Part shown: one piece after another, positions 1 through 64,000 of the stretch
Position numbering within the stretch: the first letter of the stretch is position 1
Layout: each line of letters begins with the position of its first letter
DNA from: a phage
Length of the DNA stretch: 64,000 nt
Strand: one strand, 5' to 3'
Sequence record: PQ478073.1
Notes under the pieces: generated by a model
The model's database searches: none
The model's input: the letters and a program-made list of their open reading frames with translations, nothing else
Told to the model about the DNA's origin: nothing
Program-made: the position numbers and the translations under genes

Positions 1-735
1 TCCCATGATGAGCGTCGCCTTTGTGAAATTTTGCATGGAACTCGTGATACCGAAAAGAAAACAATTTGGACAGATAATTACCTAAATCAAGGCGTTGCTC
101 TTGGTTATACTGGTGGTGAATTGGGTCCAGTGTATGGTAAGCAATGGCGTGAATGGGAAGATTATAAATTTAGTTCCAGTACTGAAGAAATTCAAGAATT
201 AAAAGATAAAGGATACAAAGTTATCGATTATACTGGTTCACATGGTGTTGTTATGAAACGTACAACTGACCAATTACAAGAACTAATCAAAGGTATAAAG
301 TCCGATCCATATGGTCGTCGCCACATTCTAAGTGCATGGAACGTTGGTGAGCTTGATGATATGACGTTGCCACCTTGTCATAGCTTTGTGCAATTTTGTG
401 TAGTACAAGGGAAACTAAGCTGCATTCTACATCAACGCTCCGCTGATCTATTTTTAGGAGTTCCATTTAATATCAGTAGTTACTCACTACTAACTCATAT
501 GATTGCACAAATTACTGGTTTAGATGTTGGTGAATTTATTTGGAATGGTGGTGATTGTCACATTTATAAAAACCACGTTGAACAAGTAAAAGAACAACTA
601 CAGCGAAAACCTCGTGAATTACCTGAATTGTGGCTTGATCCTACAATTACTAATATTGAAGATTTCACAATGGATTCTTTCAAATTAGTGAATTACAACC
701 CAATGCCAACAATTAAAGCACCGATGGCTGTATAA
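1..735 (+). CDS. td: thymidylate synthase (T4 Td-like), 5'-truncated by window edge
   Basis: Frame 1 is open from base 1 (track ORF 31 starts at an internal TTG). Motifs seen: [28 protein letters not shown] (catalytic Cys), [21 protein letters not shown]. Stop TAA 733-735. Confidence 0.93.
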
Positions 736-742
736 ACGAAAA

Positions 743-769
743 GGGAGAACTAATGTTCTCCCTTTTTTT
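743..769. terminator. intrinsic terminator, probably bidirectional, between td and the fibre gene
   Basis: GGGAGAAC-taat-GTTCTCCC hairpin 743-762 followed by T7 run 763-769; A-run upstream gives a weaker T-run on the minus strand. Confidence 0.7.
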
Positions 770-770
770 A

Positions 771-2735
771 TTATCTAATTGTTACCAATGTTCTTCCGTC
801 GAAACGTACATCAGGAGTTGAAGGTATACTAAACACTACGTTAGTGCCGTTAAACGTAACGCTATCGACCTCAACACGAGTATAGACACCAGGACTAACC
901 TGTTCCTGTATCTCTGCTGTGACGATGTTTGAGGCTGTTACAGTAAGGGTGTAGTAGTTACCACTTAATACCCAAGATGAAATGGTAAAAGCATCGGTTC
1001 TCACTGAACCTGAACCAATCGGAACCCATTGACCTTGAACTTTTTGCATTGAAGTACGCTCGGTATTTGAGTATGCAATCATACCATCAACGCCAACAGA
1101 GTTATCAATAGTTGCTAGTACTGGTAATTGGATACCATATCTATTAAAACGTGTTCTTATAGTTCCATTATCATAGATACTTACATCAGCATAATTACCC
1201 ATTGATAGTTTTAAATCAGAACTAACTAATTGGATTGTACTTTGATTAGTAGTACTTTCTAATGTAATTATACCATTAGCTAATAGATTTATATTTTTAA
1301 ATTTATTAGTTGTTCCATTGAAATTAGTGTTTGCTGTAAACGTACTAACTCCATTAACTGTAATTGTATCTGATGCAGCATCGCCTAATATGGTATTACC
1401 TTGAATGTTCAAATTACCACTAGCAGTGATATTACTAGCTGATGTATCACCAGTCAATGTGCTTGTACCATCAACCACAATATTACCATGAAACGCACTT
1501 TCACCATTTTTAAATTCAACTTGTACTTTATTCATTGAACTAAATGAAATAATATTACTACTAGCACTTAGTCCAACATTAGTATTGGTTGCATTATCAA
1601 ATCTTAGTACTGGGGTTGATGCTGGGGTTGAGGTTGTTTGGTATAATGTTAATGTTGAATTATTAATTCTAATACGTTCAGTTCCCGCAGTACTGAAACC
1701 AATTGCATCATCTGCTGGATGAAACATACCAGTATTAGCGTCTGACCATTTTGCAGGATCATTACCTGGGTTATTGGTTGGATCAAATGGATTGTTATTA
1801 AATGTCAATGCTGGTGCTGCTGCACTACCATACACCACACCAAAACGCCCTGAGCCGCTTGTTCCATCATTATACATGGAATCACCAGTTCTACGTAAAC
1901 ATTCAATCACAACGTTATCTATGGATGTTTGTACGGTTCCTGCGTTCGTTCTAAATTGACGATGGTTTGCAATCATTACTGTATTGTCATATAATACAGA
2001 AGCAGCAGAAATGCTTGTTCTTGACTGGCGTAGACGTATGTTTTTATCTTCAGTTATAATGATCCAATCACCATCTGATAGTGCGGTTTGGTTCATTGGA
2101 ACGCCTGAAGCAAATGGTTTGGTTAAGTCAGCATCTGTTGCTAAATTTTTAAGACCATCATGACCAGTACTAGGTATGGAAGCAGTAATAATTCTAGCAA
2201 ATGCATAAGTGACAAGTTTTGCACCTGAAACATTTGGATTTGAATCAACATAATAAAGGATTTCAATCCAGTTTCCCTGACCAGTTGGGTTGGTTGGTGT
2301 AAATGTAACCGGACTTGTTTGTGGGTTATTTGCTTCAAAGTGTGCTTGTGCTGCATCCATAATACCACGAACAACATAATAATCACCATTAAGTGATGCT
2401 GAAGGTGCAGGGAGCGGTGTTTGTGCCAAAGGTGGATCGATGTCGTCAGGGATTGGATTATATGTACCTACGAACTGCAAACCACTTGTTACCGAATCTG
2501 GTAATTGTGAAGTAAGGAGTTTGCCATTGGCATCTAAGTTTGCAAAACGACGATATGCCATTGTACCATCTTCAAAATCCAAAACACCTTCAAATGATTT
2601 CCATTCTTTATTGTACCTAATCATCCCTGAACGTATTACATCAGCGGTTTCTTTAGATGGTGCTTTCGGTAACTCTAAAAAAGATTTACTATCTATGATA
2701 ACACCACCATCACCTCTAATTCGATTTATACTCAT
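771..2735 (-). CDS. putative tail fibre / receptor-binding protein (654 aa)
   Basis: ATG at 2735 with GAGGA SD; Thr/Asn/Gly/Ser-rich beta-type composition typical of fibres; last gene of the minus-strand fibre cluster. Function is inferred from composition and context. Confidence 0.45.
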   Translation of the reverse strand: MSINRIRGDGGVIIDSKSFLELPKAPSKETADVIRSGMIRYNKEWKSFEGVLDFEDGTMAYRRFANLDANGKLLTSQLPDSVTSGLQFVGTYNPIPDDIDPPLAQTPLPAPSASLNGDYYVVRGIMDAAQAHFEANNPQTSPVTFTPTNPTGQGNWIEILYYVDSNPNVSGAKLVTYAFARIITASIPSTGHDGLKNLATDADLTKPFASGVPMNQTALSDGDWIIITEDKNIRLRQSRTSISAASVLYDNTVMIANHRQFRTNAGTVQTSIDNVVIECLRRTGDSMYNDGTSGSGRFGVVYGSAAAPALTFNNNPFDPTNNPGNDPAKWSDANTGMFHPADDAIGFSTAGTERIRINNSTLTLYQTTSTPASTPVLRFDNATNTNVGLSASSNIISFSSMNKVQVEFKNGESAFHGNIVVDGTSTLTGDTSASNITASGNLNIQGNTILGDAASDTITVNGVSTFTANTNFNGTTNKFKNINLLANGIITLESTTNQSTIQLVSSDLKLSMGNYADVSIYDNGTIRTRFNRYGIQLPVLATIDNSVGVDGMIAYSNTERTSMQKVQGQWVPIGSGSVRTDAFTISSWVLSGNYYTLTVTASNIVTAEIQEQVSPGVYTRVEVDSVTFNGTNVVFSIPSTPDVRFDGRTLVTIR

Positions 2736-2817
2736 TAAATATTTCCTCAGAATAGATTATATATGATGTATTTATTTTAGTTAAAAGAAAAGGCCAACCA
2801 TAGTTGACCTTATAATA

Positions 2818-3597
2818 TTAACGAGTACGTTCAGGAATTTCAATACCTTCATATACCCAAGTTGCAGCTTGTTGTGCTTTATAAATTGCATCAGGATCTA
2901 AATCATCAACTGCATCAATTGCAGCACACTGACGATCACATTCTGCAAACAACTGTTCTACCATAGCAAATGCTTCAGTATATAGTTGTGTCATTTCAGC
3001 AGCAGATAGTTTAACTATTGCATCATCGAGAAATATAGAGACAGTTTCAGCACCAGAAGTTACTTGAGTATAATAGTTAAGTAACATTTGACGACCAGCT
3101 AGATCAGTACTATAACGTTGTCCTTTAAACAAATAACCACGATTAATACGTTCACCACGTTCTGCTACAGTTCTGGATTTTAAATCATATTTCACATCAG
3201 TAATATTCATATCAACGTAATGGTATGTTTTCAGTACTGTTAGTGCTTTATACTCTGATGTAGCTTCTTCAATAAATTCAACAACTGGTTGATTATCATC
3301 TTTTAACTTAATAAACTCCAATGGTTGTTCAATAGCATTAACATTGCCAATATTTTTATACACTAACCACCAAAAACCTTCTTCTTTTCTAACAGCATCA
3401 TTAGGTTCCACTGGAGAACCATCTTTACTTGAAATACCATAAAGAGTTCTAATATCACTATAAAGATAACGATAGGTTTGTGGATCTTCTGGTGTAGCAC
3501 CTGGACGTTCTTTCAATCCTTTTACACCAATTGGGTTAGAAATAATGCTACCCAATTCATAATTTTCTTTTGAATTTCCTTTCACATATGTGAACAT
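2818..3597 (-). CDS. hypothetical protein within fibre module (259 aa)
   Basis: ATG at 3597 with GAGGT SD; ordinary composition; product unknown. Confidence 0.5.
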   Translation of the reverse strand: MFTYVKGNSKENYELGSIISNPIGVKGLKERPGATPEDPQTYRYLYSDIRTLYGISSKDGSPVEPNDAVRKEEGFWWLVYKNIGNVNAIEQPLEFIKLKDDNQPVVEFIEEATSEYKALTVLKTYHYVDMNITDVKYDLKSRTVAERGERINRGYLFKGQRYSTDLAGRQMLLNYYTQVTSGAETVSIFLDDAIVKLSAAEMTQLYTEAFAMVEQLFAECDRQCAAIDAVDDLDPDAIYKAQQAATWVYEGIEIPERTR

Positions 3598-3620
3598 ATA
3601 ACTACCTCACTTGTTATGAT

Positions 3621-3660
3621 GGTGTCACCCAAAAGAGTGACACCTTTATTATTATAATTA
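3621..3660 (-). promoter_or_regulatory. intercistronic hairpin between giant fibre gene and downstream ORF
   Basis: 8-bp inverted repeat GGTGTCAC / GTGACACC (3621-3628, 3637-3644) with 8-nt loop. On the minus strand it is not followed by a T-run, so it is probably not a terminator. Confidence 0.3.
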
Positions 3661-6600
3661 TTAAGCTGTACGTTGTGCAATAAACATATCTACAACTGGA
3701 CTTACACCATCATAAATGACTTGGTAAATGGTCACAGAGTTTGCAGTTTTGTTTAGAGTGCCATCAACAACCGCATAAGTACCATCAGTAGTAAAGTTTC
3801 TGTTACCAGTTGCATCTTGTTTCACATAAATGTATACTGAAGATGCTTTACCACCACCGATTAGACCAGTGATTGGTGCTAGAGTTGTATCTTGATCAAG
3901 GGTGATAAAGTATACGTTGCTAGTACCATCAGGAGTCCAAGTACCAGTTGGTGCAATAACAGAAGAAGTTACTTGATTAGGAATAACATCATATTTTTTA
4001 GTAGTTACAGTAGTAGTAGTTAAATCAGCATTAGTTGTTGTTAGTTGACCAGTAACTGTTACATTTTTGTCAAACACAGCATTTTCTTTGAAAGAAGATG
4101 TTGCATTAACAGTTAATGTATCAGCAGCAGCGTCACCTAGAACAACACTACCATTTGCAGTCATTAAACCAGTAACAGTTAAAGTACCACCTACGGTTGC
4201 TGCACCAGTTACAGATGCACTAGCAAGAGTAGCAGCACCAGAAGTAGTAATTGTAGTTACAGAAGTAGCAGCAAGGGTAGCAGTACCAGTTGCAGAAATA
4301 TCACCACCGACAGTTAGGTTACCAGAAGTAATACCAACAGTTCCTGTGATATTCGCACCACTTGACATAGTAACTGCACCACCGAATGAACCAGTAGTAG
4401 TTACTTCAAGAGTGTTACCTTTTAGTAAACCAGTTGCAGTAATGCTTGTTCCTGCGGTAATACTAGTACCAGCAGCAACACTGTTAGTTGCAGTTAAAGA
4501 TTTAACAGCCACATCAGAGTTAGCTTGGTTTAGCGTTGCGTTTAGAACACCAGTTACTGTAAAGTTACCATTGTTAACTACGTTACCATTGATGGTTAAG
4601 TTGTTGTTTTGTGAACCAACATCACCAATAGTTGCAGATTTAGAAATCAATTCTGCACCAGATGTGATATTACCTGCTGCACTAATAGTATCAGCAGCAA
4701 CAACAGCATATGGTTCGATAGTTTGACCACTAACATCGATATCAGCGTTGATACCACCGTCTACACGCAAGGAACCTGCGATGTAAGTGTTAGGGAAAAT
4801 CTGAACTGTTTCTGGTTGATCACCAATTTTTGTACCAATTACAACGTTCGCACCAGTTTTAACTGCACCAGATGTTGTTAGTGAACCTAAAGTTGCTTCA
4901 CCAACTACACCTAATGTACCACCTACGGTTGCGTTATTAGTAACTGCCAAAGCTGTTCCTTCACCGTTAAGGGTGATAGATGGAGCAGTCGCTGCACCAG
5001 TTACGCCTAATGTACCACCTACGGTTGCGTTGCCATCAGAATGTAGTGTAGTAGCTACAGAAAGACTGTTTGCAACTACATCAGTACTTGCAAGATCCAA
5101 TGCACCTGGTGTTAATGTACCAGTAATGTTAACATTATTACCAAAGGTTGCTGCACCAGTAACATCTAGAGTTGTACTAAATGTACCAGAAGTTGCAGAA
5201 ACAGCACCAGAATCTAGTGAACCTACAGTTGCTTTTCCAGTTACACCTAGTGTACCACCTACAGTTGCGTCGGTTGTTACACCTAATGTACCAGTACTAA
5301 CTTCTTGAGCGGTTGCTTTACCAGATGCAGTAATAGTTGAAGTAGATACTCCCCCAGTTAATGTGCTTGCACCAGTTACTGCTAAAGTTGTTGCTGCTGT
5401 TACGCTGTTCACGTTAAGGTCAGCACCAGCTAGGTTCAAACCACCTTCAGGAATAAATTCACCCTTCACTGTTAGTTTTTGTACTGTACTATCACCAGTG
5501 ACTGCCAGTGTAGATGCAGTTAAACCACCATTCATACTAGCTGCACCAGTTACACCGAGTGTAGTGGTTACAACAGCACTATTAAGAGTAGCAGTGTCGG
5601 AAATATTAGCACTTGGTGCAGCAATAGTCCCAGCATCAACTTGAATACCACCAGTAACAACTTGGATACCACCAGCATTAACAGTGAGTTTACCAGCAGT
5701 GTTTAAGGTATTTGATACAGTTGTAGCACCAGATAGTGTACTTGTACCAGTAACACTTAGATTACCAGAAATTATTGGGCTACCAGTTACATTACCAGTT
5801 GTTAGAATTAAATCAGTACCTACAGTTGTAGAACCAGTACTTTCTAATGTTACACCAACAATGTTAGAAGAACTTAGGTTAATTGAACCTGTTACAGTCA
5901 AGTCACCATTAACAGTTGCGTTACCTAGTGAATTTAATGATTTCACTGAAACATCAGTAGTGCTAAGGTCAATTACACCCGCAGTTAATGTACCAGATAC
6001 AGCCAAATCACCAGTGATTGCAGTGTTTTTAGTAATAGAAACACTTTCAGCAGCAGAAGTTAGAGAACCAACAGTCAAAGCACCGCCAACAGTGGCGTTA
6101 TTAGTAACGTTAAGTGCAGTACCAACACCAGATAGTGTTGCAGACGCACCATTAACAGCACCAGAGATATTTGCATTTGCAGCAGATACATCACCTGAAA
6201 CAACCGCAGTTGTTGCATTTACTGTAGTTGCAGTAATATCAGTACTTTGTACTTTTGGTAGTAGGTTAACACCTTCAGCACTACTAACAGTGATGATTCC
6301 AGCACTTGTTAGAGATTTTACTGATACATCAGCAGCAGATAGGTCTACAGTACCAGAAACAACAAGGTCACCACCAATATTTGCACCAGCAGTTGTTGTG
6401 ATTGATTTAGCATTAACATCAGTTGTTGTTAAATCAATAGCACCTGGTGTTACTGTACCAGAAACTGTTAGGTCACCAGTAATAGATGTATTATTAGCAA
6501 TAGATACACCCGCAGTATTACCAATGGTTGGAACTTCAATAGAAACTGCTGTAACTTTACCAGAAGATGTTACATCAGCAACAGAAGTTGCACCAGTTAC

Positions 6601-9186
6601 ATTCAAATTAGTAATATTCGCAGTAGTAGAACCTAGAGTTGCAATTGTCGCATCAGTACTTTGTAGTTTAGGTAGAACACTACTAATAGTTGATTCATTA
6701 CTAACGATTGCACCAGTACTGGTTAGAGATTTAACTGTTACATCAGCAGCAGTTAGGTCTACTGTACCGTTAACGGTTAAGTTTCCACCAATTGTTGCAC
6801 CAGCAGTTGTTGTGATTGATTTAGCGTTAACATCAGTTGATGCTAGGTCGATAGATCCAGGAATCACAGCACCACTAACAGTTAAGTCACCAGTGATAGA
6901 AGTATTATTACCAATTGTAACACCAGTTACATTGGAAATAGATGGAGTAACTAGAGATGCAGTTGTTGTTTCACCACTTACATTTAAAGTTGTTCCGACT
7001 ACAACATCAGCACTTGTACGAACAGATGCTAGATTAGATGGACCTGTTACCGCAAGTTCAGTTGCATTAACAGTATTAATTGTTGCAGTAGTACTATTAA
7101 GTACTGGTAAAACGTTGGCATTAACCAAATCATTACTTTTAACAATACCAGAAGTTGTTACAGATTTAACGTTAAGATCAGCGGCTGATAAATCAAATGA
7201 CCCTTGAACAACTAAATCACCACCAATTGTTGCACCAGCAGTTGTTGTAATAGAGTTTGCATTAATATCAGTAGTGCTTAGATCTAAAGAACCTACAGTC
7301 AAACTACCAGTAATATCAACGTTTTCAGTAAAGTTAGTATTTCCAGTAATAGTTGGAGCAGAAAGACTTGTAGCACTAATAGTTGTACCATTAATAGTTC
7401 CACCACTTAGTGTACCACTTGCAGTAATAGTTGGAGCACTTACTTCAGTGGAAGCAGTAATAGATGGTGCAGATACAGATGTTGTACCAGTAATAACACC
7501 AGCATTAATAGAACCAGCAGATAATGCACCAGATAGATTTGCAGTAGTACCTGCAATATCACCAGTAACGGTTAGTTTAGCACCTACGGTAGTATTTCCA
7601 GTACTTTCAAGAGTTGCACCTTTCACGTTTGCAGCAGCTACAACAGAGTTAGGAGTTAAGTTTTGACCACTAACATCAACAGTTAGGCCAGTAACAGTAC
7701 CAGTGAAATCAACATCATTAAGAATAGTTTTACCACCAACTTGTAGGAATGGTGTACCTGGGGCTTGTGTTTCATTACCAGTGATAGTTAGGTAATCTAG
7801 TTTGTTAAGACCGTTACCAGTAATACCATAGGTAGATAGTGAAGCATTACCAAAAGTTGCGGTTTTTAGAACATTCAATGTTGCAGGTGAAACAACTTCT
7901 GATTGAACTTCGTTAGGTAAAATAACAGTTGGGCGTTGGCCTGGTGCTGTATATCCAAATCCTAATTTAACTGCTGCATCTTGACTGTTTTGACCCAAGC
8001 TAATGGATTTGAAAGAAGCAGTACTATTAAAGCCAGTGATATTTGAACCTAAAGTTACTGCACCAGTTAGTGAAGATGTACCAGTAACATTCAATGAAAC
8101 TGCATTAATATCGTCAAGTTGGAATGTACCACCAAGTAGACCAGAAACGTTAATGTTATTAAAGTTTGCGGTTCCTGTACTTTCAATATTAGGAATAGTT
8201 GCTGTGCCAGTAACTTCAAAGTCAGCAACTTTGGTTTTACCCTTTTGAACTTCCAATAGTGGGGTGTCTGGGGATTGAGTATTGTTACCAGATACAGTTA
8301 GGTAATCTAGTTTGTTAAGACCATTACCTGTAATACCATAAGAAGAAAGAGAAGCGTTACCAAATGTTGCAGATGTCAAAACTGTTAAATTTGCAGGTGA
8401 CATTAATTCAGATTGAATTTCGTTTTGAAGAACTACAGTAGGACGTTTACCTGGAGCACTGTAAGGGAAGCTTAGTCTGAAGGTTTGAGATTCAGAGTTA
8501 GAACCAATACGAATATCTTTGAATGTAGCAGTACTGTTAATACCAGTTACGTTTGCACCAAAAGTTACTGCACCTTGTTGGTTAGATGCACCAGAAACGT
8601 TCAATGTTACTGCATTCAAATCTGATAGATTAAATTGTCCACCAAGTGTACCACTAATAGTTACATCGTTAAATGTAGCAGTACCAGTACTACTAATATT
8701 GGTTGTACTTACATTAGTAATTTCTGCGGTATTAGCAGTAATTTTATCAAATGCAGCAGTAGTACCAACATCAGCAGTAATATTACCTTTAAATGCTGTT
8801 GTTTCAGCAACTTCTAAGTTTTTAACTTTAGTTGCTTGTAGAGTGGTTGTACCAGCAGTTTGTGTAAAATCAGAACCAACTGATACAGTACCGTTAAAGG
8901 TAGCGTTTGAATTAATTGTTGCTGTATCAGACCCGACAACTGCACTACCGATTGTAGTATTACCCTCAACACCAAGACCACCAGAAAGTGTTGCTTTGCC
9001 ACCAACATCTAAAGTAGATGTAATGTTGGCAGTTGATGATTCAATGGCAGTAAAAGTTGCATTTGCAAAAGTTACAGTACCATTTACAGTTAGGTTATTA
9101 TTGAAAACAGCATTTCCTTTGACTAAAAGATCCTTACCAACCGTACCAGCACCAGTAATATCTAAGTCAGTTTTTATTGAGTACAT
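3661..9186 (-). CDS. giant repetitive fibre/adhesin-like structural protein (1841 aa)
   Basis: ATG 9186 with GGAGGG SD; extreme T/G/S/N/V/A composition and internal tandem duplications at protein and DNA level; lies in the fibre cluster. Confidence 0.6.
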   Translation of the reverse strand: MYSIKTDLDITGAGTVGKDLLVKGNAVFNNNLTVNGTVTFANATFTAIESSTANITSTLDVGGKATLSGGLGVEGNTTIGSAVVGSDTATINSNATFNGTVSVGSDFTQTAGTTTLQATKVKNLEVAETTAFKGNITADVGTTAAFDKITANTAEITNVSTTNISSTGTATFNDVTISGTLGGQFNLSDLNAVTLNVSGASNQQGAVTFGANVTGINSTATFKDIRIGSNSESQTFRLSFPYSAPGKRPTVVLQNEIQSELMSPANLTVLTSATFGNASLSSYGITGNGLNKLDYLTVSGNNTQSPDTPLLEVQKGKTKVADFEVTGTATIPNIESTGTANFNNINVSGLLGGTFQLDDINAVSLNVTGTSSLTGAVTLGSNITGFNSTASFKSISLGQNSQDAAVKLGFGYTAPGQRPTVILPNEVQSEVVSPATLNVLKTATFGNASLSTYGITGNGLNKLDYLTITGNETQAPGTPFLQVGGKTILNDVDFTGTVTGLTVDVSGQNLTPNSVVAAANVKGATLESTGNTTVGAKLTVTGDIAGTTANLSGALSAGSINAGVITGTTSVSAPSITASTEVSAPTITASGTLSGGTINGTTISATSLSAPTITGNTNFTENVDITGSLTVGSLDLSTTDINANSITTTAGATIGGDLVVQGSFDLSAADLNVKSVTTSGIVKSNDLVNANVLPVLNSTTATINTVNATELAVTGPSNLASVRTSADVVVGTTLNVSGETTTASLVTPSISNVTGVTIGNNTSITGDLTVSGAVIPGSIDLASTDVNAKSITTTAGATIGGNLTVNGTVDLTAADVTVKSLTSTGAIVSNESTISSVLPKLQSTDATIATLGSTTANITNLNVTGATSVADVTSSGKVTAVSIEVPTIGNTAGVSIANNTSITGDLTVSGTVTPGAIDLTTTDVNAKSITTTAGANIGGDLVVSGTVDLSAADVSVKSLTSAGIITVSSAEGVNLLPKVQSTDITATTVNATTAVVSGDVSAANANISGAVNGASATLSGVGTALNVTNNATVGGALTVGSLTSAAESVSITKNTAITGDLAVSGTLTAGVIDLSTTDVSVKSLNSLGNATVNGDLTVTGSINLSSSNIVGVTLESTGSTTVGTDLILTTGNVTGSPIISGNLSVTGTSTLSGATTVSNTLNTAGKLTVNAGGIQVVTGGIQVDAGTIAAPSANISDTATLNSAVVTTTLGVTGAASMNGGLTASTLAVTGDSTVQKLTVKGEFIPEGGLNLAGADLNVNSVTAATTLAVTGASTLTGGVSTSTITASGKATAQEVSTGTLGVTTDATVGGTLGVTGKATVGSLDSGAVSATSGTFSTTLDVTGAATFGNNVNITGTLTPGALDLASTDVVANSLSVATTLHSDGNATVGGTLGVTGAATAPSITLNGEGTALAVTNNATVGGTLGVVGEATLGSLTTSGAVKTGANVVIGTKIGDQPETVQIFPNTYIAGSLRVDGGINADIDVSGQTIEPYAVVAADTISAAGNITSGAELISKSATIGDVGSQNNNLTINGNVVNNGNFTVTGVLNATLNQANSDVAVKSLTATNSVAAGTSITAGTSITATGLLKGNTLEVTTTGSFGGAVTMSSGANITGTVGITSGNLTVGGDISATGTATLAATSVTTITTSGAATLASASVTGAATVGGTLTVTGLMTANGSVVLGDAAADTLTVNATSSFKENAVFDKNVTVTGQLTTTNADLTTTTVTTKKYDVIPNQVTSSVIAPTGTWTPDGTSNVYFITLDQDTTLAPITGLIGGGKASSVYIYVKQDATGNRNFTTDGTYAVVDGTLNKTANSVTIYQVIYDGVSPVVDMFIAQRTA
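5900..7300 (-). repeat. in-frame tandem repeats, period ~420 bp (~140 aa), 3-4 copies
   Basis: Protein repeats NNTSITGDLTVSG...IDL(A/T)(S/T)TDVNAKSITTTAGA(T/N)IGG(D/N)L; near-identical DNA blocks at ~6370-6510, ~6780-6925 and ~7215-7290. Boundaries approximate. Confidence 0.6.
7650..8710 (-). repeat. in-frame tandem duplication, period ~525 bp (~175 aa), 2 copies
   Basis: Protein repeats ...FPYSAPGKRPTVVLQNEIQSE...GNASLSSYGITGNGLNKLDYLT... vs ...GYTAPGQRPTVILPNEVQSE...GNASLSTYGITGNGLNKLDYLT...; DNA blocks e.g. 7786-7820 vs 8290-8325. Boundaries approximate. Confidence 0.6.
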
Positions 9187-9221
9187 TTATACCCTCCATT
9201 ATAACCTTGTTAATATGTATA

Positions 9222-9228
9222 TATTTAG
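9222..9228 (-). promoter_or_regulatory. candidate late promoter (CTAAATA) for giant fibre gene
   Basis: Minus-strand CTAAATA ~35 nt upstream of ATG 9186 and just downstream of a terminator; resembles the T4-type late -10 element TATAAATA. Confidence 0.35.
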
Positions 9229-9280
9229 TTTTATTATGCTGTTATCCAACAATTAATACATTATTTGACAAAAGCAAATA

Positions 9281-9319
9281 TAATAAAAAAACCAGACTTA
9301 TTTAGAACAAAGTCTGGTT
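9281..9319 (-). terminator. intrinsic terminator (minus strand) after RBP gene
   Basis: Perfect 10-bp stem AACCAGACTT / AAGTCTGGTT (9290-9299, 9310-9319) with minus-strand T-run (complement of 9281-9289), immediately after stop at 9326-9328. Confidence 0.7.
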
Positions 9320-9325
9320 AATTTT

Positions 9326-10222
9326 TTACTTACCGGAGATAACAATCTTACCACTGAAAGAAATATCAGAAGTGAAGATTACATCACCAGTACTACTAAT
9401 TTGTGTATCAGTCACTACCAACTCGAATGGAGATGACGCAACACTCCCAGGTGTTTTATTTGCATAAATTGAAATATACAAATTATCTGGGGTTTGATTG
9501 TGTTCGGATGCTGGAATAGTGATTGTGAAATCACCAGCACTAGAAACCCAATCTGCTTGGTTTACTAATTTACTATAAGGTACTGTCATTGTGGTTGCTC
9601 CTATAATGTTTACTTTAACACTTGCATAATCTGTGATTTGACCAATCACATCAATTGTTATATCCCCAATACCACTAACTGTTACTGTGGTTTGGAATAC
9701 TGATTCCAATGCAACATTACCTGGGTCACCTTGTAGTTGAATCATAATATCAGAACCTCTACCATGAACTGATTCTGGTAGTGTGTAAGTATAATGATCA
9801 GTAGTATCTGGTACTAATGTAAATGCAGAAACAGGAACTATTTCAGTAGTTACATATGAGCTATCAGTTCCAGGTGAGCTACCTTTAAATGGTTTCCAAA
9901 TACCAAGATCTTTAATATAAATTTGAAGAACATTAGTACTATCAACCAAAAAGTAAACGTCACCATCTAGACCAATAGAATCGGATGGTGCTGTTGTTCC
10001 ACGTAAGATACCAGAACTACCACCACCACTGTGTGCGTTTAAATATCCCAATGTAACCAAGTGTGTGTTTGCAGTTGGTTCACCTGCTGAAATTGGAAGA
10101 AGTTGTGTTCCTGAGTAGTTTTGAATTTGCACAACACTACCATTTGTGGTAATCTGTGCACCATTCTTCCCAAGAATGAAGGACTTCTTCATGGTTCCTT
10201 CTAAATTAGAAAAAACTGCCAT
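9326..10222 (-). CDS. receptor-binding protein with conserved N-terminal anchor (298 aa)
   Basis: N-terminus MAVFSNLEGTMKKSFILGKNG is near-identical to that of the adjacent tailspike, with a divergent C-terminus; AAGGAG SD. Confidence 0.55.
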   Translation of the reverse strand: MAVFSNLEGTMKKSFILGKNGAQITTNGSVVQIQNYSGTQLLPISAGEPTANTHLVTLGYLNAHSGGGSSGILRGTTAPSDSIGLDGDVYFLVDSTNVLQIYIKDLGIWKPFKGSSPGTDSSYVTTEIVPVSAFTLVPDTTDHYTYTLPESVHGRGSDIMIQLQGDPGNVALESVFQTTVTVSGIGDITIDVIGQITDYASVKVNIIGATTMTVPYSKLVNQADWVSSAGDFTITIPASEHNQTPDNLYISIYANKTPGSVASSPFELVVTDTQISSTGDVIFTSDISFSGKIVISGK

Positions 10223-10238
10223 TTTAATATAATCTCCT

Positions 10239-12380
10239 TTATGGTAGGGTTATGTAAGTTACGGGTTGGGCGGCTTTTAATGCTGCACCAGCGGCAGTTG
10301 CTGTTATGATAGGATCTGCAATATCAATTCTATATACGTTGTTTACAACATACACTGCACGAGTTATATACGTTCTCAAATCACCACCATTTTCACCAGC
10401 ACCAGATATAATAATCTCAGTACCAGCAGCTTTTGCATATTGGTTTTCACCCCATGACACACCCAATGCTTCTATATATGTTTGTCCTACTACGGTTTGT
10501 CTAATAGTGTCGTATTTTCCGAAAAAAGAACCACCAACGGTCACAATATATTTTCCACCAGATTGCTTATGTATAATAGTACCTTCTGGGAAATAACGAC
10601 CACCCGGAAAAGTGTCGTAGGGAATATAATATTGTTCAACTACTGGTATCAGTACTGGGCCACGGTGACCTGTACCATCGATTGCAGTTGTAACTTTAAA
10701 GTTATTAGATGATTGGTCTATTCTGTCTACATACATTTTAGAAAAACTATATTTTGAAACATTACAATCATCTTGAACAACACAGTTAGTCCAATTAGTA
10801 TAAGTATATTTAGAGCGAGTATAGATACCACCACCTTCGCCTTCTGTAGAGAGATGTTGACCAATTACATCTAATTCTTTAGTTCTAATATCACTAAATT
10901 TAGATGATGATGGCAAACCACGCCAAAGGATTTTAGAACAAGTGATATTGCTCAATTCTGTATTATTTAACCAATTATCAGAACCGGAAGTATAAACAAG
11001 TATAGAAGACTCAGGAATATAGAGATTAGAAATTTTAAAGTTTCTAGGTGGCCCAGCAAAACGACCAGAAGTTACACCCCAGTTTATTGAAACCATTCTA
11101 TTTGTGATAGAAGGATCATTAAGCAAATGACCAGTCAACCCATCAATAATGAATTCTTTAGAACCATAAGTTATAACACCAGCAGTGGTTAATCCAGTAC
11201 CGACAGAAACTAAAGATGATGGATAAACTTCATTATTAAGTATTTTAAAGTCCATGCCTAATTCAACGTGGATACATTGTCTAACATTATATAGTCTGTT
11301 ATTTTTAATAACAAAGTTTCTGACATATTGTGTATCTGGTGCATCTAAACCATAAGGACCAGAACCAGCAACACCAATACCAATACCCCAGTTTGAAAGT
11401 GGGATTGGAGCGTTAGAACCATCAACGTTTTCAATTATGTTCCCTTCAATAACAAAACCATCAGGATAGTGTGAGTTAATTACGTTTAGTTCAATTGCAT
11501 CACCATATATATCATGTATGTGGTTATATGAATATCTACCAACCTTCATTTTCTCACCAGTACCTTGTTGAAGAACACCATACTTACATTGGGTCATTTC
11601 ATTAAAGCAAAAATCTATTGTACCTGGTTGTGTCATGCCTTGCATTAAAAATGCAGCAGTACTTGTGATGTTTATAAATTTATTAAAATAAAACTTACCA
11701 TCGCCACCGAAGAATTTTAAATAACATCCAGTAAGTGTTGCAAATTGTATTTGGGAATTAATAACGGATACCATAGTACCACCGTTACCAGTAATAGTTC
11801 CCCCAAACCAAGTTACATCTTCCAGATATATTGCCGTTTTGATACGGTAATTACCACCAGCCTGAATTTGTATTTTATTTTCTTTAGCATACGCAGCACA
11901 TAAATTTACAGCAGCAGTGTCATCAGTTTCGCCATCACCTTTAGCACCAAATTCTTCTGGTGTTATATAAAACTGTGCCTGTTGAACTGTACCTCCAGTA
12001 ATAAGTCCGATGAAATCCCCACCATTTTTACTGGATAGAACTTTTTTATTAATGTATAATGATTTTACCCATGTACCATTGCTTTTTGCAAAAATATCAA
12101 CAATACCATCTTCATCAATTTGAAAATACGTATTATTGTTCTTTCCTATATCATCGGTAGGTGGTACAACACCAAATAATGCATTAGGGTTATCTTCAAG
12201 ATATTTTACGTTAACTGCTGAATTAGGATCAGATGAAGTTCCTACCTTCAGTGGTAGGAACTGTTCTCCTAGATAATCTTTTATAGAAACTGAATCATTG
12301 ATAAAATTTATTGAAGCACCTTTTTTCCCCAATATGAATTTGGGCTGCATAGTTCCTTCAAAATTAGAAAATACTGCCAT
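10239..12380 (-). CDS. tailspike, pectate-lyase-fold polysaccharide depolymerase candidate (713 aa)
   Basis: N-terminus MAVFSNFEGTMQPKFILGKKG; hallmark FGAKGDGETDDTAAVN motif of beta-helix pectate-lyase-type tailspikes; GGGAGG SD. Confidence 0.7.
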   Translation of the reverse strand: MAVFSNFEGTMQPKFILGKKGASINFINDSVSIKDYLGEQFLPLKVGTSSDPNSAVNVKYLEDNPNALFGVVPPTDDIGKNNNTYFQIDEDGIVDIFAKSNGTWVKSLYINKKVLSSKNGGDFIGLITGGTVQQAQFYITPEEFGAKGDGETDDTAAVNLCAAYAKENKIQIQAGGNYRIKTAIYLEDVTWFGGTITGNGGTMVSVINSQIQFATLTGCYLKFFGGDGKFYFNKFINITSTAAFLMQGMTQPGTIDFCFNEMTQCKYGVLQQGTGEKMKVGRYSYNHIHDIYGDAIELNVINSHYPDGFVIEGNIIENVDGSNAPIPLSNWGIGIGVAGSGPYGLDAPDTQYVRNFVIKNNRLYNVRQCIHVELGMDFKILNNEVYPSSLVSVGTGLTTAGVITYGSKEFIIDGLTGHLLNDPSITNRMVSINWGVTSGRFAGPPRNFKISNLYIPESSILVYTSGSDNWLNNTELSNITCSKILWRGLPSSSKFSDIRTKELDVIGQHLSTEGEGGGIYTRSKYTYTNWTNCVVQDDCNVSKYSFSKMYVDRIDQSSNNFKVTTAIDGTGHRGPVLIPVVEQYYIPYDTFPGGRYFPEGTIIHKQSGGKYIVTVGGSFFGKYDTIRQTVVGQTYIEALGVSWGENQYAKAAGTEIIISGAGENGGDLRTYITRAVYVVNNVYRIDIADPIITATAAGAALKAAQPVTYITLP

Positions 12381-12394
12381 TATGACATCCTCCC

Positions 12395-13510
12395 TTAAAT
12401 ATTATCTTGAATCGGTTGGATAGGAGCTTGCCATGAAAGAGTACAAATAATTTCCATTTTTCCATAAGGACTGTTGTTAACAGAATCGTTGAATACACAT
12501 GAAATAATTTCATCAACATCGGATGCTGCATGATTAGTTTCATTAACAATAAAACGCATCTGACGATTGATATCAAAGTAGGAAGTTGGTGCAATTACAG
12601 TCCCACCAATATCTTCTTGTGCTTCACCACCAAAACGTACAAACATATCAGTTACAGGAAGAGAATAAGGTTGTATAACGTTTACATCAATATTAGAAAC
12701 TACATATCCAGCAGGACACGTACCAATAACTAATAGTGCGTTAGTCCATGAGCTATCTATAGTATTTCTAATAGAAATTGTATCTTTACCTGGTGCACCT
12801 GGTTCGCCTTGTATACCTTGAATACCTTGCTGACCTTCTTTACCACGGAATAGAATACCATCACTCCACTCTTTTGAAGGAGGGGTAGTTGTAGTTACTT
12901 CATCAACATAATATAGTTTTCCATCAGTGTTGTTATAAAAACAATAATCAACTGGAAGATTTTCAATACTTGGAAATTGATCACCACTGCTATCAATATG
13001 GAAACGACCACGCGGACCTTGTTCACCACGGAAAGGGATACCATCACTCCAAGTGGCAGTTACACTTTGATAGAAATAAATCTTACCATCTTGAGTATTA
13101 TAAAATGTATAGTTATTAAAAAGACCAGTTGTTGGGAAAGTAGTTCCAGCACTATCAATGTGGAACGGCTTACCCGCTTCACCCGTATCACCTTTACCAA
13201 ACTCAACACTAATCCATGTACTTGTCGGATCTTGTGCATCATTTGATTTAAAGTATAGAGTACTGGTATTGTTAGCCAAGCTTAAGTAGCACCACCCAAG
13301 TGGTTCACCAACTTTAAATTGTTCGGAAGGAATTTCAAAACCAATCTCATTAGGATAAAAGTTTTTACCATTCTCGCCATTCTGTCCTACAACAAGACCT
13401 AAATCTTGAATTGTGTTATCTGCATAGGTTACAATTAAATGCCCAGCACCATTAATAACTAGACTTTTGATGCCGGAGTTATTACATGAACCATTAAATG
13501 AAATTGTCAT
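12395..13510 (-). CDS. collagen-repeat tail fibre protein (371 aa from ATG 13510)
   Basis: G-X-Y runs (GEQGPRG; GKEGQQGIQGIQGEPGAPGKD). The track start 13546 has no SD; ATG at 13510 has an AGGGA SD. Confidence 0.6.
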   Translation of the reverse strand: MTISFNGSCNNSGIKSLVINGAGHLIVTYADNTIQDLGLVVGQNGENGKNFYPNEIGFEIPSEQFKVGEPLGWCYLSLANNTSTLYFKSNDAQDPTSTWISVEFGKGDTGEAGKPFHIDSAGTTFPTTGLFNNYTFYNTQDGKIYFYQSVTATWSDGIPFRGEQGPRGRFHIDSSGDQFPSIENLPVDYCFYNNTDGKLYYVDEVTTTTPPSKEWSDGILFRGKEGQQGIQGIQGEPGAPGKDTISIRNTIDSSWTNALLVIGTCPAGYVVSNIDVNVIQPYSLPVTDMFVRFGGEAQEDIGGTVIAPTSYFDINRQMRFIVNETNHAASDVDEIISCVFNDSVNNSPYGKMEIICTLSWQAPIQPIQDNI

Positions 13511-13545
13511 AATATTTCCCTTGTATGAGTTAATGTCATATACCA

Positions 13546-13553
13546 ATATTTAT
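13546..13553 (-). promoter_or_regulatory. candidate late promoter (ATAAATAT) for the fibre operon
   Basis: Minus-strand ATAAATAT 36 nt upstream of ATG 13510, in a divergent intergenic region. Confidence 0.35.
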
Positions 13554-13581
13554 CAGTACAAAATACATTTCGTTATCATTA

Positions 13582-13588
13582 ATAAATA
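13582..13588 (+). promoter_or_regulatory. candidate late promoter (ATAAATA) for plus-strand island
   Basis: ATAAATA 33 nt upstream of ATG 13621. Confidence 0.3.
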
Positions 13589-13620
13589 AATGAAAGTTCA
13601 CTACTAAAAGGGCTTAAACA

Positions 13621-14118
13621 ATGGCATTAAGATCAAAAGACTTTCTCTTCAGAAGAAAAACAAAAGATGGTTCATGGCAAGATTTTCCTGAATCTGATAG
13701 CTGGTATCCAGCTAACTTGGATTATCACTGGAATGAACAAACGTTACCACTCGCAAGTGGTGGCTACTATGGCTGTACTACAGGTTTACATACTATTTCA
13801 TTTACACTACGTAATTTTATTGGTAGAATTTATGTATTAGCTACATTAGCTAGTAATCCTACTGATGATGATTGGTTTCCAATTAAATTCACTGAAAGTT
13901 GTAATTATTATCTTGAATTTACTGATATGGTTATTTTAAATCCAAATGGTGGGGATTTAATTAGACAACAAGGAACTACCGGAACATTTGCTGAAACAGT
14001 AACTGGTAATTTTACTTACCTTAAAGTTGGTATAGACCGTGATTATATTAGTAAGTATCCATCAGATGTCCAAAAAAGTTTAGCTGGGAAGTTAGAACAA
14101 ATTTTAATTAACTACTAA
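13621..14118 (+). CDS. hypothetical protein (165 aa)
   Basis: Track ORF tightly packed with the next two genes; product unknown. Confidence 0.5.
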   Translation: MALRSKDFLFRRKTKDGSWQDFPESDSWYPANLDYHWNEQTLPLASGGYYGCTTGLHTISFTLRNFIGRIYVLATLASNPTDDDWFPIKFTESCNYYLEFTDMVILNPNGGDLIRQQGTTGTFAETVTGNFTYLKVGIDRDYISKYPSDVQKSLAGKLEQILINY

Positions 14119-14127
14119 GGATTAGAA

Positions 14128-14736
14128 ATGAAATTAGAAACAGAACAACCAAAACTATTTGTTAAAGGTCATGTCCTAATTACTGACGTTACTGATCCAT
14201 CAAATCAAAAAATCGTTTTAGATAAATCTAACGCTATTCACCCTGAAAATATGAGTACTGCCATTGCTAATGCGTTAGCATATAATCAAGACAGTACTGG
14301 TATTCCTATTGGTTCTATTAGCGAGATGCGTTTTGGTAATGGTGGTACAGTAGTTTTAAGTACTGGTCGTGTTACTTATAAAAAACCACGTGTTACATCA
14401 TTCGGTGGTTTGTATTCACAAACATATTTGAAAAAAATCAACCCACGAATTACGGCAGGTATTGATTCACAATACAATAATATTACAACTGTACATATAC
14501 CAGGACAGTCCTATACTGATATTGTATGTATTTGTACTCTAGGGTTAGGTGAACCATCCGACCAAGGTGTAAGCTCAGGGACAAGCATGGATGGAACTTA
14601 TGTATTTGATGAATTGGGATTGTACACGGATGGCGATAGTGGTATTCCTTTAACCCATATCATTTTTCACCCAGTTGAGAAAAGTGCAAACCGTGTCTTA
14701 CAAATTAAATACACAGTTCGTGTACAATTACAATAA
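14128..14736 (+). CDS. hypothetical protein (202 aa)
   Basis: Track ORF; tight spacing in a 3-gene plus-strand unit; product unknown. Confidence 0.5.
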   Translation: MKLETEQPKLFVKGHVLITDVTDPSNQKIVLDKSNAIHPENMSTAIANALAYNQDSTGIPIGSISEMRFGNGGTVVLSTGRVTYKKPRVTSFGGLYSQTYLKKINPRITAGIDSQYNNITTVHIPGQSYTDIVCICTLGLGEPSDQGVSSGTSMDGTYVFDELGLYTDGDSGIPLTHIIFHPVEKSANRVLQIKYTVRVQLQ

Positions 14737-14748
14737 TGGGGACATATA

Positions 14749-15849
14749 ATGAGTGTTAATTATACAATTTATAGAAGTAATGGTAGTGTTTATGCTACCA
14801 TTCCAAATAATGTTATTTTAGGACCAAACCAACCCGGAAGTAACCCAGTTCCGTTAAATTTAGTTGGTAGAAATAAAGTAAGTTACGGTCAAGCATGGAA
14901 TGAAAACTTTTTACATTTAGTTGAAAATTTCAGTTCAGCATCTGCACCACGTGGCAACGTCAATGGTCAACTTTGGTATAGAAACACTGGTAGTACTGGT
15001 GAGTTATTGATATCATTAGTTGATAATGCTAGACAACCTGCTGATATGGTAAGTGAAGCTGAATGGGCGTCTATCCCTATGATTACTGTTTTTAACACAG
15101 TACCTGATGGTGAAAATAGTGTTATGGGTCGTATGGTATTAACTAGTAACGGTGATTCTCTTCGTGTGTTAATGAAAAACAAAGAATGGCGTGAAATTCA
15201 AACATCTAGACCAGAAAACAAAGAGTATTCATCATTATTAGATATTAACTATGATAATGGTAAAAAATATATAGAGTTCACACAAAGTAATAGTACTAAA
15301 CCGATTGCGTATTTTAACTTAGGTGGTACTTCACAAGTAGATACAAATAACTGGACAACATTAACTAATGGTACAGGTGTCTTTGAATTTGGTAGCAACT
15401 ATTTCTATGAATTAAAAATTATGATTAGAGAAGTAAATGATTCTTCTGGTGAGATAGTTTCTCTTCCATACAATTCCAAAACCTTTTTTATAAAAGGGCA
15501 ATTTTATGTAGATAATCAAGGAACTTTTGTTCCTGGTTCGGTGGGGGCAAGTCAAATGCCAGACCCACGTAGGATTACACAATTAGAATCCATTAAAGAT
15601 GTTATTACCAGTAGTCGCCCAAACTGGGACGTAAATATTGTTATTAATGGTGTAGATCCATCTATCCCAAATCCTAATGGAACATCTAAAGCTGATTATG
15701 AAAATTGGGTTATCAATTCTCTAAACTCAAATAAAAATTTAGGTTTTCGAGTTGATGGTAGTATTAGTAATCTAACTGCTGGTGAATCCGTTAAACTACA
15801 AGCATCCGTGTTGTTAAATATTACAGGTATTCCGATTATTGGAGTATAA
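14749..15849 (+). CDS. putative structural protein, fibre-like N-terminus (366 aa)
   Basis: N-terminal pattern PLNLVGRNKVSYGQAWNENFLHLVENF...GNVNGQLWY looks like tail-fibre N-terminal attachment domains; this is from memory and weak. Confidence 0.35.
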   Translation: MSVNYTIYRSNGSVYATIPNNVILGPNQPGSNPVPLNLVGRNKVSYGQAWNENFLHLVENFSSASAPRGNVNGQLWYRNTGSTGELLISLVDNARQPADMVSEAEWASIPMITVFNTVPDGENSVMGRMVLTSNGDSLRVLMKNKEWREIQTSRPENKEYSSLLDINYDNGKKYIEFTQSNSTKPIAYFNLGGTSQVDTNNWTTLTNGTGVFEFGSNYFYELKIMIREVNDSSGEIVSLPYNSKTFFIKGQFYVDNQGTFVPGSVGASQMPDPRRITQLESIKDVITSSRPNWDVNIVINGVDPSIPNPNGTSKADYENWVINSLNSNKNLGFRVDGSISNLTAGESVKLQASVLLNITGIPIIGV

Positions 15850-15878
15850 AAAAAAAAGGAGCCACACGGCTCCTTTTT
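15848..15878. terminator. bidirectional intrinsic terminator
   Basis: A10 run, GGAGCC-acac-GGCTCC hairpin (15858-15873), TTTTT run 15874-15878; sits between convergent genes. Confidence 0.8.
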
Positions 15879-15881
15879 GTT

Positions 15882-16346
15882 TTAATATCTATATGGTAAA
15901 CTGTTGACAAACTGTGTACCTTCACGTATACTTTCCCATAGTGAGTAAAAATCTTTCATTAAGTTTGTGTTAAGTAAAGTATTTTTAGCACCAGGGTGTA
16001 ATGGTTTAGGCCAAGAACCAATTCTAACCCAAGCATAACCAGAGCTTTCATGATTTAAAGTTGGTACAAATTCATTCTCAACTACAATAACAAATGAATA
16101 ATATTTAAATTTACCATTTTTTGTACAAAATACATCAAACGGTATAATATCAATAATGTTAGGTATTGAGTTGCCCAACTCTTCTTTAATTTCTCTCATC
16201 AGACCTTGTAGTGGTGTTTCGTTATGTTCAAGCTTTCCACCAACAAATGCCCAGTTGTTAGAATAGGTACTTCTTTCAGAACGCAAGTTTAACATCATAT
16301 GTCCAGTACTTTTTGATAAAAATATAGCACCAACCGCTTCATTCAT
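15882..16346 (-). CDS. NUDIX hydrolase (154 aa)
   Basis: Nudix box GGKLEHNETPLQGLMREIKEELG fits G-x5-E-x7-REUxEExGU; AAGGAGG SD. Confidence 0.85.
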   Translation of the reverse strand: MNEAVGAIFLSKSTGHMMLNLRSERSTYSNNWAFVGGKLEHNETPLQGLMREIKEELGNSIPNIIDIIPFDVFCTKNGKFKYYSFVIVVENEFVPTLNHESSGYAWVRIGSWPKPLHPGAKNTLLNTNLMKDFYSLWESIREGTQFVNSLPYRY

Positions 16347-16359
16347 AACAACACCTCCT

Positions 16360-17703
16360 TTATTTGTCAGTGAAAGTTATTTTCCAATATCCCTGACGAT
16401 ACACAGGCATGATACTTTTATGCCATTTAAATTTGTCATTATATCTATAATAACCATTGTCTTCTTTATTATAAATGTAATTTCGTACAGTAGATGGTTC
16501 AATTAATTGTGCACCGTCATTTGTAATTTTAAACAAATAATTTGATGGGATTTCGGTTTCTTTATAAATGATGTTATGTATACTGTTATTTACATAATAT
16601 TGTTCAGGTAATGCACTTGAAAGTACTGAATCTTTCTGCACAAACCCATGTATAGTGTAATCAACAGTATAATTGGTATTATCAAGCTGTACTATAATTT
16701 TGTTGGCATCTTCATTTTCACCATACGACGCTATATGACCTTTTAGTGGGTTGTCTTCTTCAATAGATTGTTGAAATTTAATCCCTACTTTTTTGTCATC
16801 AAAATTTGGTTCTAGATATTTAAGATATTTTTCCCATGAATATATTCCACCGTTGGGAGAAACCGCAGATAGCGATTGGCTAACCAAGGTAAGTTGGTAT
16901 GTATCAGGTAAATTATACTTGGAATTAGTAATTTCTTCAACTTTAATGCATAAATTCTTGGGTGTAAAAACATCTGTTATTATATCTGAATAATTTCCCA
17001 TTTCAAAATCAAATTCGTCACGAGCACCTTTAATATTTGTAGTAATCTGTTGGATTAATTTTGGTTTTTCAACAATAGCTGGTAAAGAAAACCATATTGT
17101 CGTTTCAAATGTTAAAACCATTATATCCAAATCTGGGTCAGTTCCTTGTGGAAAACCACGAGTAGAAAACTGACAATCTATTAGTTCAACATCACTAAGC
17201 GATGTCCAATCTAACGGGTTATCAGATAATTGAAGTTGTATACTAGGTGCAAACAAAGTTGAGATTTGTTCGAATAATTCCATTTTAGTTTGAGTTTGAG
17301 TTACCCAAATATTCAAATCAAACGTAAAAGTCCAAGGTACTGGGTTATGTCTTACAATTTTGTATTGTGTGTCAAGATCTTTTGTGTACTCATTAATAGC
17401 AGGGGACTTGTTAGACCCCATTACTATAGTTTCGTTGGCATTAGAACGAATATTTTTACGATCCAACTTTAGTTGATTAACACTTATGGTCATTATAGGT
17501 GCTGATGGGAGAACATTTTCACTATTCCCATTTATAATTGCTGCTGCCATTCTTGAAATATCGGCATAGCGACATGGAACCTTTTTGTATTTTGGGTTTC
17601 CATTAGCATCAATACCATTTTGTACTTGAAATTCACCAAAAACTCTGATAAGATGTTTCAGTACTCTGCGAAATTGACCGTCATAATAATAATCTATTTT
17701 CAT
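16360..17703 (-). CDS. hypothetical protein, possibly virion-associated (447 aa)
   Basis: Start codon overlaps the upstream stop (ATGA at 17700-17703), implying translational coupling; product unknown. Confidence 0.5.
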   Translation of the reverse strand: MKIDYYYDGQFRRVLKHLIRVFGEFQVQNGIDANGNPKYKKVPCRYADISRMAAAIINGNSENVLPSAPIMTISVNQLKLDRKNIRSNANETIVMGSNKSPAINEYTKDLDTQYKIVRHNPVPWTFTFDLNIWVTQTQTKMELFEQISTLFAPSIQLQLSDNPLDWTSLSDVELIDCQFSTRGFPQGTDPDLDIMVLTFETTIWFSLPAIVEKPKLIQQITTNIKGARDEFDFEMGNYSDIITDVFTPKNLCIKVEEITNSKYNLPDTYQLTLVSQSLSAVSPNGGIYSWEKYLKYLEPNFDDKKVGIKFQQSIEEDNPLKGHIASYGENEDANKIIVQLDNTNYTVDYTIHGFVQKDSVLSSALPEQYYVNNSIHNIIYKETEIPSNYLFKITNDGAQLIEPSTVRNYIYNKEDNGYYRYNDKFKWHKSIMPVYRQGYWKITFTDK

Positions 17704-19193
17704 TCTGTGTCCTTATGTATGCGATAAACAGTATTAGGTTTAACTGCGTCATGTAATGGAACTTTGTTATCACTATTTACAAACTGTGTAAGTGCTAAGT
17801 CTGCACCTTCCCACGGTTTTCTTCCACCATAATCAAAAATAACCCATGAATTCTTAGTTGCATTGAATTCCCATAACGTAACTGGAGTATAATCGGTGCG
17901 ATAGAAATAGTCACCATCTACTGCATCAGTTGGGAACATATTTCCTTCAGGGACTGTACCTCGTGCTGGTGGAATTTTAGGACGATAATCTTGTTGCGAA
18001 TCAATATTACCATATACACAATTGGACGTGAATGGTTCATTGACATAAGTTACCTTTGGTTCCCCCCACTTGTCATCATTATACTGATAAATGTGTGGTT
18101 CTTTATAAAAAATACAAAAATCTTCCACATCTTCTGGTGGAACATCACTGGTAGTATATTCTACATCACAATTTAACCATTTTTTAGCACTTTTATCATA
18201 TTGATACAACGTATAACCTGTCACATCTGCGTCATTTTCTTTAAAGAAGAAGTCACCATCCATTGGTTTTCTGGGAAAGATGGTTCCACGCTTGACTTCC
18301 ACAAAAATCCATGTATCATTAACAAACTCTTTGAGTACTGGGTATGTTTTTTTCAAAAAATACATTCCATCGGCAGGTTCTTCTGGAAAATCATAACCGT
18401 TAAGCATATATTTTGATAAATCTACTGTATCAGGTCGATCATCATACAAATGTTCATTTGTATAATGAATATAGGGTACTTCATCATCAGCTTGCATGAT
18501 GATACGGTTCATGATATCCATTTCATTGCCATAGTTACTGTTTTCCGACGAACCATCATCGGTATTTCCATTACCATTATTAGGGTCATCTGGATTATCA
18601 GGATAATTATTGTTACCGAGTAAATCGGAGTACTCAGGTGAGTCGGTTAGCGGTTTAACTCTAAGTTTATAAATGTGATGTTGCCACGTAACCGAGTATC
18701 CCTCAGATGTACGAAATGCATCTTGGACGACATAGAAGCGGTTTAGACCTGTATCTTTACCCAATACATCAAAATCACGTAAATTTGGTAGTTCTATCAC
18801 ATCCCCTGGCATGATTTTTCTACCTAAACGCTGCATCATTGTATTATAATGGATTGTGATGTCCATAGTGTTGAAATTAAAGAACAATCCTGGGATTTTC
18901 AAGTCTGGAGTTGCTTCTTGAACTTGATAGACACAACTAAGTGTGATAGCTTCAAGGTTGTAGTTTCTGTTTGGTGTGTCACCAAAAATTAAATCGCCAA
19001 TACTTGACACAACTGATCCTGAAGATGTATAATCACCTCCATAGGATAAGTCAGTGTTGTCAGCAACTTGTTTTGGACCGACATATGCATAAAGCCACAT
19101 GTCAACTCCACCAATGTTGTATTGTTCAGCAATGGCAGAATCAATGAACTTGTAATCATTGGTTCTACCTTTTTTCCACATTCTATATGTCAT
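17700..19193 (-). CDS. hypothetical protein (497 aa from ATG 19193)
   Basis: Track start 19205 is TTG; first ATG at 19193 has a GGAG SD. D/N/P-rich segment in the middle; product unknown. Confidence 0.5.
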   Translation of the reverse strand: MTYRMWKKGRTNDYKFIDSAIAEQYNIGGVDMWLYAYVGPKQVADNTDLSYGGDYTSSGSVVSSIGDLIFGDTPNRNYNLEAITLSCVYQVQEATPDLKIPGLFFNFNTMDITIHYNTMMQRLGRKIMPGDVIELPNLRDFDVLGKDTGLNRFYVVQDAFRTSEGYSVTWQHHIYKLRVKPLTDSPEYSDLLGNNNYPDNPDDPNNGNGNTDDGSSENSNYGNEMDIMNRIIMQADDEVPYIHYTNEHLYDDRPDTVDLSKYMLNGYDFPEEPADGMYFLKKTYPVLKEFVNDTWIFVEVKRGTIFPRKPMDGDFFFKENDADVTGYTLYQYDKSAKKWLNCDVEYTTSDVPPEDVEDFCIFYKEPHIYQYNDDKWGEPKVTYVNEPFTSNCVYGNIDSQQDYRPKIPPARGTVPEGNMFPTDAVDGDYFYRTDYTPVTLWEFNATKNSWVIFDYGGRKPWEGADLALTQFVNSDNKVPLHDAVKPNTVYRIHKDTE

Positions 19194-19235
19194 GATTGTC
19201 TCCAAAATAAATCGGGTATATCTTTATTTACCTTG

Positions 19236-19263
19236 TAGACAAACCGTAAGAATGTGATATAAT
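19236..19263 (+). promoter_or_regulatory. sigma70-type early promoter with extended -10, driving the ClpA-like gene
   Basis: -35 TAGACA (19236-19241), 16-nt spacer, TGaTATAAT (19255-19263); same GACA-N16-TGnTATAAT layout as at 42208 and 46909. Confidence 0.6.
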
Positions 19264-19303
19264 GTTTATTAATTAGAGTGACGTGAATCACATAGGAGAA
19301 TAC

Positions 19304-21592
19304 ATGAATCTTACTCAATTGTTCAAAAAAAGCGACGAACTGGCAACATCTCTAGGTCATACATTCTTGACTATTGACCACGTAAGTGCCACAGTACTGA
19401 CTATTGATAGCATCAAGAACGTATTTGAAGATATGAACATTGATGCAGACAAACTGCACAACCGCCTGATGAACTATCTTAAAAATACAACAGTTCCACA
19501 TGCACCAAAAAGTGTTAAAGATGAAGACGCGAATCGCACTTCACTTCTAGTGAATCGCGTTGTACATGAGCTTTCTAAAAAATCAGTTATTGAACAACTA
19601 AAAAGTGATGATTTTTCGATTGATGCATATTTTGTTCTATTCGAATGTCTGTCTTTCCCTAACACAGCACTAGAAGCTGCGTTGAAAGAAGAAGGTGTTA
19701 GCTGTACTGAAGCTGCACGTGCATTGCAAAAACACGTTGAGTCACTTGATAAGGGTATCAACTTACAAAGTATTAATGACGAACCGATTGGAGATAAAAA
19801 AGTGGCCCAACAGCAGCAATCATCTAAACAAAAAGGTTTGGAAGACTATACAACGAATCTAACAGCTCTTGCAAAAGAAGGCAAACTAGATCCTATGATT
19901 GGTCGCCAGAAAGAATTGTCTGCATTGATTGAGACTCTTGCTCGCAAAACCAAAAAGAATGCTATTCTTACTGGTGAAGCTGGTGTAGGTAAAACACAAA
20001 TCATCGACGGTCTTGCACAAGCTATTGCTGACGGCAACGTACCTGAACACCTGAAAGACGTTGAAATTCTTTCACTAAATGTTGGTGCATTGACTGCTGG
20101 TACTAAGTATCGTGGTGAGTTTGAAGAACGCATCGACAATTTGCTAAAAGAACTAAAGAAACGTGAAAATACTATTGTTTTCATTGATGAAATTCATATT
20201 ATGGTTGGGGCTGGTTCCGCAAGTAATGGTTCTATGGACATGAGCAATATGCTTAAGCCAGCACTTTCACGTGGTGAGATTCGTGTAATTGGTGCAACAA
20301 CATATGATGAATATCGTAAAAATATCGAGAAAGATAGTGCATTAACTCGTCGTTTTATGAAAATTGATGTAGTTGAGCCGTCAATTGATGAAACTCGTGC
20401 AATTGTTAATGGTTTGAAACCAACTTATGAAAAATTCCATAATGTTGAGTTCACAACTGATGCAATGGATGCTGTAATTTCTCTCAGTGATAAATTCCTG
20501 AAGAATAAGCACTTCCCAGATAAAGCAATTGATCTAATGGACGCTGCTGCTGCAAAAGTTCGTTCACGTGACAACAATAGTAAGCTTATTACTGCCAATT
20601 TGATTCAAGAAGTTGTTGCTGGTATTGCCAATTTGGATATCAACGTGGTTGCATGTACTGAAAGTGATCGTATGCGTAATCTACCAGATGCACTACGCTC
20701 ACGTGTATACGGTCAAGAGGAAGCTATTCAAAAATTAGTTGATAACGTGATGGTAGCTCGTGCAGGTCTGCGTGACAAATCTAGTGTTCAGGGTGCATTT
20801 ATGTTTGTTGGACCATCTGGTACTGGTAAAACAGAAATTACCAAAGCATTAGCAGATGCAACTGGTGCGGAACTGATTCGCTTTGATATGTCAGAATTTT
20901 CTCAAGAACATACTGTTTCTAAACTAATTGGTTCACCTCCAGGTTATGTTGGTCATGATTCTGGTAACGGTTTACTGTTGGATAAAATTGAGCAGTTCCC
21001 TAATGCAGTACTGTTACTTGATGAAATTGAAAAAGCAGATCGTAAAGTACTACTAACCTTCCTACAGGTTTTGGATGAAGGTCGCCTGACTGGTTCACAA
21101 GGTAAAACTGTATATTTTAATAACGTAACTGTTATTATGACTACAAACCTTGGTGCGGCAGATTCAACGAAGCGTAGCATTGGTATGAGCGGTAGTGATA
21201 CTGCACAAGACAAGGCTATTAAAGCATTCTTGCCACCAGAGTTCATTAACCGTATTGATAGTATCGTTACGTTTAAAGACCTAAGCAGTGAAGCTATTGA
21301 CAGCATCATTGATAAGTTCATGGGCAGTTTGAATGAACAAGTCAAAGACCGCAATGTTAAAGTTACGTTGACAAAAGCTGCACGTGAATGGCTTGCGAAA
21401 AATGGGGTAAAAGTTGGCATGGGTGCACGTCCAATGAAACGTACCATTGAACAAAACATTCGTGTACCACTAGCTAAAGAAATGTTGTGTGGTTCACTTG
21501 TGAATGGTGGTAACATTACATTTGATGTTATTGATGGTAAAATCGGTATTAAACCTAAACGTTCCAAAGCTGTAGATAAAGCACTGGCATAA
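19304..21592 (+). CDS. ClpA-like two-ring AAA+ unfoldase (762 aa from ATG 19304)
   Basis: Double Clp-N-like N-terminal region; D1 Walker [10 protein letters not shown]; D2 Walker [10 protein letters not shown] and Walker [10 protein letters not shown]; no long ClpB-type middle coiled coil; IGM tripeptide at 21179-21187 where ClpA carries its ClpP-docking IGL loop. Track start 19283 is GTG; ATG 19304 has an AGGAG SD. Confidence 0.85.
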
Positions 21593-21602
21593 AAAAAGAA
21601 AA

Positions 21603-21627
21603 GGAGAGCAACATGCTCTCCTTTTTT
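21603..21627. terminator. bidirectional intrinsic terminator
   Basis: GGAGAGC-aacat-GCTCTCC hairpin flanked by an A-run (21591-21602) and a T6 run (21622-21627); between convergent genes. Confidence 0.8.
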
Positions 21628-21628
21628 A

Positions 21629-24600
21629 TTATTTAACTAATAATATATTTTTAATATCATTACCACTAACTTGTAGACTATCAGTGTATACTGAAAGATC
21701 TATAGTGTAACTATTTTGTGTGTAACGTTTTAACATATCATAATTACCTAAATTAATTCCATTGAATGAATATGTAGTATTAAGTTTAAAATCATGTTCT
21801 GCACTATACATTACTCCACGGAGTAAATTATTTGCATTTCTAACTTCAACTTTTTCATATCCAATCGATATAATATCATTTATGTTCGCGGCAGAACCGG
21901 ATAAAACATTATTTCTAATACTATAAGGACTTATTGATTTAGGTTGAGAAACATAGGTTGTATTTTCTTCACTAATGGTTGTGATGTTAGTAACCGTACC
22001 ACCAACAACACCGATGTACATACCGTCAACCATTGGATAACCATAAACCCATATACCTTCATTATTTCTAAACGGTTGAATAACACTTGAATCATATTCA
22101 ATAACGTTGATTTCTAAACTATCAGTCATTTTAGTTCTTGCTAATTCACTAAGAACTCCCGCACCAGTAATTGGTAGGTTATAACCGTTGTCGATAGTAA
22201 TTCCATCAACATCAAATATTTCGTTAGAGATTATCCAAACGTCAACGTCATCTGGTGTTATTCCGTCATTGTACTTACCACCATTTAAAGTAGTATCGTA
22301 GAAAACATCATAATTAATTACATCAATTGTGTAATTTCTATTTTGTTCGTACAATTTGATACCATTCTTCACAAATTCTGGGTCAGCAAATGTTCTAACA
22401 CGAACAATGTTCAATGCAAGAGGCTGTACTGGCTCATTTTGTTGTGCAAGAGTGATATTATCATAACGGAGAACTGCACCAGTACTCTCATCAATCAATT
22501 CAATCGTTTCTTTACCTGTATTTCTTACAGTGAATAGGATCGGAGTTGTATTGTTTTTGATGTTAGATACACGCAAGATTGTTTCCCATGTGTGATTTTG
22601 ATATCTCACAAAATCTTCACCATCAGGAGTGAAAATCATCACCTTATCACCATCAGATAGGTCATTGTCAACTATTTCTGCTTCAGTTAAGCTATTAATA
22701 GATCTCACACGATAGAAATATTTTTCATCAAACTTCGATGTTGTTTTATTAATATCATTTTCAATCTTAGCATATGAAGGAATACTAACAATTGCTTCTG
22801 TATGTTTATATGGATTGATAATTGCCATACCTTCAGTTTGATATCTGCTGTTATCACGTAATTGTACAAGAGATACATTGTCAAACCCATATCCATCAAC
22901 TGTAAATCTAATTTGACCAACATCACGCCCAGAAGGGTTTATGTCAGATATATCCACAATATAAGGATCAACTTCATCATCTTTAACTTCCCATTTTATT
23001 GAAGAAGTTTGAGATTCTAATGCTAGGTTATCAAATGCATTCATATCATTGAAGTACTTAGCTTCAGTAATACTATCAAGTATATATTGATAATCTGAAT
23101 ACATTGGGTTATTTTGATCTAGTGGTAAATCATCTAGATTTATTTCAGCTAGTTCAATCATTTCACCATTTGTGATAAAATAATCTTCCATGAAATCATC
23201 AATACTTTGTTCATCAGGTATACTTTGATATACACCGTTAACATTTAAGTAAACATATTTTCGTGGAATCATTGTAATTGCATAGATATCAATTGGGGTT
23301 TTACTAAGAATCTCTTCAGCTTTTTCGTACTTATCAGTAGCGTCTTTGTCGAATAACCCTCTCATACCTGCTAATACGTGAATAGCATCAGTATAGAAAC
23401 GGGTATCACCACCGACTTCATCATAACGATAAACATATACACCATACTCAACTTCAAGTTTAACTTTTACTTCATAGTCTGATGCGTCAGGATTTTTATC
23501 TTTAATTAATGAAATATATTTTTGATACAGTTCACTGCTTATTTCAAAATATCCATAGTTATAATCATTACTAGAAGAAAAGCCTAATGGAAGTCTAGTA
23601 CTAGGATTGTCATTATAAGTAAGTCCACTAAATCCACAACCAACTTCATCGTGAATTTTCTCATCACTTATATCTTTATAAAGTTTCAAACGGTTTGCCA
23701 ATGTGTTATACTGAACATATTGTCTAAGGTCAGTAAACATATCGTTCTGCGTTGATTCTTTATAAACACGCTCCAATGTAGCAGTAAATTCATCAGTTGC
23801 TTCTAAATCTTCCGCATGGTCTTTATACCACTGGTTAACACCATATGCTGTTCCTAATGTTACATCCAATTCTGGATAGTAGATTTGCATTTGATAAGCA
23901 ATAAGAAGATCGAAAGTTTCTTCACTATATTCTGGGAAAGAATATATATAACGTTGTAATTCATAGTTACTAACAGCATCCTTTTCATTGGATTGATATT
24001 TGTTATTAACACTTACTAATTCATTTATGCTTGCTAAATCTGCATTTGGTTTACATTGAATGTTATCGTAATGCATAATAATATCAATTTCTTGGAATCT
24101 TCTATTTGGTGTAATGAAATCACTTGGTAGTGAACCTACCTGTTCCCATTTTTGGGTAATTTCATTAAATTGAGCGTACTCATAATCCCAAATATCTTTT
24201 TCAGTTTTGACCCAAGAACCGTCAACGAAAATATATCCATTAGGATCTAAATCATTACACAGACCTTTTATTAAATCATCATCAGATGTCTTTTGCTCTA
24301 TTTGTGAACGAATTTTAGTTCTATAAGGTTTAACTTCTTCAAAATATTCAACAATTTGATTAATCAAATTATCGTTTGAATAGTTTTGAACTAATGATTG
24401 TTCCAAACCAACAATATAGATATATGATGTTTTAAATACCCAATCCACAACACTTTGTTCAACATGTACATATTTGACCATATCAAAAACAATTTCGCTT
24501 TGATGTAAATCGAAAGAATTTTTGAGTAAAGCTAGTGCTTTACGAACGTTGATTTCACGATTGCTTAGTGAACCATTATCATTATGAACACTATAATCTG

Positions 24601-27600
24601 CGTAAAGCATATCATTGAGTTCAACTGTACTGTTTTCACGACCAATCGCTTTCCAATAAATTGAATCGCGTGATTGTGATTTAATATACAATGTCCAAAT
24701 GTTTTCACTATCGGTAACTCTGATAATATCTCCAACTTGGTAGTTTTTAGTATTAGCATCTTCTAAGCTTGACTCTTGTGTATAAGTCGTGTTACTATCA
24801 TACCCAACATCATACCAATCAGCATATGACCAGTACTGAGTCATGTCCAATGAAGTTCCTAGTGATTCAACATAATCAGATTGTTTAATCATTTTATGTT
24901 GTCCCTCACCTTTGTTCTCTAACGTTATAGTAACAACACTACCCGCGTTTGCTGGACTATTCATTAACTGAATATATCCATTTTCGTCGAAGTGAATAAA
25001 ATAAACAGCACTAGAAGTTAATGGATTTGGTAGATATCCACTAGTACTTAAAATAACAGCGTCATTTTCTTTAAATTTATCACTTTCAACTGCAATAACT
25101 AATTCATTATTGTAAGACAATACACGGAAAGAAACTTCATTCGGGTTAACTTCAGTGGTTTTAACATTAAACACATCTTCCATAACAACACTATTAGTGG
25201 TTATGTTTTGTGACCTATAATAATTATTAGCACTTTCTACAAAGTTTCTACGAGCTTCTATAACATTTTGGAACCAAGTTTTGTTTGAACCTAAACCGTT
25301 ATCAACATCTGGATATAATAAATTAATCACAGAACCTGATTCAGTTGTTTCTTGACCAATTAGTGAGTTCCACATTGAATCCCAAATTAGTGGGTTAAAG
25401 TTATAGCTGTCACCTTCTTTACATAGTTGATACTGGTCATGTTTAACAACTTCAGTACTATCCATGTAATAAGAAACAGTTAAAATACTGGTATCATCAT
25501 TCACTTTAAATTGCATATTACTAAGAATAAACGAGTTTTCATTGATTGGAGCGAACCAAGGAATGTTTAGCTGTGTTGGATCTTTAATAATACGAGCAAT
25601 GTCAGTACATGATTTTGTTCTGGTATGTAGTGGTGGTACATAAATTGTATCACGTACCCAGAAATAGTATTTTGTCACATAACTATCAGTTGAACTATCA
25701 TATTCCAAAAATGTACTATAATTATCTTCAAGTGCAGTTCCACTTGGTAGATACATAGTATTATTTTTGTTTTTCTTAGCAACATCTTTACAGTATTTGT
25801 CCCAGTTATATGGCTCAACTGGTGAACAAACCCACTCTAACACATCAATTGTACTATGTGGTAATAAACGACCCCAGTTGTAACGTTTGTATTCATTGGT
25901 TGCATCAATGTCAACATTACCGTCTGCGTCATAAATTGCACGAGTATAATCCAAATAAAATGCAGTGCTAGTGTTCCACCATACTTGACCAACTTTATCA
26001 GCACCCCAAGCCTGGATTAACTCTCCATTACTATTATACTGTGCAGGATCAACTGGTGAAGTATATGTTACGTTTTGCATAGCCGCACCTGGAATAACAC
26101 CATTAATTGGGTCATAAACGTTTAGATATAGCTCAGTAATGTTAGTACGTTCATCATATGTCGTTGGACGATCAAATAAAGTACTTTGTGGTGCTTTAAA
26201 ACTATATTTCTTGTCAATGTAAGCTTGACGTTCATCAGTACTGGCAAAACGTGATACATAACGATACAAACGTGGACGTGTATCTGGATCAGTAAATTCA
26301 ATATCAATAGAAGTGTCAAATGGAACTACCATAACTTTAGGATCAGAACCAGCAGTATAATATTGACTTTCTACTGTTAAAGTATCTGGCATAAAGTTAG
26401 TTTCATCAACAAAATAATAATAATCACCATCTTCAAGTGGTACATTATCAGTTAAAGTTACTTTACAAAATTGTTCAGCATACACATCGGTATTTTCAAT
26501 AGGTGTTATAGAAACCATTTGAACATTAGTATCAACCAATTCAAAAATGTTCCACAAACCATTACCGTCTTTAAACATCCACACAGATTCAGGATTTTCA
26601 CCTTTACCATTAGTATAAGTTATGCGGTCATTATATGCAGTACTGAAATCTTTTGTTGTGTACGATACTTCATCCAATGTTACTGGACCAATATCTGGAA
26701 GTTGGATATTTTCACTTCTTCCACTACGCATTGGGAATGAGAACTTACCATTTGGACGTGTAATCCAACGAGGATCTTTACCCTGCTCACCGAAGTATAC
26801 AATATGATTACCATTACCATTTGAAGTTGCATTTACATCAAAAGAAACCATTTGAGGTTGTTGTTTAAATTGGTCATTGATTAGTTTAAATTGAAGGTTT
26901 TTCTTACCATCAATATTACCATATGTACCAATTTTAAATGCCCATTCTTGTAATGCTTTATATTCATCAGTGTCATATGATTTAGAAACACGAAGGACAC
27001 GTTCTAAAACTTGGTTAGTACCTTTATCGTGAATGAATCCTTTATAGAAATCAACACGACTAACATCACTACTAATCATACGCTGTAGATAATCACGAGA
27101 TTGATAACCAATCAAATGGTTTGACAACTCTTGTAATTGTACATCACTTACTGGAGTTTCACTATCATAATAATGTTGGAAATCCGACACTAATTTTTCA
27201 AATGATGGTAGTGTTCCAGCTTCCAAGATAATAAATCCAGGAGCTTGTAGGCGACCAGTCCATGAACCAGTAATATATCCATACATTTTAATTAGTTCTT
27301 GAATAGAACCATATGTTGGCTGATAAATGTAATCACCAAAAATAGTTTTATCATCAAAAATAACAGCATGTTCATATGAACACAAACTTAAACGAATCAA
27401 TGCAATGCGTTTATTAGATTCTAAAGTTCTAACAGTGAAGATATTTCCAATACGAGAAGTTTCAATTTCATATTGGCGAATACCTTGGTTATTATCATCA
27501 AGTAATGACCATACACCACCATTATTTTGCGTAATAGATTGTACTGAACCAAAGTCTGCCCCAAATTTAGCGTTTGCAGCACTTGGGGTACAAGAAATAA

Positions 27601-30600
27601 ATTCACCAGTTACTAGAGAATTCTGACTCCAGATCACGAAATCTTTAGCAATAGTGTTCCAATCTTGTTGAGCACCACTATCATTTACATCTTCAAAAAT
27701 CCAACCATGTTCTTTAAGATATTCACCATATCCACAAATAAAAGTATAAACTTCTTGGTAACTATTGAAAACTTTACCATATTCAATTGAAGCTTCAGAC
27801 TTCCATTCATTATAATGAACAACATTACGGTTTTCCAATTTAAGAGTTACTTTTCTACCATTTTTTACGGGAAGTTTATATTTAAATTTAGCACCAACTA
27901 GATCATATCCATCAATCTGATATGCACTACCATTCCAAGTAATTTTGATCGCACTCATTTGCTCATCACGGATATTATTAGAACGAACAAGACCAATGGT
28001 TTGGTTTTCTTGTGAAATAAGACCGAAAGATTTAGCATTGAATGTTAGCTGATCTGCTTTAGTAAATCCTCCAATTTTATGACCAACATTTATATAAGAA
28101 GAACGAACTACATCCCCATACTTGGTGGTAATATTTTTATTTTGATACATCAAATGGTCACTTACAAACATTTGATAACCAATTGTTCTTGTGCTATTTT
28201 CACCATGAACTACTGTATTTTTATCAAAATTAATACGCTTACGTGTATCACCATAAAGGAATTGTGAACCATCAGTGAATACTTCTTTTAAGTTATCATT
28301 GCGGGTATCCCAGAAATAGTTAGCAAATTGTGCTGGTTTAGCTTTATACAAAAGCATCATTTGGTCATATGCAAACAATGTAGTGTTCATGTATGTAAAT
28401 TCCATGTCACCCATATCACCATATGTCCAAGGTTCTGCTCTATGATTTAAAGATCCAGACACTAAACCTAAAATTTCAGGTGCAATATATTCAACCACAC
28501 AAATATCAATACCAGAAGATGTTTTATTTCCAGTTTTTGTAATTTTGAATGGCTGTACACCAAATCTTTTATATTTGTCATATTGACCACGACGATCACC
28601 AAATAAAATAGTTCCAGTACTGCTATCGCCAATACTTCCGTCAATATCCCAAAGACCACTAGGAACTAAATCACCTTGCTCATTCATAACAAGTGCTTCA
28701 TATACATATACAACATCACTATCACGTTCACCAACTTGAACAGCCGTTGGTTCGTATTCTTGGTTCCACCAAGTTGGACGTTGTGTAAAGCCAAACATTT
28801 CCCACGGATGGGTAGCTGGGCGATATGTACCATATTGGTCAGTGTAAATGGCACGCCATGAACCACGTGCAGGAATTTCAGTACTTTGACCATTAACTAC
28901 ATAATAAGTGCCAGTATAGTTCCAAGTTCTCCAATTGTTAGGATCATAATCATGTGTACTATTACTGATACCATTAGTTGCGGTGAAGTTAATGTATCCA
29001 CGTAGTAATAATGTTTGTTTCTCTTCAGCACTATATTCAGTTTTAGTGAAATATGGTGTAGGGAAAAGGTCATCACTATTCAATACTGGTACGTAATCAA
29101 CATCTTTGAATTTATTATCAATACTATTAAAAATTCTATTTTCTAATTCATATACAACATCATCCATTTTATCAACACCATTGATAACACGGTATGCTTT
29201 GGAAATAATACCAGTATGACTGATGTTATAACAGCTTGGTTTACTACCAGCAGTGAGGAATGTCGCTTTTTCTGGTACATATGCTTGAAGAATACCTAAG
29301 AACTGTGGTGTTGGTGGTATAAATGCACGAATGAATCCAGAAGTACTTCCAACATTATCATAATAGAATGGGAATGAACTATCACGTCCCATATTAATAG
29401 TAGTTAAAATTGCATCAACAATGTTTGCAGCACTATTTTGTAAAAAGTCTGATGGATTTTCATCATACATACGAAGCATTTGTGTATTAAATTTATTAAT
29501 GAATCTAAAATATTCAGATTGCATAAACATAGTTGCTTCAAATAAATCAATATCTTCATTTGCAGTATGTGCCATCAATGGAAGCATAGATGCTTCATTT
29601 TGGATAATTTTAGTACCTACGCCATTATTAACCAATCCTTTAGCCAAACGTTCTTCATAGTCATTGAAATCATCAGAAGAACCACGTGTAATGTTCTTTT
29701 GAATAATATCCTGAAAATGTAAAGTGTAGTCACCTTGGTTAATGTATATAATATTAGAATTATATGGGTTATTTTGTAGGTTGATTGGAACTTCATAAGC
29801 ACCTAATTCTTTATCAGGTGTTACAGTACTGCTATAAGTTCTGATTTGAATAACAGAATCTTCATCCAATTCTACAGTACTATCTAGAGTGATGCTTTGT
29901 ACTTGACCTTTTGAAACATTTTTGGTATATTTGGACACATCAACACCATCAACCACAACTTCAATAATATCAGAATCATTATCTAAAACTTTTTGTGCCA
30001 ATTCGAATGTATGGTCATATTTTACAATCTGAACACCATCACCAGTAATTGGATGCCAATCTAGATAAGTTTCTCGGTCAGCTTTATAGTACTGATATGT
30101 TCTATCAACTTCAATAACATATGCATACATACCATCAACTGGTTCTTTAAAAACTTCCATATCATAAACAGTACTGAATACACGATACATATCAGTACGT
30201 TTGACTTGTGGAGTTTGTTTTACAAATTGTTTAGAGTACTCTTCTGAACGAACCCAATCGGTTTGAAGATTCATTTCATTATTTTCATCAATAATGTTAT
30301 AATAGTATAAACCATCAATTTCAACTTCTTTTCCAAGATGGTCATAGGTATAACGTTGGGATTGTAAAAAGTTTTCATAAATGTAATAATTATAATCACC
30401 AAGTTCAATGTTATATCCATATACACTATCAGTTGCATAGTTGTAATTTATTTTAAAACCAAACAACTCTGAACCTTTAAAGTTACTTGATGGATATGTA
30501 GTACTGTTGTCAAGTTTGATACCATTACGATCATAAAGTTGGAATTTAGGGAATACGTTAACACTAGTTTTTGATTGTGCACGAACCCACAAAGAACCAT

Positions 30601-31600
30601 TCCAGTACATAGAACTATTACCATACTCATTACCTTTAGTGATTAGAACAACATCACCATCTTGAGGTTCACCACTTGGGCGTGATTCGGTTTCTTCTTC
30701 TGGATCTAGTGCTAAACCATAAACACGAGTACCATCTTGCATTTTTTTCACATATACATTATAAATTCTATTGTTTTCACCATTGTTACCAATACTGGTG
30801 AATAGAATACGCATTCCATCTTGCGGAATAATACCATCAATACGTATACCACTATTAATATCTTTTTGAACGATATCTTCAGGTTTAATAATATCAGAGA
30901 ACAGATCAACAGTTCCACGGAATTTTGTACCGTAGTTAATTAGCTCAATATTTTTATTATATTCAATAATTGGTGCACGTGCACGAATAAAACGTGAATC
31001 TTGCATTAATTCTTCAGTTAATATTGAGCCATCTTCTAATGTTTCACCTAAAGTATACCAAAAGTTTTGTAGTGACCATGTATTACCATTAAGTGCTCCG
31101 CGTTCCATTACAATGTAATCAGGTGAAGTAATATTATAAGAGTTTTTAGTATCCCAAAGATATGAGCTAAAATTGTTCATTTTATTTGGGTTAATAGCTG
31201 GAGTCCATGCATAAAACTTACCGTTGAACAAACGGCTTTCATTATCGGTTAGTGCTCCATAATGATTCATGTATCCAACTAGATCATCATAAAATTGAAT
31301 TGAACGAATTGTCGAATCATCATTTTTTGAGACGTAAGCAGTGGACAACTGATAAAGTTGACGTGCTACAGTACTTTCATGTAAGAAGATATTACCAGCA
31401 GCGGCAGGAGAACCCATATCACCAATATAGCCGTCAACTAATTCGTTTTCAGCCGGATTAAACCATTGTTGAATAACATCATCACTGACTTTTTGAATAT
31501 CTTCTAAGCCTTGCATCCACTCAGGCAATCTTTTAATAAAAAGCTTCTTCTGTACTGCTTCAGCCATCTGTGTAGGTTGAAACTTAAAATTATTAGTCAT
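21629..31600 (-). CDS. giant baseplate-associated structural protein (3323 aa from ATG 31600; 3333 aa from ATG 31630)
   Basis: Single uninterrupted ORF of ~10 kb, last gene of the baseplate operon after the gp25-like and gp6-like genes (the gp7 position in T4/P2-type order). ATG 31600 has a GGAG SD; the track ATG at 31630 has none. Confidence 0.6.
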   Translation of the reverse strand: MTNNFKFQPTQMAEAVQKKLFIKRLPEWMQGLEDIQKVSDDVIQQWFNPAENELVDGYIGDMGSPAAAGNIFLHESTVARQLYQLSTAYVSKNDDSTIRSIQFYDDLVGYMNHYGALTDNESRLFNGKFYAWTPAINPNKMNNFSSYLWDTKNSYNITSPDYIVMERGALNGNTWSLQNFWYTLGETLEDGSILTEELMQDSRFIRARAPIIEYNKNIELINYGTKFRGTVDLFSDIIKPEDIVQKDINSGIRIDGIIPQDGMRILFTSIGNNGENNRIYNVYVKKMQDGTRVYGLALDPEEETESRPSGEPQDGDVVLITKGNEYGNSSMYWNGSLWVRAQSKTSVNVFPKFQLYDRNGIKLDNSTTYPSSNFKGSELFGFKINYNYATDSVYGYNIELGDYNYYIYENFLQSQRYTYDHLGKEVEIDGLYYYNIIDENNEMNLQTDWVRSEEYSKQFVKQTPQVKRTDMYRVFSTVYDMEVFKEPVDGMYAYVIEVDRTYQYYKADRETYLDWHPITGDGVQIVKYDHTFELAQKVLDNDSDIIEVVVDGVDVSKYTKNVSKGQVQSITLDSTVELDEDSVIQIRTYSSTVTPDKELGAYEVPINLQNNPYNSNIIYINQGDYTLHFQDIIQKNITRGSSDDFNDYEERLAKGLVNNGVGTKIIQNEASMLPLMAHTANEDIDLFEATMFMQSEYFRFINKFNTQMLRMYDENPSDFLQNSAANIVDAILTTINMGRDSSFPFYYDNVGSTSGFIRAFIPPTPQFLGILQAYVPEKATFLTAGSKPSCYNISHTGIISKAYRVINGVDKMDDVVYELENRIFNSIDNKFKDVDYVPVLNSDDLFPTPYFTKTEYSAEEKQTLLLRGYINFTATNGISNSTHDYDPNNWRTWNYTGTYYVVNGQSTEIPARGSWRAIYTDQYGTYRPATHPWEMFGFTQRPTWWNQEYEPTAVQVGERDSDVVYVYEALVMNEQGDLVPSGLWDIDGSIGDSSTGTILFGDRRGQYDKYKRFGVQPFKITKTGNKTSSGIDICVVEYIAPEILGLVSGSLNHRAEPWTYGDMGDMEFTYMNTTLFAYDQMMLLYKAKPAQFANYFWDTRNDNLKEVFTDGSQFLYGDTRKRINFDKNTVVHGENSTRTIGYQMFVSDHLMYQNKNITTKYGDVVRSSYINVGHKIGGFTKADQLTFNAKSFGLISQENQTIGLVRSNNIRDEQMSAIKITWNGSAYQIDGYDLVGAKFKYKLPVKNGRKVTLKLENRNVVHYNEWKSEASIEYGKVFNSYQEVYTFICGYGEYLKEHGWIFEDVNDSGAQQDWNTIAKDFVIWSQNSLVTGEFISCTPSAANAKFGADFGSVQSITQNNGGVWSLLDDNNQGIRQYEIETSRIGNIFTVRTLESNKRIALIRLSLCSYEHAVIFDDKTIFGDYIYQPTYGSIQELIKMYGYITGSWTGRLQAPGFIILEAGTLPSFEKLVSDFQHYYDSETPVSDVQLQELSNHLIGYQSRDYLQRMISSDVSRVDFYKGFIHDKGTNQVLERVLRVSKSYDTDEYKALQEWAFKIGTYGNIDGKKNLQFKLINDQFKQQPQMVSFDVNATSNGNGNHIVYFGEQGKDPRWITRPNGKFSFPMRSGRSENIQLPDIGPVTLDEVSYTTKDFSTAYNDRITYTNGKGENPESVWMFKDGNGLWNIFELVDTNVQMVSITPIENTDVYAEQFCKVTLTDNVPLEDGDYYYFVDETNFMPDTLTVESQYYTAGSDPKVMVVPFDTSIDIEFTDPDTRPRLYRYVSRFASTDERQAYIDKKYSFKAPQSTLFDRPTTYDERTNITELYLNVYDPINGVIPGAAMQNVTYTSPVDPAQYNSNGELIQAWGADKVGQVWWNTSTAFYLDYTRAIYDADGNVDIDATNEYKRYNWGRLLPHSTIDVLEWVCSPVEPYNWDKYCKDVAKKNKNNTMYLPSGTALEDNYSTFLEYDSSTDSYVTKYYFWVRDTIYVPPLHTRTKSCTDIARIIKDPTQLNIPWFAPINENSFILSNMQFKVNDDTSILTVSYYMDSTEVVKHDQYQLCKEGDSYNFNPLIWDSMWNSLIGQETTESGSVINLLYPDVDNGLGSNKTWFQNVIEARRNFVESANNYYRSQNITTNSVVMEDVFNVKTTEVNPNEVSFRVLSYNNELVIAVESDKFKENDAVILSTSGYLPNPLTSSAVYFIHFDENGYIQLMNSPANAGSVVTITLENKGEGQHKMIKQSDYVESLGTSLDMTQYWSYADWYDVGYDSNTTYTQESSLEDANTKNYQVGDIIRVTDSENIWTLYIKSQSRDSIYWKAIGRENSTVELNDMLYADYSVHNDNGSLSNREINVRKALALLKNSFDLHQSEIVFDMVKYVHVEQSVVDWVFKTSYIYIVGLEQSLVQNYSNDNLINQIVEYFEEVKPYRTKIRSQIEQKTSDDDLIKGLCNDLDPNGYIFVDGSWVKTEKDIWDYEYAQFNEITQKWEQVGSLPSDFITPNRRFQEIDIIMHYDNIQCKPNADLASINELVSVNNKYQSNEKDAVSNYELQRYIYSFPEYSEETFDLLIAYQMQIYYPELDVTLGTAYGVNQWYKDHAEDLEATDEFTATLERVYKESTQNDMFTDLRQYVQYNTLANRLKLYKDISDEKIHDEVGCGFSGLTYNDNPSTRLPLGFSSSNDYNYGYFEISSELYQKYISLIKDKNPDASDYEVKVKLEVEYGVYVYRYDEVGGDTRFYTDAIHVLAGMRGLFDKDATDKYEKAEEILSKTPIDIYAITMIPRKYVYLNVNGVYQSIPDEQSIDDFMEDYFITNGEMIELAEINLDDLPLDQNNPMYSDYQYILDSITEAKYFNDMNAFDNLALESQTSSIKWEVKDDEVDPYIVDISDINPSGRDVGQIRFTVDGYGFDNVSLVQLRDNSRYQTEGMAIINPYKHTEAIVSIPSYAKIENDINKTTSKFDEKYFYRVRSINSLTEAEIVDNDLSDGDKVMIFTPDGEDFVRYQNHTWETILRVSNIKNNTTPILFTVRNTGKETIELIDESTGAVLRYDNITLAQQNEPVQPLALNIVRVRTFADPEFVKNGIKLYEQNRNYTIDVINYDVFYDTTLNGGKYNDGITPDDVDVWIISNEIFDVDGITIDNGYNLPITGAGVLSELARTKMTDSLEINVIEYDSSVIQPFRNNEGIWVYGYPMVDGMYIGVVGGTVTNITTISEENTTYVSQPKSISPYSIRNNVLSGSAANINDIISIGYEKVEVRNANNLLRGVMYSAEHDFKLNTTYSFNGINLGNYDMLKRYTQNSYTIDLSVYTDSLQVSGNDIKNILLVK

Positions 31601-31636
31601 TTTTGGACTCCATATAATTCGTTCATTCATTTGATT

Positions 31637-31643
31637 TATTTAT
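31637..31643 (-). promoter_or_regulatory. candidate late promoter (ATAAATA) for giant gene
   Basis: Minus-strand ATAAATA ~37 nt upstream of ATG 31600, just downstream of a terminator. Confidence 0.35.
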
Positions 31644-31647
31644 GATA

Positions 31648-31672
31648 TAAAAAAGGCGTTCCGAAGAACGCC
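31648..31672 (-). terminator. intrinsic terminator (minus strand), UUCG tetraloop
   Basis: Plus-strand GGCGTTC-cgaa-GAACGCC (31655-31672); on the minus strand this is a UUCG-loop hairpin followed by a T6 run (complement of 31649-31654). Confidence 0.7.
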
Positions 31673-31679
31673 CGTTATA

Positions 31680-34600
31680 TTAAGAACCGATATTAATATT
31701 ACTTTTAGCTAGTGAGTTAACAATTTGAACATTTTCAACAGATGCAGTACTCAAGAATATTTGGTCTGAACGTGAAGGGATTTCAAATAGAGAACCAAAT
31801 TTTGAATTTGGATTTTGTGCAACTATAACAATAGTACTAATATGTCTACCTAACTGTGAGTGTATGTAAGTACACAAATCAGTATAATAGAAACTTTCAC
31901 CGAAATCCCAGTTATCAACATTGAAGTATTCATTAGTTAATGCTATGACATTTTGACGAATTTCATCATCACTCATTGTGCTGTTTGGTAATTTCACTAC
32001 TTTAAAATCAGCTTTGTAATCTTCAGCAGCACTGTTTCCAAATAAAGGTAAGTACTCAGCACTATGCCAAATGATACTATCACTAATGACTATTTTTTGT
32101 TCAACATCTTTGAACATATCTTTTAATTCAACCGATGTTGGTGGTTTAGGAATACTACCAACAGCATTATTTTTCAACCAAACGTCAACTTCAGTTTTAT
32201 ATGAATTGGTTAATACATACATATCAATTAAGTTTGTTCTACTAGGATCAATGCGATTGTCGTCAGGTGCATAGTGTTTCCAATGGAAGTCTATACTAGT
32301 ACGTGCATTAGTTTTAACAGTGTACTGTGAAGTAACATCTTTGTATCCATAATAATCTAGCTTCTGATTCTCGTCAGCATTAGTTCCCATGTTATTAATT
32401 GCACGATAAAAAGCCAATTCAGGACTAACAGTGCCAGTATCATCGGAATAAGTTAAATTACTAATTAGTTGTCCCAAACGATCATTGTTATTGCCAACTG
32501 TTTGTTCAATAAAATAATATTTACCATCATAGTTAAAACCAACTAAAAATCCAGAACCTTTACTATATAATCCACTCAATGTGGTTGAACGAATTGCGTT
32601 ATTTCTAACAAATTCAGTTCTTTTATATGCATTCGGCTCTGCCAAAGCTTGTTCCATTGTATAAGACCACGATGAATCAAGAAGTGTGAAGGTATCATTT
32701 GGTAACGACAGTACTGATATAGTGAAATCACTATTTTCCTGAAATACCAAAATACCACCATATTTTAATGCATCGGTTCCAGTCCAAGTAGGAACAATTT
32801 CTTTAAATTGGTTTGGTTCCAATGGTATACCATTACTATCTACTTTCCTAGATGTAACAATAACACGAGAACCATCTAGATAGCCATTCTCTTGTTGAAT
32901 TGTGTCATAAATTTGAAAATCTATATTACTTGTCAATCCTGAATTACTACTACTAGTAGTGTTAGATGATAAAATTTCAATCTTATCACTTTGAACTGTA
33001 CCAGTACTTATATCAGTAATTTTTTTAGATGATACAAAGTAAAATCTTACTTTTTCTCCACCCACAAAAATATATTCAATACCGTTAGCATCAAATTCCC
33101 AAGTTTCTGCTGTATATTTTACATTTATTATAATTAAAACTTCATTACCATTATACACAATAGTATCGTCATTAGTACTTGCTTCGATTGGAACCCATGA
33201 AGTTGTTTCTTTATCATGTACAATTACAAAATCGGTTTTTTTATCCAACATAGCAGAAATAGACTGAACTTCAACTGTGTTAAATCTAGTTCTATATGGT
33301 AATATGTACTCTATTGCTTGCATTCCACTAGGAACAGATGTGCTTAGTACATAAAAACCATTATCTAACACACTTACAACACTTGCCCATATCGTAGTAC
33401 CAGAATTAGAAAATTTAATAAGAGTACCTACCTGATACGAACCATACACTGTTCCAGACGAACCCAAAATTCTGCCATATGTATTGGTTGTGTAATTTGA
33501 ATTGTACACTGGAGTCCATGCTTGTTGTATTTCAATACCAATTGTATTGGATGGATACGCTTGATAACGTTGTATTACTGCATTTTCCCCAATCAATGGT
33601 TGAATATTGTCAATAACAATACTAGCATTTGTTTTTGTAGTTGGGAGCAATAACGATCTATTAAATTGCGTGTTTTCTTGATATAATGCACCATCATCAC
33701 TAAAAACGTCGGTATTCTGATACTTACCAGTAGGATCATTGATATCAATGAACCTTGATTGACCACTATAAATTCTATTAATAGCTTTAGATTTAAGTAC
33801 TGTATTTCCTAAACTAAGTGGTGCTATATTATAATCTTCACCATTGACAAAACGGTTTTGGGTATAGTACATTTGTGGTGCACGTGCTTTAATCTGCTCA
33901 ATAGTTTCAGCACTTTGTGCACGGTCGGACTCATATTGTAATGAAAAACGTATATCCAATGTACTAGATTCATAACTTGACTGTGTTTTTGTACGATATG
34001 TATATTTTACGCTTTTATTTTGAATTTCAGAAGTTTTAATGTTATATGTTTTACCATTACTAACACGATACCATACACGGAACGTCCCACGGGGAACAAC
34101 ACCACTTCTTGAGTCTGGGTACTTAATTGTTATTTGGTCTTTATCACGAGTAGTAACAGCAAAAATTGTTTTTAATTGACGATTAACAGTGTTATATGCA
34201 ATACTTTCCATTGATGGAACTTTTGTCCATTTGGTACGAACAATACCATCTTCATTTATTTCTTGAACCCATACATCAGTTTCGTTGATATTATCAACGT
34301 TAATATCTTGTATACGGTTCTCTTCACGGATAGCATATTGATAATCTTGATATGTTAATGTACCTTGTACGAAATATACAAAAAACCCAGTATTTGGTGA
34401 GCTAAATCCATTACCATCATTTTGATAAACAATATATTTTTGCTCTTGTGGTTCTGGATGTCGTTCTTCAACACCAACAGACGTAATGTCAGGATTCACT
34501 ACTTCAAATGTCATAGATTCACCATTGACAGTTGCAATAAATGGAATACTGGGTGCTGTCATTGGGATGGTGTTCATTCGATATAGTTGACGGGAGACAC

Positions 34601-35141
34601 CATTAACATCAATACGCTTGACTGGATTACCAAATTGGTTAGTACTGACAAATGAACTGTTCATTACTAGAATAAAGTTTTCATACCAGTTAGCATCCAT
34701 CGGGTCATTCCAACGAATAATTTTATCTTTTAATGATTCATTAAAACTATTACGAACATCTTGGTTTGTTTTAATTTCGGTTAATTTAGCAACTGCACGA
34801 CCTGGATATGAGCGGCGTGGTGAGTAAGAAATCATTTTAGCTAGTTTTAGTACTGATGCACGACGAGTTGCAGTATCTAAAAAGTTTTCACGTGTGTTCA
34901 AATCCATACGAAATGCCAAGTTCTGACCTAGCATAGAAATCGTATCTAAAATAAAAATAAACTGGTCGTTTTCGATCCAGTCATTGAATGAGTCTGGGTA
35001 AGTTGCACGTAGATAATCAATCATACTCTGACGGATAGTGTCGAAATCATAAGCTGTTAGATTGATTTTATAAAAACTTTCATATACTTGAGTCCAATCC
35101 TCACCAGCGTATAAATTTGATTGCCTTTTTTGTTGTGACAT
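31680..35141 (-). CDS. baseplate wedge protein, gp6 / Baseplate-J-like candidate (1153 aa)
   Basis: Sits immediately downstream of the gp25-like gene (the conserved gp25-gp6 / W-J order); AAGGA SD. The assignment is mainly positional. Confidence 0.45.
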   Translation of the reverse strand: MSQQKRQSNLYAGEDWTQVYESFYKINLTAYDFDTIRQSMIDYLRATYPDSFNDWIENDQFIFILDTISMLGQNLAFRMDLNTRENFLDTATRRASVLKLAKMISYSPRRSYPGRAVAKLTEIKTNQDVRNSFNESLKDKIIRWNDPMDANWYENFILVMNSSFVSTNQFGNPVKRIDVNGVSRQLYRMNTIPMTAPSIPFIATVNGESMTFEVVNPDITSVGVEERHPEPQEQKYIVYQNDGNGFSSPNTGFFVYFVQGTLTYQDYQYAIREENRIQDINVDNINETDVWVQEINEDGIVRTKWTKVPSMESIAYNTVNRQLKTIFAVTTRDKDQITIKYPDSRSGVVPRGTFRVWYRVSNGKTYNIKTSEIQNKSVKYTYRTKTQSSYESSTLDIRFSLQYESDRAQSAETIEQIKARAPQMYYTQNRFVNGEDYNIAPLSLGNTVLKSKAINRIYSGQSRFIDINDPTGKYQNTDVFSDDGALYQENTQFNRSLLLPTTKTNASIVIDNIQPLIGENAVIQRYQAYPSNTIGIEIQQAWTPVYNSNYTTNTYGRILGSSGTVYGSYQVGTLIKFSNSGTTIWASVVSVLDNGFYVLSTSVPSGMQAIEYILPYRTRFNTVEVQSISAMLDKKTDFVIVHDKETTSWVPIEASTNDDTIVYNGNEVLIIINVKYTAETWEFDANGIEYIFVGGEKVRFYFVSSKKITDISTGTVQSDKIEILSSNTTSSSNSGLTSNIDFQIYDTIQQENGYLDGSRVIVTSRKVDSNGIPLEPNQFKEIVPTWTGTDALKYGGILVFQENSDFTISVLSLPNDTFTLLDSSWSYTMEQALAEPNAYKRTEFVRNNAIRSTTLSGLYSKGSGFLVGFNYDGKYYFIEQTVGNNNDRLGQLISNLTYSDDTGTVSPELAFYRAINNMGTNADENQKLDYYGYKDVTSQYTVKTNARTSIDFHWKHYAPDDNRIDPSRTNLIDMYVLTNSYKTEVDVWLKNNAVGSIPKPPTSVELKDMFKDVEQKIVISDSIIWHSAEYLPLFGNSAAEDYKADFKVVKLPNSTMSDDEIRQNVIALTNEYFNVDNWDFGESFYYTDLCTYIHSQLGRHISTIVIVAQNPNSKFGSLFEIPSRSDQIFLSTASVENVQIVNSLAKSNINIGS

Positions 35142-35199
35142 AATTTATTCCTTTAAATCAGTAAAGTACTAGTTCAGTACTGGGAATTATATATAGAAA

Positions 35200-35206
35200 T
35201 ATTTAT
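35200..35206 (-). promoter_or_regulatory. candidate late promoter (ATAAATAT) for gp6-like gene
   Basis: Minus-strand ATAAATA(T) between the terminator and the SD of the 35141 start. Confidence 0.35.
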
Positions 35207-35214
35207 TCAAAAAG

Positions 35215-35238
35215 AAAAGCACTCCGAAGAGTGCTTTT
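35215..35238 (-). terminator. intrinsic terminator (minus strand), UUCG tetraloop
   Basis: Plus-strand AAAAGCACTC-cgaa-GAGTGCTTTT; on the minus strand the hairpin is followed by TTTTCTTTTT. Confidence 0.7.
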
Positions 35239-35242
35239 ATAA

Positions 35243-35638
35243 TTATAAAGACGAAACTGAATATGTTGCCATTCGGTTATTACTTCTAGCATCAAATACA
35301 ATAGTAAGTTCTTCTAATGCATCTAATACTACATACTCTAATACGATGTTCATTTGATAACCATATTCTATTCTTGAAATTTGCAATTTCTTGAGATTCA
35401 ATCTTGGATCTAAGCTAATTATTCTACGGGCATCTGCTTCTAAAAGGTTGATAGTATTATAACCTTCTAGTTCAAATAACAAATCCCATGCAATAAAACC
35501 ATAGTCCGCATCAAATGCTCTTTCGCCTTTTTTTGTGTTAAAATGATTCATTAAATCTTGACGAACCAGTTCACTATCATACAATGTTTCGGTTCTACCC
35601 ACAACAGGAGTATGAAATCCTTTAAAAACAACTGCCAT
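35243..35638 (-). CDS. 25: baseplate wedge protein, gp25 / GPW-like (131 aa)
   Basis: Size and pattern RTETLYDSELVRQDLMNHFNTKKGERAFDADYGFIAWDLLFE resemble T4 gp25 (...TRKGSRPFDPEFGCDLSDQLFE...); located between lysozyme and the gp6-like gene. Confidence 0.7.
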   Translation of the reverse strand: MAVVFKGFHTPVVGRTETLYDSELVRQDLMNHFNTKKGERAFDADYGFIAWDLLFELEGYNTINLLEADARRIISLDPRLNLKKLQISRIEYGYQMNIVLEYVVLDALEELTIVFDARSNNRMATYSVSSL

Positions 35639-35652
35639 TGATTATTCCTTTA

Positions 35653-36141
35653 TTATACGGATTCAACGATACGTGCCATCTTTTCCGCTCTTGAAGTGGT
35701 TTGTTTATACCAAGTACTATCACGCATTTCTTTACCAGCAGTTTTGTAATCACCCTTACCCAAAGCAGTGAGTGCTTTTTTGAATTTCAAAACTTTGGTT
35801 TTGCCCATTTGGAATACCATTAACCATAATACACGTTGTACTTGGACTGGTGCGGTCATACCAAATTGTTCATAAATTGATTTTGCATCATTGTACGCAG
35901 TTTGTGCATCTTTAAGAAGAAGTTGGTCAGCTTGTGATTCAGTTAGTCCATTTTTGAAGTTTTCACCTGGAAGAACTAGATGACCATAACCAATAGTATC
36001 AAGACCTAAGCTGTCTTTATATACCCAAAACTTATCATTTTTAAAATAACCAAGTTTTTTCTGGTATGCAATTGTACCTTCAAATTCTTTTACTTCTTTG
36101 AAAAATTGCTCATCTGTATTTTTAATTTCCCATTTACTCAT
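35653..36141 (-). CDS. e: T4-type lysozyme (GH24), endolysin candidate (162 aa)
   Basis: EFEG...YKDSLGLDTIGYGHL (Glu/Asp/Thr catalytic pattern of T4 lysozyme) and LWLMVFQMGKTKVLKF; paralogous to the C-terminal domain of the neighbouring gp5-like protein. Confidence 0.88.
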   Translation of the reverse strand: MSKWEIKNTDEQFFKEVKEFEGTIAYQKKLGYFKNDKFWVYKDSLGLDTIGYGHLVLPGENFKNGLTESQADQLLLKDAQTAYNDAKSIYEQFGMTAPVQVQRVLWLMVFQMGKTKVLKFKKALTALGKGDYKTAGKEMRDSTWYKQTTSRAEKMARIVESV

Positions 36142-36157
36142 AAAGATATCCTCGTTT

Positions 36158-36165
36158 TATTTATA
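36158..36165 (-). promoter_or_regulatory. candidate late promoter (TATAAATA) for lysozyme gene
   Basis: Exact minus-strand TATAAATA 17 nt upstream of ATG 36141. Confidence 0.4.
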
Positions 36166-36177
36166 GTGCTAAAATAT

Positions 36178-38841
36178 TTATTGACATGCCTCCAAACGAC
36201 GAGCCATTAACTCCGCACGGCGGGTGGTTTGGCGATACCAAGCAGAATTGCGGATTTGTGCCGCTGCTTGTTTATAATTACCTTTTGCCATTTCTGATAA
36301 CATAGTTTTAAATTTCAATACACCACCTTTACCCATCTGAAATACCATTTGGCATAGTACTTGTTGAGCAAGATAAGGAGTTTTCATGTTATATGAAGCA
36401 TAAATTGATTTGGCATCATAAATTGCTTTACTACTATCACGAACTAACATATCATTTGCTTGTTGTTCAGTTATTCCATCAGAGAAGTTTTCACCGCTAA
36501 CAATTAAGTGACCGTAACCAATAGTTGGATATCCACGACTATCTAAATAACGCCAGAACTTACCATTACGATAATACCCCTTTGCTTGTTGATATTGTAA
36601 TGTACCCTCATATTCTTTTAATTCAGAAATAAACTGAGCATCACCAGGAACAACTTTCCAATCTATGGCTGTTTTATCAACATTACCTATATTATAAGTT
36701 GGTTGCTCAACTGGCGTAGTTGAAACACCACTTCTTTGTGTTCTTCTTCGACGAGGAACATGTCGTGAACCACGTTGTGAATAACCTGTACCAATTGTTT
36801 TAATTTTTGTAGTAACTACTAATTCATCACTATCAACAGAAGGTTGCACTACTGCTTGAGGTGCAGATTGATTGGTTGCTTTTCCTGCAATTAATGTTTT
36901 ATTGGCTGCGTCAGAACCAGTACCAGTTTGAGATGCATAAAATAGACCCGGATCAACTGAACCGCTAAAACCAAGCACGTTAGCTGATGTAACACGTATT
37001 TCAAACTGTATAACACCATTTGCTTTACCAACAACTTGGCCTTTTTGAACAACATCTTTGTTTAATAAATCAGATTGAATATTATAAAATACAGATTTAT
37101 ATCCTGACTTATGTTGTATTAACAGTGCACCATTAGTAATTACTATTACACCACCATCGGGTGCAACTATGTCACCTTTACATTGTATTTCCCATCCAGA
37201 ACGATCTGACTTCCCACCACTTTGTGTTGGAACACCTTTCCCCCAATAACCATATTGGCGAATAGTACCACTACATGGCATGAACATATGTAAACCTTCA
37301 TATGTAATACTATATCCAGTCATCCCAGGGTCAGATGTCATTAAATCTTGAGATTGCACTTGTTCAGTTTCTGATGTATAGTTAACAAACTGAACAGCTT
37401 CAGTGTCTTGTGCTACGGGTAATTCTGGTGATACATCATTTGCTGGTTGTGGTTGTACTGGTGATTCACTAGAACCACTTCCACCACCTTGTCTTGGTGG
37501 TTCAACATAACTACCATGATTTTCAGCGTTAACCCATGCAGCAATATCATGAATGTGTTCATTAAGACCAGCAGATGGTGTTCTAAAGTTTGGTGCAGTA
37601 AATTCAGCAGTACCGCTATTACCACCACTATTAACTGTTAATGTTTGACCACCACCACTAATAATTGCTGATGATGATCCAATTAGGTTTGCAGATGTTG
37701 CGGCAGAAATAGAAGCATTTGAACCAGCCGTAATATCAGTACTGCTACCACTTTGCATACGTAATGATGCAGCAGTAACTAAACGAAGGTCTGCCCCAGA
37801 ATTAACAACAACTTGTCCACCAACTTTTGCATCAAGAGCACCAATTAGATCTAATTTAGTATTTGCACCAACTCGTGCATTGAAATCTTGTCCGGTTTCA
37901 ATATTATATGAACGTCCAGCAGTAATATTAATATCTTGACCAGCACGAATATTAATATTCTTATCACAGTGCATGTCAATATCACCTTCACCAGTGAATT
38001 TTATACGTGCAGTGCCATCACGGTTAATTAAAAGAACATCACCAGTAGCTTCTGATAAAAGAAGTTGTGCACCACTACGTGTTTTTATTACGACACCTTC
38101 ATTTTTACGAGAACCAACACGTGTATCGTTTACTGGGTTATTAAATTGTGTATCTTGATATCCATCTGGGTCTTGATCCCACGTTGGTGCTGTTAATTCC
38201 TCTTCAGTATATCCATCATCAATAATAAAACTATTACCACGTGGCGAAGACATACCATATACAGTACTGGTGGTTTGTCGAGTACTACTACGATTCGCCA
38301 ACCCAGCTTCTTCGTCATATAAAAGGTTTTGCTTTTTAAGACCTGCGATAATTGGAACGTTAGCATATTTGTCTTGCATATCGGTAGTGATAGTGTTACG
38401 ATCATAGTCAGTAACAGGAAGTGGCATATCAGTTCCACCATAATTACTTACTTCAGTTGCCATGCCTGGAACCATAGTATTCATACGCTGGTCATATACA
38501 CAACCAATCCAATATGCTTGGAATGTACGGGCTTGTGCAAAAATTACAACAACTGTACACCCTACGTCTGGTGGTACTGCCCAAAAACCGTATCCTTTTG
38601 GATATTGACCATATGCATCAGCACTTGGAATACCTGGTGTTTTACCAGCAAAAGGAGACATGTAAGATGCTTCTATCCATGATTCTTTTGAGTTTTTATC
38701 ACTTTGAGAACCTTGTATCCAAACTTTCAGTTTTCCTGATTTAGTTGGATCTCTGTTATCCATAACAGTTGCTAACTGCGGATAAGATGGGTCAAAACGA
38801 CCCAACTGCTGTTGTGCATACTTTTTACTTGTATCTGCCAT
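36178..38841 (-). CDS. 5: baseplate central spike, gp5-like, with C-terminal T4-type lysozyme domain (887 aa)
   Basis: N-terminal OB-like region (GKLKVWIQG...); VgrG/gp5-like beta-helical repeats (INIRAGQDINITAGRSYNIETGQDFNARVGANTKLDL...); M23/LytM-like segment lacking the usual His/Asp zinc ligands (~36994-37323); C-terminal GH24 lysozyme (TIGYGHL, QMVFQMGKGGV; ~36181-36663). Confidence 0.75.
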   Translation of the reverse strand: MADTSKKYAQQQLGRFDPSYPQLATVMDNRDPTKSGKLKVWIQGSQSDKNSKESWIEASYMSPFAGKTPGIPSADAYGQYPKGYGFWAVPPDVGCTVVVIFAQARTFQAYWIGCVYDQRMNTMVPGMATEVSNYGGTDMPLPVTDYDRNTITTDMQDKYANVPIIAGLKKQNLLYDEEAGLANRSSTRQTTSTVYGMSSPRGNSFIIDDGYTEEELTAPTWDQDPDGYQDTQFNNPVNDTRVGSRKNEGVVIKTRSGAQLLLSEATGDVLLINRDGTARIKFTGEGDIDMHCDKNINIRAGQDINITAGRSYNIETGQDFNARVGANTKLDLIGALDAKVGGQVVVNSGADLRLVTAASLRMQSGSSTDITAGSNASISAATSANLIGSSSAIISGGGQTLTVNSGGNSGTAEFTAPNFRTPSAGLNEHIHDIAAWVNAENHGSYVEPPRQGGGSGSSESPVQPQPANDVSPELPVAQDTEAVQFVNYTSETEQVQSQDLMTSDPGMTGYSITYEGLHMFMPCSGTIRQYGYWGKGVPTQSGGKSDRSGWEIQCKGDIVAPDGGVIVITNGALLIQHKSGYKSVFYNIQSDLLNKDVVQKGQVVGKANGVIQFEIRVTSANVLGFSGSVDPGLFYASQTGTGSDAANKTLIAGKATNQSAPQAVVQPSVDSDELVVTTKIKTIGTGYSQRGSRHVPRRRRTQRSGVSTTPVEQPTYNIGNVDKTAIDWKVVPGDAQFISELKEYEGTLQYQQAKGYYRNGKFWRYLDSRGYPTIGYGHLIVSGENFSDGITEQQANDMLVRDSSKAIYDAKSIYASYNMKTPYLAQQVLCQMVFQMGKGGVLKFKTMLSEMAKGNYKQAAAQIRNSAWYRQTTRRAELMARRLEACQ

Positions 38842-38854
38842 AATATTTTATTCC

Positions 38855-41104
38855 TTAATCAACTATACTATCGTGACGTTTAAGTGCACGAATTACAATT
38901 GCAGCTTGAATTTGTTGTGTAAAAGAACCACCTGCACCAAAATCATGAACAATTTTATTAACACGATAAATTGTTTGGTTAAATGTGGTTGGTGTATTAA
39001 TATCCAAAACACCAGTGTTATCATTTATTGATATTACTGGTTGTAATTTTAGTAATAGATACGCTTCAGATGTTATATAATTTGCTACATGATAATCATC
39101 TGGGTTAATTTCCATATCTTCACCATTAATTACTTGTTCTAGATATTGTAAGTAAGAGTAATCACTCCACCCTAACCAGTACGGGTCGCCTACTACACGC
39201 ATATCGAGTTTACACAAAAAAGGTCTATTGTAATAGTTGTCACGTATTTTACGTCTATCCATTTCATATGTGCTGCTGTTATCGTTTAACGAAGCGGATA
39301 AAGTTGTTTCATTGTTAGTTGCTTCGGTTGGCATTGTGAACACTTCACCATAACGGTGACCAACACCATCAGTACCGCCATCGTTTTCTTCATAAGTGGT
39401 TACATAATCTTCAATATATTGAGGTAAAACATTGACTTGATAGTTATTATAACGGTCTTGTTCTTCTGCGTTACCAACCTGCATTTGATTTTTTGCTAAA
39501 GTTTCAACTTCAGTTAACAATTGTTGTTGGGCTTGTGTTAACATCCCTCCTAAATCACGAGTTACACGTAAATCACTTGTTTTTGCCCATGCGTCTGGTA
39601 TACTATTGTATTGTACACCTTGAATATTGAGTTCTTGGGATGTATGTGTACCTGCATGGTTCGCTACATCTTGTATCGGACCAGGGTTACGTGTAGTGGC
39701 TACGAAAAATTGCTGATCAAATTTCAAATCCAAATCAAGTATCTCACTATTAAGCCCACTAAATTGATAATTATAAGTTTTCATGTTTATTTTTGGTTTT
39801 TGATCATTAGGATCTACGTATTTTTCTGCGTTCTCAAAAAAGTACTCAAATGTGAAATTTTCAGGTTGTAAATCCGATTCATGAACAATATCACCTATTT
39901 TAAATCTAACAATATAAAAAATTACTTTATAAACAGAAGTATTACGATAATTATCAAAACCAACGTATTGTTTAACTGGTATAATGTTTACAAATTGACG
40001 CACACTAGTACTATCATCGGCTTGTACAGTACATGTATCAATAACGTCATCAATAATTCGAGATATAGGAGTACTTGGGTTCCATGAAAAGTTTTTAGAA
40101 CCTTGTGCACCACTTTTAGTTGTTCCGGCCTCTGCCATTTGTTTAGAATCATAGTTTATAAACAAATCTTGCAAATCAGGTGCTACTTTAAATTCGAAAA
40201 ATTTACCTTCGGATAATTCACCAAATTTATATCTAAGATAACCATATTGTTGGTCAGCCATCTGATTTAATTTATCTTCTAAATCAAAGCAGAAGTCACC
40301 AAAGTTTTCAGCAGTACAATTGAATGGTTCTTTTAAGGTCCATTCAATGTTATCAACTAAAGCTGCTCTATTATGAACTAAGTTCATAGTATACATCATA
40401 GTACTACCACTTTGTGAAGCACTTGCAGTAACACTATTAATTTTAACTGACCAGCGTCTTGTTGTTTCTGGGATAATTTCAGGTATTCCATTTTTATTAA
40501 AGCCAATAAACTTTAATTCCAAGATCAATGGCAAGTCCATAAATTTATGATATCTAAGTTTGTTACTTAACGAAATTAATTCATCATATAGACTCATACT
40601 ATTATTTTCAGACATATTAAGTACTGCTGTATTAAAACAATAGTTTGTTGTCATTCCTGGTGTTGAAGGTCCAGCTTGTGTCATTTGTACACTAGTGATA
40701 TTATATTTGCCAGTAACACCACTTTCTGATATCACATGTCGTTGCACTTCTGCATCTGGGTAAAGCCAAAAGTTTTTAAAATCATCTTTATCTAAGGCAA
40801 ATAAACAAAAGTGCCAAGTTGGGTTATCATATTTCAATAATTTATTGTCATACGGTATTACAAACTGACTTAAATCGAGATCTTCATAAACTTGATCAAC
40901 ACTAGCACTTTGTTTTGGTAATGATACTACATTACTTACATTTGCTTTGTAATTATTTTTTGTAATAGTTTTTACATCATTTTGTAATGTATTTGCTGTA
41001 GCTTTCAAACTATCAAGTGCATTAGATGTGGTGGTTTTAGCCTTACCAGTAATACTTGTAATATCATTTTGAAAATTATCAACTGTACTTCGTAAATCTG
41101 CCAT
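38855..41104 (-). CDS. putative baseplate hub protein (749 aa)
   Basis: Immediately upstream of the gp5-like spike gene in the same operon; no motif recognised, assignment is positional. Confidence 0.4.
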   Translation of the reverse strand: MADLRSTVDNFQNDITSITGKAKTTTSNALDSLKATANTLQNDVKTITKNNYKANVSNVVSLPKQSASVDQVYEDLDLSQFVIPYDNKLLKYDNPTWHFCLFALDKDDFKNFWLYPDAEVQRHVISESGVTGKYNITSVQMTQAGPSTPGMTTNYCFNTAVLNMSENNSMSLYDELISLSNKLRYHKFMDLPLILELKFIGFNKNGIPEIIPETTRRWSVKINSVTASASQSGSTMMYTMNLVHNRAALVDNIEWTLKEPFNCTAENFGDFCFDLEDKLNQMADQQYGYLRYKFGELSEGKFFEFKVAPDLQDLFINYDSKQMAEAGTTKSGAQGSKNFSWNPSTPISRIIDDVIDTCTVQADDSTSVRQFVNIIPVKQYVGFDNYRNTSVYKVIFYIVRFKIGDIVHESDLQPENFTFEYFFENAEKYVDPNDQKPKINMKTYNYQFSGLNSEILDLDLKFDQQFFVATTRNPGPIQDVANHAGTHTSQELNIQGVQYNSIPDAWAKTSDLRVTRDLGGMLTQAQQQLLTEVETLAKNQMQVGNAEEQDRYNNYQVNVLPQYIEDYVTTYEENDGGTDGVGHRYGEVFTMPTEATNNETTLSASLNDNSSTYEMDRRKIRDNYYNRPFLCKLDMRVVGDPYWLGWSDYSYLQYLEQVINGEDMEINPDDYHVANYITSEAYLLLKLQPVISINDNTGVLDINTPTTFNQTIYRVNKIVHDFGAGGSFTQQIQAAIVIRALKRHDSIVD

Positions 41105-41115
41105 ACGTTACTCCA

Positions 41116-41430
41116 TTAGCCTATGTTTCGAGTACCATTAAGATAATTCTGTACTCTTTGATTTGCTGGTATTCTAATTGTTACTCCACTTTTAAAATTA
41201 TATATAGGATCTTCTCCTAGTATGTCTGGATTTAACAATGCGAAAATATAATATAAGCGTTCATTACCATACATTTCGTATGCTAAACGCCAAGGTTGAT
41301 ATTCATATTTCAATGGGATCTCATAAAAATCATCAGTATCAGCCGGAACAATATCACGTGGTAAATTATACCCAAGATACCATGTTTGTTTCACCTTAGC
41401 GTAAGGTGAGTATTGACTATAGTTGGACAT
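41116..41430 (-). CDS. LysM-like small baseplate protein (104 aa)
   Basis: C-terminal ...YYIFALLNPDILGEDPIYNFKSGVTIRIP resembles the LysM-type motif of tail protein X / gp53-class proteins. Start overlaps the upstream stop (TAATG). Confidence 0.5.
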   Translation of the reverse strand: MSNYSQYSPYAKVKQTWYLGYNLPRDIVPADTDDFYEIPLKYEYQPWRLAYEMYGNERLYYIFALLNPDILGEDPIYNFKSGVTIRIPANQRVQNYLNGTRNIG

Positions 41431-42161
41431 TAAATGAATCCTCCTTTACGTAATAGTTCACCACGTTTGAATGCATTGAGGTTGAACGTTTTAGTCATAT
41501 AATCCGATGTTGGTTGTTCTTCAAGTTGTAACATAACTGAGATTTTTTGTGGAACCCAAACTTCATCTTGTGGGTTCATATATCCAGTACTTCTAAGTTG
41601 TTCGAAGAATTTTCTACTATCCATGTCGGATAAATTAAAAGTACTATCGCTACTATTCAACGGAACTTGAATATAAGAAACATCATTTGGGTAAGTAAAA
41701 TTATAAGATTTTAAAATAACAGGAATATCATTATATGTATAACGACCATATCCACTTAGAAGTAAGATTGGTGGTGGTGCACCTGCAATTGCGAGTTCGG
41801 GGTTATTAGCCGAAGCAGCTTGTCTACCAAAATCCATCAACGAAACAGAACGTATAAAATGAACACATGCCAACGCATACATAGCTTCTGCTGCTGTATT
41901 CGCATAAAATTCACCCTGAATCGTGAAAACTGTATTAGTAGTGTTCTTATAGTTGTTATAGTTACTGTTAGTATGTATAGGGGACTGTGTTTCATACTGA
42001 ATTGACCTTTGTTCAGTAATTGTTGGTGTTACAGTCCAAACCAACCCATTAGTTGGACGCAGAAACGAAAGTAGAGTTGGTTCGGAGCTATCTCCAAAAT
42101 CACCATATACATAGTTAGCACCTGCGGCTTTAGGTCGTAATCGAATTCTACGATCAATCAT
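41430..42161 (-). CDS. hypothetical baseplate-operon protein (243 aa from ATG 42161)
   Basis: Track start 42251 is TTG inside the divergent promoter region; ATG 42161 has a GGAG SD. Product unknown. Confidence 0.45.
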   Translation of the reverse strand: MIDRRIRLRPKAAGANYVYGDFGDSSEPTLLSFLRPTNGLVWTVTPTITEQRSIQYETQSPIHTNSNYNNYKNTTNTVFTIQGEFYANTAAEAMYALACVHFIRSVSLMDFGRQAASANNPELAIAGAPPPILLLSGYGRYTYNDIPVILKSYNFTYPNDVSYIQVPLNSSDSTFNLSDMDSRKFFEQLRSTGYMNPQDEVWVPQKISVMLQLEEQPTSDYMTKTFNLNAFKRGELLRKGGFI

Positions 42162-42207
42162 CTTTTTGATTCTCCATAATAAGGGAACATTTGATGTATT
42201 TATACGT

Positions 42208-42235
42208 GGGACAAACTGCTTTTTGGTGCTATAAT
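42208..42235 (+). promoter_or_regulatory. sigma70-type promoter with extended -10, driving the gp55-like gene
   Basis: -35 GGGACA (42208-42213), 16-nt spacer, TGcTATAAT (42227-42235). Confidence 0.5.
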
Positions 42236-42292
42236 AACATTGATGGTACAAGGATTGTACCTATTGGATTTAAACATGGAGAGTAAAATACA

Positions 42293-43132
42293 ATGACAAA
42301 TAGACCAAAGCGTAAAAAGTATCTCAATAATGCTGATTTACTTCGTGAAATACAAAAAAGTAAAATTTCATATTGCTGGTTATTAGACAAATCATATAGT
42401 ATGTATGATTATATTGTTTTTCATGAGTCAGAAATTACTGCTGAGTTACTAGAAAAAGCTAAGGCAGCACGAATTAAACGACTGAACAATGAAATGCTTG
42501 ATAGTATTCGTGAAAAGGAAAATATGAGTGCTAAAAAAGCTAAAGAATATGCAGATGAACACAATTTAGTTATCACTGACGTTCCAATTGATGAAGTTGT
42601 TATTCGTGTTATTACAGATGAACATATTCCACCAGATACTAGAGTTAACTTTGAACCATTCAAGCATTATATTGTAGATAATGAAGGTATTCTCTATGAA
42701 GTTTGTCGTTCTCACTGGAAAGGCGACCTTGAAACTGGTGAATTCAGTACTGTTCATGGTAAAATTACAAATGAACTTGGGAAGATGTTCATTAAACTTG
42801 CAGAGGAAATCTCACACAAATCTAATTACAGAAACTATACATACTTAGATGAAATGATGGGTGATGCAAGAATACAATTAGTTAAAAACGCACTTCTCTT
42901 TAAAGAGAGCATTCTTTATAAAAAAGATAAACCAGCAGTTCAGCTAAATCCTTTCTCTTACTATACATCATTCGTAAACAATAGTTTTCGTTCTATATTG
43001 AATAGTGAGAAAAATGTTCGAAATATACGTGATGATTTACTTGAAATGCATGGCTTTACGCCATCACATACACGTCAAATTGAAATTGAATTGAACATGA
43101 TTGAAAGGAAAAATGAAGATGGCTCTGTTTGA
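42293..43132 (+). CDS. 55: late-transcription sigma factor, gp55-like (279 aa)
   Basis: N-terminus KRKKYLNNADLLREIQKSK matches T4 gp55 (KPKYNYVNNKELLQAI); lies directly upstream of gp47/gp46 as in T4; ~90 aa longer than T4 gp55. Confidence 0.65.
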   Translation: MTNRPKRKKYLNNADLLREIQKSKISYCWLLDKSYSMYDYIVFHESEITAELLEKAKAARIKRLNNEMLDSIREKENMSAKKAKEYADEHNLVITDVPIDEVVIRVITDEHIPPDTRVNFEPFKHYIVDNEGILYEVCRSHWKGDLETGEFSTVHGKITNELGKMFIKLAEEISHKSNYRNYTYLDEMMGDARIQLVKNALLFKESILYKKDKPAVQLNPFSYYTSFVNNSFRSILNSEKNVRNIRDDLLEMHGFTPSHTRQIEIELNMIERKNEDGSV

Positions 43133-44150
43133 TAAAGCAATTACATTCACTGATATTCATTTAGGTTTAAAGAATAACAGCAAGCAACACAATGAAGATT
43201 GTTTAAACTTCATTAAATTCATGATTGAGGTAGCTAAAAAAAATAATATCAAAGTTTGTGTTTTTATGGGAGATTATTTTCATAATAGAAGTAATATCAA
43301 TATCCAAACACTAAACTATGGTTTACAAATTCTTCAATTATTAAATGATAATTTTGAAAAAGTATATTTTTTAGTAGGCAACCATGATATGTATCATAAA
43401 AACAAACGTGATATAACAAGTATCAATATGGCTCAAGTTTATGAAAATATAGAATTCATTAATGAAATTACAACATTTGATGATTGTACTTTCATTCCAT
43501 TTATGATTGAAGATGAATATAAGTTGTTACCTCAACTAAAAAGTAAGTATGTTTTTGGTCACTTAGAGTTACCAGGTTACTTGCTTAACAAGATGGTAGA
43601 AATGCCTGATCATGGAAAAGAAACAGAAGGTTCTTTTGGTGGTTGTGAGTATGTTTTTAGTGGACATTTTCATAAAAGGCAGTCAAAAACAACTTCAAAA
43701 GGAACTCGTGTAGTTTATACTGGTAATTGTTTTCCACATAATTTTTCCGATACATGGGATGATGCAAGAGGTGTAATGATCCTTGAACATGGTAAAGAAC
43801 CTATTTTCAAATCATGGGAACATGCACCAAAATATAGAACATTTACACTTTCAGAATTGTTAACTGATCCTGGTTATTATCTTCAAGATAATACAATATC
43901 AAAAGTTCAAGTTGATATATCAATAACAACAGATGAGATTAGTTTTATTCGTGATACATTTACTAAACTTTACAACATTAGAGAGTTTAATGTTGTAACG
44001 AGCAAGCAAAGTATCGCAGAATTAATTGAAGATGGTGTTAGTTTTGAAAGTACTGAATCAGTTGATGAGATTGTGTTGCAGCAAATTATGGAAATTGACT
44101 CACCCATGTTTGATAAAAATCTTCTAATCCAAATTTACAGATCGTTATAA
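43119..44150 (+). CDS. 47: recombination/repair nuclease subunit, gp47 / Mre11-SbcD-like (343 aa from ATG 43119)
   Basis: Calcineurin-like phosphoesterase motifs: TDIHLG, GDYFH, LVGNHDMYH, SGHFH. Track start 43101 is TTG. Confidence 0.88.
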   Translation: MALFDKAITFTDIHLGLKNNSKQHNEDCLNFIKFMIEVAKKNNIKVCVFMGDYFHNRSNINIQTLNYGLQILQLLNDNFEKVYFLVGNHDMYHKNKRDITSINMAQVYENIEFINEITTFDDCTFIPFMIEDEYKLLPQLKSKYVFGHLELPGYLLNKMVEMPDHGKETEGSFGGCEYVFSGHFHKRQSKTTSKGTRVVYTGNCFPHNFSDTWDDARGVMILEHGKEPIFKSWEHAPKYRTFTLSELLTDPGYYLQDNTISKVQVDISITTDEISFIRDTFTKLYNIREFNVVTSKQSIAELIEDGVSFESTESVDEIVLQQIMEIDSPMFDKNLLIQIYRSL

Positions 44151-44158
44151 GGGACTAT

Positions 44159-46306
44159 ATGCTAAACATTACACGTATATCTATGAGGAACTTCTTTTCA
44201 TTTGGTAATGCACCACAATCAATTGAATTGAATGGTTCTGACATTTCATTAGTACTGGGTCAAAATAATGATGCAGTTATTGAAGGTGGTGACAGCACCG
44301 GACGTCGAAATGGTGTCGGGAAAAGTGCTATTATTCAAGGATTAGTTTTTGGATTATTTGGGAAAAGTATTGGTAATGATATTAAAATTCCTAACTTAGT
44401 CAATAAAACTAATGGTAAAAATTGTGAAGTAGTTGTAGAGTTTGAAAAAGATGGTGTACAATATCTGGTTGAACGTGGGAGAAGTCCCACGTATTTCAAT
44501 TTTGTTACTTTAGGGAAAGATAATAAAATTGAAGATGAATCAAGGGGAGAAAAGAAAGACACACAAGAAGATTTGAATGAAATTCTTGGTATATCTCAAT
44601 TATTATTTGAACATATTGTAGTACTGAATGCTAACGTTGAACCTTTCTTAGCTTTATCCACACAAAAACAACGTGATATGATAGAAGAACTTCTTGGAAT
44701 AACACAGTTGACGGAAAAAGCTGAAATGCTAAAGGAGATGTATAAGGATACTAAACGTTTAGCCGAACAAGAAAAGTTCAAAAATGAAACTGTAGCTGCA
44801 AGTAATGAACGTATTCAAAAAAGTATTGAGACACTACAAGAACAGGCAAACCAGTTTGAAATTGATAAAAATAATAGAGTATCTAAGTTAAATGAAGAGT
44901 TGAATATATATAAAACTTTAGACTTTAATGACCTCTATGAAGCTGCTGATATAAAAGAGAAAGCTCTTATTCATAACGCAAAGCGTGGGGAAATCGAACG
45001 CCGTGTACAAGAGTTGGCTTTAAAATTTGATGCATATGACCGTGAACTTGAAAGATCTAAAAGAGCATTAAATCTAAGCATTGATAAGCTAAAAACTATT
45101 GATATTAGTGCAGAATTGGAAAATCATAATGAGTTGGAGATATGGAAACAGTTAGAGGGTATTCTAAAAGAGAATAATAACCAAAAACGTTTCAAAGAAC
45201 AAAAACTAAACTCACTAAAAATAGCTTTAAAAGGATATGAATGTTCAATTAATGCTGAAATTGACAAATTATCAACAGTTGAAAACAGCAAATGTCCACT
45301 TTGTATGTCTGAATTAGAACATAACGAACATACTTCTTCAATTAAAGACAAAATCCAAAGTACTATTAATGATCTTCAAGCTAAAATTGATAGTTCTTCT
45401 TCTGAAATTGAAACATTACTTCAAGAAATTGATAGTATTGAGATTTTTGATATGCCACCTAAGCCTGTGACATATTATAATACACTTTCAGAAGCACAAA
45501 TGCATGAACATAAGCTTCAAGAATTGGTCAGAAAGAGTGAAGAAGAACAAATAAACATCTATGCAAATGAACTTATGTCATCATATGATGAACTTAACTC
45601 ATATGAACTAATGGAAGTTCCAGATACATTAAACAAATATGAAGTTAAAGAGTTAGAAATGACTGTAAATTCATTATCACAGCAATTAGATCGTGAATTG
45701 AAGACTACTAACACATTTATTAGCCAAATTAATACCCTGAAGACTGATTCTTTAGTACCAATCGATTATAGCGACTATAATAATCTTGATAAAATGTCAA
45801 ATCACCAAGATTTCTTGGTTAAATTACTTTTAAACAAGGATTCTTATGTCCGTAAACGTATTATTGAGCAAAATATCTCATATTTGAATACACGACTTCA
45901 GTACTATATCGATATGTGCGGTTCTGAGCATAATGTTGTGTTTTTGAATGATTTGAGTGTTGAAATTGAGAAGAGTGGACAGTACTTTGACTATAAACAG
46001 CTTAGTAGAGGTGAGCGTACAAGGGTAAACATCGCATTATCTTGTGCTTTCCGTGATACATATGAGTCATTATACCAAAGTATTAATATTCTTATCATTG
46101 ATGAGATGATTGACCAAGGTCTTGACTCAAGTGGTGTTCTACGTGTGTGGTCTATCTTCCAAGATATGGCTGCTGTACGTGGTAAGAACGTTTATGCTAT
46201 TTCCCACAGAGAAGAGTTACTATCTAAGACTGAAAAAATCCTCAAAGTTGTTAAAGAGGACGGTTTCAGTACTGTTGAATATGCAACCCTTGACGATGTT
46301 TTCTAA
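44159..46306 (+). CDS. 46: recombination/repair ATPase subunit, gp46 / Rad50-SbcC-like (715 aa)
   Basis: Walker A GRRNGVGKS; long central coiled coil with a CPLC zinc hook-like motif; signature LSRGERTRVNIAL and Walker B LIIDEMID. Confidence 0.88.
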   Translation: MLNITRISMRNFFSFGNAPQSIELNGSDISLVLGQNNDAVIEGGDSTGRRNGVGKSAIIQGLVFGLFGKSIGNDIKIPNLVNKTNGKNCEVVVEFEKDGVQYLVERGRSPTYFNFVTLGKDNKIEDESRGEKKDTQEDLNEILGISQLLFEHIVVLNANVEPFLALSTQKQRDMIEELLGITQLTEKAEMLKEMYKDTKRLAEQEKFKNETVAASNERIQKSIETLQEQANQFEIDKNNRVSKLNEELNIYKTLDFNDLYEAADIKEKALIHNAKRGEIERRVQELALKFDAYDRELERSKRALNLSIDKLKTIDISAELENHNELEIWKQLEGILKENNNQKRFKEQKLNSLKIALKGYECSINAEIDKLSTVENSKCPLCMSELEHNEHTSSIKDKIQSTINDLQAKIDSSSSEIETLLQEIDSIEIFDMPPKPVTYYNTLSEAQMHEHKLQELVRKSEEEQINIYANELMSSYDELNSYELMEVPDTLNKYEVKELEMTVNSLSQQLDRELKTTNTFISQINTLKTDSLVPIDYSDYNNLDKMSNHQDFLVKLLLNKDSYVRKRIIEQNISYLNTRLQYYIDMCGSEHNVVFLNDLSVEIEKSGQYFDYKQLSRGERTRVNIALSCAFRDTYESLYQSINILIIDEMIDQGLDSSGVLRVWSIFQDMAAVRGKNVYAISHREELLSKTEKILKVVKEDGFSTVEYATLDDVF

Positions 46307-46317
46307 TTAAAGATAAA

Positions 46318-46340
46318 GGGAGCCTTAGCTCCCTTTTTTT
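46318..46340. terminator. bidirectional intrinsic terminator
   Basis: GGGAGC-ctta-GCTCCC hairpin with T7 run (46334-46340) on plus and an A-rich run upstream; overlaps the stop of the convergent minus-strand gene. Confidence 0.75.
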
Positions 46341-46816
46341 ATATCAACCATATTTAATTTACCGTCCTTAATCAGCTTTCTAGCTTGCTTTACACGAGCA
46401 GTAGTGTTACTACCAGGGACAACTCCTAACCCTTCCAGAATCGCGTTTTGCTGTGTTGCTGGAAGCCTTTTAAACTTATTAACATCCACAGTTAGTGCAG
46501 TGTGATGTATAACTTGTTCATCGTCAGGAATGCTGTTATTACGCTCTAAGTAATCAGCAAGATTTCTGAGTACCTCATATAATGGTTTATCAGTTAAGTG
46601 CTTCATATATCGATTGAAGCTGTTTTGTACCTTTCCTTCCCAAGCATTGACTTCATTTTGAAGAACTTGTCTACAATGTTGGTTACCATAGTGGTAGTGA
46701 TCCAGTACTGGTTTAGTTATTGGTTCTTTAATTATAGGATCTATTCCATTTTGTTTCTTTAGCAATTCGTTTCGATAGTTTGCAGCATCCTTACTATCTT
46801 TTAATCTTTTTTTCAT
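46325..46816 (-). CDS. Endo VII-like (T4 gp49 family) protein lacking the Cys4 zinc cluster (163 aa)
   Basis: Aligns by eye to T4 Endo VII: QNG; LDHYHYGN vs LDHDHELNG; NAWEG vs NAAEG; FNR; L.NL..YL. The CxxC...CxxC zinc-site cysteines are absent. Confidence 0.5.
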   Translation of the reverse strand: MKKRLKDSKDAANYRNELLKKQNGIDPIIKEPITKPVLDHYHYGNQHCRQVLQNEVNAWEGKVQNSFNRYMKHLTDKPLYEVLRNLADYLERNNSIPDDEQVIHHTALTVDVNKFKRLPATQQNAILEGLGVVPGSNTTARVKQARKLIKDGKLNMVDIKKGS

Positions 46817-46846
46817 AATTCCTCACCAAACTATTTGTTATCAAAA

Positions 46847-46854
46847 TATTTATA
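46847..46854 (-). promoter_or_regulatory. candidate late promoter (TATAAATA) for Endo VII-like gene
   Basis: Exact minus-strand TATAAATA ~30 nt upstream of ATG 46816. Confidence 0.4.
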
Positions 46855-46908
46855 GATTAGTTATTTGCAATATTTTAAGTACTTAATGAATATTTTTATA
46901 AAAATAGT

Positions 46909-46936
46909 GAGACAACTTTAAAGTTTGTGCTATAAT
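46909..46936 (+). promoter_or_regulatory. orphan sigma70-type promoter with extended -10, facing an ORF-free region
   Basis: -35 GAGACA (46909-46914), 16-nt spacer, TGcTATAAT (46928-46936); no ORF of 60 aa or more downstream on the plus strand for ~700 bp. Confidence 0.5.
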
Positions 46937-46942
46937 GTTTGT

Positions 46943-47396
46943 TGTAGTAATGACAATCCTGTTGAATGCAGAAATGCATATAAATTAGAACCTGATCCTA
47001 TCGAAAATGTAGATGGCAGATGAGCAGTTCAACAGTGCGATGAGCAAAAGAAACCCGTTAGATGTGGGCATAGTTTGAACCCCTCACGGCAATGCGGCTC
47101 AATAAAGAACTCCGATAAGCATACAGAGAGTTCCTAGATAGACATATAAGGATCGCACCTTACCAGATTTGCTAAGGGAGTTTATTAAGTGATTTTAATA
47201 AACAGCCTGAAGTTTGATTGTATAGACTTTCAGGTGAGTGTCAGGATGATTAAGACTGACGACCGTTGCACATGACTGCGATAGAGAGAAACAGAGCAAC
47301 CCGCTTTCGTTCTTAATATATTTTTAAGAAATTCGCAATACAATAAATGCTGAAACCATCAGCGTCAAGAAATAGAGACTTCATTGTCTCTTTTTT
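46943..47396 (+). ncRNA. candidate ~450-nt structured non-coding RNA (unknown class)
   Basis: Bounded by the promoter at 46909-46936 and a hairpin+T-run at 47374-47396; only ORFs of 21 codons or fewer; locally higher GC than surroundings; several local stems (e.g. CCTGAA/TTCAGG 47206-47234, GTCAG/CTGAC 47240-47260). No tRNA T-loop/acceptor pattern found. Confidence 0.35.
47374..47396 (+). terminator. intrinsic terminator (plus strand) ending the candidate ncRNA
   Basis: AGAGAC-ttcatt-GTCTCT hairpin followed by TTTTTTATT. Confidence 0.5.
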
Positions 47397-47404
47397 ATTG
47401 TCTT

Positions 47405-47424
47405 CATTCCCCTGCGGGGGGATG
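47405..47424. other. GC-rich hairpin (CATTCCCC-tgcg-GGGGGATG) not followed by a T-run on either strand
   Basis: 8-bp stem with G6 run, conspicuous in an AT-rich genome; possible RNA processing/stability element or protein-binding site. Confidence 0.3.
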
Positions 47425-47490
47425 AAAATGTCCTCAACAAATCCCGTCAAGTATTAAATCTTTTAAAGTTCTTTATAATTAATTTAATTA

Positions 47491-47555
47491 AATGAATATG
47501 AGTTACGTAGTAACGAATATTCTTCAGCTAACGAATGAAATGAGTTAGATGAATC
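47491..47555. repeat. iteron-like direct repeats in AT-rich spacer
   Basis: AA(C/T)GAAT at 47491, 47512 and 47530 (spacings 21 and 18 bp) with a partial (A)TGAAT at 47549; TAACGAAT twice (47511-47518, 47529-47536); ATGAGTTA twice (47498-47505, 47540-47547). Confidence 0.35.
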
Positions 47556-47612
47556 CAATAATATTAAAATTAATCCTTTCATAATTCAATTCAAATAATT
47601 CTGTAGTTTAAA

Positions 47613-47641
47613 ACCAAAAAAAACCAGCAACAATGTGCTGG
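47613..47641 (-). terminator. intrinsic terminator (minus strand) after the 69-aa gene
   Basis: CCAGCA-caatgt-GCTGG hairpin (plus 47623-47640); on the minus strand it is followed by TTTTTTTTGG (complement of 47613-47622). Confidence 0.75.
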
Positions 47642-47652
47642 CTATATGAAAA

Positions 47653-47862
47653 TTAGTGCTTCTCGTTTTGTTTTTTAATTTTTTTATTAAAAGACTTAAC
47701 TAATAAGTCTCTATCTATTAATGGCATATTAAGGAGTGTTCCATAGTCAATGTTATCCATATATACAGAACATTCCATTAGTGCATTTTTGATTTCTGAC
47801 TTATTCAGTTCTATCTCCTTCAGTACTTCTTGTATTTCTTCAGGAGATGACTGGAGAAGCAT
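47653..47862 (-). CDS. hypothetical small protein (69 aa)
   Basis: Start overlaps the upstream stop (TAATG at 47860-47864), implying translational coupling; product unknown. Confidence 0.45.
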   Translation of the reverse strand: MLLQSSPEEIQEVLKEIELNKSEIKNALMECSVYMDNIDYGTLLNMPLIDRDLLVKSFNKKIKKQNEKH

Positions 47863-48698
47863 TACTCGAAAAAATGACTAGGATCATATTTTAGTCCATC
47901 AATTTCCCATTGATGATTACATCCATCACATTCTACTTCCATACTATGAGATACACCAATTTCAAGTACTTCATCCATTTTTTCACGAATTAGTTTAAGT
48001 ACTCCCTTCGATTGTTGTCCAAGCCATTCATTAATAAATTCTTTTTCAACTACTTCATCACCATCTGGTGTTATAATTTTTGCAATAACTCCACCAATCA
48101 TATCGAAGTTAAGTTGAGCCATGTTTTCAAATACTTCAGAAAATATTTTTACTTTTTCATCTTTATCAATATCAGCAGTTTCAAGAAACTTAGTCTTCTG
48201 CTGCTCACTGAACATGCGTTCAGCAAACGATGAATATTCTTTCCATGTCAGTGGTCTAAATTCTAAACGTAGTCCATTATCTAAATCAATTGATGGGATT
48301 TCTTCAAATGCTTGTGCAGTTTCAAGAAGATATGATAGATTACGTTCAAATCGACCTTCTTTTTCACATTCAGGACATACAACGTTAATATCATATGTTT
48401 CTTCTTTAGAAGCAACTTTAATAGCAATAAGAAGCATTTCAACGTCATTTACATACAACTCATCAGCGTCAATTACATTAGGAACACAGTTTTCAATAAC
48501 ACGGGATACTGCATCTCCGTTTAGTAACATATCGGGGGTATTAAGTGTCATTTCATCACGTGCACTACGTGCACAAACTCCACATTTGACACCTTTTGGG
48601 CCTAGAACTCCTTCTTTATAAGGAATAACGCCGTTTGTAACTAACTTAGTACTGATCTCTTCAATTTTAGTGTACTTAGCAAGTGGATTCATAGCCAT
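47862..48698 (-). CDS. hypothetical protein with paired CxxC motifs, putative zinc-binding (278 aa)
   Basis: CGVC...CPEC...CDGC motifs; GGAG SD; divergent from the head-module gene at 48829. Confidence 0.5.
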   Translation of the reverse strand: MAMNPLAKYTKIEEISTKLVTNGVIPYKEGVLGPKGVKCGVCARSARDEMTLNTPDMLLNGDAVSRVIENCVPNVIDADELYVNDVEMLLIAIKVASKEETYDINVVCPECEKEGRFERNLSYLLETAQAFEEIPSIDLDNGLRLEFRPLTWKEYSSFAERMFSEQQKTKFLETADIDKDEKVKIFSEVFENMAQLNFDMIGGVIAKIITPDGDEVVEKEFINEWLGQQSKGVLKLIREKMDEVLEIGVSHSMEVECDGCNHQWEIDGLKYDPSHFFE

Positions 48699-48789
48699 TT
48701 TATTAAATCTCCATGTAATAAATGTGTTTTAGTATTTATAAGACTAAAAAAGATTAAATTAAACTAATTTTTATATTCTCTATAGTTTC

Positions 48790-48796
48790 ATAAATA
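48790..48796 (+). promoter_or_regulatory. candidate late promoter (ATAAATA) for head-module first gene
   Basis: CATAAATAT ~33 nt upstream of ATG 48829; a TATAAT hexamer also present at 48801-48806. Confidence 0.3.
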
Positions 48797-48828
48797 TTTC
48801 TATAATACATCTATTAAAAGGGAATGTT

Positions 48829-51033
48829 ATGGCTGGAAATACAAGTGATTACCTACTCCAGCAGTTGGTTAATCAAACTAAAGATAACAACGATAGTTTG
48901 AGTGCTATACGTGAGTTATTGGCTGAAAATATAAAAAATGATAGAAAGAAATCCGGTTCTAAAAGTGGAAAACGTAATGGAAGTAATTCATCAAGTTCTG
49001 GAAACCGTGGCTCTCGAACAAATAACAAAGCTGATGATGGTAAAGAATTTGGAAAAATATTCAAATCATTATCATCTGAAGTATCGAATGTCGGCAAAAC
49101 TATGATGAGTACGTCTGCAAACGTTAGCAATGTTGTAAACTCACTAGGAATGAGTGCATCTTCATTTGCTGGTTCATTAGCAATGATCCCAGGTCCAGTT
49201 GGTGCAGCAGCATCTGCATTCAAATTGGTTGCTGACGCTGGTTTAGCAGTTTATAATGTGTTAAATGCACAGCTTGAAGTTTATAATAGAATAAACAGTG
49301 CTGGTGTCGCTCTATCTGAAGGTTACGGCTCCATATTAAAAGGTGCTGGTGCATCAATGATGAGTATTGATGCATTTGGTGAAGCATTACAAACTCATAG
49401 TGCCGTTGTTGCACAATTAGATGGTGCATATGGTGATGGTGTTTCTACATTTGGTAAATTATTGGGTACTGTGCAACAAGCACAAAATCAATTAGGTTTA
49501 TATGGTGTTTCTCAAAAAACATTAACTGATTTAACTGCACGTAATATTAAATTCCAAAAGCAATTTGGTGGAAGAGAAATGTTACGTAGTATGGATCAAG
49601 CAAAAAGTACTGAACAGTTTATCATGAGTATGACTAAGTTCAGTAAAAGTATGGGTGAGTCAGTTGATGCACTATTAAATAAAACACAAAACTTAGATAA
49701 ATCATTAGACACACGTTCAATGCAAATCGCATTACAAAACTATTCTGGATTATCTAGTAAAGCAGCAGTTGCAACATCAAAAGCATTTAACGAAGCTGCT
49801 GCCAGTATGGGTGATGCTGGTGCAGATTTTCTACGTTTAATTTCACATCGTTTAACTATTGGTGGAGTACCAGATGATTTATTGACTCCAGTACTGAACC
49901 AATTTGCTGATTTAGGTGAGAACTTGGTACGTAGTGGTGTTACTGATTCACAAGAAATTCGCCGTCAACAATTGGAATTTGTTAAAAAGAACAAAGAACT
50001 AATAAAGCAAGATTTATTAAATCAGATACAATTAGGAAACACTACGGCAGCAACCTTCAACCAACAACTACTTGATATGGAAGCTGCGATTAATGATCCT
50101 AAGAGTCAACCAGCAGATAAACTAACACAATTCACTGATAGATTCAATAGATGGATTAGTAAAGAATTTACTGAACCATTTAATAAAATGTATGCAGATA
50201 CACAAAATTCTATTGCGGATTACCTTACTGATATTGCAGACCGTACTGATGGTGCATGGGAATTTATCGGAGAGTTAGCACTTGATGGTTTTGGTTTGGT
50301 TCCTATTGCGAAAGATGCAGTTGCGTATTTGGATAGGATTGGTGGTGAGTTTGAGCAGTGGTTAGAAGGGTTAGGTACTGAAATTTTTGGTAGTGGATAT
50401 AATAAAGTTTCAGAAGCATTTGATAGCTTTATGAATAACCTAATGGATCTTCCTGGTAAACTTTGGGATTCTGTTAAAGGTTGGTTTGGTGGATCAGACG
50501 ACAAAGTAAAAGTAGAAAACAATTCTGTTACCGATGGTGCAGAAAAAGTTAATAATTATTTTGAAGAAAAAATGAATTCATTTGGTGATTATATTTCTAG
50601 TTCATTTGATGGTTTTTTAAAATGGAATTCAAGTAGAAACTTTAAACAACCAAAACCCCTTGATGAATCAGTTGCTGAAAAACTTATTAGTAGTGGTCTT
50701 GAAAATAAGCCAAGAGCAACTGCGAGAATCGAAAAATCTGAACATGTTGCACCATATGTTACCATAACTCCAAAAACTTTTGATAAATCAGCATGGGGTC
50801 CAAATGAACCACCAATTCAAGCTGAACCGGACGATTATGAGGCCATGAAAGCGATGATAAATAGTGGTAGTAGTATGGCAAATGCTAATAATAATGCCAC
50901 AATATCAGAAGACATGAAAGAGTTACTTAAAAAACTTGCTGATGTTAATGAGCAATCTCTATCTGCCGTGCAACAGACAAATAACTATCTAAGAACTATC
51001 TCTGAAAACACTCAAGGTGAGAGAAACAGTTAA
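48829..51033 (+). CDS. hypothetical virion-associated protein, Ala/Gly-rich helical (734 aa); possible tape-measure or internal protein
   Basis: Low-complexity basic/Ser N-terminus (GSKSGKRNGSNSSSSGNRGSR), long alpha-helix-type A/G/L/Q composition; directly upstream of the portal with the portal SD overlapping its stop. Confidence 0.35.
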   Translation: MAGNTSDYLLQQLVNQTKDNNDSLSAIRELLAENIKNDRKKSGSKSGKRNGSNSSSSGNRGSRTNNKADDGKEFGKIFKSLSSEVSNVGKTMMSTSANVSNVVNSLGMSASSFAGSLAMIPGPVGAAASAFKLVADAGLAVYNVLNAQLEVYNRINSAGVALSEGYGSILKGAGASMMSIDAFGEALQTHSAVVAQLDGAYGDGVSTFGKLLGTVQQAQNQLGLYGVSQKTLTDLTARNIKFQKQFGGREMLRSMDQAKSTEQFIMSMTKFSKSMGESVDALLNKTQNLDKSLDTRSMQIALQNYSGLSSKAAVATSKAFNEAAASMGDAGADFLRLISHRLTIGGVPDDLLTPVLNQFADLGENLVRSGVTDSQEIRRQQLEFVKKNKELIKQDLLNQIQLGNTTAATFNQQLLDMEAAINDPKSQPADKLTQFTDRFNRWISKEFTEPFNKMYADTQNSIADYLTDIADRTDGAWEFIGELALDGFGLVPIAKDAVAYLDRIGGEFEQWLEGLGTEIFGSGYNKVSEAFDSFMNNLMDLPGKLWDSVKGWFGGSDDKVKVENNSVTDGAEKVNNYFEEKMNSFGDYISSSFDGFLKWNSSRNFKQPKPLDESVAEKLISSGLENKPRATARIEKSEHVAPYVTITPKTFDKSAWGPNEPPIQAEPDDYEAMKAMINSGSSMANANNNATISEDMKELLKKLADVNEQSLSAVQQTNNYLRTISENTQGERNS

Positions 51034-51044
51034 GGACGAAAATA

Positions 51045-52784
51045 ATGAGTTGGAAACGACATATGACAGTGGGAAGGTCTAAACTATCGACCATCCCAAA
51101 TCAGTCCAGTAATAGCAATAAATCAACAGGAACGAAAACAAATTTCGCTTCCTATCTTCCTGTTGTATATAATGGATTGGCAAACCGTACTGAGCGTTAT
51201 AGTCAGTATGAGCAAATGGACCAAGATCCTGAAATTAGAACTGCATTGAATATAATTGCTGACTTTTGTACCCAAAGTACTGAAGATTTTGGTTTACCAT
51301 ATAAAATCAAATATAAAGATGACATTGGTGATACTGAAGTAACGACTATTGAAGATCGTTTAGATGCATGGACTGAACAAAATGATTTTAAAACACGAAT
51401 GTATGAAATTGTGCGTGGTCTTCTGAAATATGGTGATCAATTTTTCATTCGAGATCCAGAAACATTCGATTGGTATTGGGTAAGCCCCAAAAATGTTGAG
51501 CAAGTATTTGTTAACGAAGCCACTGGTAAAACACCAGTAATTTATTATATACGTGACGTATCATTAAATTTGAAAGATAAAGTTTTTAGTAACCTTCAAG
51601 TAGGATTTGATAAAACCGCTTATCCAGGAGCTATTCCGACAACAATGGGTGGCGGTGGTTCAGTAGCTGCGGGTGGTGCATCTGGTTTTACAAGTCAAGG
51701 AAATACTGCTGACCCATTCAGTACTAACGGTCAATTAGACGTTATTCCTGTTGGTGCAGAACACGTAATTCATCTAACGCTAAATACAGGACAAGATGGG
51801 GTATGGCCTTTTGGTACTAGTATACTTGAGGACGTATTTAAAGTCTATAAGCAAAAAGAACTTCTGGAAGATAGTATCATAATTTATCGTGTACAACGTG
51901 CACCTGAGCGTCGTGTATTTAAAATTGATGTTGGTGATATGCAAGCACACCAAGCGATGGCTTATGTTGAAAGATTTAAAAATGAAATCCACCAGCGTAG
52001 AATACCTTCAAACAAAGGTGGAAGTACTTCATTAATGGATGCAGCATATAATCCATTAAGCATTTTAGAAGACTACTTTTTCCCACAAACTTCTGAAGGT
52101 CGTGGTTCAGATGTTCAAACATTACCAGGCGGTGATAACTTAGGACAAATTGATGACTTACGTTATTTTAATAATAAATTGATTCGTGGTCTTCAAATAC
52201 CAGCTTCTTATCTACCACAAGGTCCAGATGATGGTGGTGTTTCATTATTTGGTGATGGTGCTACACAAGCTATGGCAAGTGAATTGCGATTCAATAATCA
52301 ATGTATGCGTTATCAACGTTTAGTTGCAAAACATTTTGATGCTGAATTCAAAAGATTTATGGTTAAAAATGGATATAACATTAGTACTTCATCTTTTGAA
52401 GTTATTATGAATCCACCTATTAACTTAGCTTCTTATCGTAAAGCTGAACTAGATGCTAAACTAATTAATACATATCTTCCTCTTAATGACTTGCCTTATA
52501 TGGCGAAACAAACAATTCTTGAAAAAATGGGCTTTTCTAAAGCTGATATTGTTAAGAATGAACAAATGTGGTTACAAGAGAATCCACAAGATGGTTCCCA
52601 ACCTTCTGGTGGTGAAGAAGATTCCGCTGGATTACAGTCTGTTGGTATTGATGCTCCAAATGATCCTGGAATGGATCTTGGTATTGATGGAGAAGGTAAT
52701 TTGGAAAGTGCTGATGCCGAATACCAAGAGCAACAGAGTGGAAGTGGTGGTTTCAACCCTAATAATTTAGGCAATTCTTTTTAA
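51045..52784 (+). CDS. 20: portal protein, gp20-like (579 aa)
   Basis: [21 protein letters not shown] vs T4 gp20 [41 protein letters not shown] vs [20 protein letters not shown]. Confidence 0.9.
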   Translation: [579 protein letters not shown]

Positions 52785-52857
52785 ACATAAATAACAGTGT
52801 ATAAGAATGAGGGTTTATTTTTACCCTCATTTATAATGCATATTTCAAGGAGATCAA

Positions 52858-53085
52858 ATGTTAAAGGACATCTTTGAATCTAGCAGTGATTCAATGTACG
52901 ACCCTGAAGATGATCAGAACGTATATAAAATTACTGATTCCAGAAAACCGAAACTAACATTACAAGTATTAAACAACTTAAGAAAGTACCGTGAATTTAA
53001 AGCACATGAAGAACAACGCCGCAAAAATGTGGTTGCAGTTGTTTATGCCGCTGCACCAACTGGTGACGGTTCTGGGTTAATGTAA
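52858..53085 (+). CDS. small prohead core protein candidate (75 aa)
   Basis: Position between portal and protease matches T4 gp67/gp68-type small core proteins; AAGGAG SD; no motif evidence. Confidence 0.4.
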   Translation: MLKDIFESSSDSMYDPEDDQNVYKITDSRKPKLTLQVLNNLRKYREFKAHEEQRRKNVVAVVYAAAPTGDGSGLM

Positions 53086-53137
53086 ATCAAAAATCGCACT
53101 TTTTAAAGCTTTTAAAAAAGGCGATTTTATTCAGTAC

Positions 53138-53153
53138 TAAATAATATCATACT
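53138..53153 (+). promoter_or_regulatory. candidate late promoter block (C)TAAATAATATCATACT
   Basis: 16-mer TAAATAATATCATACT identical to the block upstream of the major capsid gene (55902-55917); sits after an AU-rich hairpin (53091-53127) and 34 nt before ATG 53187. Confidence 0.45.
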
Positions 53154-53186
53154 TTATACGAATGTAATATATCTATGGAGGATATA

Positions 53187-54035
53187 ATGGCGAATTTAAA
53201 ACTACTACAAGAAGCAATTGCGGCGTTTGCAAATGGCGAACAAGATATTGCTGATAAAAAAATGCGTAAGTATTTCGTTGAGCAAGCTCAAGAAATTAAC
53301 AAACAACTAGAAGAAAGCATGGAAGATGAAGACGACGATGAAGATTGTGAAGTCGAAGTTAAAGTCAAAGATGAAGAAAAGCTTGACGAAGATTTTGATG
53401 TACAACCAGACGAAGGTCTAAATGCTGAAATCGAATACACCCTTGGTGAAGAAGATGAAAGTGCAGAAGAAGAAGTTGAATTCTCTGCTGATGCAGATGG
53501 TGACGGTGAAGACGATGTTGACGTTGAAGTGAAAGCTGATGCTGATGTTCCTTCCGAAGACCAATGGGAATCAATCCAAGATGCTTTCCGTGGCCTACAA
53601 CAAATGTTTGATGAAATCGGTGACGGTGAAGTTGATCTAGATTCTGAAGAAGAAGTAGAAGATAGCGAAGAAGAAGTTGGCGTTGACGGTGACGACGAAT
53701 TTGCTGATGTTGAATTCGGTGATGAAAAATTCGGTGAATCCTTCAAACTAGAAAAAGTTGCTCCAGTTGATAAGAAAGAAAAAGCTGGCACTCATTCCAA
53801 ATCTCCAGTAGCACCAGAAGCTAAATCTCCAGTAGCAGGAGCAGAGCCAGTTAAATTCGCTAAGAAAACTGACCAAGCACCATTACTAGACCTAGATGAT
53901 AAATCTGTTCTACCAAAAGATAGTCTAGATCTTGGTAAAAATGCTCGCGGTGAAATGAAAGATGTTAAAGCACCAAAAACTACTGCATCTAATTCTAAAT
54001 CACCACTAAGCAAAGCACAACCTAAACTAAAATAA
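53187..54035 (+). CDS. highly acidic prohead core/scaffold protein (282 aa from ATG 53187)
   Basis: Extreme D/E content (EDEDDDEDCEVEVKVKDEEKLDEDFD...); GGAGGATATAATG start context mirrors the capsid gene (GGAGATATATAATG). Track start is 53175. Confidence 0.6.
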   Translation: MANLKLLQEAIAAFANGEQDIADKKMRKYFVEQAQEINKQLEESMEDEDDDEDCEVEVKVKDEEKLDEDFDVQPDEGLNAEIEYTLGEEDESAEEEVEFSADADGDGEDDVDVEVKADADVPSEDQWESIQDAFRGLQQMFDEIGDGEVDLDSEEEVEDSEEEVGVDGDDEFADVEFGDEKFGESFKLEKVAPVDKKEKAGTHSKSPVAPEAKSPVAGAEPVKFAKKTDQAPLLDLDDKSVLPKDSLDLGKNARGEMKDVKAPKTTASNSKSPLSKAQPKLK

Positions 54036-54038
54036 ATA
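54032..54038 (+). promoter_or_regulatory. candidate late promoter (ATAAATATCTG) for protease gene
   Basis: ATAAATATCTG, shared 11-mer with the 54692 site, overlapping the upstream stop codon. Confidence 0.3.
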
Positions 54039-54055
54039 TCTGAAAGGAGATCATT

Positions 54056-54679
54056 ATGAGTAGTATGATTCGTGAATGGTCTTCATTCAATGATTCTAAA
54101 GTTGTTTTGGAACATCGTGATAATGGATTTGGTGGGCGTGACTGCTATCTTCGTGGTATTGCTATTCAAGCCGACCAACGAAATTTGAACGAGAGAATTT
54201 ACCCTTTATCTGAAATTACAAGGGCAGTAAATAACATGAACCAGCGTTTAGCTAAAGGTGAAAGCATTCTTGTTGAATGTGACCATCCAGAAACACTAAC
54301 TATTAACCTAGACCGAGTAGCAGCAATGATTACTAAGGTTTGGATGGAAGGTGCTAATGGTATGGCAGAAATCAAACTACTTGATACTGCACATGGTCAA
54401 AATATCCGTAAAATGCTAGAGGCTGGTGTAAAACTTGGTGTAAGTTCTCGCGGTTCCGGTAACGTTGATTATAATGGAATAGTTTCTGATTTTGAAATTA
54501 TCACTATTGATATTGTTGCTCAACCTAGTGCTCCAGAAGCATACCCAACAGCGGTATTTGAATCTCTGATGAGTAAGTACGGATCACCTTGTAATAGTTC
54601 TAAAAAAATCACTGAATCTAAAAAAGTAAATAATTTAGATTCTGAAATATACGATTTTTTCAAGAAATTAAAAGGTTAA
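54056..54679 (+). CDS. 21: prohead core protease, gp21-like (207 aa)
   Basis: LVECDHPE and VSSRGSG resemble T4 gp21 VELGHP and FSMRGLVS; position between core proteins and scaffold. Confidence 0.7.
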   Translation: MSSMIREWSSFNDSKVVLEHRDNGFGGRDCYLRGIAIQADQRNLNERIYPLSEITRAVNNMNQRLAKGESILVECDHPETLTINLDRVAAMITKVWMEGANGMAEIKLLDTAHGQNIRKMLEAGVKLGVSSRGSGNVDYNGIVSDFEIITIDIVAQPSAPEAYPTAVFESLMSKYGSPCNSSKKITESKKVNNLDSEIYDFFKKLKG

Positions 54680-54690
54680 CATTTTAAAAA

Positions 54691-54721
54691 TATAAATATC
54701 TGTATGTTGAAGTACAGATAT
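54691..54721 (+). promoter_or_regulatory. candidate late promoter TATAAATA overlapped by a 9-bp palindrome
   Basis: TATAAATA 54691-54698; perfect inverted repeat ATATCTGTA-N8-TACAGATAT (54696-54704, 54713-54721) spanning the -10 element and the expected start site. Confidence 0.4.
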
Positions 54722-54745
54722 TTCAGTACTTAAAGGAGAGAACGA

Positions 54746-55861
54746 ATGTCTAAATTAGAAAAGCTTCTAAAAGAATCATCTCTTTCTGATGAGGCAAAAC
54801 AGCTAATTCAGGAAGCATGGAATGAAGAAAAGAATACACTAGCCGCAGAGATGCGTGAAGAAATGAAAGGCCGTTATCAGCAAGATTTGGCTGAACTAAC
54901 CGAAGGTTTGAACACTATGGTTACTCAAGTCATTGCTGAAGAAATGGGTGCTGTATATGAAGAGAAAAAACGTCTCGTTGAAGATCGTGTAACTCTACGT
55001 AAAACACTAAGCAATTTCTCTGCGTTTTCAAACTCTGTTTTGGCTGAAGAAGTTAAACAAATGCGTAAAGAACGTAAGCATCTTCATGAATGCATGGGTA
55101 AATTCGTTAATTTTTCTAACGGTATCCTAGCAGAAGAGCTAAAAGAATTCCACACTGAAAAACGTCAACTAGTTGAAACTCGCGTTAAACTACTTGCTGA
55201 AGGTTCACGTCAAATTGCTGAAGCTCGTAATAACTTCATCAAACGTACATCTGAAAGTGCTGCTAAATATATTGCAGAAACCACTCAGAAGAATCTATAT
55301 GCGTTGAAACAAGATCTAGTGGAAGCAAAACAAAATATGTTTGGTCGTAAAATCTTTGAAGCATTTGCTCAAGAGTTTAATGTCAAACAATTTAATGAAA
55401 ACTCATTGCTACGTTCCCTAACTGAATCAATTAAATCTAAAGAAGATGAAATTGCTCAAGTTAAGCAAGAACTACATGAAACTGCTAATGCCGTTAAAGC
55501 TGCTAAAACCAAACTACGTATTATGGAAGATGCACAAGCACGTAATGCGATTATGTCTGAACTAGTAAAACCACTAACTGCACAGCAAAAACAAATTATG
55601 GAATCCCTTCTAGCTACTTCACCTACTGAAAAGCTTAAAGAAGATTTCAGCAAGTACCATAAGTCAGTACTTAACGGTACTAAAGTAAATGAATCTGCTA
55701 CCACTCGTCAAGCAGTTCAGTCTTCCGCTAAGAAAACTCTTGCAGAAGGTAAAGTAATCACTGGCAACCGTCAGGCTATTGTTGAAAGCGAAGAAATGAC
55801 CGCTGACGATATGGCATTCCTAAAAGAACTCGATGTTCTTTCAGGTATCAATAAAAAATAA
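54746..55861 (+). CDS. prohead scaffold protein, gp22-like (371 aa)
   Basis: A/E/K/L-rich heptad-like coiled-coil composition; immediately upstream of the major capsid gene. Confidence 0.6.
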   Translation: MSKLEKLLKESSLSDEAKQLIQEAWNEEKNTLAAEMREEMKGRYQQDLAELTEGLNTMVTQVIAEEMGAVYEEKKRLVEDRVTLRKTLSNFSAFSNSVLAEEVKQMRKERKHLHECMGKFVNFSNGILAEELKEFHTEKRQLVETRVKLLAEGSRQIAEARNNFIKRTSESAAKYIAETTQKNLYALKQDLVEAKQNMFGRKIFEAFAQEFNVKQFNENSLLRSLTESIKSKEDEIAQVKQELHETANAVKAAKTKLRIMEDAQARNAIMSELVKPLTAQQKQIMESLLATSPTEKLKEDFSKYHKSVLNGTKVNESATTRQAVQSSAKKTLAEGKVITGNRQAIVESEEMTADDMAFLKELDVLSGINKK

Positions 55862-55899
55862 ACATTTTAAAGCATTTTAATAATCAAATTTTTCAGTTC

Positions 55900-55917
55900 T
55901 ATAAATAATATCATACT
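55900..55917 (+). promoter_or_regulatory. late promoter TATAAATA plus conserved 16-mer, for major capsid gene
   Basis: Exact TATAAATA (55900-55907) 45 nt upstream of ATG 55953; the same TAAATAATATCATACT block occurs at 53138-53153. Confidence 0.55.
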
Positions 55918-55952
55918 GAAAAACGAATATAACATCTTTAAGGAGATATATA

Positions 55953-57128
55953 ATGTCACAACTACTAAATGAATCCAAATGGGTAGCAGTAAAAGAGAAA
56001 CTAGTTGAAGGTCTACAGGGTACTCGTAAGTCTGTAATGGAAACTGTTCTTGATAACCATCGTAAAGTTATGCTAACTGAATCCGCAACTTCTGGTGCAA
56101 CTACCGCTGGTAACATCGCTACTCTAAACAAAGTGATTCTACCAATTATGCGTCGTGTAATGCCAACCGTTATTGCTAACGAAATCATCGGTGTTCAACC
56201 AATGACTGGTCCAGTTGGTCAGATCCACACCCTACGTGTGCAATATGCTGATAACGCACCTGGTGTTATCGCTGGTGAAGAAATGCTTTCTCCATACAAA
56301 ATCGCTAAATCCTACTCTGGTGATCTAAATGCGGATAATAGCAACCCACAAGCTGCTCCTACTAGCCAACTAGAAGGTACTATGGGTCGTCGCGTTAACA
56401 TCCGTATTCTACGTGAAACTGTTGAAGCGAAATCTCGTCGTCTATCTGCACGTTGGACTGTTGAATCTGCACAAGATGCTCAATCCCAACATGGTGTTGA
56501 CGTTGAAGCAGAACTAATGGCTGCAATCGCTCAAGAAGTTACCGTAGAAATCGACCAAGAGCTACTAAGCCGTCTACGTGCACTACCTGGTGCTGCTGCT
56601 GTAACTTATGACCAATCTAAAGTTACTGGTGTTGCAACCTTCGTTGGTGATGAGCACGCTGCTCTAGCAACTCTAATTAACCGTCAAGCAAACGAAGTTG
56701 CTCGTCGTACTAAGCGTGGTGCTGCAAACTGGGCTGTTGTTTCCCCAACTGCACTAACCATTCTACAATCTGCTACTACTTCTAGCTTTGCACGTACCAC
56801 TGAAGGTACTTTCGAAGCACCAACTAACGTTAAGTTTGTAGGTACTCTAAACAGCACTATGCGTATTTTTGTTGATACTTATGCAAGTGATGCAGAAGAT
56901 ATTCTAATTGGTTATAAAGGTAATGCAGAAACTGATGCTGGTGTGTTCTATTGCCCATACATCCCACTAATGGCTTCCGGTACTGTAATGGACCCTAACA
57001 CTGGGGAATTGGTCACAACTTTCTTAACCAGGTATGGTTATGTTCAGTTGACCGATAGCACCAGTTCACTAGGTAACGCTGCGGACTACTACAGCAAAAT
57101 CGCTATCAAAAACGTTACTTTCATGTAA
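55953..57128 (+). CDS. 23: major capsid protein, gp23-like (391 aa)
   Basis: RRVMPTVIANEIIGVQPMTGPVGQIHTLRVQYA vs T4 gp23 RRAIPNLIAFDICGVQPMNSPTGQVFALRAVYG; VEAKSRRLSARWTVESAQD vs IEAKSRQLKAAYSIELAQD; YKGNAETDAGVFYCPYIPL vs YKGPNEMDAGIYYAPYVAL. About 130 aa shorter than T4 gp23. Confidence 0.92.
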   Translation: MSQLLNESKWVAVKEKLVEGLQGTRKSVMETVLDNHRKVMLTESATSGATTAGNIATLNKVILPIMRRVMPTVIANEIIGVQPMTGPVGQIHTLRVQYADNAPGVIAGEEMLSPYKIAKSYSGDLNADNSNPQAAPTSQLEGTMGRRVNIRILRETVEAKSRRLSARWTVESAQDAQSQHGVDVEAELMAAIAQEVTVEIDQELLSRLRALPGAAAVTYDQSKVTGVATFVGDEHAALATLINRQANEVARRTKRGAANWAVVSPTALTILQSATTSSFARTTEGTFEAPTNVKFVGTLNSTMRIFVDTYASDAEDILIGYKGNAETDAGVFYCPYIPLMASGTVMDPNTGELVTTFLTRYGYVQLTDSTSSLGNAADYYSKIAIKNVTFM

Positions 57129-57174
57129 TTGTAATAGATTTAAAAGATTTAATCAAAAAAAAATAAAAACAATA

Positions 57175-57204
57175 GGGACTCTTCGGAGTCCCTTTTCTTT
57201 TTAT
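57175..57204 (+). terminator. strong intrinsic terminator after capsid gene (UUCG tetraloop)
   Basis: GGGACTC-ttcg-GAGTCCC followed by TTTTCTTTTTATT. Confidence 0.85.
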
Positions 57205-57214
57205 TAAAAAACCC

Positions 57215-57243
57215 TTGACACAATGTTCTGGAATGTATATAAT
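57215..57243 (+). promoter_or_regulatory. consensus sigma70 promoter (TTGACA-17-TATAAT)
   Basis: -35 TTGACA 57215-57220, 17-nt spacer, -10 TATAAT 57238-57243; ATG 57276 lies ~26 nt downstream of the predicted start site. Confidence 0.7.
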
Positions 57244-57275
57244 ACGCACATACACGAAAATAAAGAGACAAAATT

Positions 57276-58373
57276 ATGCCAAACGTAAGTATCAACAAAG
57301 AAGAGTTTATCAGCAAAATGACTGCTAAGTATGGTGAATTTGATTTCAGTACTTTAGTATTCAAAGCAAGTAAGACAACAGTGAAATGTAACAAGTGTGG
57401 AAAAGAAAACACCAAACCTGCACTTCGTCACATTGCATGTACATGTGCATCATGTTATTCAAACATGTCACAACGTTCAAACAACGACACATTCATCAGT
57501 ACTATAGAAACTAAATTTGGAAAAGATAAATTCAAATTTGATAAACTAAATTACACTAATGCTATATCAAAAGTAACAATTTTCTGCACAGATGAAGATC
57601 ACAATGATTACTTTGAAATTACACCCAATAAATTTCTTTCTGGTAAAGGATGCCCCGTATGTAATAAAAATGAAGCATACAGTACTGAAGAGTTCAAAGA
57701 AAAAGTAAAAGATAATTATGGTGATTTATTGGATTTAACTAACACGGTGTATGTAAATCAAAAAACTAAAGTAACTGTGTATTGTAACGCAGGTAATCAT
57801 GAATGGACAGTTGATCCAAAAACTTTACTTGTTGGTAAGACTGGATGTGGTACATGCTCCGGTAAAGGCGGTCGAAGTACTGAACGTTTCATTGAACTTG
57901 TGTCGCCTATCCATAACCATAAGTATGATTATAGCTTGGTGGATTACAAGACTAGTGATGAACATGTGGATATTATTTGTCCTGAACATGGTGTCTTTAA
58001 ACAAATACCCAAATCTCATATGGCAGGAAGAGGATGTCCATCATGTGGTGAGTATGGTTATCAACCATCAAAGCCTGGATATTTCTATGTACAAAAACTA
58101 TCTAATAACTCAAAAGTCGTTTACAAATACGGAATTACCGGAGACATGAAGAGACGAATTCATGAACAAAGTCGCAATTCTGAGTTCGAGCATGAATTAC
58201 TGGTAGAACGTTACTTTGAGGATGGTAATAAACCATTATTATTGGAAAAGTTTATCAAGCAATACATTGAAAGTGGTGTTGTAAGTACTGAAGAGTTACC
58301 GTCAGGATTTACTGAAACATTTGATGCTAAGTATCTTGAAAGTGTTTTAGAAATTGTAAATACTTTTAAGTAA
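57276..58373 (+). CDS. tandem zinc-ribbon protein with C-terminal GIY-YIG-like (T5orf172-type) domain (365 aa)
   Basis: Four repeats of C/H...CxxC modules (CNKCGKEN...CTCASC; CTDEDH...CPVC; CNAGNH...CGTC; CPEHG...CPSC); C-terminus GYFYVQK...VYKYGITGDMKRRIHEQ... matches the GIY...YIG..R pattern (~58077-58373). Confidence 0.55.
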   Translation: MPNVSINKEEFISKMTAKYGEFDFSTLVFKASKTTVKCNKCGKENTKPALRHIACTCASCYSNMSQRSNNDTFISTIETKFGKDKFKFDKLNYTNAISKVTIFCTDEDHNDYFEITPNKFLSGKGCPVCNKNEAYSTEEFKEKVKDNYGDLLDLTNTVYVNQKTKVTVYCNAGNHEWTVDPKTLLVGKTGCGTCSGKGGRSTERFIELVSPIHNHKYDYSLVDYKTSDEHVDIICPEHGVFKQIPKSHMAGRGCPSCGEYGYQPSKPGYFYVQKLSNNSKVVYKYGITGDMKRRIHEQSRNSEFEHELLVERYFEDGNKPLLLEKFIKQYIESGVVSTEELPSGFTETFDAKYLESVLEIVNTFK

Positions 58374-58396
58374 ACAATCTAAAGGAGTTGACACGG

Positions 58397-58747
58397 ATGT
58401 TAACTGTATACAAATTTAACAAAGAAGAGTACTTAAAGAGTCAGTACTCAAATATAGAAATAAATGTTCCTTATGGTACGTTAGTTGGATATGATGAAGC
58501 CACTGAAACATTGTATTATAATGATGATAGATTGGATTATAGTTTAGATTCATTCATTGAAGATATACTTAATACACATACTGAAGATATGTTGTATGAA
58601 GAATACATAGACCATTATAGAGAACGTATGTCGGTGCTGCATTCTGATGCTCCTGTACTAAACATAGCACAAGAACCATCGGAATTTCAGCCACATAATC
58701 CTTTTCAACGTTTAATTGATATTGGTTTAAAATTCACTATTAGTTGA
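58397..58747 (+). CDS. hypothetical acidic protein (116 aa from ATG 58397)
   Basis: Track start 58388 is TTG; ATG 58397 lies 9 nt after an AAAGGAG SD; product unknown. Confidence 0.45.
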   Translation: MLTVYKFNKEEYLKSQYSNIEINVPYGTLVGYDEATETLYYNDDRLDYSLDSFIEDILNTHTEDMLYEEYIDHYRERMSVLHSDAPVLNIAQEPSEFQPHNPFQRLIDIGLKFTIS

Positions 58748-58750
58748 TAG

Positions 58751-58779
58751 ATAAATATCTCCATATTAATGATGGAGAT
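58751..58779 (+). promoter_or_regulatory. ATAAATATCT late-promoter-like motif followed by an 8-bp inverted repeat that includes the SD
   Basis: ATAAATA 58751-58757; ATCTCCAT-N7-ATGGAGAT (58757-58764, 58772-58779) with GGAG inside the 3' arm. Confidence 0.35.
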
Positions 58780-58786
58780 TGAATCT

Positions 58787-59095
58787 ATGTCACAGATATG
58801 TTATGTTATAATAAACTCTGCATGGCCTGACTATGTTAAGATTGGTTTCACTTCTAAATCTGAAATGACAGAGCGTTTGAGAACGTATCAGACAGCTACC
58901 CCGTTTCGTGATTTTGAAGTTTATCATGAAGTTCACTTTGAAGACGCACGTTTAGCTGAAAAAGAGATACATAAAAGGCTTAAACAAATGAATGCAACTA
59001 GACAACCAAACACAGAGTGGTTTAAAATGTCTAAAAAGATAGCAGCAAACATCATTGATTCTGTGTGGGATGATATGGATAACGACTTGCTATAG
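58787..59095 (+). CDS. stand-alone GIY-YIG-like (T5orf172-type) domain protein (102 aa from ATG 58787)
   Basis: ICYVIINSAWPDYVKIGFT...ERLRTY...EIHKRL...EWF matches the T5orf172/GIY-YIG-like pattern. Start choice (58769, 58772 or 58787) is uncertain. Confidence 0.55.
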   Translation: MSQICYVIINSAWPDYVKIGFTSKSEMTERLRTYQTATPFRDFEVYHEVHFEDARLAEKEIHKRLKQMNATRQPNTEWFKMSKKIAANIIDSVWDDMDNDLL

Positions 59096-59097
59096 GA

Positions 59098-59104
59098 ATA
59101 AATA
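59098..59104 (+). promoter_or_regulatory. candidate late promoter (AATAAATAT) for fibre gene
   Basis: ATAAATA ~32 nt upstream of ATG 59136. Confidence 0.3.
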
Positions 59105-59135
59105 TAGTATATATTAATCATAAAGGGATTTATAC

Positions 59136-60746
59136 ATGAGCATAAGTTTTAATAACCCATTGGATACAATGACCAGTACTGGTGCTAATGGATCTTTAGA
59201 ACTAATAGTGCTTGGTGGTACACCAACTAACCCAAGACCTATTCGTTTTAATTCGTCATCAGTTATTATACCAGTACAAACGTTACCTACTGGTGAACAA
59301 GGTGCAATGGTTTTTGATCGAAGCGAATTAGTTTTGAAGTATCATAACGGTACAAGTTGGATTGCAGTATATGATACTGATACTATTTTGGAACCAATTA
59401 GAATTTCATTAGATGAAGTAAACAGAAAATTAAATTTAAAAGTAGAAAGTGTAACATACAGTAGCAGTACTGTTCCTAGTGCAAGTATTAGTGGAACAAA
59501 CTTAAACATTGTATTCCCTACTGCTTCTAGTGGTGGTTCTGGACCAACTGGTCTTTACACTTCACTTAAACCTGGTGCTATTACACAATATTCATTGACT
59601 TCTGGTCAATCTGTTGCTAGTATACGTGAACAAATGTCAGGGCAATCGAATGGACAAAGTGGACGAAACGGTTCACAAGGTGCTCCGTGGAAAACGTCTG
59701 ACGGTTGGTGTTTTGCTGATGGTATGTGGTGGCAATGGGAGGGGGAAAATGGTACAATTACCAAACAAGTACCAAACCTTAACCAAAACGCGTATTTAAA
59801 AGGTATAACAACATCAGGTGTAACTAAAACTGATAGTGTTATTGGTAGTAGTGGTAACATTAGTGGAACTGTATTGAGTGTTGCCCAGTTACCATCACAC
59901 TCATTTAGTTTTAGTGGAACCACTGGTGCTGCTGGTCGTCATGGTCATAGTCAAGCACTAAAAGGTATGGACCGTAGTGGTCTAAATGCGTTAACTTCAA
60001 GTAATGATAACGGTATACCAACTGTAATCAATAACATTAACGAAGCACCAGACCACATTCACTCATTTAGTGGAAACACTAACACACTTGGTGGAAACCA
60101 ACCACACTATCATGGTATTAGCAACATTGATGTGGAACACTTTAACGTTGCATACCTATATAACATTGCTGAATCTAACGTCGCATTGAGTGAAAAAGTT
60201 GCAAACACTCGTTATGTACTAAAAACTGGTGATACAATGACTGGTTCATTGACTATTGCAAACAGTGCGTCAATTAAGTCAAATGATACATCATTAGTTC
60301 TATATTTCCGTAACGCAAGCGGTGGTGAGCGTGCGGCAGTGTATCATAACTCTTCAAATAATACATTGAGATTACGTTCCGGTGGAGCAGAAGTTACTGT
60401 AAACTCTTCTGGTACTTTAGCTGCTCCATCATTAACTGTTTCTAACAACTCAGCTACTGTTGGTGGTAAAAATATTGTTCGTTCAATTAACGGTACTGCT
60501 GCTGATGCTAGTGGCAACGTTACTTTGCAAATTAGTACTAATAACGTACAAAGTATTCGTTTGAGTGCACGTATTGAAACAAGTAAAATACCTGATTCTT
60601 CATGGACATATACACCAGAAGGTGCATTTATGGATGGCGTATGGATTTCTGTTAATGGTAGTTCAGGCACTCACTTAGAACGAATTAGTTATCGCTATGT
60701 TCAAATGCAAATAAATGGTAACTGGGAAACAGTACGTCAACAATAA
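59136..60746 (+). CDS. tail fibre protein with His-x-His metal-site-like motifs (536 aa)
   Basis: S/T/G/N-rich; HSFSFSGTTGAAGRHGHS and HIHSFSGNTNTLGGNQPHYHG resemble the HxH ion-binding repeats of T4 gp12/gp37 receptor-binding tips; followed by a Tfa-type chaperone gene. Confidence 0.6.
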   Translation: MSISFNNPLDTMTSTGANGSLELIVLGGTPTNPRPIRFNSSSVIIPVQTLPTGEQGAMVFDRSELVLKYHNGTSWIAVYDTDTILEPIRISLDEVNRKLNLKVESVTYSSSTVPSASISGTNLNIVFPTASSGGSGPTGLYTSLKPGAITQYSLTSGQSVASIREQMSGQSNGQSGRNGSQGAPWKTSDGWCFADGMWWQWEGENGTITKQVPNLNQNAYLKGITTSGVTKTDSVIGSSGNISGTVLSVAQLPSHSFSFSGTTGAAGRHGHSQALKGMDRSGLNALTSSNDNGIPTVINNINEAPDHIHSFSGNTNTLGGNQPHYHGISNIDVEHFNVAYLYNIAESNVALSEKVANTRYVLKTGDTMTGSLTIANSASIKSNDTSLVLYFRNASGGERAAVYHNSSNNTLRLRSGGAEVTVNSSGTLAAPSLTVSNNSATVGGKNIVRSINGTAADASGNVTLQISTNNVQSIRLSARIETSKIPDSSWTYTPEGAFMDGVWISVNGSSGTHLERISYRYVQMQINGNWETVRQQ

Positions 60747-60756
60747 GGAATGTGTA

Positions 60757-61272
60757 ATGCAACTAACAAATTTTAAGATGTATGAAAAAGAAGGTGGTAA
60801 TCCTAATTCTTTGTATATGATGTCCGATGAAGGTATGGATTGGTATGAATCTCGTGAATTGTTTGACATTAATAAAGCAAAATTTATGTATGATATTAAC
60901 GGTTTAATTGTTTCAGCATCATATAACATTTATGATCTAGTACCTTTAGGTTTTAGTGTTTCTGAAATTGAATATGATGGTGATATTAACAAACTTTATG
61001 GTATGGTTTACGATGGAAATACTATTCATGACTATATTGAAACTAAAGAAGAAAAAATTGAACGCCTAAAAAATGAATTATCTAATTTGAAATACATTGC
61101 AATTCAAGAACTTGGACACTTAAAAACTGCTATGGATCTTGAGTTAGCAACTGATGAAGAAGCTGTATTGTTTGTAAAATTGAAAGATTATGTAACGCAA
61201 TTGAATTCAATCAAACCAGCAGACATGATTAAGAAAACATTTTCATTTCCAGTTAAACCGGAAAAAAAATGA
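60757..61272 (+). CDS. tail fibre assembly chaperone, Tfa/gp38-like (171 aa from ATG 60757)
   Basis: LKTAMDLELATDEEAVLFVKLKDYVTQLNSIKPAD resembles the Tfa C-terminal motif (...DLGMATDEE...WKKYRVLLNRVD...APD). Track start 60715 lies inside the fibre gene; ATG 60757 follows an AAGGA SD. Confidence 0.6.
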   Translation: MQLTNFKMYEKEGGNPNSLYMMSDEGMDWYESRELFDINKAKFMYDINGLIVSASYNIYDLVPLGFSVSEIEYDGDINKLYGMVYDGNTIHDYIETKEEKIERLKNELSNLKYIAIQELGHLKTAMDLELATDEEAVLFVKLKDYVTQLNSIKPADMIKKTFSFPVKPEKK

Positions 61273-61301
61273 GACAACACGTAAAGACGTGATACAATTA
61301 A

Positions 61302-61337
61302 GTCATCTCACCGATTGTGGTGAGGTGACATTTTTTT
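61302..61337 (+). terminator. intrinsic terminator after Tfa gene
   Basis: 11-bp stem (61302-61312 / 61319-61329, one G-U pair), loop GATTGT, then T7 run 61331-61337. Confidence 0.75.
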
Positions 61338-61362
61338 GAAAACACACATGGAGAAATACAAA

Positions 61363-61665
61363 ATGGCTAAATCTAAAAAAGAAGTTAAAGTTGAAATTCG
61401 TGATCTAAACGATGAACAACGTAAACGTCTCGGTGACGCACTTAACAACATTGTTGTACAACTAACTTTCATTGATGATACCAAAGCATCCTTATCTGAT
61501 TTTGTTTCTAGTGTTTCTGATGAACTTGGTATCGATGCATCTGATATCAAACAAGCTGCACAACGTATGTACAAAGGTGATTACTTTGACAAACAAAATA
61601 AACTCGATAATATCGAAACTATTCTTAGTGTTACTAATAATCTTCCACAAGCAGATGATTACTAA
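61363..61665 (+). CDS. hypothetical small protein (100 aa from ATG 61363)
   Basis: Track start 61336 is TTG inside the terminator T-run; ATG 61363 follows a GGAG SD at 9 nt; product unknown. Confidence 0.45.
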   Translation: MAKSKKEVKVEIRDLNDEQRKRLGDALNNIVVQLTFIDDTKASLSDFVSSVSDELGIDASDIKQAAQRMYKGDYFDKQNKLDNIETILSVTNNLPQADDY

Positions 61666-61687
61666 TTAGTACTAAAATATATTAAAT

Positions 61688-61715
61688 AGCCTCCAATGAC
61701 GGAGGCTTTCTTTTT
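61688..61715 (+). terminator. intrinsic terminator upstream of DNA polymerase gene
   Basis: AGCCTCC-aatgac-GGAGGCT hairpin followed by TTCTTTTT. Confidence 0.7.
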
Positions 61716-61744
61716 AACTTAATAAACGTAAGGGAATACAAACG

Positions 61745-64000
61745 ATGTATATCGATGCTTATATGGAACGTAAACGTACTGGTGATATTCTTCATGTAGT
61801 TGAACGTAAGAATGGTAAACGTATTCTACGCGAATTAGATCCAGTATATGAATATTATGTTGAATCCCCACAAGGAACACATAAAACTGTTTATGGTACA
61901 ATGGCTAAACATTTTGAGTTTCAAACTCAAGCTCAAATGAATAAAAGTGTAGAGCAACACAAAAGTGAAGGTCTACGTATTTTTGAAAGTGATTGTAACA
62001 TTACATTTAAAACATTAGCTAAAGAATATATGGGAAAAGGTTCACCCGATTTGAACATCGTGTTCTTCGATATCGAGACTGATTTCCATAAGAAATTTGG
62101 TTATGCTCCACCATCAGACCCGTTTAACCGAGTAACCGCTATTTCTCTATATCAATCATGGACTGGAAAGGATTATGTACTTACTTTACCACCTGCTGAT
62201 ATGGAAATTTATGAAGCACAAGATATTGTTCGCCAACTAAATGAAGAAACAAACGATCCTAACAGTACTGTAATTTTATATACAGACGAAAAGGAAATGT
62301 TTATGGAATTCTTTAGTTTAATTGATGATTCTGATGTTATTTCAGGATGGAATAGTGAATTCTTTGATATTCCATATATGATCAATCGAACTAAAAAAAT
62401 CTTCAATGAAGCAACAACTGCTCGTTGGTGTTTATGGAATAAAAAACCAAATTCACGTGAAGCAGACAACTTTGGTAAAACTGTTCAAACATATGATCTG
62501 GTAGGTCGCGTCCATCTTGATTATTTGGCTTTGTATAAGAAACATGCTGGTCAAGTTGAACAATCTTATAAACTAGATTATATTGCTGAAAAAGTAACTA
62601 AAGAAAATAAAGTATCCTATGAAGGTTCATTGGATAAACTTTACAGAGAGGATTACATTACTTTCTTGCGTTATTCTAAACAGGATAGTATTCTTCTTAA
62701 AAAGATTGATGCTAAATGTGACTATATCAACCTACACAATCGACTTGCACACAAAGAATGTGTACTTATCAGTACAACAATGGGTTCAGTAGCACTAATC
62801 GACACTGCTATTATCAACTTAGCACATACTCGTGGTGAAGTTGTTTTCAACAAAGCACCGAAAGATGATCTTGAGTTTGATCCAGAAATGGAATATTATG
62901 GTGAAGATGGTGAAGAAGAAGATGAGAAAATTAGTGCAAAAGCAGCAGGTGCATGGGTACAAGATCCAGTACTAGGACTTGTAAGTGACCTTGGGTGTAC
63001 TGACTTTAACTCTCTTTACCCTACTGTTCTACGTACTTTGGGTATGAGTACTGAATGTATTCTTGGTCAATTACGTCAAGATTACACCGATGCGTATCTT
63101 GCAGCTAAAATCCAAGAACAGAAGAACAAATCTAAATCTAAATCATTTGAACCAGATTGGACTGCGGCATGGCATGGTTTATTTGCTGCTGTTGAATTTA
63201 CAATGGTTCATGAAAAGTCAGAAGAAACATTGATTGTTGATTTAGAAGATGGGAGTTCTTTTAAAGCAACGGGCAAAGAGCTATATGATATTATTTTTGC
63301 AGAAGATAGTACTATTGTACTTAGTGCAAACGGAACACTTTTTGATAAGTCTAAGTCTGGTGTAATTCCTGACATTCTAACTCAATGGTATTCTGAACGT
63401 AAAGCACAGCAAAAAATGGTCATTGACTACAAACATATGTATACTGATGGTTGGGAGTTTAATGGCTATGAAAAAGTTGAACCACTACTATCAAACTATA
63501 CCCCTGGTACAATGTTTAGAACTAATATTCATGATAATGATCCTGTATACTTACTTCGTAAAGAAATTGGTAAAGGACAGTGGGATGAAGTTGCTAAGTT
63601 GATTGTAGAAAACGGATTAGTACTAAAAGATGGTCGTATTTTCTGTCCTAAAGAAGAAAAAGATTACTTCAAACAACGTAGTGCTTTTTGGAAACAGAAC
63701 CAACAGATTCGTAAGATTCTTCTAAACAGTCTATATGGTGCACTATTGAACAAAGGTTCTCGTTTCTTTGACAAACGTTTAGGTCAATCTGTAACATTAA
63801 CTGGACGTTCTATGACCAAACATATGGCAAGTCGTATCAATGAAATTACTACTGGTGTATATAACCACCAAGGTGGTTCAGTAATTTATGGTGATACTGA
63901 CTCAGTTTACTTTAGTGTAACTCATTATCTGAAAGAACAAGGTATTCCATATAATCTATCTAAAGAAGAGATTGTTGATATGTATATTAAAATTGGTGAA
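61745..64000 (+). CDS. 43: B-family DNA polymerase, gp43-like, 3'-truncated by window edge (first 752 codons)
   Basis: Not in the ORF track because it has no stop within the window. Frame open from ATG 61745 to 64000. Exo I FFDIETD, Exo II ISGWNSEFFDIPYM, Exo III YSKQDSIL, motif A DFNSLYPT, KILLNSLYG, motif C VIYGDTDSVYF; each matches T4 gp43. Confidence 0.93.
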   Translation, partial: MYIDAYMERKRTGDILHVVERKNGKRILRELDPVYEYYVESPQGTHKTVYGTMAKHFEFQTQAQMNKSVEQHKSEGLRIFESDCNITFKTLAKEYMGKGSPDLNIVFFDIETDFHKKFGYAPPSDPFNRVTAISLYQSWTGKDYVLTLPPADMEIYEAQDIVRQLNEETNDPNSTVILYTDEKEMFMEFFSLIDDSDVISGWNSEFFDIPYMINRTKKIFNEATTARWCLWNKKPNSREADNFGKTVQTYDLVGRVHLDYLALYKKHAGQVEQSYKLDYIAEKVTKENKVSYEGSLDKLYREDYITFLRYSKQDSILLKKIDAKCDYINLHNRLAHKECVLISTTMGSVALIDTAIINLAHTRGEVVFNKAPKDDLEFDPEMEYYGEDGEEEDEKISAKAAGAWVQDPVLGLVSDLGCTDFNSLYPTVLRTLGMSTECILGQLRQDYTDAYLAAKIQEQKNKSKSKSFEPDWTAAWHGLFAAVEFTMVHEKSEETLIVDLEDGSSFKATGKELYDIIFAEDSTIVLSANGTLFDKSKSGVIPDILTQWYSERKAQQKMVIDYKHMYTDGWEFNGYEKVEPLLSNYTPGTMFRTNIHDNDPVYLLRKEIGKGQWDEVAKLIVENGLVLKDGRIFCPKEEKDYFKQRSAFWKQNQQIRKILLNSLYGALLNKGSRFFDKRLGQSVTLTGRSMTKHMASRINEITTGVYNHQGGSVIYGDTDSVYFSVTHYLKEQGIPYNLSKEEIVDMYIKIGE

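Follow-up and report, generated by a model that had tools for sequence, protein, structure and literature searches.

The window analysed here, 64,000 nucleotides of phage DNA from record PQ478073.1, encodes a giant virion protein that probably serves as a large outer component, or scaffold, of each baseplate wedge and would be the positional counterpart of T4 gp7. This role is the best explanation of the data because of the position of the gene, its conserved synteny and coupling to the gp6-like gene, its late-expression signals, the presence of the product in virions and a precedent among cyanophages. By megablast the window belongs to Asteriusvirus, the 121Q/PBECO4/phAPEC6 group of ~350-kb Escherichia coli jumbo myoviruses, and the giant gene shares 99.2% and 98.8% nucleotide identity with phAPEC6 and 121Q, respectively. 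Its product is the ortholog of 121Q gp582 (99% identity) and phAPEC6 gp245 and matches phrog_10938 over its full length (profile positions 1-3324 with residues 11-3330; 5788.9 bits, E = 0).

Occurrence in related phages and in virions

The same gene with the same neighbours is found in 121Q (gp582), phAPEC6 (gp245), PBECO4, RaK2, GAP32 and CBB (CBB_236, 'virion structural protein'); these entries show nothing substantively different from the gene described here and are without an assigned function. It is the largest gene of the 121Q/RaK2-like phages. The orthologs have been recovered from virions, with 17 unique peptides of the 381.88-kDa gp245 in the phAPEC6 proteome (PMC7247149) and 21 peptides of CBB_236 in that of CBB (PMC5259590). 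The PA5oct ortholog is also flagged as detected in virions by mass spectrometry and is one of the two largest proteins of that phage (PMC7318152). The papers describing phAPEC6, CBB, PA5oct and Atu_ph07 give the giant no function and name no gp7 homologue. The gene is thus already catalogued and its product is listed in three virion proteomes, so that the observation of a giant protein is not in itself new.

Gene structure and start codon

The open reading frame at 21629..31630 on the minus strand is uninterrupted over 3333 codons plus stop, as the sequence-only reading had reported, but its start was placed ten codons too early. The true start is probably the ATG at 31600, because this codon has a GGAG Shine-Dalgarno sequence (31611-31608) 7 nt upstream, lies 43 nt from an ATAAATA motif (the typical spacing for genes of the window) and is the start in every homologue as well as in the 121Q and phAPEC6 annotations, whereas the first ATG, at 31630, is only 13 nt from ATAAATA and without a ribosome-binding site. 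The probable coding sequence is therefore 21629..31600 (minus strand), and the product is most likely a protein of 3323 aa, 381.8 kDa and pI 4.6. The ten extra codons of the longest frame (31601..31630, minus strand) are probably 5' leader and not coding.

A frame of ~10 kb could also result from errors of sequencing or assembly that join several ordinary genes, or depend on a programmed frameshift. A few database genomes (CMSTMSU, SD-1_S14, SD-2_S15 and SD-6_S16) do split the region into 3-11 separate ORFs, which is best explained by assembly errors in those records. By contrast, at least 35 independent phage records keep the frame unbroken over 80% or more of its length, and homologues of 3310-3361 aa reach down to 44% identity. 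All 3323 codons align without a gap to the gene of phage BF17 (82% nucleotide identity), and dN/dS against BF17 is 0.085 overall and 0.04-0.13 in each 300-codon block, a substitution pattern that indicates purifying selection throughout the gene. Intact relatives (3300-3350 aa at comparable divergence) and purifying selection refute the artefact in practice, and more than 1000 metagenomic clusters encoding giants and a product of 381.88 kDa in the published phAPEC6 proteome (PMC7247149) further count against it. We thus consider an artefact exceedingly improbable, and the earlier description of a single gene stands.

Genomic context and expression signals

On the minus strand, the genes upstream of the giant encode, in order, a gp5-like hub with lysozyme (36178..38841), a small lysozyme paralogue (35653..36141), a gp25-like baseplate wedge protein (35243..35638; Pfam GPW_gp25, E 1.5e-8) and, directly upstream of the giant, a gp6-like baseplate wedge protein of 1153 aa (31680..35141; phrog_219 on residues 26-125, E 1.2e-20). 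In hhalign, a small profile built from the gp6-like protein together with relatives matched gp6 of cyanophage Bellamy at 95.9% probability and T4 gp6 at 30.6%. The Pfam, phrog_219 and hhalign matches bear out the earlier placement of the giant after gp25-like and gp6-like genes, at the position equivalent to that of gp7. The other large neighbour is a 749-aa virion protein at 38855..41104.

This order, gp25 followed by a gp6-like gene (1130-1320 aa in its product) and the giant, is kept in every lineage examined, namely 121Q, PA5oct, Atu_ph07, Vibrio phage 2.275.O and two metagenomic contigs. Besides the window, five other lineages show a gp7-type placement of the giant gene, directly downstream of gp6 in a gp25-gp6-gp7 module. 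In Atu_ph07, PA5oct and the two metagenomic contigs, the gp6-like ORF abuts or overlaps that of the giant.

Between the gp6-like stop codon and the giant ORF there are a hairpin terminator (31654..31673, minus strand; 8 pairs, 5 of them G-C, then a T run) and ATAAATA, a motif resembling T4-type late promoters (31637..31643, minus strand), so that the ATAAATA behind a terminator that had been ascribed to this gene was found as described. The motif is not a chance occurrence, since, of the 18 copies that the window contains, 15 precede a gene start on their own strand by no more than 80 nt; 13 of these 15 are intergenic, compared with only ~9% of the window that is non-coding. A gene for a gp55-like late sigma factor is also present. 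Behind the giant stop codon, a bidirectional hairpin terminator (21597..21627) is common to the giant gene and a convergent ClpA/B-like gene.

The protein family and its conserved core

A word-indexed search found 195 relatives, of which the best 120 are all 2780-5638 aa long. Exhaustive HMMER searching with aa 1253-2452 retrieved 1217 clusters (50% identity) at E <= 1e-3 and 751 at E <= 1e-30, and nearly all of the top 150 clusters are 2000-6281 aa in length. A core of the family, aa ~14-2460 (24251..31591, minus strand), is alignable in all distant giants. It is interrupted by insertion hot spots near aa 159, 470-590, 760, 950-1050, 1252, 1600-1825 and 2143-2260, which in distant members hold CBM_5_12 and FG-GAP modules. 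The most conserved stretch of the family is aa 1418-1553 (26972..27379, minus strand), a candidate partner-binding interface.

The remaining C-terminal ~873 aa (21632..24250, minus strand) are lineage-specific: they are recognisable only in enterobacterial RaK2-like phages and, when reuse in other phage proteins was searched for, were present only inside the giant gene. This region evolves faster than the rest, with 40% versus 63% identity to CBB and the highest dN/dS. Positions corresponding to the C-terminal region and the hot spots hold CBM5/12, FG-GAP or YHYH modules in other lineages.

Predicted structure and domain content

AlphaFold2 (AF2) models were built from 23-sequence alignments. 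The model of aa 11-1210 has a mean pLDDT of 85.6 and a pTM of 0.78, and that of aa 1253-2452 a mean pLDDT of 75.6 and a pTM of 0.46; in both, globular domains of mixed alpha/beta type follow one another in a chain, of which ~25% is helix and ~26% strand. Helical stretches at aa 24-57 and aa 1418-1553 are poorly modelled. In the latter, the highest conservation combined with low-confidence helices suggests an interface that may take shape only with its partner.

Pfam returned no family match for the giant protein, no lysozyme, peptidase or other enzymatic domain was found, and neither phmmer nor a 42-sequence profile matched any PDB sequence, even at E <= 10. Self-comparison revealed no internal repeats. 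There is no hydrophobic or transmembrane segment (maximum 19-residue Kyte-Doolittle mean, 1.55). Among features of tail fibres and tailspikes, no trimeric fibrous or beta-helical repeats, depolymerase or receptor-binding domain were found. Likewise, with ~25% helix and neither hydrophobic segments nor a lytic domain, the protein does not have the features of a tape measure or an ejected protein. The sequence-only reading had proposed a fusion of wedge, fibre-network and enzymatic or adhesin modules; the wedge part of that proposal probably holds, by position and synteny, but no enzymatic module was found, and no fibrous signature was seen.

Comparison with gp7

T4 gp7 is the baseplate wedge initiator, and a (gp6)2-gp7 core bundle lies within the wedge. 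Like T4 gp7 (1032 aa), the giant is encoded directly downstream of gp25 and gp6, is a late-expressed virion protein and is large and multi-domain, with peripheral domains; unlike it, the giant is 3.2 times larger, in agreement with the earlier remark on its size, and has no detectable match to Gp7_helical, domain V or domain VI, nor a clear one to the gp7 structure. The family-defining core of T4 gp7 is at residues 643-1012 (Gp7_helical, Gp7_5th and Gp7_6th), and no sequence or profile similarity to it was found in the giant. BLASTP against T4 gp7 gave E 0.77, and hhalign of the giant family against gp7 gave P 0.025-0.9. No gp7 family was matched by Pfam in the giant or 12 relatives, though Pfam also misses the gp7 of Synechococcus phage Bellamy, which hhalign does connect to T4. 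A family profile aligned with single T4 sequences (gp5, 6, 7, 8, 9, 10, 11, 12, 53 and wac) yielded nothing, and a small gp7 profile, from a search with the T4 gp7 C-terminus that returned only 5 close fragments, did not match the giant. Homology of the giant to gp7 could therefore not be demonstrated.

When BFVD was searched by Foldseek with the second AF2 model, the top match outside the family was the Bellamy 'baseplate wedge initiator' (E 7.5e-7, probability 0.75). In Bellamy the gene order is gp25, gp6 and then the 4067-aa gene 111, and in a profile of the first 1200 aa of this gp7, residues 190-298 match T4 gp7 724-815 at 96% (hhalign). This match shows that there are giant homologues of gp7, with the gp7 core near the N-terminus in Bellamy. 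The two giants share their place directly after gp25 and gp6 and one small domain, aa 2177-2247 here (24890..25102, minus strand), which in hhalign aligns with two repeats of the Bellamy protein, at 853-919 and at 956-1032, with P 1.7e-4 against P 0.5 for the reversed control. Relatives of both this family and the Kyanoviridae giant gp7 bear YHYH or carbohydrate-binding modules. Unlike in Bellamy, however, the T4 gp7 signal in this giant is not above control, and the Kyanoviridae giant gp7 is without the conserved 2400-aa core of this family.

Two further candidate links were discarded. A motif match between giant aa 1507-1553 (IGYQxRxYL...FYKGFIxxKGTxxVFxKVLR) and gp7 (DFYxSKGTxxSFxxLFK) gave P 0.025-0.04 and scored 28.7 against 25-26.7 for reversed profiles, and was discounted as evidence. 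A colinear alignment of giant aa 1420-2250 with cyanophage gp7 70-920 matched only in isolated small domains. The third wedge protein of simple contractile systems (P2 gpI, Mu gp48, P1 BplA, TssG and the gp7-like part of Afp12/Alg12) is also among the closest systems; the gp6-like neighbour (1153 aa) gave no signal when tested for a hidden gp7-like part as in Afp12/Alg12, and the 749-aa neighbour had no PDB or Pfam match.

Alternative locations and roles

The giant might instead lie outside the wedge, as an adhesin or fibre-network hub attached to the baseplate, and bind host surface glycans or carry branched fibres while the role of gp7 is filled by another protein, such as the 749-aa protein at 38855..41104. 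We regard this as unlikely: the giant has no internal repeats and no beta-helix, collagen, coiled-coil or repeat signature, its 2400 aa are kept across extremely divergent hosts, unlike those of receptor-binding proteins, its gene shows close coupling with the gp6-like one, and the 749-aa and gp6-like proteins are likewise without a gp7 signal. Less likely again is a location elsewhere in the virion, whether in 'hairs' of the sheath or collar, in the head, among internal proteins that are ejected or as a counterpart of the tape measure, with adjacency to baseplate genes merely a matter of gene order. Mass spectrometry gives presence in the virion and not location, and phAPEC6 (PMC7247149) and CBB (PMC5259590) do bear unusual hair-like fibres, the genes of which are not assigned; the family, however, is not confined to phages reported as hairy but also occurs in PA5oct, Atu_ph07, Vibrio phages and metagenomic phages, the synteny with gp25 and gp6 is conserved, and ~25% helix, many globular domains and the lack of any transmembrane or hydrophobic segment are unlike a tape measure.

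Proposed role in the baseplate wedge

As a wedge scaffold, the giant would occupy the place held by gp7 in T4, with one copy per wedge (six per virion) associated with the gp6-like dimer and the gp25-like and gp53-like proteins. The contacts may be made by the helices of aa 1418-1553, by those near the N-terminus (aa 24-57) or by both. An enlarged rim of the baseplate would consist of the conserved core (aa 14-2460), while the fast-evolving C-terminal ~870 aa and the hot spots for insertion would point outward as attachment sites for the several tail fibres and tailspikes that these phages carry. More tentatively, and in our view doubtfully, the giant may not be a diverged gp7 but the founder of a separate superfamily of giant baseplate proteins, mostly of new folds (>1200 clusters at 50% identity, 2000-6300 aa), that replaced gp7 in a whole jumbo-phage radiation, with a new and highly conserved interface (aa 1418-1553) coupling an oversized multi-fibre baseplate to the universal gp25/gp6 trigger.

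If a wedge scaffold of this kind links many fibres to the conserved gp25/gp6 contraction trigger, it would explain the enlarged, multi-receptor baseplates of jumbo myoviruses and would provide a way to engineer the host range of therapeutic phages of the RaK2/121Q type. Members of the family stand at a key site of the contractile apparatus of jumbo phages, and none has ever been located in a structure; the giant has no relative of solved structure and no Pfam family, yet gives AF2 models of good confidence. Conservation over ~2400 aa extends through a jumbo-phage radiation that is very large and for the most part uncultivated, and some members of the family are on contigs of 481-512 kb.

Comparison with cyanophage gp7

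In the T4-like cyanophage Synechococcus phage Bellamy, gp25 and gp6 are followed by a 4067-aa 'baseplate wedge initiator' (L011, the Bellamy locus, 26115-40773), whose T4-gp7-homologous core lies close to the N-terminus (residues ~190-298) and was not detected by the Pfam Gp7 families. Positions 64-130 of this cyanophage gp7 hold a domain of ~65 aa with the pattern 'IddEIItY...RGxxGT', which recurs in many members of the giant family, both in variable inserts and near the C-terminus (domain E as low as 3.4e-6, 264 sequences). Examples include residues 1581-1638 of the family member P0140 and 1973-2398 of P0178; in the giant protein of the window, the domain is only faintly recognisable (aa 3251-3301).

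Gene neighborhood and late-type promoters

ATAAATA marks late-type promoters in the window, where 15 of the 18 copies lie at most 80 nt upstream of a gene start on the same strand, and a gp55-like sigma factor is encoded at 42293-43132. One copy (35206) and a terminator (35238-35215) lie between the gp25-like and gp6-like genes (35142-35242), where phage 121Q instead carries an HNH 'intron-associated' endonuclease gene (L001, the 121Q locus, 13721-14485) that is absent from the window. A gp5-like hub gene (36178-38841, minus strand) is adjoined by a gene for a 162-aa lysozyme (35653-36141, minus strand), which is a paralogue of the hub's own C-terminal lysozyme domain (phrog_13211 positions 727-885).

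Convergent with the giant gene is a two-ring ClpA/ClpB-like AAA+ gene (19283-21592, plus strand), whose product might serve as a chaperone for the 382-kDa giant protein. The two genes have a bidirectional terminator in common (21597-21627). Vibrio phage 2.275.O (L007) also encodes a Clp ATPase, located ~5 kb away from its giant gene.

Further downstream of the giant gene, the same tail region encodes, on the minus strand, a colanic-acid-degrading tailspike-like protein (10239-12380) and an 1841-aa tail fibre (3661-9186), both of which are candidate cargo for the proposed fibre-docking scaffold.

Public annotations of the orthologs

Several database entries for orthologs of the giant protein look wrong. 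The ortholog is named 'D-alanyl-D-alanine carboxypeptidase' in phage EJP2 and 'chitin-binding type-3 domain-containing protein' in phage PAC2, and is broken into 3-11 ORFs in CMSTMSU and in Salmonella phages SD-1_S14, SD-2_S15, and SD-6_S16.

Follow-up and report, generated by a model that had tools for sequence, protein, structure and literature searches.

A predicted zinc-less endonuclease VII-type nuclease in a Rak2-like jumbo coliphage

Introduction

Can a phage endonuclease VII fold, bind DNA and cut it without the zinc site by which its family is recognised? T4 endonuclease VII (gp49) is the textbook phage Holliday-junction resolvase, and its four zinc-binding cysteines (Cys4) are regarded as one part of what defines the family and as a requirement for binding DNA. 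In the T4 enzyme, a CX2-4C and a CX2C pair coordinate one zinc, and the substitutions C23S and C61S each abolish both activity and DNA binding (PMC6083498), so that activity without the zinc site is not to be taken for granted. The question is raised by a gene for a 163-aa protein (hereafter the query) in the stretch of phage DNA analysed here, which is 64,000 nucleotides long and is referred to as the window. In this protein the landmarks of endonuclease VII and its active site can be followed residue by residue, and the four zinc ligands are replaced.

Results

The gene lies in a Rak2-like jumbo phage and is already annotated as endonuclease VII

The window belongs to an Asteriusvirus (Rak2-like) jumbo coliphage and is 99.9% identical to JP4. 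The Escherichia jumbo phages JP4, SP27, phAPEC6, PBECO4 and UB, which are Rak2-like and have genomes of ~350 kb, match the region at 99.5-99.9% identity. In public records the ORF appears as 'endonuclease VII', as 'packaging and recombination endonuclease' or under like names, and in the related phage CBB an endonuclease VII is listed beside gp46 (PMC5259590). The endonuclease VII identity of the gene is already public, and the label is correct.

The features of the locus are collected in Table 1. The gene is convergent with a gene for a gp46-like recombination subunit, and the two have in common one bidirectional terminator-like hairpin, which holds the endonuclease VII stop codon in its loop and the last endonuclease VII codons in its stem.

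Table 1. Features of the endonuclease VII locus; positions are those of the window unless residues are given.
Feature	Position	Strand	Remarks
gp55-like late sigma factor	42293..43132	+	JP4 annotation 'sigma factor for late transcription'
gp47-like recombination nuclease subunit	43101..44150	+	JP4 annotation SbcD-like
gp46-like (SbcC/Rad50-like) subunit, 715 aa	44159..46306	+	JP4 annotation SbcC-like; convergent with the endonuclease VII gene
Intrinsic-terminator-like hairpin, bidirectional	46315..46336	both	Terminator scan; 9-bp stem with 5 GC pairs
Endonuclease VII-like CDS, stop included	46325..46816	-	163 aa; ATG 46816-46814, TAA 46327-46325
Beta-beta-alpha-metal nuclease core, N-terminal	~residues 22-70		Of the 163-aa endonuclease VII homologue
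Helical C-terminal part	~residues 79-150		Of the 163-aa endonuclease VII homologue
Shine-Dalgarno-like GGTGAGGA	46820..46827	-	3 nt 5' of the endonuclease VII ATG; inferred from sequence
T4-type late-promoter motif TATAAATA	46847..46854	-	30 nt 5' of the endonuclease VII ATG
Other TATAAATA	36158-36165, 42197-42204, 48733-48740	-	
Other TATAAATA	54691-54698, 55900-55907	+	
Baseplate hub gene	47862..48698	-	JP4 annotation; beyond it portal, prohead protease and major head genes

Between the endonuclease VII gene and the baseplate hub gene lies a spacer of ~1 kb (46817-47861) with only very small ORFs, five of which (32-69 aa) are hypothetical in the JP4 annotation. Several terminator-like hairpins fall within it, including those at 47374-47391 and 47622-47643, together with a sigma-70-like match with an extended -10 element on the plus strand (46907-46936); an equivalent spacer is present in fEgEco12, GAP32 and Hallingskeid. 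An Rfam scan of 46200-48900 returned no family above threshold, the only matches being two sub-threshold, terminator-like ones.

Elsewhere in the window, positions 21629-31630 on the minus strand form one single ORF of 3333 aa, which is followed by an ORF of 1153 aa (31680-35141), a baseplate wedge subunit according to the annotation of its counterpart in JP4. In JP4, two baseplate wedge genes are separated by an HNH endonuclease gene of 765 nt (L004 2409-3173) at the place where the window has ~100 nt of differing spacer (~35142-35242), a difference in presence that is typical of a homing endonuclease.

Profiles, predicted fold and alignment place the protein in the endonuclease VII family

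The query matched the PHROG 423 profile 'endonuclease VII' over residues 1-150 at E=1.3e-35, and an HMM made from Cys4-bearing family members only, T4 gp49 included, found the ORF at E=1e-28 (97.8 bits). A profile of 15 members of the query's clade, run against the PDB, retrieved T4 endonuclease VII (1e7d/1en7) at E=1e-5; in the 1e7d match, profile positions 28-126 pair with T4 residues 32-130, well past the catalytic motif. Single-sequence phmmer against the PDB yielded no entry at E<=10, and the score against Pfam PF02945 was 14.8 bits, under the 23.6-bit gathering threshold. A precomputed PF02945 match is carried by the Cys4-bearing relative P0148 and by a few clade members, and NCBIfam holds no model for either the query or P0148. 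A Pfam GAAD match (E=0.062) was dismissed as noise.

The best AlphaFold2 single-chain model reached a pLDDT of 93.1, being the only highly confident one of five (93, 82, 67, 66 and 64), and consists of six helices and one beta-hairpin, the terms in which T4 endonuclease VII has likewise been described (PMC10956419). Foldseek against the PDB gave three significant matches, all of them to T4 endonuclease VII, with E-values from 1e-7 to 3e-6 and TM scores of 0.69/0.72 over 157 aligned columns.

A preliminary description of the gene had named the landmarks QNG, LDH.H, N..EG, FNR and L.NL..YL as common to the query and T4 gp49. In a MAFFT alignment of 154 sequences, comprising T4 gp49, the rV5 endonuclease, the query and 151 family representatives, all of these landmarks align: Q22-N23-G24 of the query with T4 Q19-N20-G21, L38-D39-H40-x-H42 with L39-D40-H41-x-H43, N57-x-x-E60-G61 with N62-x-x-E65-G66, F67-N68-R69 with F72-N73-R74, and L83-x-N85-L86-x-x-Y89-L90 with L88-x-N90-L91-x-x-Y94-L95. 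The same description had put forward profile and structure comparison as the test of an endonuclease VII relationship; PHROG 423, the Cys4-only HMM and the AlphaFold2/Foldseek comparison uphold that relationship, as does the gene context, and the resemblance is far beyond chance.

Measured against the features by which members are recognised, the query has the D-H-x-H...R...N motif, a full-length profile relationship and the endonuclease VII fold with a helical C-terminal domain. It lacks the Cys4 zinc site CX2-4C...CX2C and stays below the PF02945 threshold, and because of these two formal shortfalls, in signature and in Pfam cut-off, we file it as a zinc-less variant and not as a canonical member.

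The catalytic residues are kept and the zinc ligands are replaced

In the 154-sequence alignment, the T4 zinc ligands C23, C26, C58 and C61 correspond to D26, I29, Q53 and V56 of the query, whose single cysteine is C48. The HMMER alignment to PDB 1e7d, which spans the second ligand pair only, agrees with MAFFT there. The T4 catalytic residues D40, H41, H43, R54, N62 and E65 correspond to D39, H40, H42, R49, N57 and E60. Catalysis by T4 endonuclease VII needs D40, H41, H43 and N62, R54 is universally conserved, and the residues of the DHHRN motif are essential in both T4 endonuclease VII and F-CphI (PMC6083498).

Both halves of this pattern, active-site residues retained and all four ligand cysteines absent, were noted in the preliminary description, and both extend to the relatives of the query. 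In a set of 120 close homologues, which have 58-100% identity and come mostly from ~350-kb contigs, each of D39, H40, H42, R49, N57, E60 and G61 is kept in 120/120, and none has more than one cysteine at the four ligand positions. At these positions Asp26 is invariant, residue 29 is I, T or L, residue 53 is Q, D or E, and residue 56 is V, with cysteine kept there in 17 sequences. A protein identical to the query is encoded on 43 contigs, which, together with the finding that none of the 120 homologues has more than one cysteine at the four positions, excludes a sequencing error.

Cysteine loss extends across a large part of the family

A HMMER scan of 1.84 billion cluster representatives yielded 560 relatives at E<=0.001. 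Among the best 152 of these, 79 have none of the four ligand cysteines, 59 have one (nearly always at the first position), 2 have two, 3 are CCHC and 9 are CCCC; 138/152 thus keep none or one. The residues D40, H41, H43, R54 and N62 (T4 numbering) are conserved at 99-100% in the zinc-less and in the Cys4 group alike. The ligand positions read D,L,S,T in the rV5 endonuclease and, by eye, S,T,Q,E in the protein annotated as endonuclease VII in RSB1, a Ralstonia podovirus, so that the trait spans several phage groups. Judged from these sequences, cysteine loss is a trait of a large, diverse subfamily and not a peculiarity of the query gene.

The column of T4 E65 (E60 in the query) is Leu in ~43% and Glu in ~40% of the wider zinc-less subfamily, as against Glu in 85% of Cys4 members, so that in part of the subfamily the active site may have been altered further. 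In the query's own clade this column is Glu in 120/120.

In a neighbour-joining tree calculated with the ligand columns excluded, to tell one loss of the site from several, most Cys4 members lie near the T4 root, and two CCCC proteins, P0148 and P0154, lie beside the query's clade. The tree is star-like with long terminal branches, and the five changes of zinc-ligand state that Fitch parsimony counts on its untrustworthy topology are for that reason not relied on.

Of the two CCCC neighbours, P0148 (150 aa) is 39% identical to the query over its full length, the C-terminal region included (BLASTP E=5e-24), and it passes PF02945. It is encoded on a 50-kb metagenomic phage contig directly beside baseplate genes, with gp46-like (SMC_N/AAA_23) and gp47-like genes within ~5 kb. 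The comparable neighbourhood and the Cys4 site argue that the query descends from a zinc-bearing resolvase and not from another HNH protein.

The searchable literature yielded neither an account of the zinc-less state in this endonuclease VII subfamily nor a biochemical characterisation of any zinc-less member. The zinc-less branch of the family is large and apparently undescribed.

A late-promoter motif precedes the gene

The exact late-promoter motif reported for the gene in the preliminary description is borne out: TATAAATA stands upstream of the start codon, and the placement of its copies in the window strengthens the call. The motif occurs six times in the 64-kb window, against ~11 expected from shuffles, and 6/6 copies are intergenic, oriented like the gene that follows and 16-47 nt 5' of its start, a zone that makes up ~1.9% of each strand. 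Behind five of the copies are structural or hypothetical genes (baseplate, hub, head region), and behind the sixth is the endonuclease VII gene. The shorter ATAAATA is in promoter position in 14/18 cases in the window. By position and orientation, the six sites look like a clean set of gp55-type late promoters.

For CBB and GAP32, both of which encode a gp55-like factor, ATAAATA has been put forward as the motif of late genes (PMC5259590). In the present phage, the TATAAATA promoters are presumably read by the gp55-like factor encoded in the window. T4-type late genes are recognised by TATAAATA at about -10, close to the gene, in a phage that encodes such a factor, and the endonuclease VII gene has both the motif in promoter position and the gp55-like gene. 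The motif upstream of the orthologue in fEgEco12 is CATAAATA, and ATAAATA was not found near the endonuclease VII start in GAP32, K64-1 or Hallingskeid. Late expression of the gene is well supported for this phage by the motif and its placement; the motif is only partly conserved upstream of orthologues, so late expression is not a conserved feature of the gene.

The gene keeps its place, is present once and is under purifying selection

GAP32, Klebsiella phage K64-1, Erwinia phage Hallingskeid and fEgEco12 all retain the order baseplate hub, small ORFs, endonuclease VII and, convergent with it, gp46. K64-1 has an extra 343-aa hypothetical ORF (L006 1992-3023) between its unannotated endonuclease VII gene and gp46, whereas the other relatives examined have only the shared terminator there. 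In Hallingskeid (L007 1405-1977), the annotated endonuclease VII start adds 30 N-terminal residues that are found in no homologue, and translation probably begins instead at the internal Met of MSRRRLKDSK.

Nei-Gojobori dN/dS values of 0.059 against fEgEco12, 0.091 against GAP32 and 0.140 against the congener Escherichia phage ECO103 4-12-1 indicate that the gene is under strong purifying selection. The ECO103 4-12-1 gene (L015 31945-32466) is a mosaic with respect to window positions 46328-46816: over the first 300 nt it shares 72% identity with the window gene, the encoded N-terminal part looking more GAP32-like, and over the last 189 nt it shares 98.9%, with 63/63 amino acids the same. The mosaic points to a recombination breakpoint near codon 100, at the boundary between the catalytic core and the C-terminal part.

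When the complete 351,992-bp ECO103 4-12-1 genome, the window and 129 kb of JP4 were translated in six frames and searched with both family HMMs, exactly one endonuclease VII-family ORF was found per genome, with nothing else below E=0.3. A second, canonical endonuclease VII was thus not found in the window, in the JP4 pieces or in the whole 352-kb congener genome. A tblastn search located the gene at 324 places in 323 records, i.e. once per record with one exception.

We also considered whether another type of resolvase is present. In a survey of jumbo phages, T4 endonuclease VII-like resolvases were nearly complementary to RuvC, although the Rak2-like group is not explicitly named there (PMC7824862). 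A low-sensitivity search with RuvC, RusA and T7 endonuclease I query sequences gave no significant match. A weak T7 endonuclease I-like match (E=0.12) was to a 148-aa protein of ECO103 4-12-1 encoded outside the window (L016 39757-40200, minus strand). This protein matches PHROG 218 'head closure' at E=2e-40 and the Pfam TnsA-like endonuclease N-terminal domain at 60.6 bits, and is apparently a head-completion protein whose fold resembles that of restriction endonucleases. It is presumably the counterpart of T4 gp4. T4 itself has gp4 in addition to gp49, and the resemblance of the 148-aa protein to a protein that coexists with gp49 makes it no evidence for a replacement resolvase.

Alternative readings of the gene

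An active His-Me finger nuclease might serve another purpose than junction resolution, such as homing, degradation of host DNA or mismatch nicking, a reading that we regard as unlikely. The query is similar to T4 endonuclease VII over its full length and has its catalytic motif in the N-terminal part, which is the arrangement of the resolvase clade and not of the endonuclease clade (PMC6083498). The gene is also present in one copy per genome and occupies a fixed syntenic place by gp46/47-like genes in every relative examined, unlike homing genes, which are sporadic.

It is more doubtful still that the protein is an active endonuclease VII-type nuclease which keeps a structural metal at a degenerate site, held by Asp26, a polar residue at position 53 and a neighbour such as Cys48 or His47. 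The replacements are not random, and this gives the idea its appeal: across the 136 representatives of the zinc-less group, the first ligand position is Asp (60%) or Cys (39%) and the third is His, Asp, Ser or Gln in 87%, while in the query's clade Asp26 never varies and Cys48 is present in 115/120 members. Against it, the second position is Thr (54%), Leu (25%) or Ile and the fourth is Val, Ser, Ala or Thr, aliphatic or small residues that are not ligands, so that at most two plausible metal ligands are left; in the query the third position is moreover Gln, a poor ligand. Cys48 as a substitute for the lost zinc was rejected, since cysteine at that column is not enriched in the zinc-less group (32%, vs 46% in Cys4 members).

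The preliminary description had offered two explanations of the missing cysteines, a zinc-independent variant of the fold and a repurposed DNA-binding protein. The second, a non-catalytic DNA-binding or structural protein on an endonuclease VII scaffold, could draw on the loss of a zinc that T4 endonuclease VII needs for DNA binding (PMC6083498), on a C-terminal part that resembles SAP-type DNA-binding domains and on the Leu found at the E65 position in ~43% of the wider zinc-less subfamily, but it is very improbable given catalytic residues that are 100% conserved in the clade, E60 included, which is not expected without catalysis, dN/dS values of 0.06-0.14 and the lack of any other endonuclease VII-family gene in the congener genome to supply the enzymatic function. 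The same evidence, namely conservation in 120/120 homologues, low dN/dS and a single copy, favours the zinc-independent variant.

Discussion

From this analysis, the gene probably encodes an endonuclease VII-type junction-resolving nuclease, predicted to be expressed late and to work without structural zinc. By homology with T4 gp49, and in keeping with the domain-swapped homodimer typical of the family, the protein would be a dimeric beta-beta-alpha-metal (His-Me finger) enzyme with H40 as its general base, a catalytic Mg2+ bound by D39 and N57, and an active site completed by H42, R49 and E60. It would cut Holliday junctions and other branches in replicated and recombined phage DNA, a debranching before headful packaging that would allow the ~350-kb genome to be packaged. 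The gene would be transcribed late, together with the structural genes, from its gp55-type TATAAATA promoter, and transcription would end at the hairpin common to the convergent gp46-like gene.

In place of the Cys4 zinc tether, we propose that Asp26 makes a polar contact, either with Gln53 or with the start of the catalytic helix, and that this contact and additional hydrophobic and aromatic packing (W59, Y70) together do the tethering; in the zinc-less group both of these columns are enriched in aromatic residues. In sum, the analysis shows the homology, the predicted fold, the missing ligands, the conserved catalytic residues, purifying selection, a single copy and the placement of the promoter motif; beyond these, we infer nuclease activity, junction specificity, dimerisation, a former zinc site that binds no metal, contacts that make up for it and late expression. 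The wider proposition, which we consider likely, is that the Rak2-like jumbo phages, the rV5-like phages and some podoviruses carry a natural endonuclease VII lineage that folds, binds DNA and cuts it zinc-free, the Cys4 knuckle having become Asp/aliphatic/polar/aliphatic with extra aromatic packing.

Most of the nearest relatives of the query combine a missing Cys4 site with a perfectly conserved active site. If the zinc-less members are active, the family definition is too narrow, as is seen from the query being missed by Pfam PF02945, and the role of the zinc would be purely one of scaffolding, replaceable by protein packing. A metal that is essential in T4 endonuclease VII would then be dispensable for fold and chemistry, and nature would have provided 'zinc-out' variants together with Cys4 sisters such as P0148 from which to work out what zinc does. 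Active members would also provide orthologues, matched but for the zinc, with which structure and stability could be studied, or from which a junction or mismatch nuclease that is metal-independent and insensitive to oxidation could be engineered. For genome annotation, the gene would stand as the resolvase of the phage, under the correct label that it already bears.

Comparison with known systems

The closest known system is T4 gp49 (1EN7, 1E7D, 1E7L, 2QNC, 2QNF). The two proteins fall in the same length class (157 aa, against 163 aa for the query), and both have an N-terminal beta-beta-alpha-metal core followed by a helical C-terminal part, which in the query is predicted, and the catalytic residues D, H, H, R, N and E. 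Both phages have T4-type recombination genes in the neighbourhood of the gene and a late-type promoter motif. The proteins differ in the four zinc ligands, which are present in gp49 and exchanged in the query (C23 for D, C26 for I, C58 for Q and C61 for V), in the loop before the first beta-strand, which is four residues shorter in the query, and in overall sequence, the divergence being too great for single-sequence detection and for the Pfam cut-off.

The DHHRN family as defined with F-CphI (PMC6083498) is similar in the aligned D, H, H, R and N and in the N-terminal location of the motif, as in its 'resolvase clade'. The flanking CX2-4C and CX2C, which this one family-wide study describes as a highly conserved part of the pattern, are absent in the query and in most of the best 152 representatives. 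Within the His-Me finger group at large, it is a known and recurrent event that zinc-chelating residues disappear while the fold persists (PMC4999995), which makes a zinc-less endonuclease VII plausible and limits the surprise; the cases described there belong to families other than the endonuclease VII resolvases.

The nearest companions of the query are the members of its own subfamily, which comprises the endonucleases of rV5-like phages (Vequintavirinae) and of RSB1 (Autographiviridae), the 'endonuclease VII' of the Rak2-like phages GAP32, CBB and K64-1, and PHROG 423. The rV5-like and related proteins are 41-50% identical to the query over the catalytic half, and the rV5 and RSB1 endonucleases, like the query, are without the four ligand cysteines. 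The C-terminal halves differ between the groups of the subfamily, and rV5 has other cysteines at shifted positions.

Follow-up and report, generated by a model that had tools for sequence, protein, structure and literature searches.

The window analysed here, a 64,000-nucleotide stretch of phage DNA (sequence record PQ478073.1), was 100% identical to the Escherichia jumbo phage PBECO4. On its plus strand, the segment from position 46908 to about 47450 is the gene for a large structured non-coding RNA. The predicted RNA is ~450 nt long up to a terminator and ~510 nt long when a conserved 3' block is included. This copy, paralogue A of its family, lies beside an EndoVII gene; no co-oriented gene follows it, and the next genes are convergent. 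The right-hand neighbour belongs to the T4_baseplate family and is not the head module named in an earlier sequence-only reading of this DNA. That reading had noted that the segment is GC-richer than its surroundings, and the GC content was indeed 0.42 at 47000-47299 versus 0.24-0.33 in the flanks. The stretch behind the unit (47450-47749) was very AT-rich, with a GC content of 0.24.

Promoter, terminator and conserved 3' block

The promoter (46908-46936, plus strand) consists of a -35-like TGAGACA (46908-46914), a 13-nt spacer and an extended -10 element, TGcTATAAT (46928-46936). The promoter scan found GAGACA-16-TATAAT at 46909-46936 with 10/12 matches and TG before the -10 element, as had been claimed from the sequence, but the scan as a whole was at chance level (17 sites vs 17.1 expected). 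We take the promoter as real because it is conserved in homologues, not because of the scan. Among 48 non-redundant homologues, TATAAT was kept in at least 98% and the -35 TG..AC and -15 TG in at least 90%; the pattern TG[AG][AG]AC-N(~16)-TGnTATAAT was present in all 48 and in the island copies described below. The predicted transcription start lies near 46943. It shares its class with the TGAAACG promoters of phage CBB, termed 'divergent RpoD-like'; this class has been described for CBB and GAP32 and sits mostly upstream of DNA-synthesis genes (PMC5259590). A twin promoter elsewhere in the window precedes a gp47/gp46-like operon. Directly after the start site, 13 of the 48 copies have a terminator-like hairpin, which is odd for a simple stable RNA gene.

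A scan for intrinsic terminators found a terminator-like hairpin at 47374-47396 on the plus strand (AGAGAC-UUCAUU-GUCUCU and a U-run), with a 6-bp stem (47374-47391) and a loop of 6 followed by TTTTT. Such sites were enriched in the region (6 vs 1.1 expected). The sequence-only reading had closed the unit here; the hairpin and T-run are real, but the conserved unit runs ~55 nt further, to ~47450. In the window copy, this terminator is likely the 3' end of the main RNA species. A hairpin with a T-run was present at this position in 29/48 copies and absent from 19/48, and therefore many transcripts must be longer.

Behind the terminator lies the conserved 3' block (47400-47450, plus strand), which is made up of a pyrimidine tract, hairpin P13 and then GAUGAAAAUG..CAACAAAUCCCGUCA. 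P13 (47407-47412 with 47416-47421) contains an invariant G-run and was 97% paired; the C/U changes opposite the invariant G give U:G pairs, which are allowed only in plus-strand RNA. Every copy has the block, whether or not it has the terminator, and the similarity between phage and island copies stopped exactly after it. In a search for long-range pairing between the block and the core, no pair was changed on both sides, and a GCG/CGU candidate helix varied on one side only. Two downstream hairpins (47494-47522 and 47528-47548, plus strand), whose stems were read from the sequence, carry a recurring ACGAA(G/U)(G)A motif. In the 260 nt that follow the 3' block, ACGAA occurred 1.44 times versus a background of 0.26, and ACGNAGYG 0.42 times versus 0.016; both enrichments were confined to the plus strand and peaked 26-104 nt after the block. 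We regard these hairpins (47494-47548) as a looser accessory part of the repeated locus.

The segment had been said to hold no ORF above 21 codons. This is inexact: ORFs of 28-45 aa exist, namely 32 aa (TTG, 46925-47023), 28 aa (GTG) and 36 aa (ATG, 47347-47457) on the plus strand and up to 45 aa on the minus strand. No reading frame was conserved among the ORFs of either strand, and indel lengths (145, 521 and 181 in the three classes modulo 3) showed no triplet bias. A hidden small protein, encoded either by the 28-aa GTG ORF after the Shine-Dalgarno-like UAAGGGAG or by an ORF of ~10 codons after the G-run, is therefore extremely improbable. The resemblance of the invariant UAAGGGAG to a Shine-Dalgarno sequence, with a GUG 8 nt downstream in the window (47189-47275), and an AUG after the G-run in at least 90% of copies speak for such a protein. 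However, the stretch after UAAGGGAG was the most indel-rich of the alignment, and the frame in which homologous nucleotides there are read varied between copies. As for the mini-ORF behind the G-run, some copies have a stop after 1-2 codons, others have no AUG, and its frame shifts relative to the conserved CGUCA. Coding by either ORF was accordingly rejected.

Fold of the transcript

Folded as a single sequence, the segment gave a minimum free energy of -111 kcal/mol (z = -2.53), which none of 100 shuffles equalled, in keeping with the several local stems noted earlier. Covariation was counted in a MAFFT-based alignment of the 48 non-redundant homologues, whose shared fold has at least 13 helices and a pseudoknot. 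Three junction domains, each with several helices, and hairpins follow one another in a line, with many invariant unpaired nucleotides. All of the features below lie on the plus strand.

Domain 1 (46959-47035) is a three-way junction. Its closing helix P1 (46959-46966 with 47028-47035) reached 6 bp or more in 46/48 sequences; its strands occurred in 32 combinations. Within it lie hairpin P1a (46967-46978), which has a GAAA loop, and hairpin P2 (46992-47019), which has the conserved loop GAAAAUGUA and was 93% paired, with 7/8 pairs changed on both sides. Next comes the conserved junction GAUGAG. Domain 2 (47041-47101) contains the conserved strands GAAACCCGU and CACGGCAAUGCGGC. Both P3 (47041-47045 with 47097-47101; 4/5 pairs changed on both sides) and P3a (47055-47058 with 47086-47089) were 97.9% paired and were recovered by RNAalifold, and P3b forms the variable tip of the domain.

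A series of hairpins connects Domains 2 and 3. In P4 (47107-47133), 6/6 pairs were changed on both sides and more than 90% of cells were paired; P5 (47147-47162) covaries as TAAGG/CCTTA, TAGG/CCTA and TGAG/CTCA. The junction GAUAGACAUAU lies between them (within 47107-47180). The invariant UAAGGGAG occupies 47173-47180, and its AAGGGA was found in 48/48 sequences. Hairpin P6 (47180-47203) is variable: the paralogues have a module, ..UACAAUAUAGAUCCGUCC.., inserted here, and this module occurs at two different sites in different paralogues. The long hairpin P7 (47206-47234; 10/11 pairs changed on both sides) has 12-14 bp in every copy except those of one ortholog group, and P8 (47240-47260) was 90% paired.

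Domain 3 (47261-47369) is the most conserved part and holds the pseudoknot and P9 to P12. In the pseudoknot, GUUGC (47265-47269) pairs with GCAAC (47296-47300) in the loop of P10; it was 100% paired, with 3 pairs changed on both sides. P9 (47277-47281 with 47333-47337) and P10 (47284-47288 with 47304-47308) were also 100% paired, each with 4 pairs changed on both sides. RNAalifold independently found P9, P10 and P11 (47310-47330). The last hairpin, P12 (47349-47363), is followed by CGUCAAG; it was dropped as a conserved helix because its register is not kept across paralogues.

Over the whole fold, 83.7% of cells were paired, compared with about 42% (40-45%) when the partners were slid. Changes on both sides were seen at 67 of 95 pairs (624 cells). 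The covariation score was 0.40, compared with 0.08-0.14 in the slid controls, and was reached by 0/500 shuffles. G:U exceeded A:C (224 vs 33), and therefore the plus strand of the window is the RNA strand. Purifying selection maintains the pairing in all paralogues. The invariant nucleotides at the junctions, the pseudoknot and the way peripheral modules move from site to site are features that mark RNAs with a tertiary architecture. The earlier proposal of an independent unit producing a structured RNA of ~450 nt was thus supported by conservation, by covarying stems with strong compensatory changes across the 48 homologues, and by the lack of a conserved ORF. Lying beyond the view of that proposal were the paralogues, at four to five per genome, the conserved 3' block past the terminator, and the copies in bacterial integrative islands.

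A family in jumbo phages and enterobacterial islands

The sequence-only reading could not assign the RNA to a class by eye, and Rfam likewise offered no match. With Rfam 15 (4227 covariance models), the whole window gave no hit at the gathering threshold; at E-values up to 10, 46800-47700 gave only sub-threshold terminator-like sRNA matches outside the core. Nine other family members also gave no hits in a search that did detect the controls, the SRP RNA and TPP riboswitch of the same loci. ARAGORN detected no tRNA or tmRNA gene in the window or in 14 loci holding other copies. Bacterial RNase P RNA was rejected since the Rfam RNase P models were unmatched; ACAGAGCAACCCGCUUUCG resembles what we take to be the M1 3' region, a resemblance accounted for by the local hairpin P10 and a pseudoknot different from P4 of RNase P RNA, which CR-I and CR-V form. 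No covariance model for ROOL, GOLLD or OLE matched.

Group I and group II introns were also rejected. RF00028, the model of the group I catalytic core (P3-P9), was unmatched even at E-values up to 10, and the unit is intergenic with its own promoter in all copies; neither RF00029 (domains V/VI) nor the D1-D4 models matched, and the topology is linear rather than a six-domain wheel. For the same reasons (an intergenic unit, its own promoter, no intron model matched), an earlier allusion to the intron of the T4 nrd genes proved irrelevant.

The family was found in 71 phage records, with 4-5 places in each, and in numerous metagenomic contigs. In PBECO4, four paralogous copies each fill an intergenic gap of 600-740 bp; there are five places in each of GAP32, CBB, Serratia BF and Yersinia fHe-Yen9-04, which belong to related genera, and at least two in RaK2-like phages. 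Each copy is intergenic and has its own conserved phage-type promoter (a TGAAAC-like -35 and an extended -10). Paralogue A lies beside EndoVII in five genomes (PBECO4, GAP32, fHe-Yen9-04, UE-S1 and L048), and the other paralogues form ortholog groups that recur across genomes. IMG/VR yielded 65 members with a looser DNA pattern, which replaced a stricter one that recovered only 121Q, and metagenomes yielded 57. A scan of the genome collection gave at least 120 loci; among the matches listed, 118 were chance hits in GC-rich genomes. No match was found in plasmids. The family is previously undescribed: it was found neither in Rfam nor in the literature searched, which held no description of the RNA in Rak2-like phages.

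In its 5' half, paralogue A shows 85% identity to paralogue C, compared with ~70% elsewhere, which suggests exchange between copies. This, together with the multiple copies and their presence in mobile islands, would suit a selfish or relic element without function for the phage, such as a degenerate, ORF-less group I/II intron or another mobile repeat. We consider such an element very improbable. No intron model was hit even at the permissive threshold, the copies are intergenic with conserved promoters and lack both exons and target-site duplications, the paralogues are ancient and keep their positions across genera (copy A beside EndoVII), and selection keeps their pairing.

Some integrative islands in enterobacterial chromosomes carry the same RNA unit with the same phage-type promoter; one island unit is that of E. 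coli LR-29-1 (NZ_AP027515.1, 3,477,000-3,481,500). Its neighbours there are an integrase, a CI/Cro switch or candidate defence genes. The gene order is int, RNA, (cI reversed, cro forward), TM protein, secreted protein, and the unit is always co-oriented with the downstream membrane-protein operon and convergent with cI. Two island proteins (318 aa and 286 aa) had no tblastn match in the phage collection.

Among known RNAs, ROOL and GOLLD are large, phage-encoded and of unknown function (PMC12286853). The present RNA, which is encoded by phages and islands where ROOL and GOLLD belong to phages and prophages, resembles them in being several hundred nt long, complex in fold with pseudoknots, and organised as an independent non-coding gene. 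It differs in that the family matched their covariance models neither in sequence nor in structure, and in that no tRNA gene lay near any copy scanned, whereas ROOL and GOLLD often lie by tRNA islands. Unlike them, the family comprises 4-5 diverged paralogues per genome, and every copy comes with a promoter that is conserved and phage-specific and with a conserved block past the terminator. Phage PA5oct, a relative of 121Q, PBECO4 and RaK2, has four transcribed ORF-less regions of 236-619 nt (ncRNA001-004), and two of its lncRNAs account for 1-5% of phage reads (PMC7318152). These orphan lncRNAs are likewise long and ORF-less, with four in one jumbo phage, but, unlike the present family, they have no reported structure, family or known promoters. 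A comparison with ncRNA001 and ncRNA002, two of the four, showed no similarity by nhmmer.

Possible roles of the RNA

Our best guess, to which we give slightly less than even credence, is that the RNA would be a trans-acting ornate RNA or RNP. Host RNA polymerase would transcribe the gene from the phage promoter, of the 'DNA-metabolism/middle' class, and in the window copy transcription would mostly end at the intrinsic terminator. Acting in trans, the RNA would bind one or several partners encoded by the phage and serve as an ornate scaffold, an oligomer or a catalytic core. The paralogues would have a common core and differ in swappable peripheral modules, and the island copy may respond to, exploit or interfere with an infecting jumbo phage. 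We favour action in trans because the window copy has a terminator with no gene in the same orientation behind it, and because invariant junctions, a pseudoknot and mobile modules mark RNAs with tertiary architecture. Against a simple trans RNA, the 3' block and the ACGAA-motif hairpins sit downstream of the terminator.

The island layout fits a role in cis at least as well as one in trans. The unit might be a processive antitermination or attenuation module, in which the RNA, with or without a phage factor, would make the polymerase ignore the terminator and transcribe downstream genes. In islands it might serve as a switch triggered by a jumbo phage, which would override cI and turn on cro and the membrane-protein operon. 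Across the copies, the rule is that promoter, structured RNA, terminator and conserved block follow in this order, and the 19 copies lacking a terminator are read through anyway. In one ortholog group, the conserved CGUCAG forms the terminator 5' arm and can alternatively pair with an invariant GAC at the base of Domain 3. The island RNA is co-oriented with the operon, and the island copies retain the phage-type promoter. The antitermination RNAs HK022 put and Bacillus EAR (70-120 nt) and lambda nut are also promoter-proximal structured RNAs before a terminator, found at several operons per phage. With 60-120 nt and two or three stems, however, they are far shorter than an RNA of ~450 nt with at least 13 helices and a pseudoknot, and no operon lies downstream of the window copy. 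Like its GAP32 orthologue, this copy faces convergent genes, leaving nothing to read into. In the 13 copies with a terminator-like hairpin before the RNA, the element is not yet transcribed at that point and so could not overcome the hairpin. We judge read-through to be unlikely.

The one antiterminator helix examined explicitly, in which the 5' strands of P7 and of the terminator would pair, looked striking in several lineages. It was rejected as a general feature, since the pairing energy was -5.5 kcal/mol within sequences versus -4.9 kcal/mol between sequences (p = 0.2).

The promoter class, tied to DNA-synthesis genes, and the invariant G6 run followed by an AT-rich stretch (47450-47749) also recall an RNA-primed replication origin. 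T4 has several origins of the oriF/oriG type, driven by middle promoters. Like these and ColE1 RNA II, the unit has a dedicated promoter and a long transcript (folded in ColE1), with a G-run and an AT-rich region behind. A persistent hybrid formed there would prime the leading strand; the 4-5 copies would be phage origins, and islands lacking replication genes would pirate an origin so that the helper phage replicates them. The several copies per genome and the short ACGAAG-type motifs recurring downstream suit this idea, and no replication initiator was found among the island proteins scanned, several of which had no family match. PICMIs, small satellites of large virulent phages that package concatemers, provide a satellite precedent (PMC10803314). 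Nevertheless, covariation, the pseudoknot and invariant junctions indicate selection on a folded RNA rather than a hybrid. A terminator separates the RNA from the presumed unwinding region in most copies (29/48), unlike in ColE1 RNA II and oriF/oriG, and the G-run is held in an RNA hairpin, P13. No GC-skew inflection was found at the locus, and PBECO4 has a more classical iteron-like array (12x TAGCCGTC, record ~152536-152634). An origin of this kind appears quite improbable.

For the favoured trans-acting RNA, phi29 pRNA, a single-copy RNA of 174 nt, offers a parallel: it acts in trans in a phage machine and oligomerises. It is likewise phage-encoded and structured but has no sequence relation to the family, and trans action and oligomers are only proposed here. 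A packaging role like that of phi29 pRNA is pure speculation by analogy.

Taken broadly, the RNA could be a new RNA machine common to virulent jumbo phages and 'hitcher' or defence islands. It would be either an ornate oligomer or catalyst of 4-5 paralogous subunits or a phage-factor-dependent read-through module, and both versions suppose that islands took over the unit, phage-specific promoter included, as a sensor or decoy. We hold this broad reading to be possible but doubtful. If it is true, islands would sense infecting Rak2-like phages or undermine the infection, and would turn on an effector operon for membrane proteins.

Only a handful of large RNA classes known from bacteria and phages have a tertiary-type architecture conserved to such a degree, and RNase P, group I/II introns, OLE, ROOL and GOLLD each opened a line of research. 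More than 100 sequences are at hand for covariation analysis, and the family occurs in the culturable E. coli phages PBECO4, 121Q and phAPEC6, which makes it directly testable. The presence of four to five anciently diverged paralogues per genome is unusual and needs explaining. Islands that carry the phage promoter type by CI/Cro switches and candidate defence genes link the RNA to phage-island conflict, and the family could show by what means virulent jumbo phages are sensed or exploited by islands.

Boundaries and neighbourhood of the unit

Scanning of the window recovered both signals of the orphan transcription unit that the sequence-only reading had proposed, an extended -10 promoter at 46909-46936 (plus strand; GAGACA-16-TATAAT with an upstream TG) and a terminator at 47374-47396 (plus strand; 6-bp hairpin and T-run). 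In DNA this AT-rich, promoter-like sites overall were no more frequent than chance would give (17 found, 17.1 expected), and terminator-like sites were enriched (6 found, 1.1 expected). The proposed segment was indeed GC-richer than its flanks (0.42 at 47000-47299 versus 0.24-0.33), and its local stems were reflected in the folding of the 454-nt RNA (z = -2.53), which none of 100 shuffles equalled. On the left, the unit was preceded by a Rad50-like gp46 homologue and, as had been proposed, an EndoVII-like gene. On the right lay a 69-aa ORF and, in place of the head module suggested earlier, a T4_baseplate-family gene (minus strand), both convergent with the unit. A bidirectional terminator-like hairpin (46315-46336) separated the convergent gp46-like and EndoVII-like genes, and a minus-strand terminator (47622-47643) served the 69-aa and baseplate-like genes. 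Weak, sub-threshold Rfam matches to Arrc14 and CyaR at 47609-47693 represented just the latter terminator.

The CBB genome paper describes a promoter class with a classic -10 element and a -35 element of TGAAACG, which occurs 18 times per genome, mainly upstream of DNA-synthesis genes, and is also found in GAP32 (PMC5259590). The only other instance of the unit's promoter class in the window was located at 42207-42235 (plus strand; TGGGACA-N13-TGcTATAAT), directly upstream of the gp47/gp46-like operon (42293-46306), whose last gene is the Rad50-like gp46 homologue. This position fits the published association of the class with DNA-metabolism genes.

Similarity among paralogues started at the promoter. 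The terminator did not prove to be the end of the unit, since similarity continued past it into a 3' block (UUCAUUCCCCUGCGGGGGGAUGAAAAUG..CAACAAAUCyCGUCA; 47400-47450) that was found in every copy. The hairpin and T-run were a variable insert, present in 29 and missing from 19 of the 48 non-redundant homologues aligned. Between phages and an E. coli chromosomal copy, similarity stopped exactly behind the 3' block. Downstream of this block, ACGAA(G)UG(A) motifs (47494-47548 in the window) were 6- to 26-fold enriched on the plus strand only, peaking 26-104 nt past the block and often lying in hairpin loops. A hairpin with a U-run directly followed the predicted start in 13 of the 48 copies, the window copy not being among them.

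Paralogues in jumbo phages and copies in bacterial islands

In Escherichia phage PBECO4 the RNA region was matched with 100% identity (KC295538, minus strand, 304719-305559), and it was near-identical in 121Q, phAPEC6 and further Asteriusvirus jumbo phages. With a more sensitive search, 71 phage records proved to contain the 460-nt segment, at four to five separate places per record (two in RaK2-like phages). The records all belonged to Rak2-like jumbo phages (310-386 kb), whose hosts were Escherichia, Salmonella, Klebsiella, Erwinia, Yersinia, Cronobacter, Pectobacterium, Serratia and Xanthomonas. A degenerate motif searched for in IMG/VR hit 84 loci, and 65 of these proved by nhmmer to be family members, every one on ~350 kb jumbo contigs or fragments of these; in a second motif scan, of metagenomes, 57 of 58 loci were members. 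The three other PBECO4 copies, located in the first 200 kb of the record (38027-38506, 93767-94126 and 195097-195493), shared the strand of the window copy. Each PBECO4 copy lay in an intergenic gap of 600-740 bp with no other annotation and had its own TGnTATAAT promoter, and the paralogues had long conserved blocks in common, with variable insertions between them. Clustering sorted the copies into ortholog groups that recurred from genome to genome: GAP32, CBB and Serratia BF had five, PBECO4 and 121Q four. Paralogue A, the copy in the window, adjoined EndoVII in PBECO4, GAP32, fHe-Yen9-04, UE-S1 and one uncultured contig, so the paralogues are old and have kept their positions. In its 5' half (46990-47180), paralogue A was 85% identical to paralogue C of PBECO4 (45304-45493 of the PBECO4 stretch L004), and the 3' halves were ~70% identical, which suggests partial gene conversion between paralogues within one genome.

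Among 5426 complete E. coli genomes, two had a full copy, with 70% identity to the window and 80.6% to copy A of Serratia BF and an Erwinia phage. In strain LR-29-1 it lay in a ~10-kb integrative island adjoining ffs (7958-18302 of L215, a stretch of NZ_AP027515.1). The island further encoded an IS3-interrupted tyrosine integrase, a membrane protein and a small secreted protein, and held a DuOB-DUF488-mSLOG cluster (mSLOG/DUF4326; PADLOC PDC-M45), a serine recombinase and DUF2188 (PADLOC PDC-S16); PDC-M45 and PDC-S16 are candidate defence systems. The RNA was followed there by a 700-nt non-coding spacer that contained ATCGATCGTT repeats at ~12960-13020 (L215). The gene order was integrase, RNA, convergent CI-like repressor, Cro-like, membrane-protein, secreted-protein and invertase genes in a Buttiauxella MAG; thiM, RNA and CI-like repressor in an Enterobacteriaceae MAG; and ppdD, large serine integrase, RNA, 165-aa ORF, CI, Cro, membrane protein and secreted protein in metagenomic contigs. 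CI/Cro, membrane-protein, secreted-protein and invertase genes were common to the islands. The two island proteins tested (318 and 286 aa) had no match in the phage collection, and a search for the RNA on plasmids gave none. Island copies kept the phage-type promoter TGAAAC-N15/16-TGnTATA(A/C)T and were oriented with the membrane-protein operon, convergent with cI. Two metagenomic Enterobacteriaceae contigs (L231 and L259) carried two tandem phage-type promoters (TGAAAC-N16-TGGTATAAT) upstream of the RNA.

This island architecture, the conservation of the 3' block past the terminator and the copies without a terminator would all be accounted for if the RNA were a cis read-through module. We nevertheless consider this main rival to a trans-acting RNA rather unlikely, because it leaves the copies facing convergent genes and the 5' terminator-like hairpins unexplained, and the one antiterminator pairing tested failed.

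Fold, strand and coding capacity

Helices P1-P13 were derived from stacked covarying column pairs and inspection and mapped on the 48-sequence alignment, and pairs were then counted. The proposed structure was borne out in relatives: 83.7% of 4229 cells were paired, compared with 40-45% when the 3' partners were slid by 1-3 columns. Both sides had changed in 67 of 95 pairs (624 cells), and the covariation score was 0.40 versus 0.08-0.14 in the slid controls; none of 500 column shuffles reached any observed measure. The architecture comprised the junction domains P1-P1a-P2, P3-P3a-P3b and P9-P10-P11, the last with a pseudoknot, and hairpins P4-P8, P13 and P12, of which P12 had no conserved register. 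The pseudoknot (47265-69 with 47296-300), P9 and P10 were 100% paired, with exchanges such as GUUGC/GCAAC to GUUAC/GUAAC, GUCAU/AUGAC or GUUGU/ACAAC. P1, which MAFFT had misaligned, formed in 46 of 48 sequences (6 bp or longer), its strands occurring in 32 distinct combinations, and P7 was a 12-14 bp hairpin in every ortholog group but one. An independent RNAalifold run recovered P2, P3, P3a, P4, P9, P10, P11 and P13. Invariant unpaired nucleotides included GAAAAnGUA, GAUGAG, ACCCGU, CACGGCAAUGCGGC, GAUAGACAU, UAAGGGAG, CGACCGUUG and GAAACnG..AACCCGC.

Copies had none, one or two of a peripheral module, ..UACAAUAUAGAUCCGUCC.. with AAAUUU/AAAUUU as closing strands. This portable element of ~30 nt, AAUUUU-UACAAUAUAG(A/U)U(C/G)CGUCC-AAAAUU, occupied either or both of P6 and P11, varying by paralogue (for example L023 1359-1458 and L007 4700-4760, two other loci), and was missing from the window copy. 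Placement at two differing sites is typical of swappable tertiary-contact elements, and the conserved loop points to a role in tertiary contact or protein binding.

G:U pairs were more frequent than A:C oppositions in well-aligned helices (224 versus 33), and P13 tolerated C-to-U changes facing an invariant G-run; selection therefore acts on the plus-strand RNA, the block past the terminator included. In P13 (47407-47421), the 5' arm facing the G-run was often CCUCC(U), which is anti-SD-like, and the invariant UAAGGGAG (47173-47180) resembled a Shine-Dalgarno sequence; a ribosome-related interaction is conceivable. The earlier statement that no ORF exceeded 21 codons was slightly inaccurate, as ORFs of 32, 28 and 36 aa were present on the plus strand and of up to 45 aa on the minus strand. 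None of these ORFs was conserved. The longest plus-strand ORF per copy had a median of 40 aa, homologous nucleotides fell in differing frames, and pairwise indel lengths modulo 3 were distributed as 145, 521 and 181. The element does not code for protein, and its interpretation as a small-protein gene, like that as a selfish element, is unlikely.

A role as an origin primer would fit the promoter class, the G-run with an AT-rich stretch, and the islands, whose scanned proteins included no replication initiator. It is unlikely, given that selection acts on RNA folding, that the terminator intervenes, and that PBECO4 carries a classical iteron-like array elsewhere. That array, ~12 tandem copies of the 8-nt unit TAGCCGTC (L004 2536-2634, record ~152536-152634), sits within 2 kb that carry no annotated gene (record 151710-153706) and may represent iterons, an origin or a packaging-type array; Rfam gave no match in the surrounding 8 kb.

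Mode of action and relation to known RNAs

Comparative evidence establishes the element as a highly structured, promoter-equipped and independently conserved plus-strand RNA, the predicted fold of which is under selection. We tentatively prefer the reading that it acts in trans, as an ornate RNA or RNP, at slightly less than even probability, because its tertiary-type architecture is conserved to such a degree, the window copy has a terminator, no co-oriented target gene lies downstream of paralogue A in PBECO4 and GAP32, and ROOL and GOLLD (PMC12286853) and the PA5oct lncRNAs set a precedent. PA5oct, a related phage, produces abundant orphan lncRNAs (PMC7318152).

The earlier view of a structured RNA of no assignable class was upheld and extended. 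Rfam gave no match at the gathering score in the window and nine other members, and detected the controls, SRP RNA and the TPP riboswitch, in the same loci. At E-values up to 10, the window unit gave only terminator-like sRNA matches outside the core. The window contained no tRNA or tmRNA, and none was found close to those other copies that were scanned; a full-text literature search found no description of this jumbo-phage RNA. The family fits no described RNA class. ROOL and GOLLD are its closest analogues in kind, but the jumbo-phage RNA differs from them in sequence, has no tRNA neighbours at the copies scanned, exists as four to five ancient paralogues that have a phage promoter class of their own, and is common to phages and chromosomal integrative islands. 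It is open to experiment in E. coli phages.

Follow-up and report, generated by a model that had tools for sequence, protein, structure and literature searches.

Probable T4-type late-promoter cores before the head genes of a 121Q-like jumbo coliphage, and the sequence shared beyond them

Introduction

The head-gene cluster of this phage raises the question of why two of its genes, those for an acidic head protein and for the major capsid protein, are preceded by an identical stretch of 16 bases. The original prediction set this repeat in a longer similar context, linked it to an ATAAATA motif recurring before late-type genes and read the whole as a T4-like, gp55-dependent late promoter grammar with a lineage-specific downstream extension. 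The window, the whole stretch of DNA analysed here, comprises 64,000 nt of sequence record PQ478073.1. It is 98-99.6% identical to Asteriusvirus genomes and, judged by sequence, its source is a 121Q/PBECO4-like jumbo coliphage of that genus. The non-coding share of the window is 4.5%. Rfam and tRNA scans of the whole window gave no matches, and a permissive Rfam scan of an 837-nt gene-free stretch gave sub-threshold, chance-level matches only. The palindrome AGTACT is 7.6-fold over-represented across the 121Q-type phage clade; it was rejected as a promoter-associated element, having no positional preference relative to gene starts.

Two similar blocks in the head cluster

The 16-mer TAAATAATATCATACT has exactly two exact copies in the window, at 53138-53153 and 55902-55917, as had been predicted; the nearest other matches carry 3 mismatches, and in 121Q, a close relative, the whole genome has the same two copies and no others. 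Both are intergenic, lie on the coding strand upstream of an ATG and have a TAAATA core at their start. The distance to the start codon is 33 nt for the acidic head protein gene and 35 nt for the major capsid gene. An exact repeat of this size is by itself unremarkable in 64 kb of AT-rich DNA, because order-2 Markov simulations of the window yield such pairs (2.4 on average, at least one in 80% of simulations). The non-random part of the repeat is its context. From TTCAGT to the ATG, 61/65 nt of the two upstream regions align with 50 identical columns (77%). Among 171 pairs of motif sites the acidic/capsid pair has the longest identical run directly 3′ of the motif (10 nt), and its similarity is the top of 153 pairs, with other pairs close at 74-78% and a median of 59%.

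Copy A of the block (53130..53163, plus strand) consists of TTCAGTAC, TAAATAATATCATACT and TTATACGAAT, and relatives keep its position. It contains the core CTAAATA at 53137-53143 (+), with a predicted transcript start near A53149, and serves the gene for the acidic head (virion structural) protein at 53187-54035 (+). Directly before it lies a terminator-like hairpin with a T run (53090..53128, +; -12.4 kcal/mol, z = -4.6), which ends the small gene 52858-53085. Copy B (55892..55928, +) consists of TTCAGTTCTA, the 16-mer and GAAAAACGAAT, contains the full T4-type TATAAATA at 55900-55907 (+), with a predicted start near A55913, and serves the major capsid protein gene at 55953-57128 (+). A bidirectional GC-rich terminator at 57174..57193, after the capsid gene, closes the head-gene transcription unit.

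Form of the proposed promoter core

In phage T4 the late promoters have the sequence TATAAATA, and gp55 reads them together with gp33 and the gp45 clamp. The reading preferred here, with a probability of about 0.8, is that the two blocks are the promoter and initiation regions of two late transcription units built on the T4-type ATAAATA core. The functional core would be these seven bases, at times CTAAATA or the full T4 form. Host RNA polymerase with a minimal sigma factor of the gp55 type, the product of the phage gene at 42293-43132, would read this core as a -10-type element, and a -35 element would play no part. Transcription is predicted to start about 6 nt past the last A of the core, as in the T4 geometry, where A is enriched: it stands at +6 downstream of the motif in 15 of 19 window sites and in 25 of 36 genome sites. 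The predicted 5′ leaders of about 10-58 nt would include the ribosome-binding site.

Sequence logos of the 19 window and 36 genome sites show conservation of the 7-bp core alone, followed by a base that is never G. The window sites read ATAAATA in 17 cases and CTAAATA in two, and six of them, the capsid gene among them, carry the full octamer. With T in 12 of 36 sites, the first base of the T4 octamer is not conserved. In both sets the logos are flat from -30 to -1 with no conserved -35 element, a mild T-richness at -10 to -7 being due to the preceding terminator T runs, and no extended -10 element accompanies ATAAATA. A sigma-70 scan gave no matches at ATAAATA sites and none on the coding strand over either block copy. 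No sigma-70-like promoter was found in the head cluster (52500-57130), and the single strong match in 52500-57400 lies at 57215-57243, before an endonuclease gene. Replication and early-type genes would use sigma-70-like promoters instead.

ATAAATA sites are positionally conserved in at least four named genera. At four head-gene positions the motif is kept in Eneladusvirus, Mimasvirus, Alcyoneusvirus, fENko-Kae01, XaC1 and IMG/VR relatives, and its flanks drift across these relatives. Sites of the window have positional orthologues in GAP32, Yen9-03, RaK2, K64-1, Kae01 and XaC1. Of the grammar proposed at the outset, the gp55-type late promoter system is supported by the enrichment of the motif, its strict orientation toward virion and morphogenesis genes and the lack of a -35 element; the lineage-specific extension as a part of that grammar is not.

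The sequence beyond the core

The shared ATATCATACT would span about -5 to +5 around the predicted start, and the two promoters most likely share it because the initiation region of very highly expressed late genes is under a common constraint, and/or because their two cassettes descend from one. As promoter grammar the extension fails, since the logos show the core only and a held-out weight matrix ranks it as average. With a matrix built from the other promoters the block extension ranks 15th-29th of 40, and on this ground the idea that it fits a weak general consensus better than the other promoters do was also rejected. The sequence TAAATAATATCAT is common to 4 of about 40 promoters in 121Q; the extension thus marks a small sub-family of four 121Q promoters and not a general grammar. 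The hexamer ACGAAT was rejected as a common 5′-leader element, since 3 copies in 36 leaders, where 0.56 would be expected, are too weak a signal. In other genera the extension is reduced to YATAY at the same two head genes, with changed spacer and flanks. YATAY lies 4-5 nt past the core, at the predicted start, and all genera examined keep it at the two head promoters. The exact 16-mer is found in the Asteriusvirus lineage alone: in Kae01/L009/L010 the pair is ATGACATACT and ATAACATACT, and in GAP32/Yen9-03 it has diverged further.

The identity beyond the core could be historical: a promoter/leader cassette copied or gene-converted within the head cluster, with the extra 10 nt functionless. 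This is a tentative possibility that draws on several of the results above. The 77% identity extends over all 61-65 nt from TTCAGT up to the ATG, the occurrence of TAAATAATATCAT at four late promoters of 121Q is far beyond chance for a 7-nt extension, the extension scores only average on the matrix from the other promoters, and the exact 16-mer is confined to one lineage. Against such a history, the retention of YATAY at both promoters in all genera examined, while spacer and flanks change, argues for selection on the start-site region. The similarity of the pair is also only marginally above that of other promoter pairs, and a recent copy event is therefore not required.

Somewhat less probable is that the sequence shared past the core works chiefly at the RNA level, through a TTTTTCAGT/ACTGAAAAA hairpin formed in scaffold-gene read-through transcripts, where it could act as a 3′-end stabiliser, a processing site or a weak attenuator. 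Such a role is compatible with the promoter function of the core. The inverted repeat (55889..55923, +) encloses the capsid-gene promoter in a 17-nt loop, so that promoter-initiated capsid mRNA would carry the 3′ arm only. Its fold of -6.7 kcal/mol has a z-score of -3.2 (equalled by 4 of 200 shuffles), and in four genera the arms stay complementary despite changes (CAGT/ACTG, CTGT/ACAG, TTGT/ACAA), to which G-U-compatible single changes on the sense strand are added. The neighbouring scaffold and GIY-YIG late promoters are likewise nested in hairpins. Before the scaffold gene (54746-55861) the motif (T)ATAAATA at 54692..54698 (+) overlaps a conserved hairpin at 54694-54723 (+; -12.3 kcal/mol, z = -4.05) in its 5′ arm. 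Before the GIY-YIG endonuclease gene (58787-59095) ATAAATA at 58751..58757 (+) immediately precedes a hairpin at 58747-58788 (+; -14.2 kcal/mol, z = -3.7) that sequesters the Shine-Dalgarno sequence. Some 121Q late promoters also lie inside terminator hairpins. Formal covariation support for the capsid hairpin is weak, with 80.6% paired cells compared with 77% for shuffles, two-sided changes in only 2 pairs, and an equal score when the register is shifted by +2. The stem is largely made of a run of T opposite a run of A, a trivial pairing, and copy A has a 4-bp equivalent only, with a fold no better than shuffles (z = -0.56). Structure is not enriched at late promoters (mean z -0.69, against -0.74 in control intergenic windows), and promoter-enclosing hairpins as a general feature were rejected, their z-score distribution equalling that of control intergenic DNA.

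It is distinctly unlikely that the two highest-demand head genes and two further late genes of 121Q share an extended class of gp55-type promoter in which a conserved start-site element adds to the core. The class may have the form TAAATA-N4-YATAY generally and ATATCATACT in this lineage, with a complementary flanking stem at the capsid gene. To our knowledge, no start-site or 'discriminator' element of this sort has been described for T4 late promoters. If the class were true, it could give maximal late output or allow promoter-initiated RNA to be told from read-through RNA, and the extra N-terminal domain of the phage sigma factor might read the start-site element.

Core sites across the window

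About 19 window sites would drive head, baseplate, tail and tail-fibre genes, and they also precede endonuclease VII and GIY-YIG genes. Asteriusvirus annotation labels these genes as virion or morphogenesis genes. Many sites lie immediately 3′ of a terminator hairpin with its T run and would form terminator-promoter cassettes. Besides the sites already described, the plus strand of the head cluster carries ATAAATA at 52787..52793, before the small gene 52858-53085 and kept in Yen9-03, GAP32 and RaK2. A further copy at 54032..54038 (+) shares bases with the stop codon that ends the acidic protein gene, and 17 nt separate it from the prohead protease gene downstream (54056-54679); it is the weakest candidate and is found in the closest relatives only. 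The motif at 59098..59104 (+) precedes a tail fibre gene (59136-60746).

Two pairs of sites are divergent. In one, ATAAATA at 48790..48796 (+) precedes a structural gene (48829-51033) and (T)ATAAATA at 48733..48739 (-) the baseplate hub gene (47862-48698); in the other, ATAAATA at 13582..13588 (+) precedes a structural gene (13621-14118) and ATAAATA at 13547..13553 (-) a tail protein gene (12395-13510). The remaining sites are on the minus strand. ATAAATA at 2769..2775 precedes a structural gene (771-2735), and CTAAATA at 9222..9228 precedes the long tail fibre gene (3661-9186) by 35 nt. Terminator hairpins precede both the ATAAATA at 31637..31643, before a giant structural protein gene, and that at 35200..35206, before a gp6-like baseplate wedge gene (31680-35141). 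By the 121Q annotation the true start of the giant gene is probably at 31600, 36 nt downstream of the motif. A tandem of (T)ATAAATA (36158-36164) and ATAAATA (36175-36181), together 36158..36181, precedes a baseplate/lysozyme gene (35653-36141). The sites at 54032 and 36158, 16-17 nt from the ATG, may be of doubtful function. (T)ATAAATA also occurs at 42197..42203, before the structural gene 41430-42161 at the head of the baseplate operon, and at 46847..46853, before the endonuclease VII (T4 gp49-like) gene 46325-46816.

The sigma factor

The gene for a gp55-like late sigma factor of 279 aa, assigned by homology, lies at 42293..43132 (+). It has its own extended -10 sigma-70-like promoter and not ATAAATA, and gp47 and gp46 homologues follow downstream in the relative order of T4 genes 55-47-46. 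The protein is structurally very close to T4 gp55 and is extended at its N-terminus by an alpha/beta domain of some 120-150 residues, for which no PDB match was identified. A PDB sequence search and Pfam were both negative for the sigma factor, and the idea that the N-terminal domain is a fused gp33 was rejected, BLASTP showing no similarity. A phmmer search with T4 gp33, gp45 and DsbA against all 121Q ORFs gave no match; its sensitivity was too low, because the true gp55 homologue was missed as well. Ten neighbouring genes picked by guess gave no PHROG function either. For Pectobacterium phage CBB no gp33 or gp45 homologues are reported (Buttimer 2017, PMC5259590). Orthologues of gp33 and PCNA-type clamps are reported for the 'group 2' jumbo phages (Iyer et al. 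2021), which may or may not include 121Q. As gp33 and gp45 homologues were not detected, activation may not be T4-like.

Host sigma-70, or a second, RpoD-like sigma factor of the phage, might instead use the motif as a -10-like element, which we consider very improbable. Such a second factor is encoded by 121Q gene 167, and the pairing of ATAAATA with the gp55-like protein is for this reason by analogy only. A sigma-70-type reading is opposed by the lack of both a -35 and an extended -10 element, by the empty sigma-70 scan at motif sites and by the separate sigma-70-like promoters of early-type genes, the gp55-like gene included. The motif moreover has 7 of the 8 bases of the element recognised by T4 gp55 (Geiduschek and Kassavetis 2010, cited in PMC5259590), and the structure of the homologue is very close to that protein.

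Frequency and placement of the motif

The window contains 18 copies of ATAAATA, 9 on each strand, of which 15 are intergenic, 2 overlap the stop codon of the preceding gene and one is intragenic (50857). All except one (17 of 18) are oriented to a same-strand start 6-64 nt downstream, or 16-64 nt after correction of start codons. Two CTAAATA variants precede the acidic protein gene and the long-tail-fibre gene. With AT-only 7-mers (14% intergenic) as reference, 15 or more intergenic copies out of 18 has a binomial p of 8e-11. In the 121Q genome ATAAATA ranks 1st of 16,384 7-mers for intergenic enrichment (28 of 55 intergenic; p = 1e-17). The comparison with background frequency suggested for the original prediction thus came out in its favour: the motif is about five times rarer overall than composition predicts (55 observed, about 293 expected), yet it is the top intergenic-enriched 7-mer. 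Such genome-wide depletion is as expected if selection acts against stray promoters.

By manual mapping onto the 121Q annotation, about 38-40 of its 55 sites precede annotated genes, including those for tail sheath, tail tube, many 'virion structural proteins' and one spanin. In the window the motif is carried by 16 of 28 late-type genes and 2 of 14 others (Fisher p = 0.01), and the late-type genes lacking it are mostly operon-internal. The total of about 19 sites serving about 18 genes upholds the claim of a motif before late-type starts on both strands, for which 'at least twelve' was too low. A chance origin of the recurrences in AT-rich intergenic DNA, as the expected occurrence of an exact 16-mer repeat in 64 kb and an unenriched 16-mer search at 3 mismatches (7 matches, 3.6 expected) might suggest, is refuted by the strict orientation of ATAAATA toward gene starts, its five-fold depletion, its first rank in intergenic enrichment and its conserved position across genera.

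Relation to T4 and to sister phages

The likeness to T4 extends over several features. The element is an A/T-only -10-type sequence with the same 7-bp core and no -35, matching 7 of 8 octamer positions; it precedes head, tail, baseplate, fibre, endonuclease VII and GIY-YIG endonuclease genes; it is depleted elsewhere in the genome; and a gp55-fold minimal sigma factor is encoded next to gene 47/46 homologues. T4 gene 49 and I-TevI likewise have late promoters. Departures from T4 are that the leading T of the octamer varies and that the core may begin with C (CTAAATA); because that T is not conserved, recognition may differ in detail. The sigma factor has 279 aa with the additional N-terminal domain, compared with 185 aa in T4; gp33 and gp45 homologues were not detected here by the low-sensitivity phmmer search, and the start sites here are predicted ones.

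Late promoters nested in hairpins are known in T4 for the lysozyme gene e, soc, gene 49 and I-TevI. Several late promoters of the window similarly lie in or at the edge of hairpins, and from those within hairpins the late transcript would lack the 5′ arm. The 3′ arm of the GIY-YIG gene hairpin holds the Shine-Dalgarno sequence, exactly the I-TevI layout. The capsid-promoter hairpin differs in not touching the ribosome-binding site, and translational unmasking is therefore not its role there.

For Pectobacterium phage CBB, a 'promoter 3' of the form ATAAATA/CTAAATA has been predicted in silico (Buttimer et al. 2017, PMC5259590, Table S7), the same motif is reported there for Cronobacter phage GAP32, and a gp55-like sigma factor is noted (PMC5259590). 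That motif, also from the Rak2-like jumbo clade, has the same consensus with A/T-rich sequence downstream and precedes structural genes; it differs in coming from MEME on structural-gene upstream regions only, in other genera (PMC5259590). The available text of the paper contains no genome-wide depletion, orientation statistics, cross-genus positions, start-site A or extended sub-family (PMC5259590). Promoters are not discussed in the RaK2 genome paper. No mapped 5′ ends for phages of this clade turned up in the literature; the single transcriptome found for a relative, that of PA5oct, gave sigma-70-like promoters only, with little transcription of structural regions (PMC7318152). No published description of the motif in the 121Q/PBECO4 genus was found in the literature. 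The motif is of a kind known from T4 and, because it was already predicted for sister genera, the discovery is incremental.

Implications

For annotation, the sites offer a usable map of transcription across the structural region in therapeutic and jumbo coliphages of the 121Q/PBECO4 type, with late promoters, terminator-promoter cassettes and operon heads placed and some start codons corrected. The capsid-gene promoter with its leader is a natural candidate for strong late-expression cassettes in engineering. As the T4 co-activators were not detected, the question arises of how late transcription is activated in this 350-kb branch. In evolutionary terms, the minimal T4 late-promoter logic, an element of the 8-bp class with a gp55-fold sigma factor, would have been retained in this very distant lineage.

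Probable late promoters of the T4 type

The original prediction, that this phage carries T4-like late promoters of the gp55 type, is well supported by sequence statistics, by conservation and by a structurally verified homologue of gp55. The 7-bp core, ATAAATA, occurs 18 times on the two strands of the window. Of these, 15 lie wholly between genes, two share bases with the stop codon of the preceding gene and one (at 50857) is intragenic. All 17 non-intragenic copies are directed at a start on the same strand 6-64 nt away, which bears out the proposed recurrence of the motif before gene starts on both strands. The intergenic excess is clear against the AT-rich background (p = 8e-11) in a window that is 4.5% non-coding and in which 14% of all AT-only 7-mers are intergenic. 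Genome-wide counts were made on the complete assembled genome of phage 121Q, where ATAAATA ranks first among 16,384 7-mers for intergenic enrichment (28 of 55 copies, p = 1e-17), with 55 copies observed versus about 293 expected from base composition. A lack of enrichment is thus clearly refuted and the motif is real. An origin of the motif as a by-product of stop codons is ruled out by two divergent intergenic regions (13547/13582 and 48733/48790), each holding one copy per strand. Manual mapping to the 121Q annotation places about 38-40 of the 55 sites upstream of annotated genes, most of which encode a 'virion structural protein', including the tail sheath and tail tube. The variant CTAAATA precedes the acidic protein gene and the long-tail-fibre gene. 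In the window no early-type gene, the DNA polymerase gene included, is preceded by ATAAATA; two such genes, the ClpA-like and gp55-like genes, have sigma-70-type or extended -10 promoters.

Core-anchored logos of 19 window sites and 36 genome sites contain an invariant 7-mer, a base 3′ of the core that is never G and nothing similar to a -35 element. The base 5′ of the core is without preference, so the first T of the T4 octamer is not conserved. The sixth position past the core, which is exactly the transcript start expected from T4 geometry, is an A at 15 of 19 window sites and 25 of 36 genome sites. The T runs of terminators account for a mild excess of T at -10 to -7. The same ATAAATA/CTAAATA motif was predicted before structural genes of phage CBB as 'promoter 3' and compared to T4 TATAAATA; a gp55-like sigma factor was noted, and GAP32 also has the motif (Buttimer et al. 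2017, PMC5259590). For the 121Q/PBECO4 genus no such promoter description was found in the literature, nor was 5′-end mapping for the clade.

The gp55-like sigma factor

The gene at 42293-43132 is annotated in 121Q as 'sigma factor for late transcription' and is followed by gp47 and gp46 homologues. Its 279-aa product matches PHROG 234 'late sigma transcription factor' (E = 8e-18) and is 24% identical to T4 gp55 (E = 2e-4), and an AlphaFold model based on 32 homologues reaches a pLDDT of 87. The relationship to gp55 was missed by Foldseek, Pfam and PDB sequence searches. T4 gp55 is shorter, at 185 aa. An extra N-terminal alpha/beta domain of ~120-150 residues (42293-42700) is confidently modelled and conserved in all homologues; no BLASTP similarity to gp33 and no PDB match were identified for it. 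A phmmer search of 121Q gave no gp33 or gp45 homologue, but was too insensitive to count as negative. Neither protein was reported for CBB (Buttimer 2017, PMC5259590), and gp33/gp45 are described in 'group 2' jumbo phages (Iyer 2021), a group that may or may not include 121Q.

The repeated block in the head-gene cluster

Positions 52000-58000 are 99.6% identical to Escherichia phage vB_EcoM_CRJP21 and 98.2% identical to 121Q, from whose RefSeq annotation the gene names were transferred. Asteriusvirus genomes, including that of 121Q, are about 350 kb in size. The two copies of the repeated block, copy A (53130-53163, +) and copy B (55892-55928, +), lie within a head-gene cluster with the order of T4 genes 20-67/68-21-22-23: portal (51063-52784), a 75-aa protein (52858-53085), acidic virion structural protein (53187-54035), prohead protease (54056-54679), scaffold (54746-55861) and major capsid protein (55953-57128). 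A sigma-70 scan detected no sigma-70-like promoter within this cluster.

The 16-mer was claimed to be duplicated before the acidic protein and capsid genes, and both copies are indeed exact (53138 and 55902). They are the only ones in the whole window, and the whole 121Q genome holds no further copy. Order-2 Markov simulations of the window yield 2.4 exact 16-mer pairs on average, so that the repeat is unsurprising by itself. Its non-random part is the context of the copies: both lie between genes and on the coding strand, at a distance of 33 and 35 nt from the start codon that follows, with the TAAATA core first. Right after the core they share the longest identical run (10 nt) among 171 motif-site pairs. 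Aligned from TTCAGT to the ATG, 50 of 65 columns are identical, the top value of 153 pairs and barely above the next.

The lineage-specific downstream extension that had been proposed holds for a few promoters and not for the whole class. The shared bases ATATCATACT lie roughly -5 to +5 from the predicted start, which would be near 53149 in copy A and near 55913 in copy B. They are missing from most promoters in the logos and get no more than an average score from a matrix derived from the other promoters, and are therefore not promoter grammar. In 121Q, TAAATAATATCAT is also present before structural gene 618 and the Rz-like spanin gene, giving a sub-family of four promoters, more than chance would produce. 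From genus to genus, TAAATA-N4-(C/T)ATA(C/T) is retained at the two head promoters with changes in the 4-nt spacer, which suggests that the start-site region is under selection. That the two 16-mers are exactly alike is specific to the lineage and can be explained either by a shared constraint or by a common origin of the cassettes.

The TTCAGT left flank and the ACT at the end of the 16-mer are also parts of an inverted repeat, and a stem at the capsid promoter is a tentative rival or additional explanation. The arms, TTTTTCAGT (55889-55897) facing ACTGAAAAA (55915-55923), would hold the promoter in a 17-nt loop. The fold has a predicted energy of -6.7 kcal/mol (z = -3.2), and in relatives the arms are complementary with other bases (CTGT/ACAG, TTGT/ACAA and G-U-compatible single changes on the sense strand). 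However, the covariation is only suggestive, with two pairs changing on both sides, a score reached by 8 of 500 shuffles and an equal score when the register is slid by +2. Confidence in the stem is low for this reason, and because copy A has no convincing equivalent and late promoters in general are not enriched in structure.

The left flank of copy A contains one copy of the palindrome AGTACT (53133-53139). This hexamer, often found as CAGTACTG, is 7.6-fold over-represented in 121Q (903 copies) and 5.4-fold in the window (119 copies), by far the most of any palindromic hexamer (64 in all), the runner-up being at 2.3-fold. Zero copies are found of the GC-containing palindromes AGCGCT, AGGCCT, CAGCTG and CCATGG. 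Coding copies exceed a synonymous-codon shuffle 3.5-fold in all three frames, which indicates selection at the DNA level. The spread along the genome is almost random, with a twofold density in intergenic DNA. The excess is common to Yen9-03, GAP32, RaK2, K64-1, Kae01 and XaC1, and is not seen in PA5oct, T4 and more distant relatives. It is the most surprising observation and is unrelated to the late-promoter finding; no published mention of it was found in the literature.

Terminators, leaders and inserted genes

Hairpin-plus-T-run terminators have their 3′ end 8-12 nt upstream of the core at copy A (53090-53128), the gp6-like gene and the giant structural gene. A terminator hairpin and T run followed by ATAAATA within about 10 nt is a recurrent cassette (53090-53143; 35195-35245 and 31630-31690, both on the minus strand). 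In 121Q the hairpin that terminates the upstream gene encloses the late promoter in at least two cases (18786 and 35042). The capsid gene is followed by a strong, bidirectional GC-rich terminator (57174-57193). Past it, a sigma-70 promoter of perfect consensus, TTGACA-17-TATAAT (57215-57243), drives an endonuclease gene (57276-58373), an insertion between the capsid and tail-fibre genes.

Late-gene leaders of the window and of 121Q are rich in ATGGAG, a hexamer made up of AT and a Shine-Dalgarno sequence: the 45 nt that follow the late-promoter cores contain 11 copies versus 0.67 expected, which suggests a preferred ribosome-binding-site context on late mRNAs. At the GIY-YIG endonuclease gene (58787-59095), ATAAATA (58751-58757) is followed at once by a hairpin, ATCTCCAT/ATGGAGAT (58747-58788, +), that sequesters the Shine-Dalgarno sequence (-14.2 kcal/mol, z = -3.7). 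A transcript begun at the late promoter would be missing the 5′ arm of the hairpin. Late promoters nested in hairpins are found at I-TevI, e, soc and gene 49 of T4, with the same layout as here.

Longest-ORF starts are probably wrong at several genes (53175 versus 53187; 31630 versus 31600; 12395-13546; 41430-42251). The starts annotated in 121Q are preceded by GGAG and give a motif-to-ATG distance of 33-36 nt instead of 6-21 nt. In 121Q an HNH endonuclease gene (314100-314864) lies between the gp6-like and gp25-like baseplate genes. It is missing in the window (35141-35243), and the late promoter of gp6 in the window is located before the HNH gene in 121Q instead. An 837-nt stretch (46817-47652), also unannotated in 121Q, is without a credible ORF; on the minus strand it contains a terminator at ~47610-47637, and its core of ~350 nt is relatively rich in GC. 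It contains no tRNA or Rfam family at threshold, its fold z-score is only -1.6, and it may represent a non-coding RNA or the remains of a gene.

Conservation across relatives

The comparison covered 80 loci retrieved from IMG/VR via the capsid protein, with added GenBank relatives. In the enterobacterial Rak2-like clade, members of which include Eneladusvirus, Mimasvirus, Alcyoneusvirus, fENko-Kae01 and XaC1, the core is in the same place before the small, acidic, scaffold and capsid genes while its flanks diverge. In loci L022-L088, which come from environmental metagenomes and show 64-72% capsid identity, only ~15-40 nt separate the scaffold and capsid genes, and these contain no ATAAATA. 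With almost no spacer and no motif, the two genes are presumably transcribed together. A promoter of its own for the capsid gene thus seems to be a trait of the enterobacterial Rak2-like clade.
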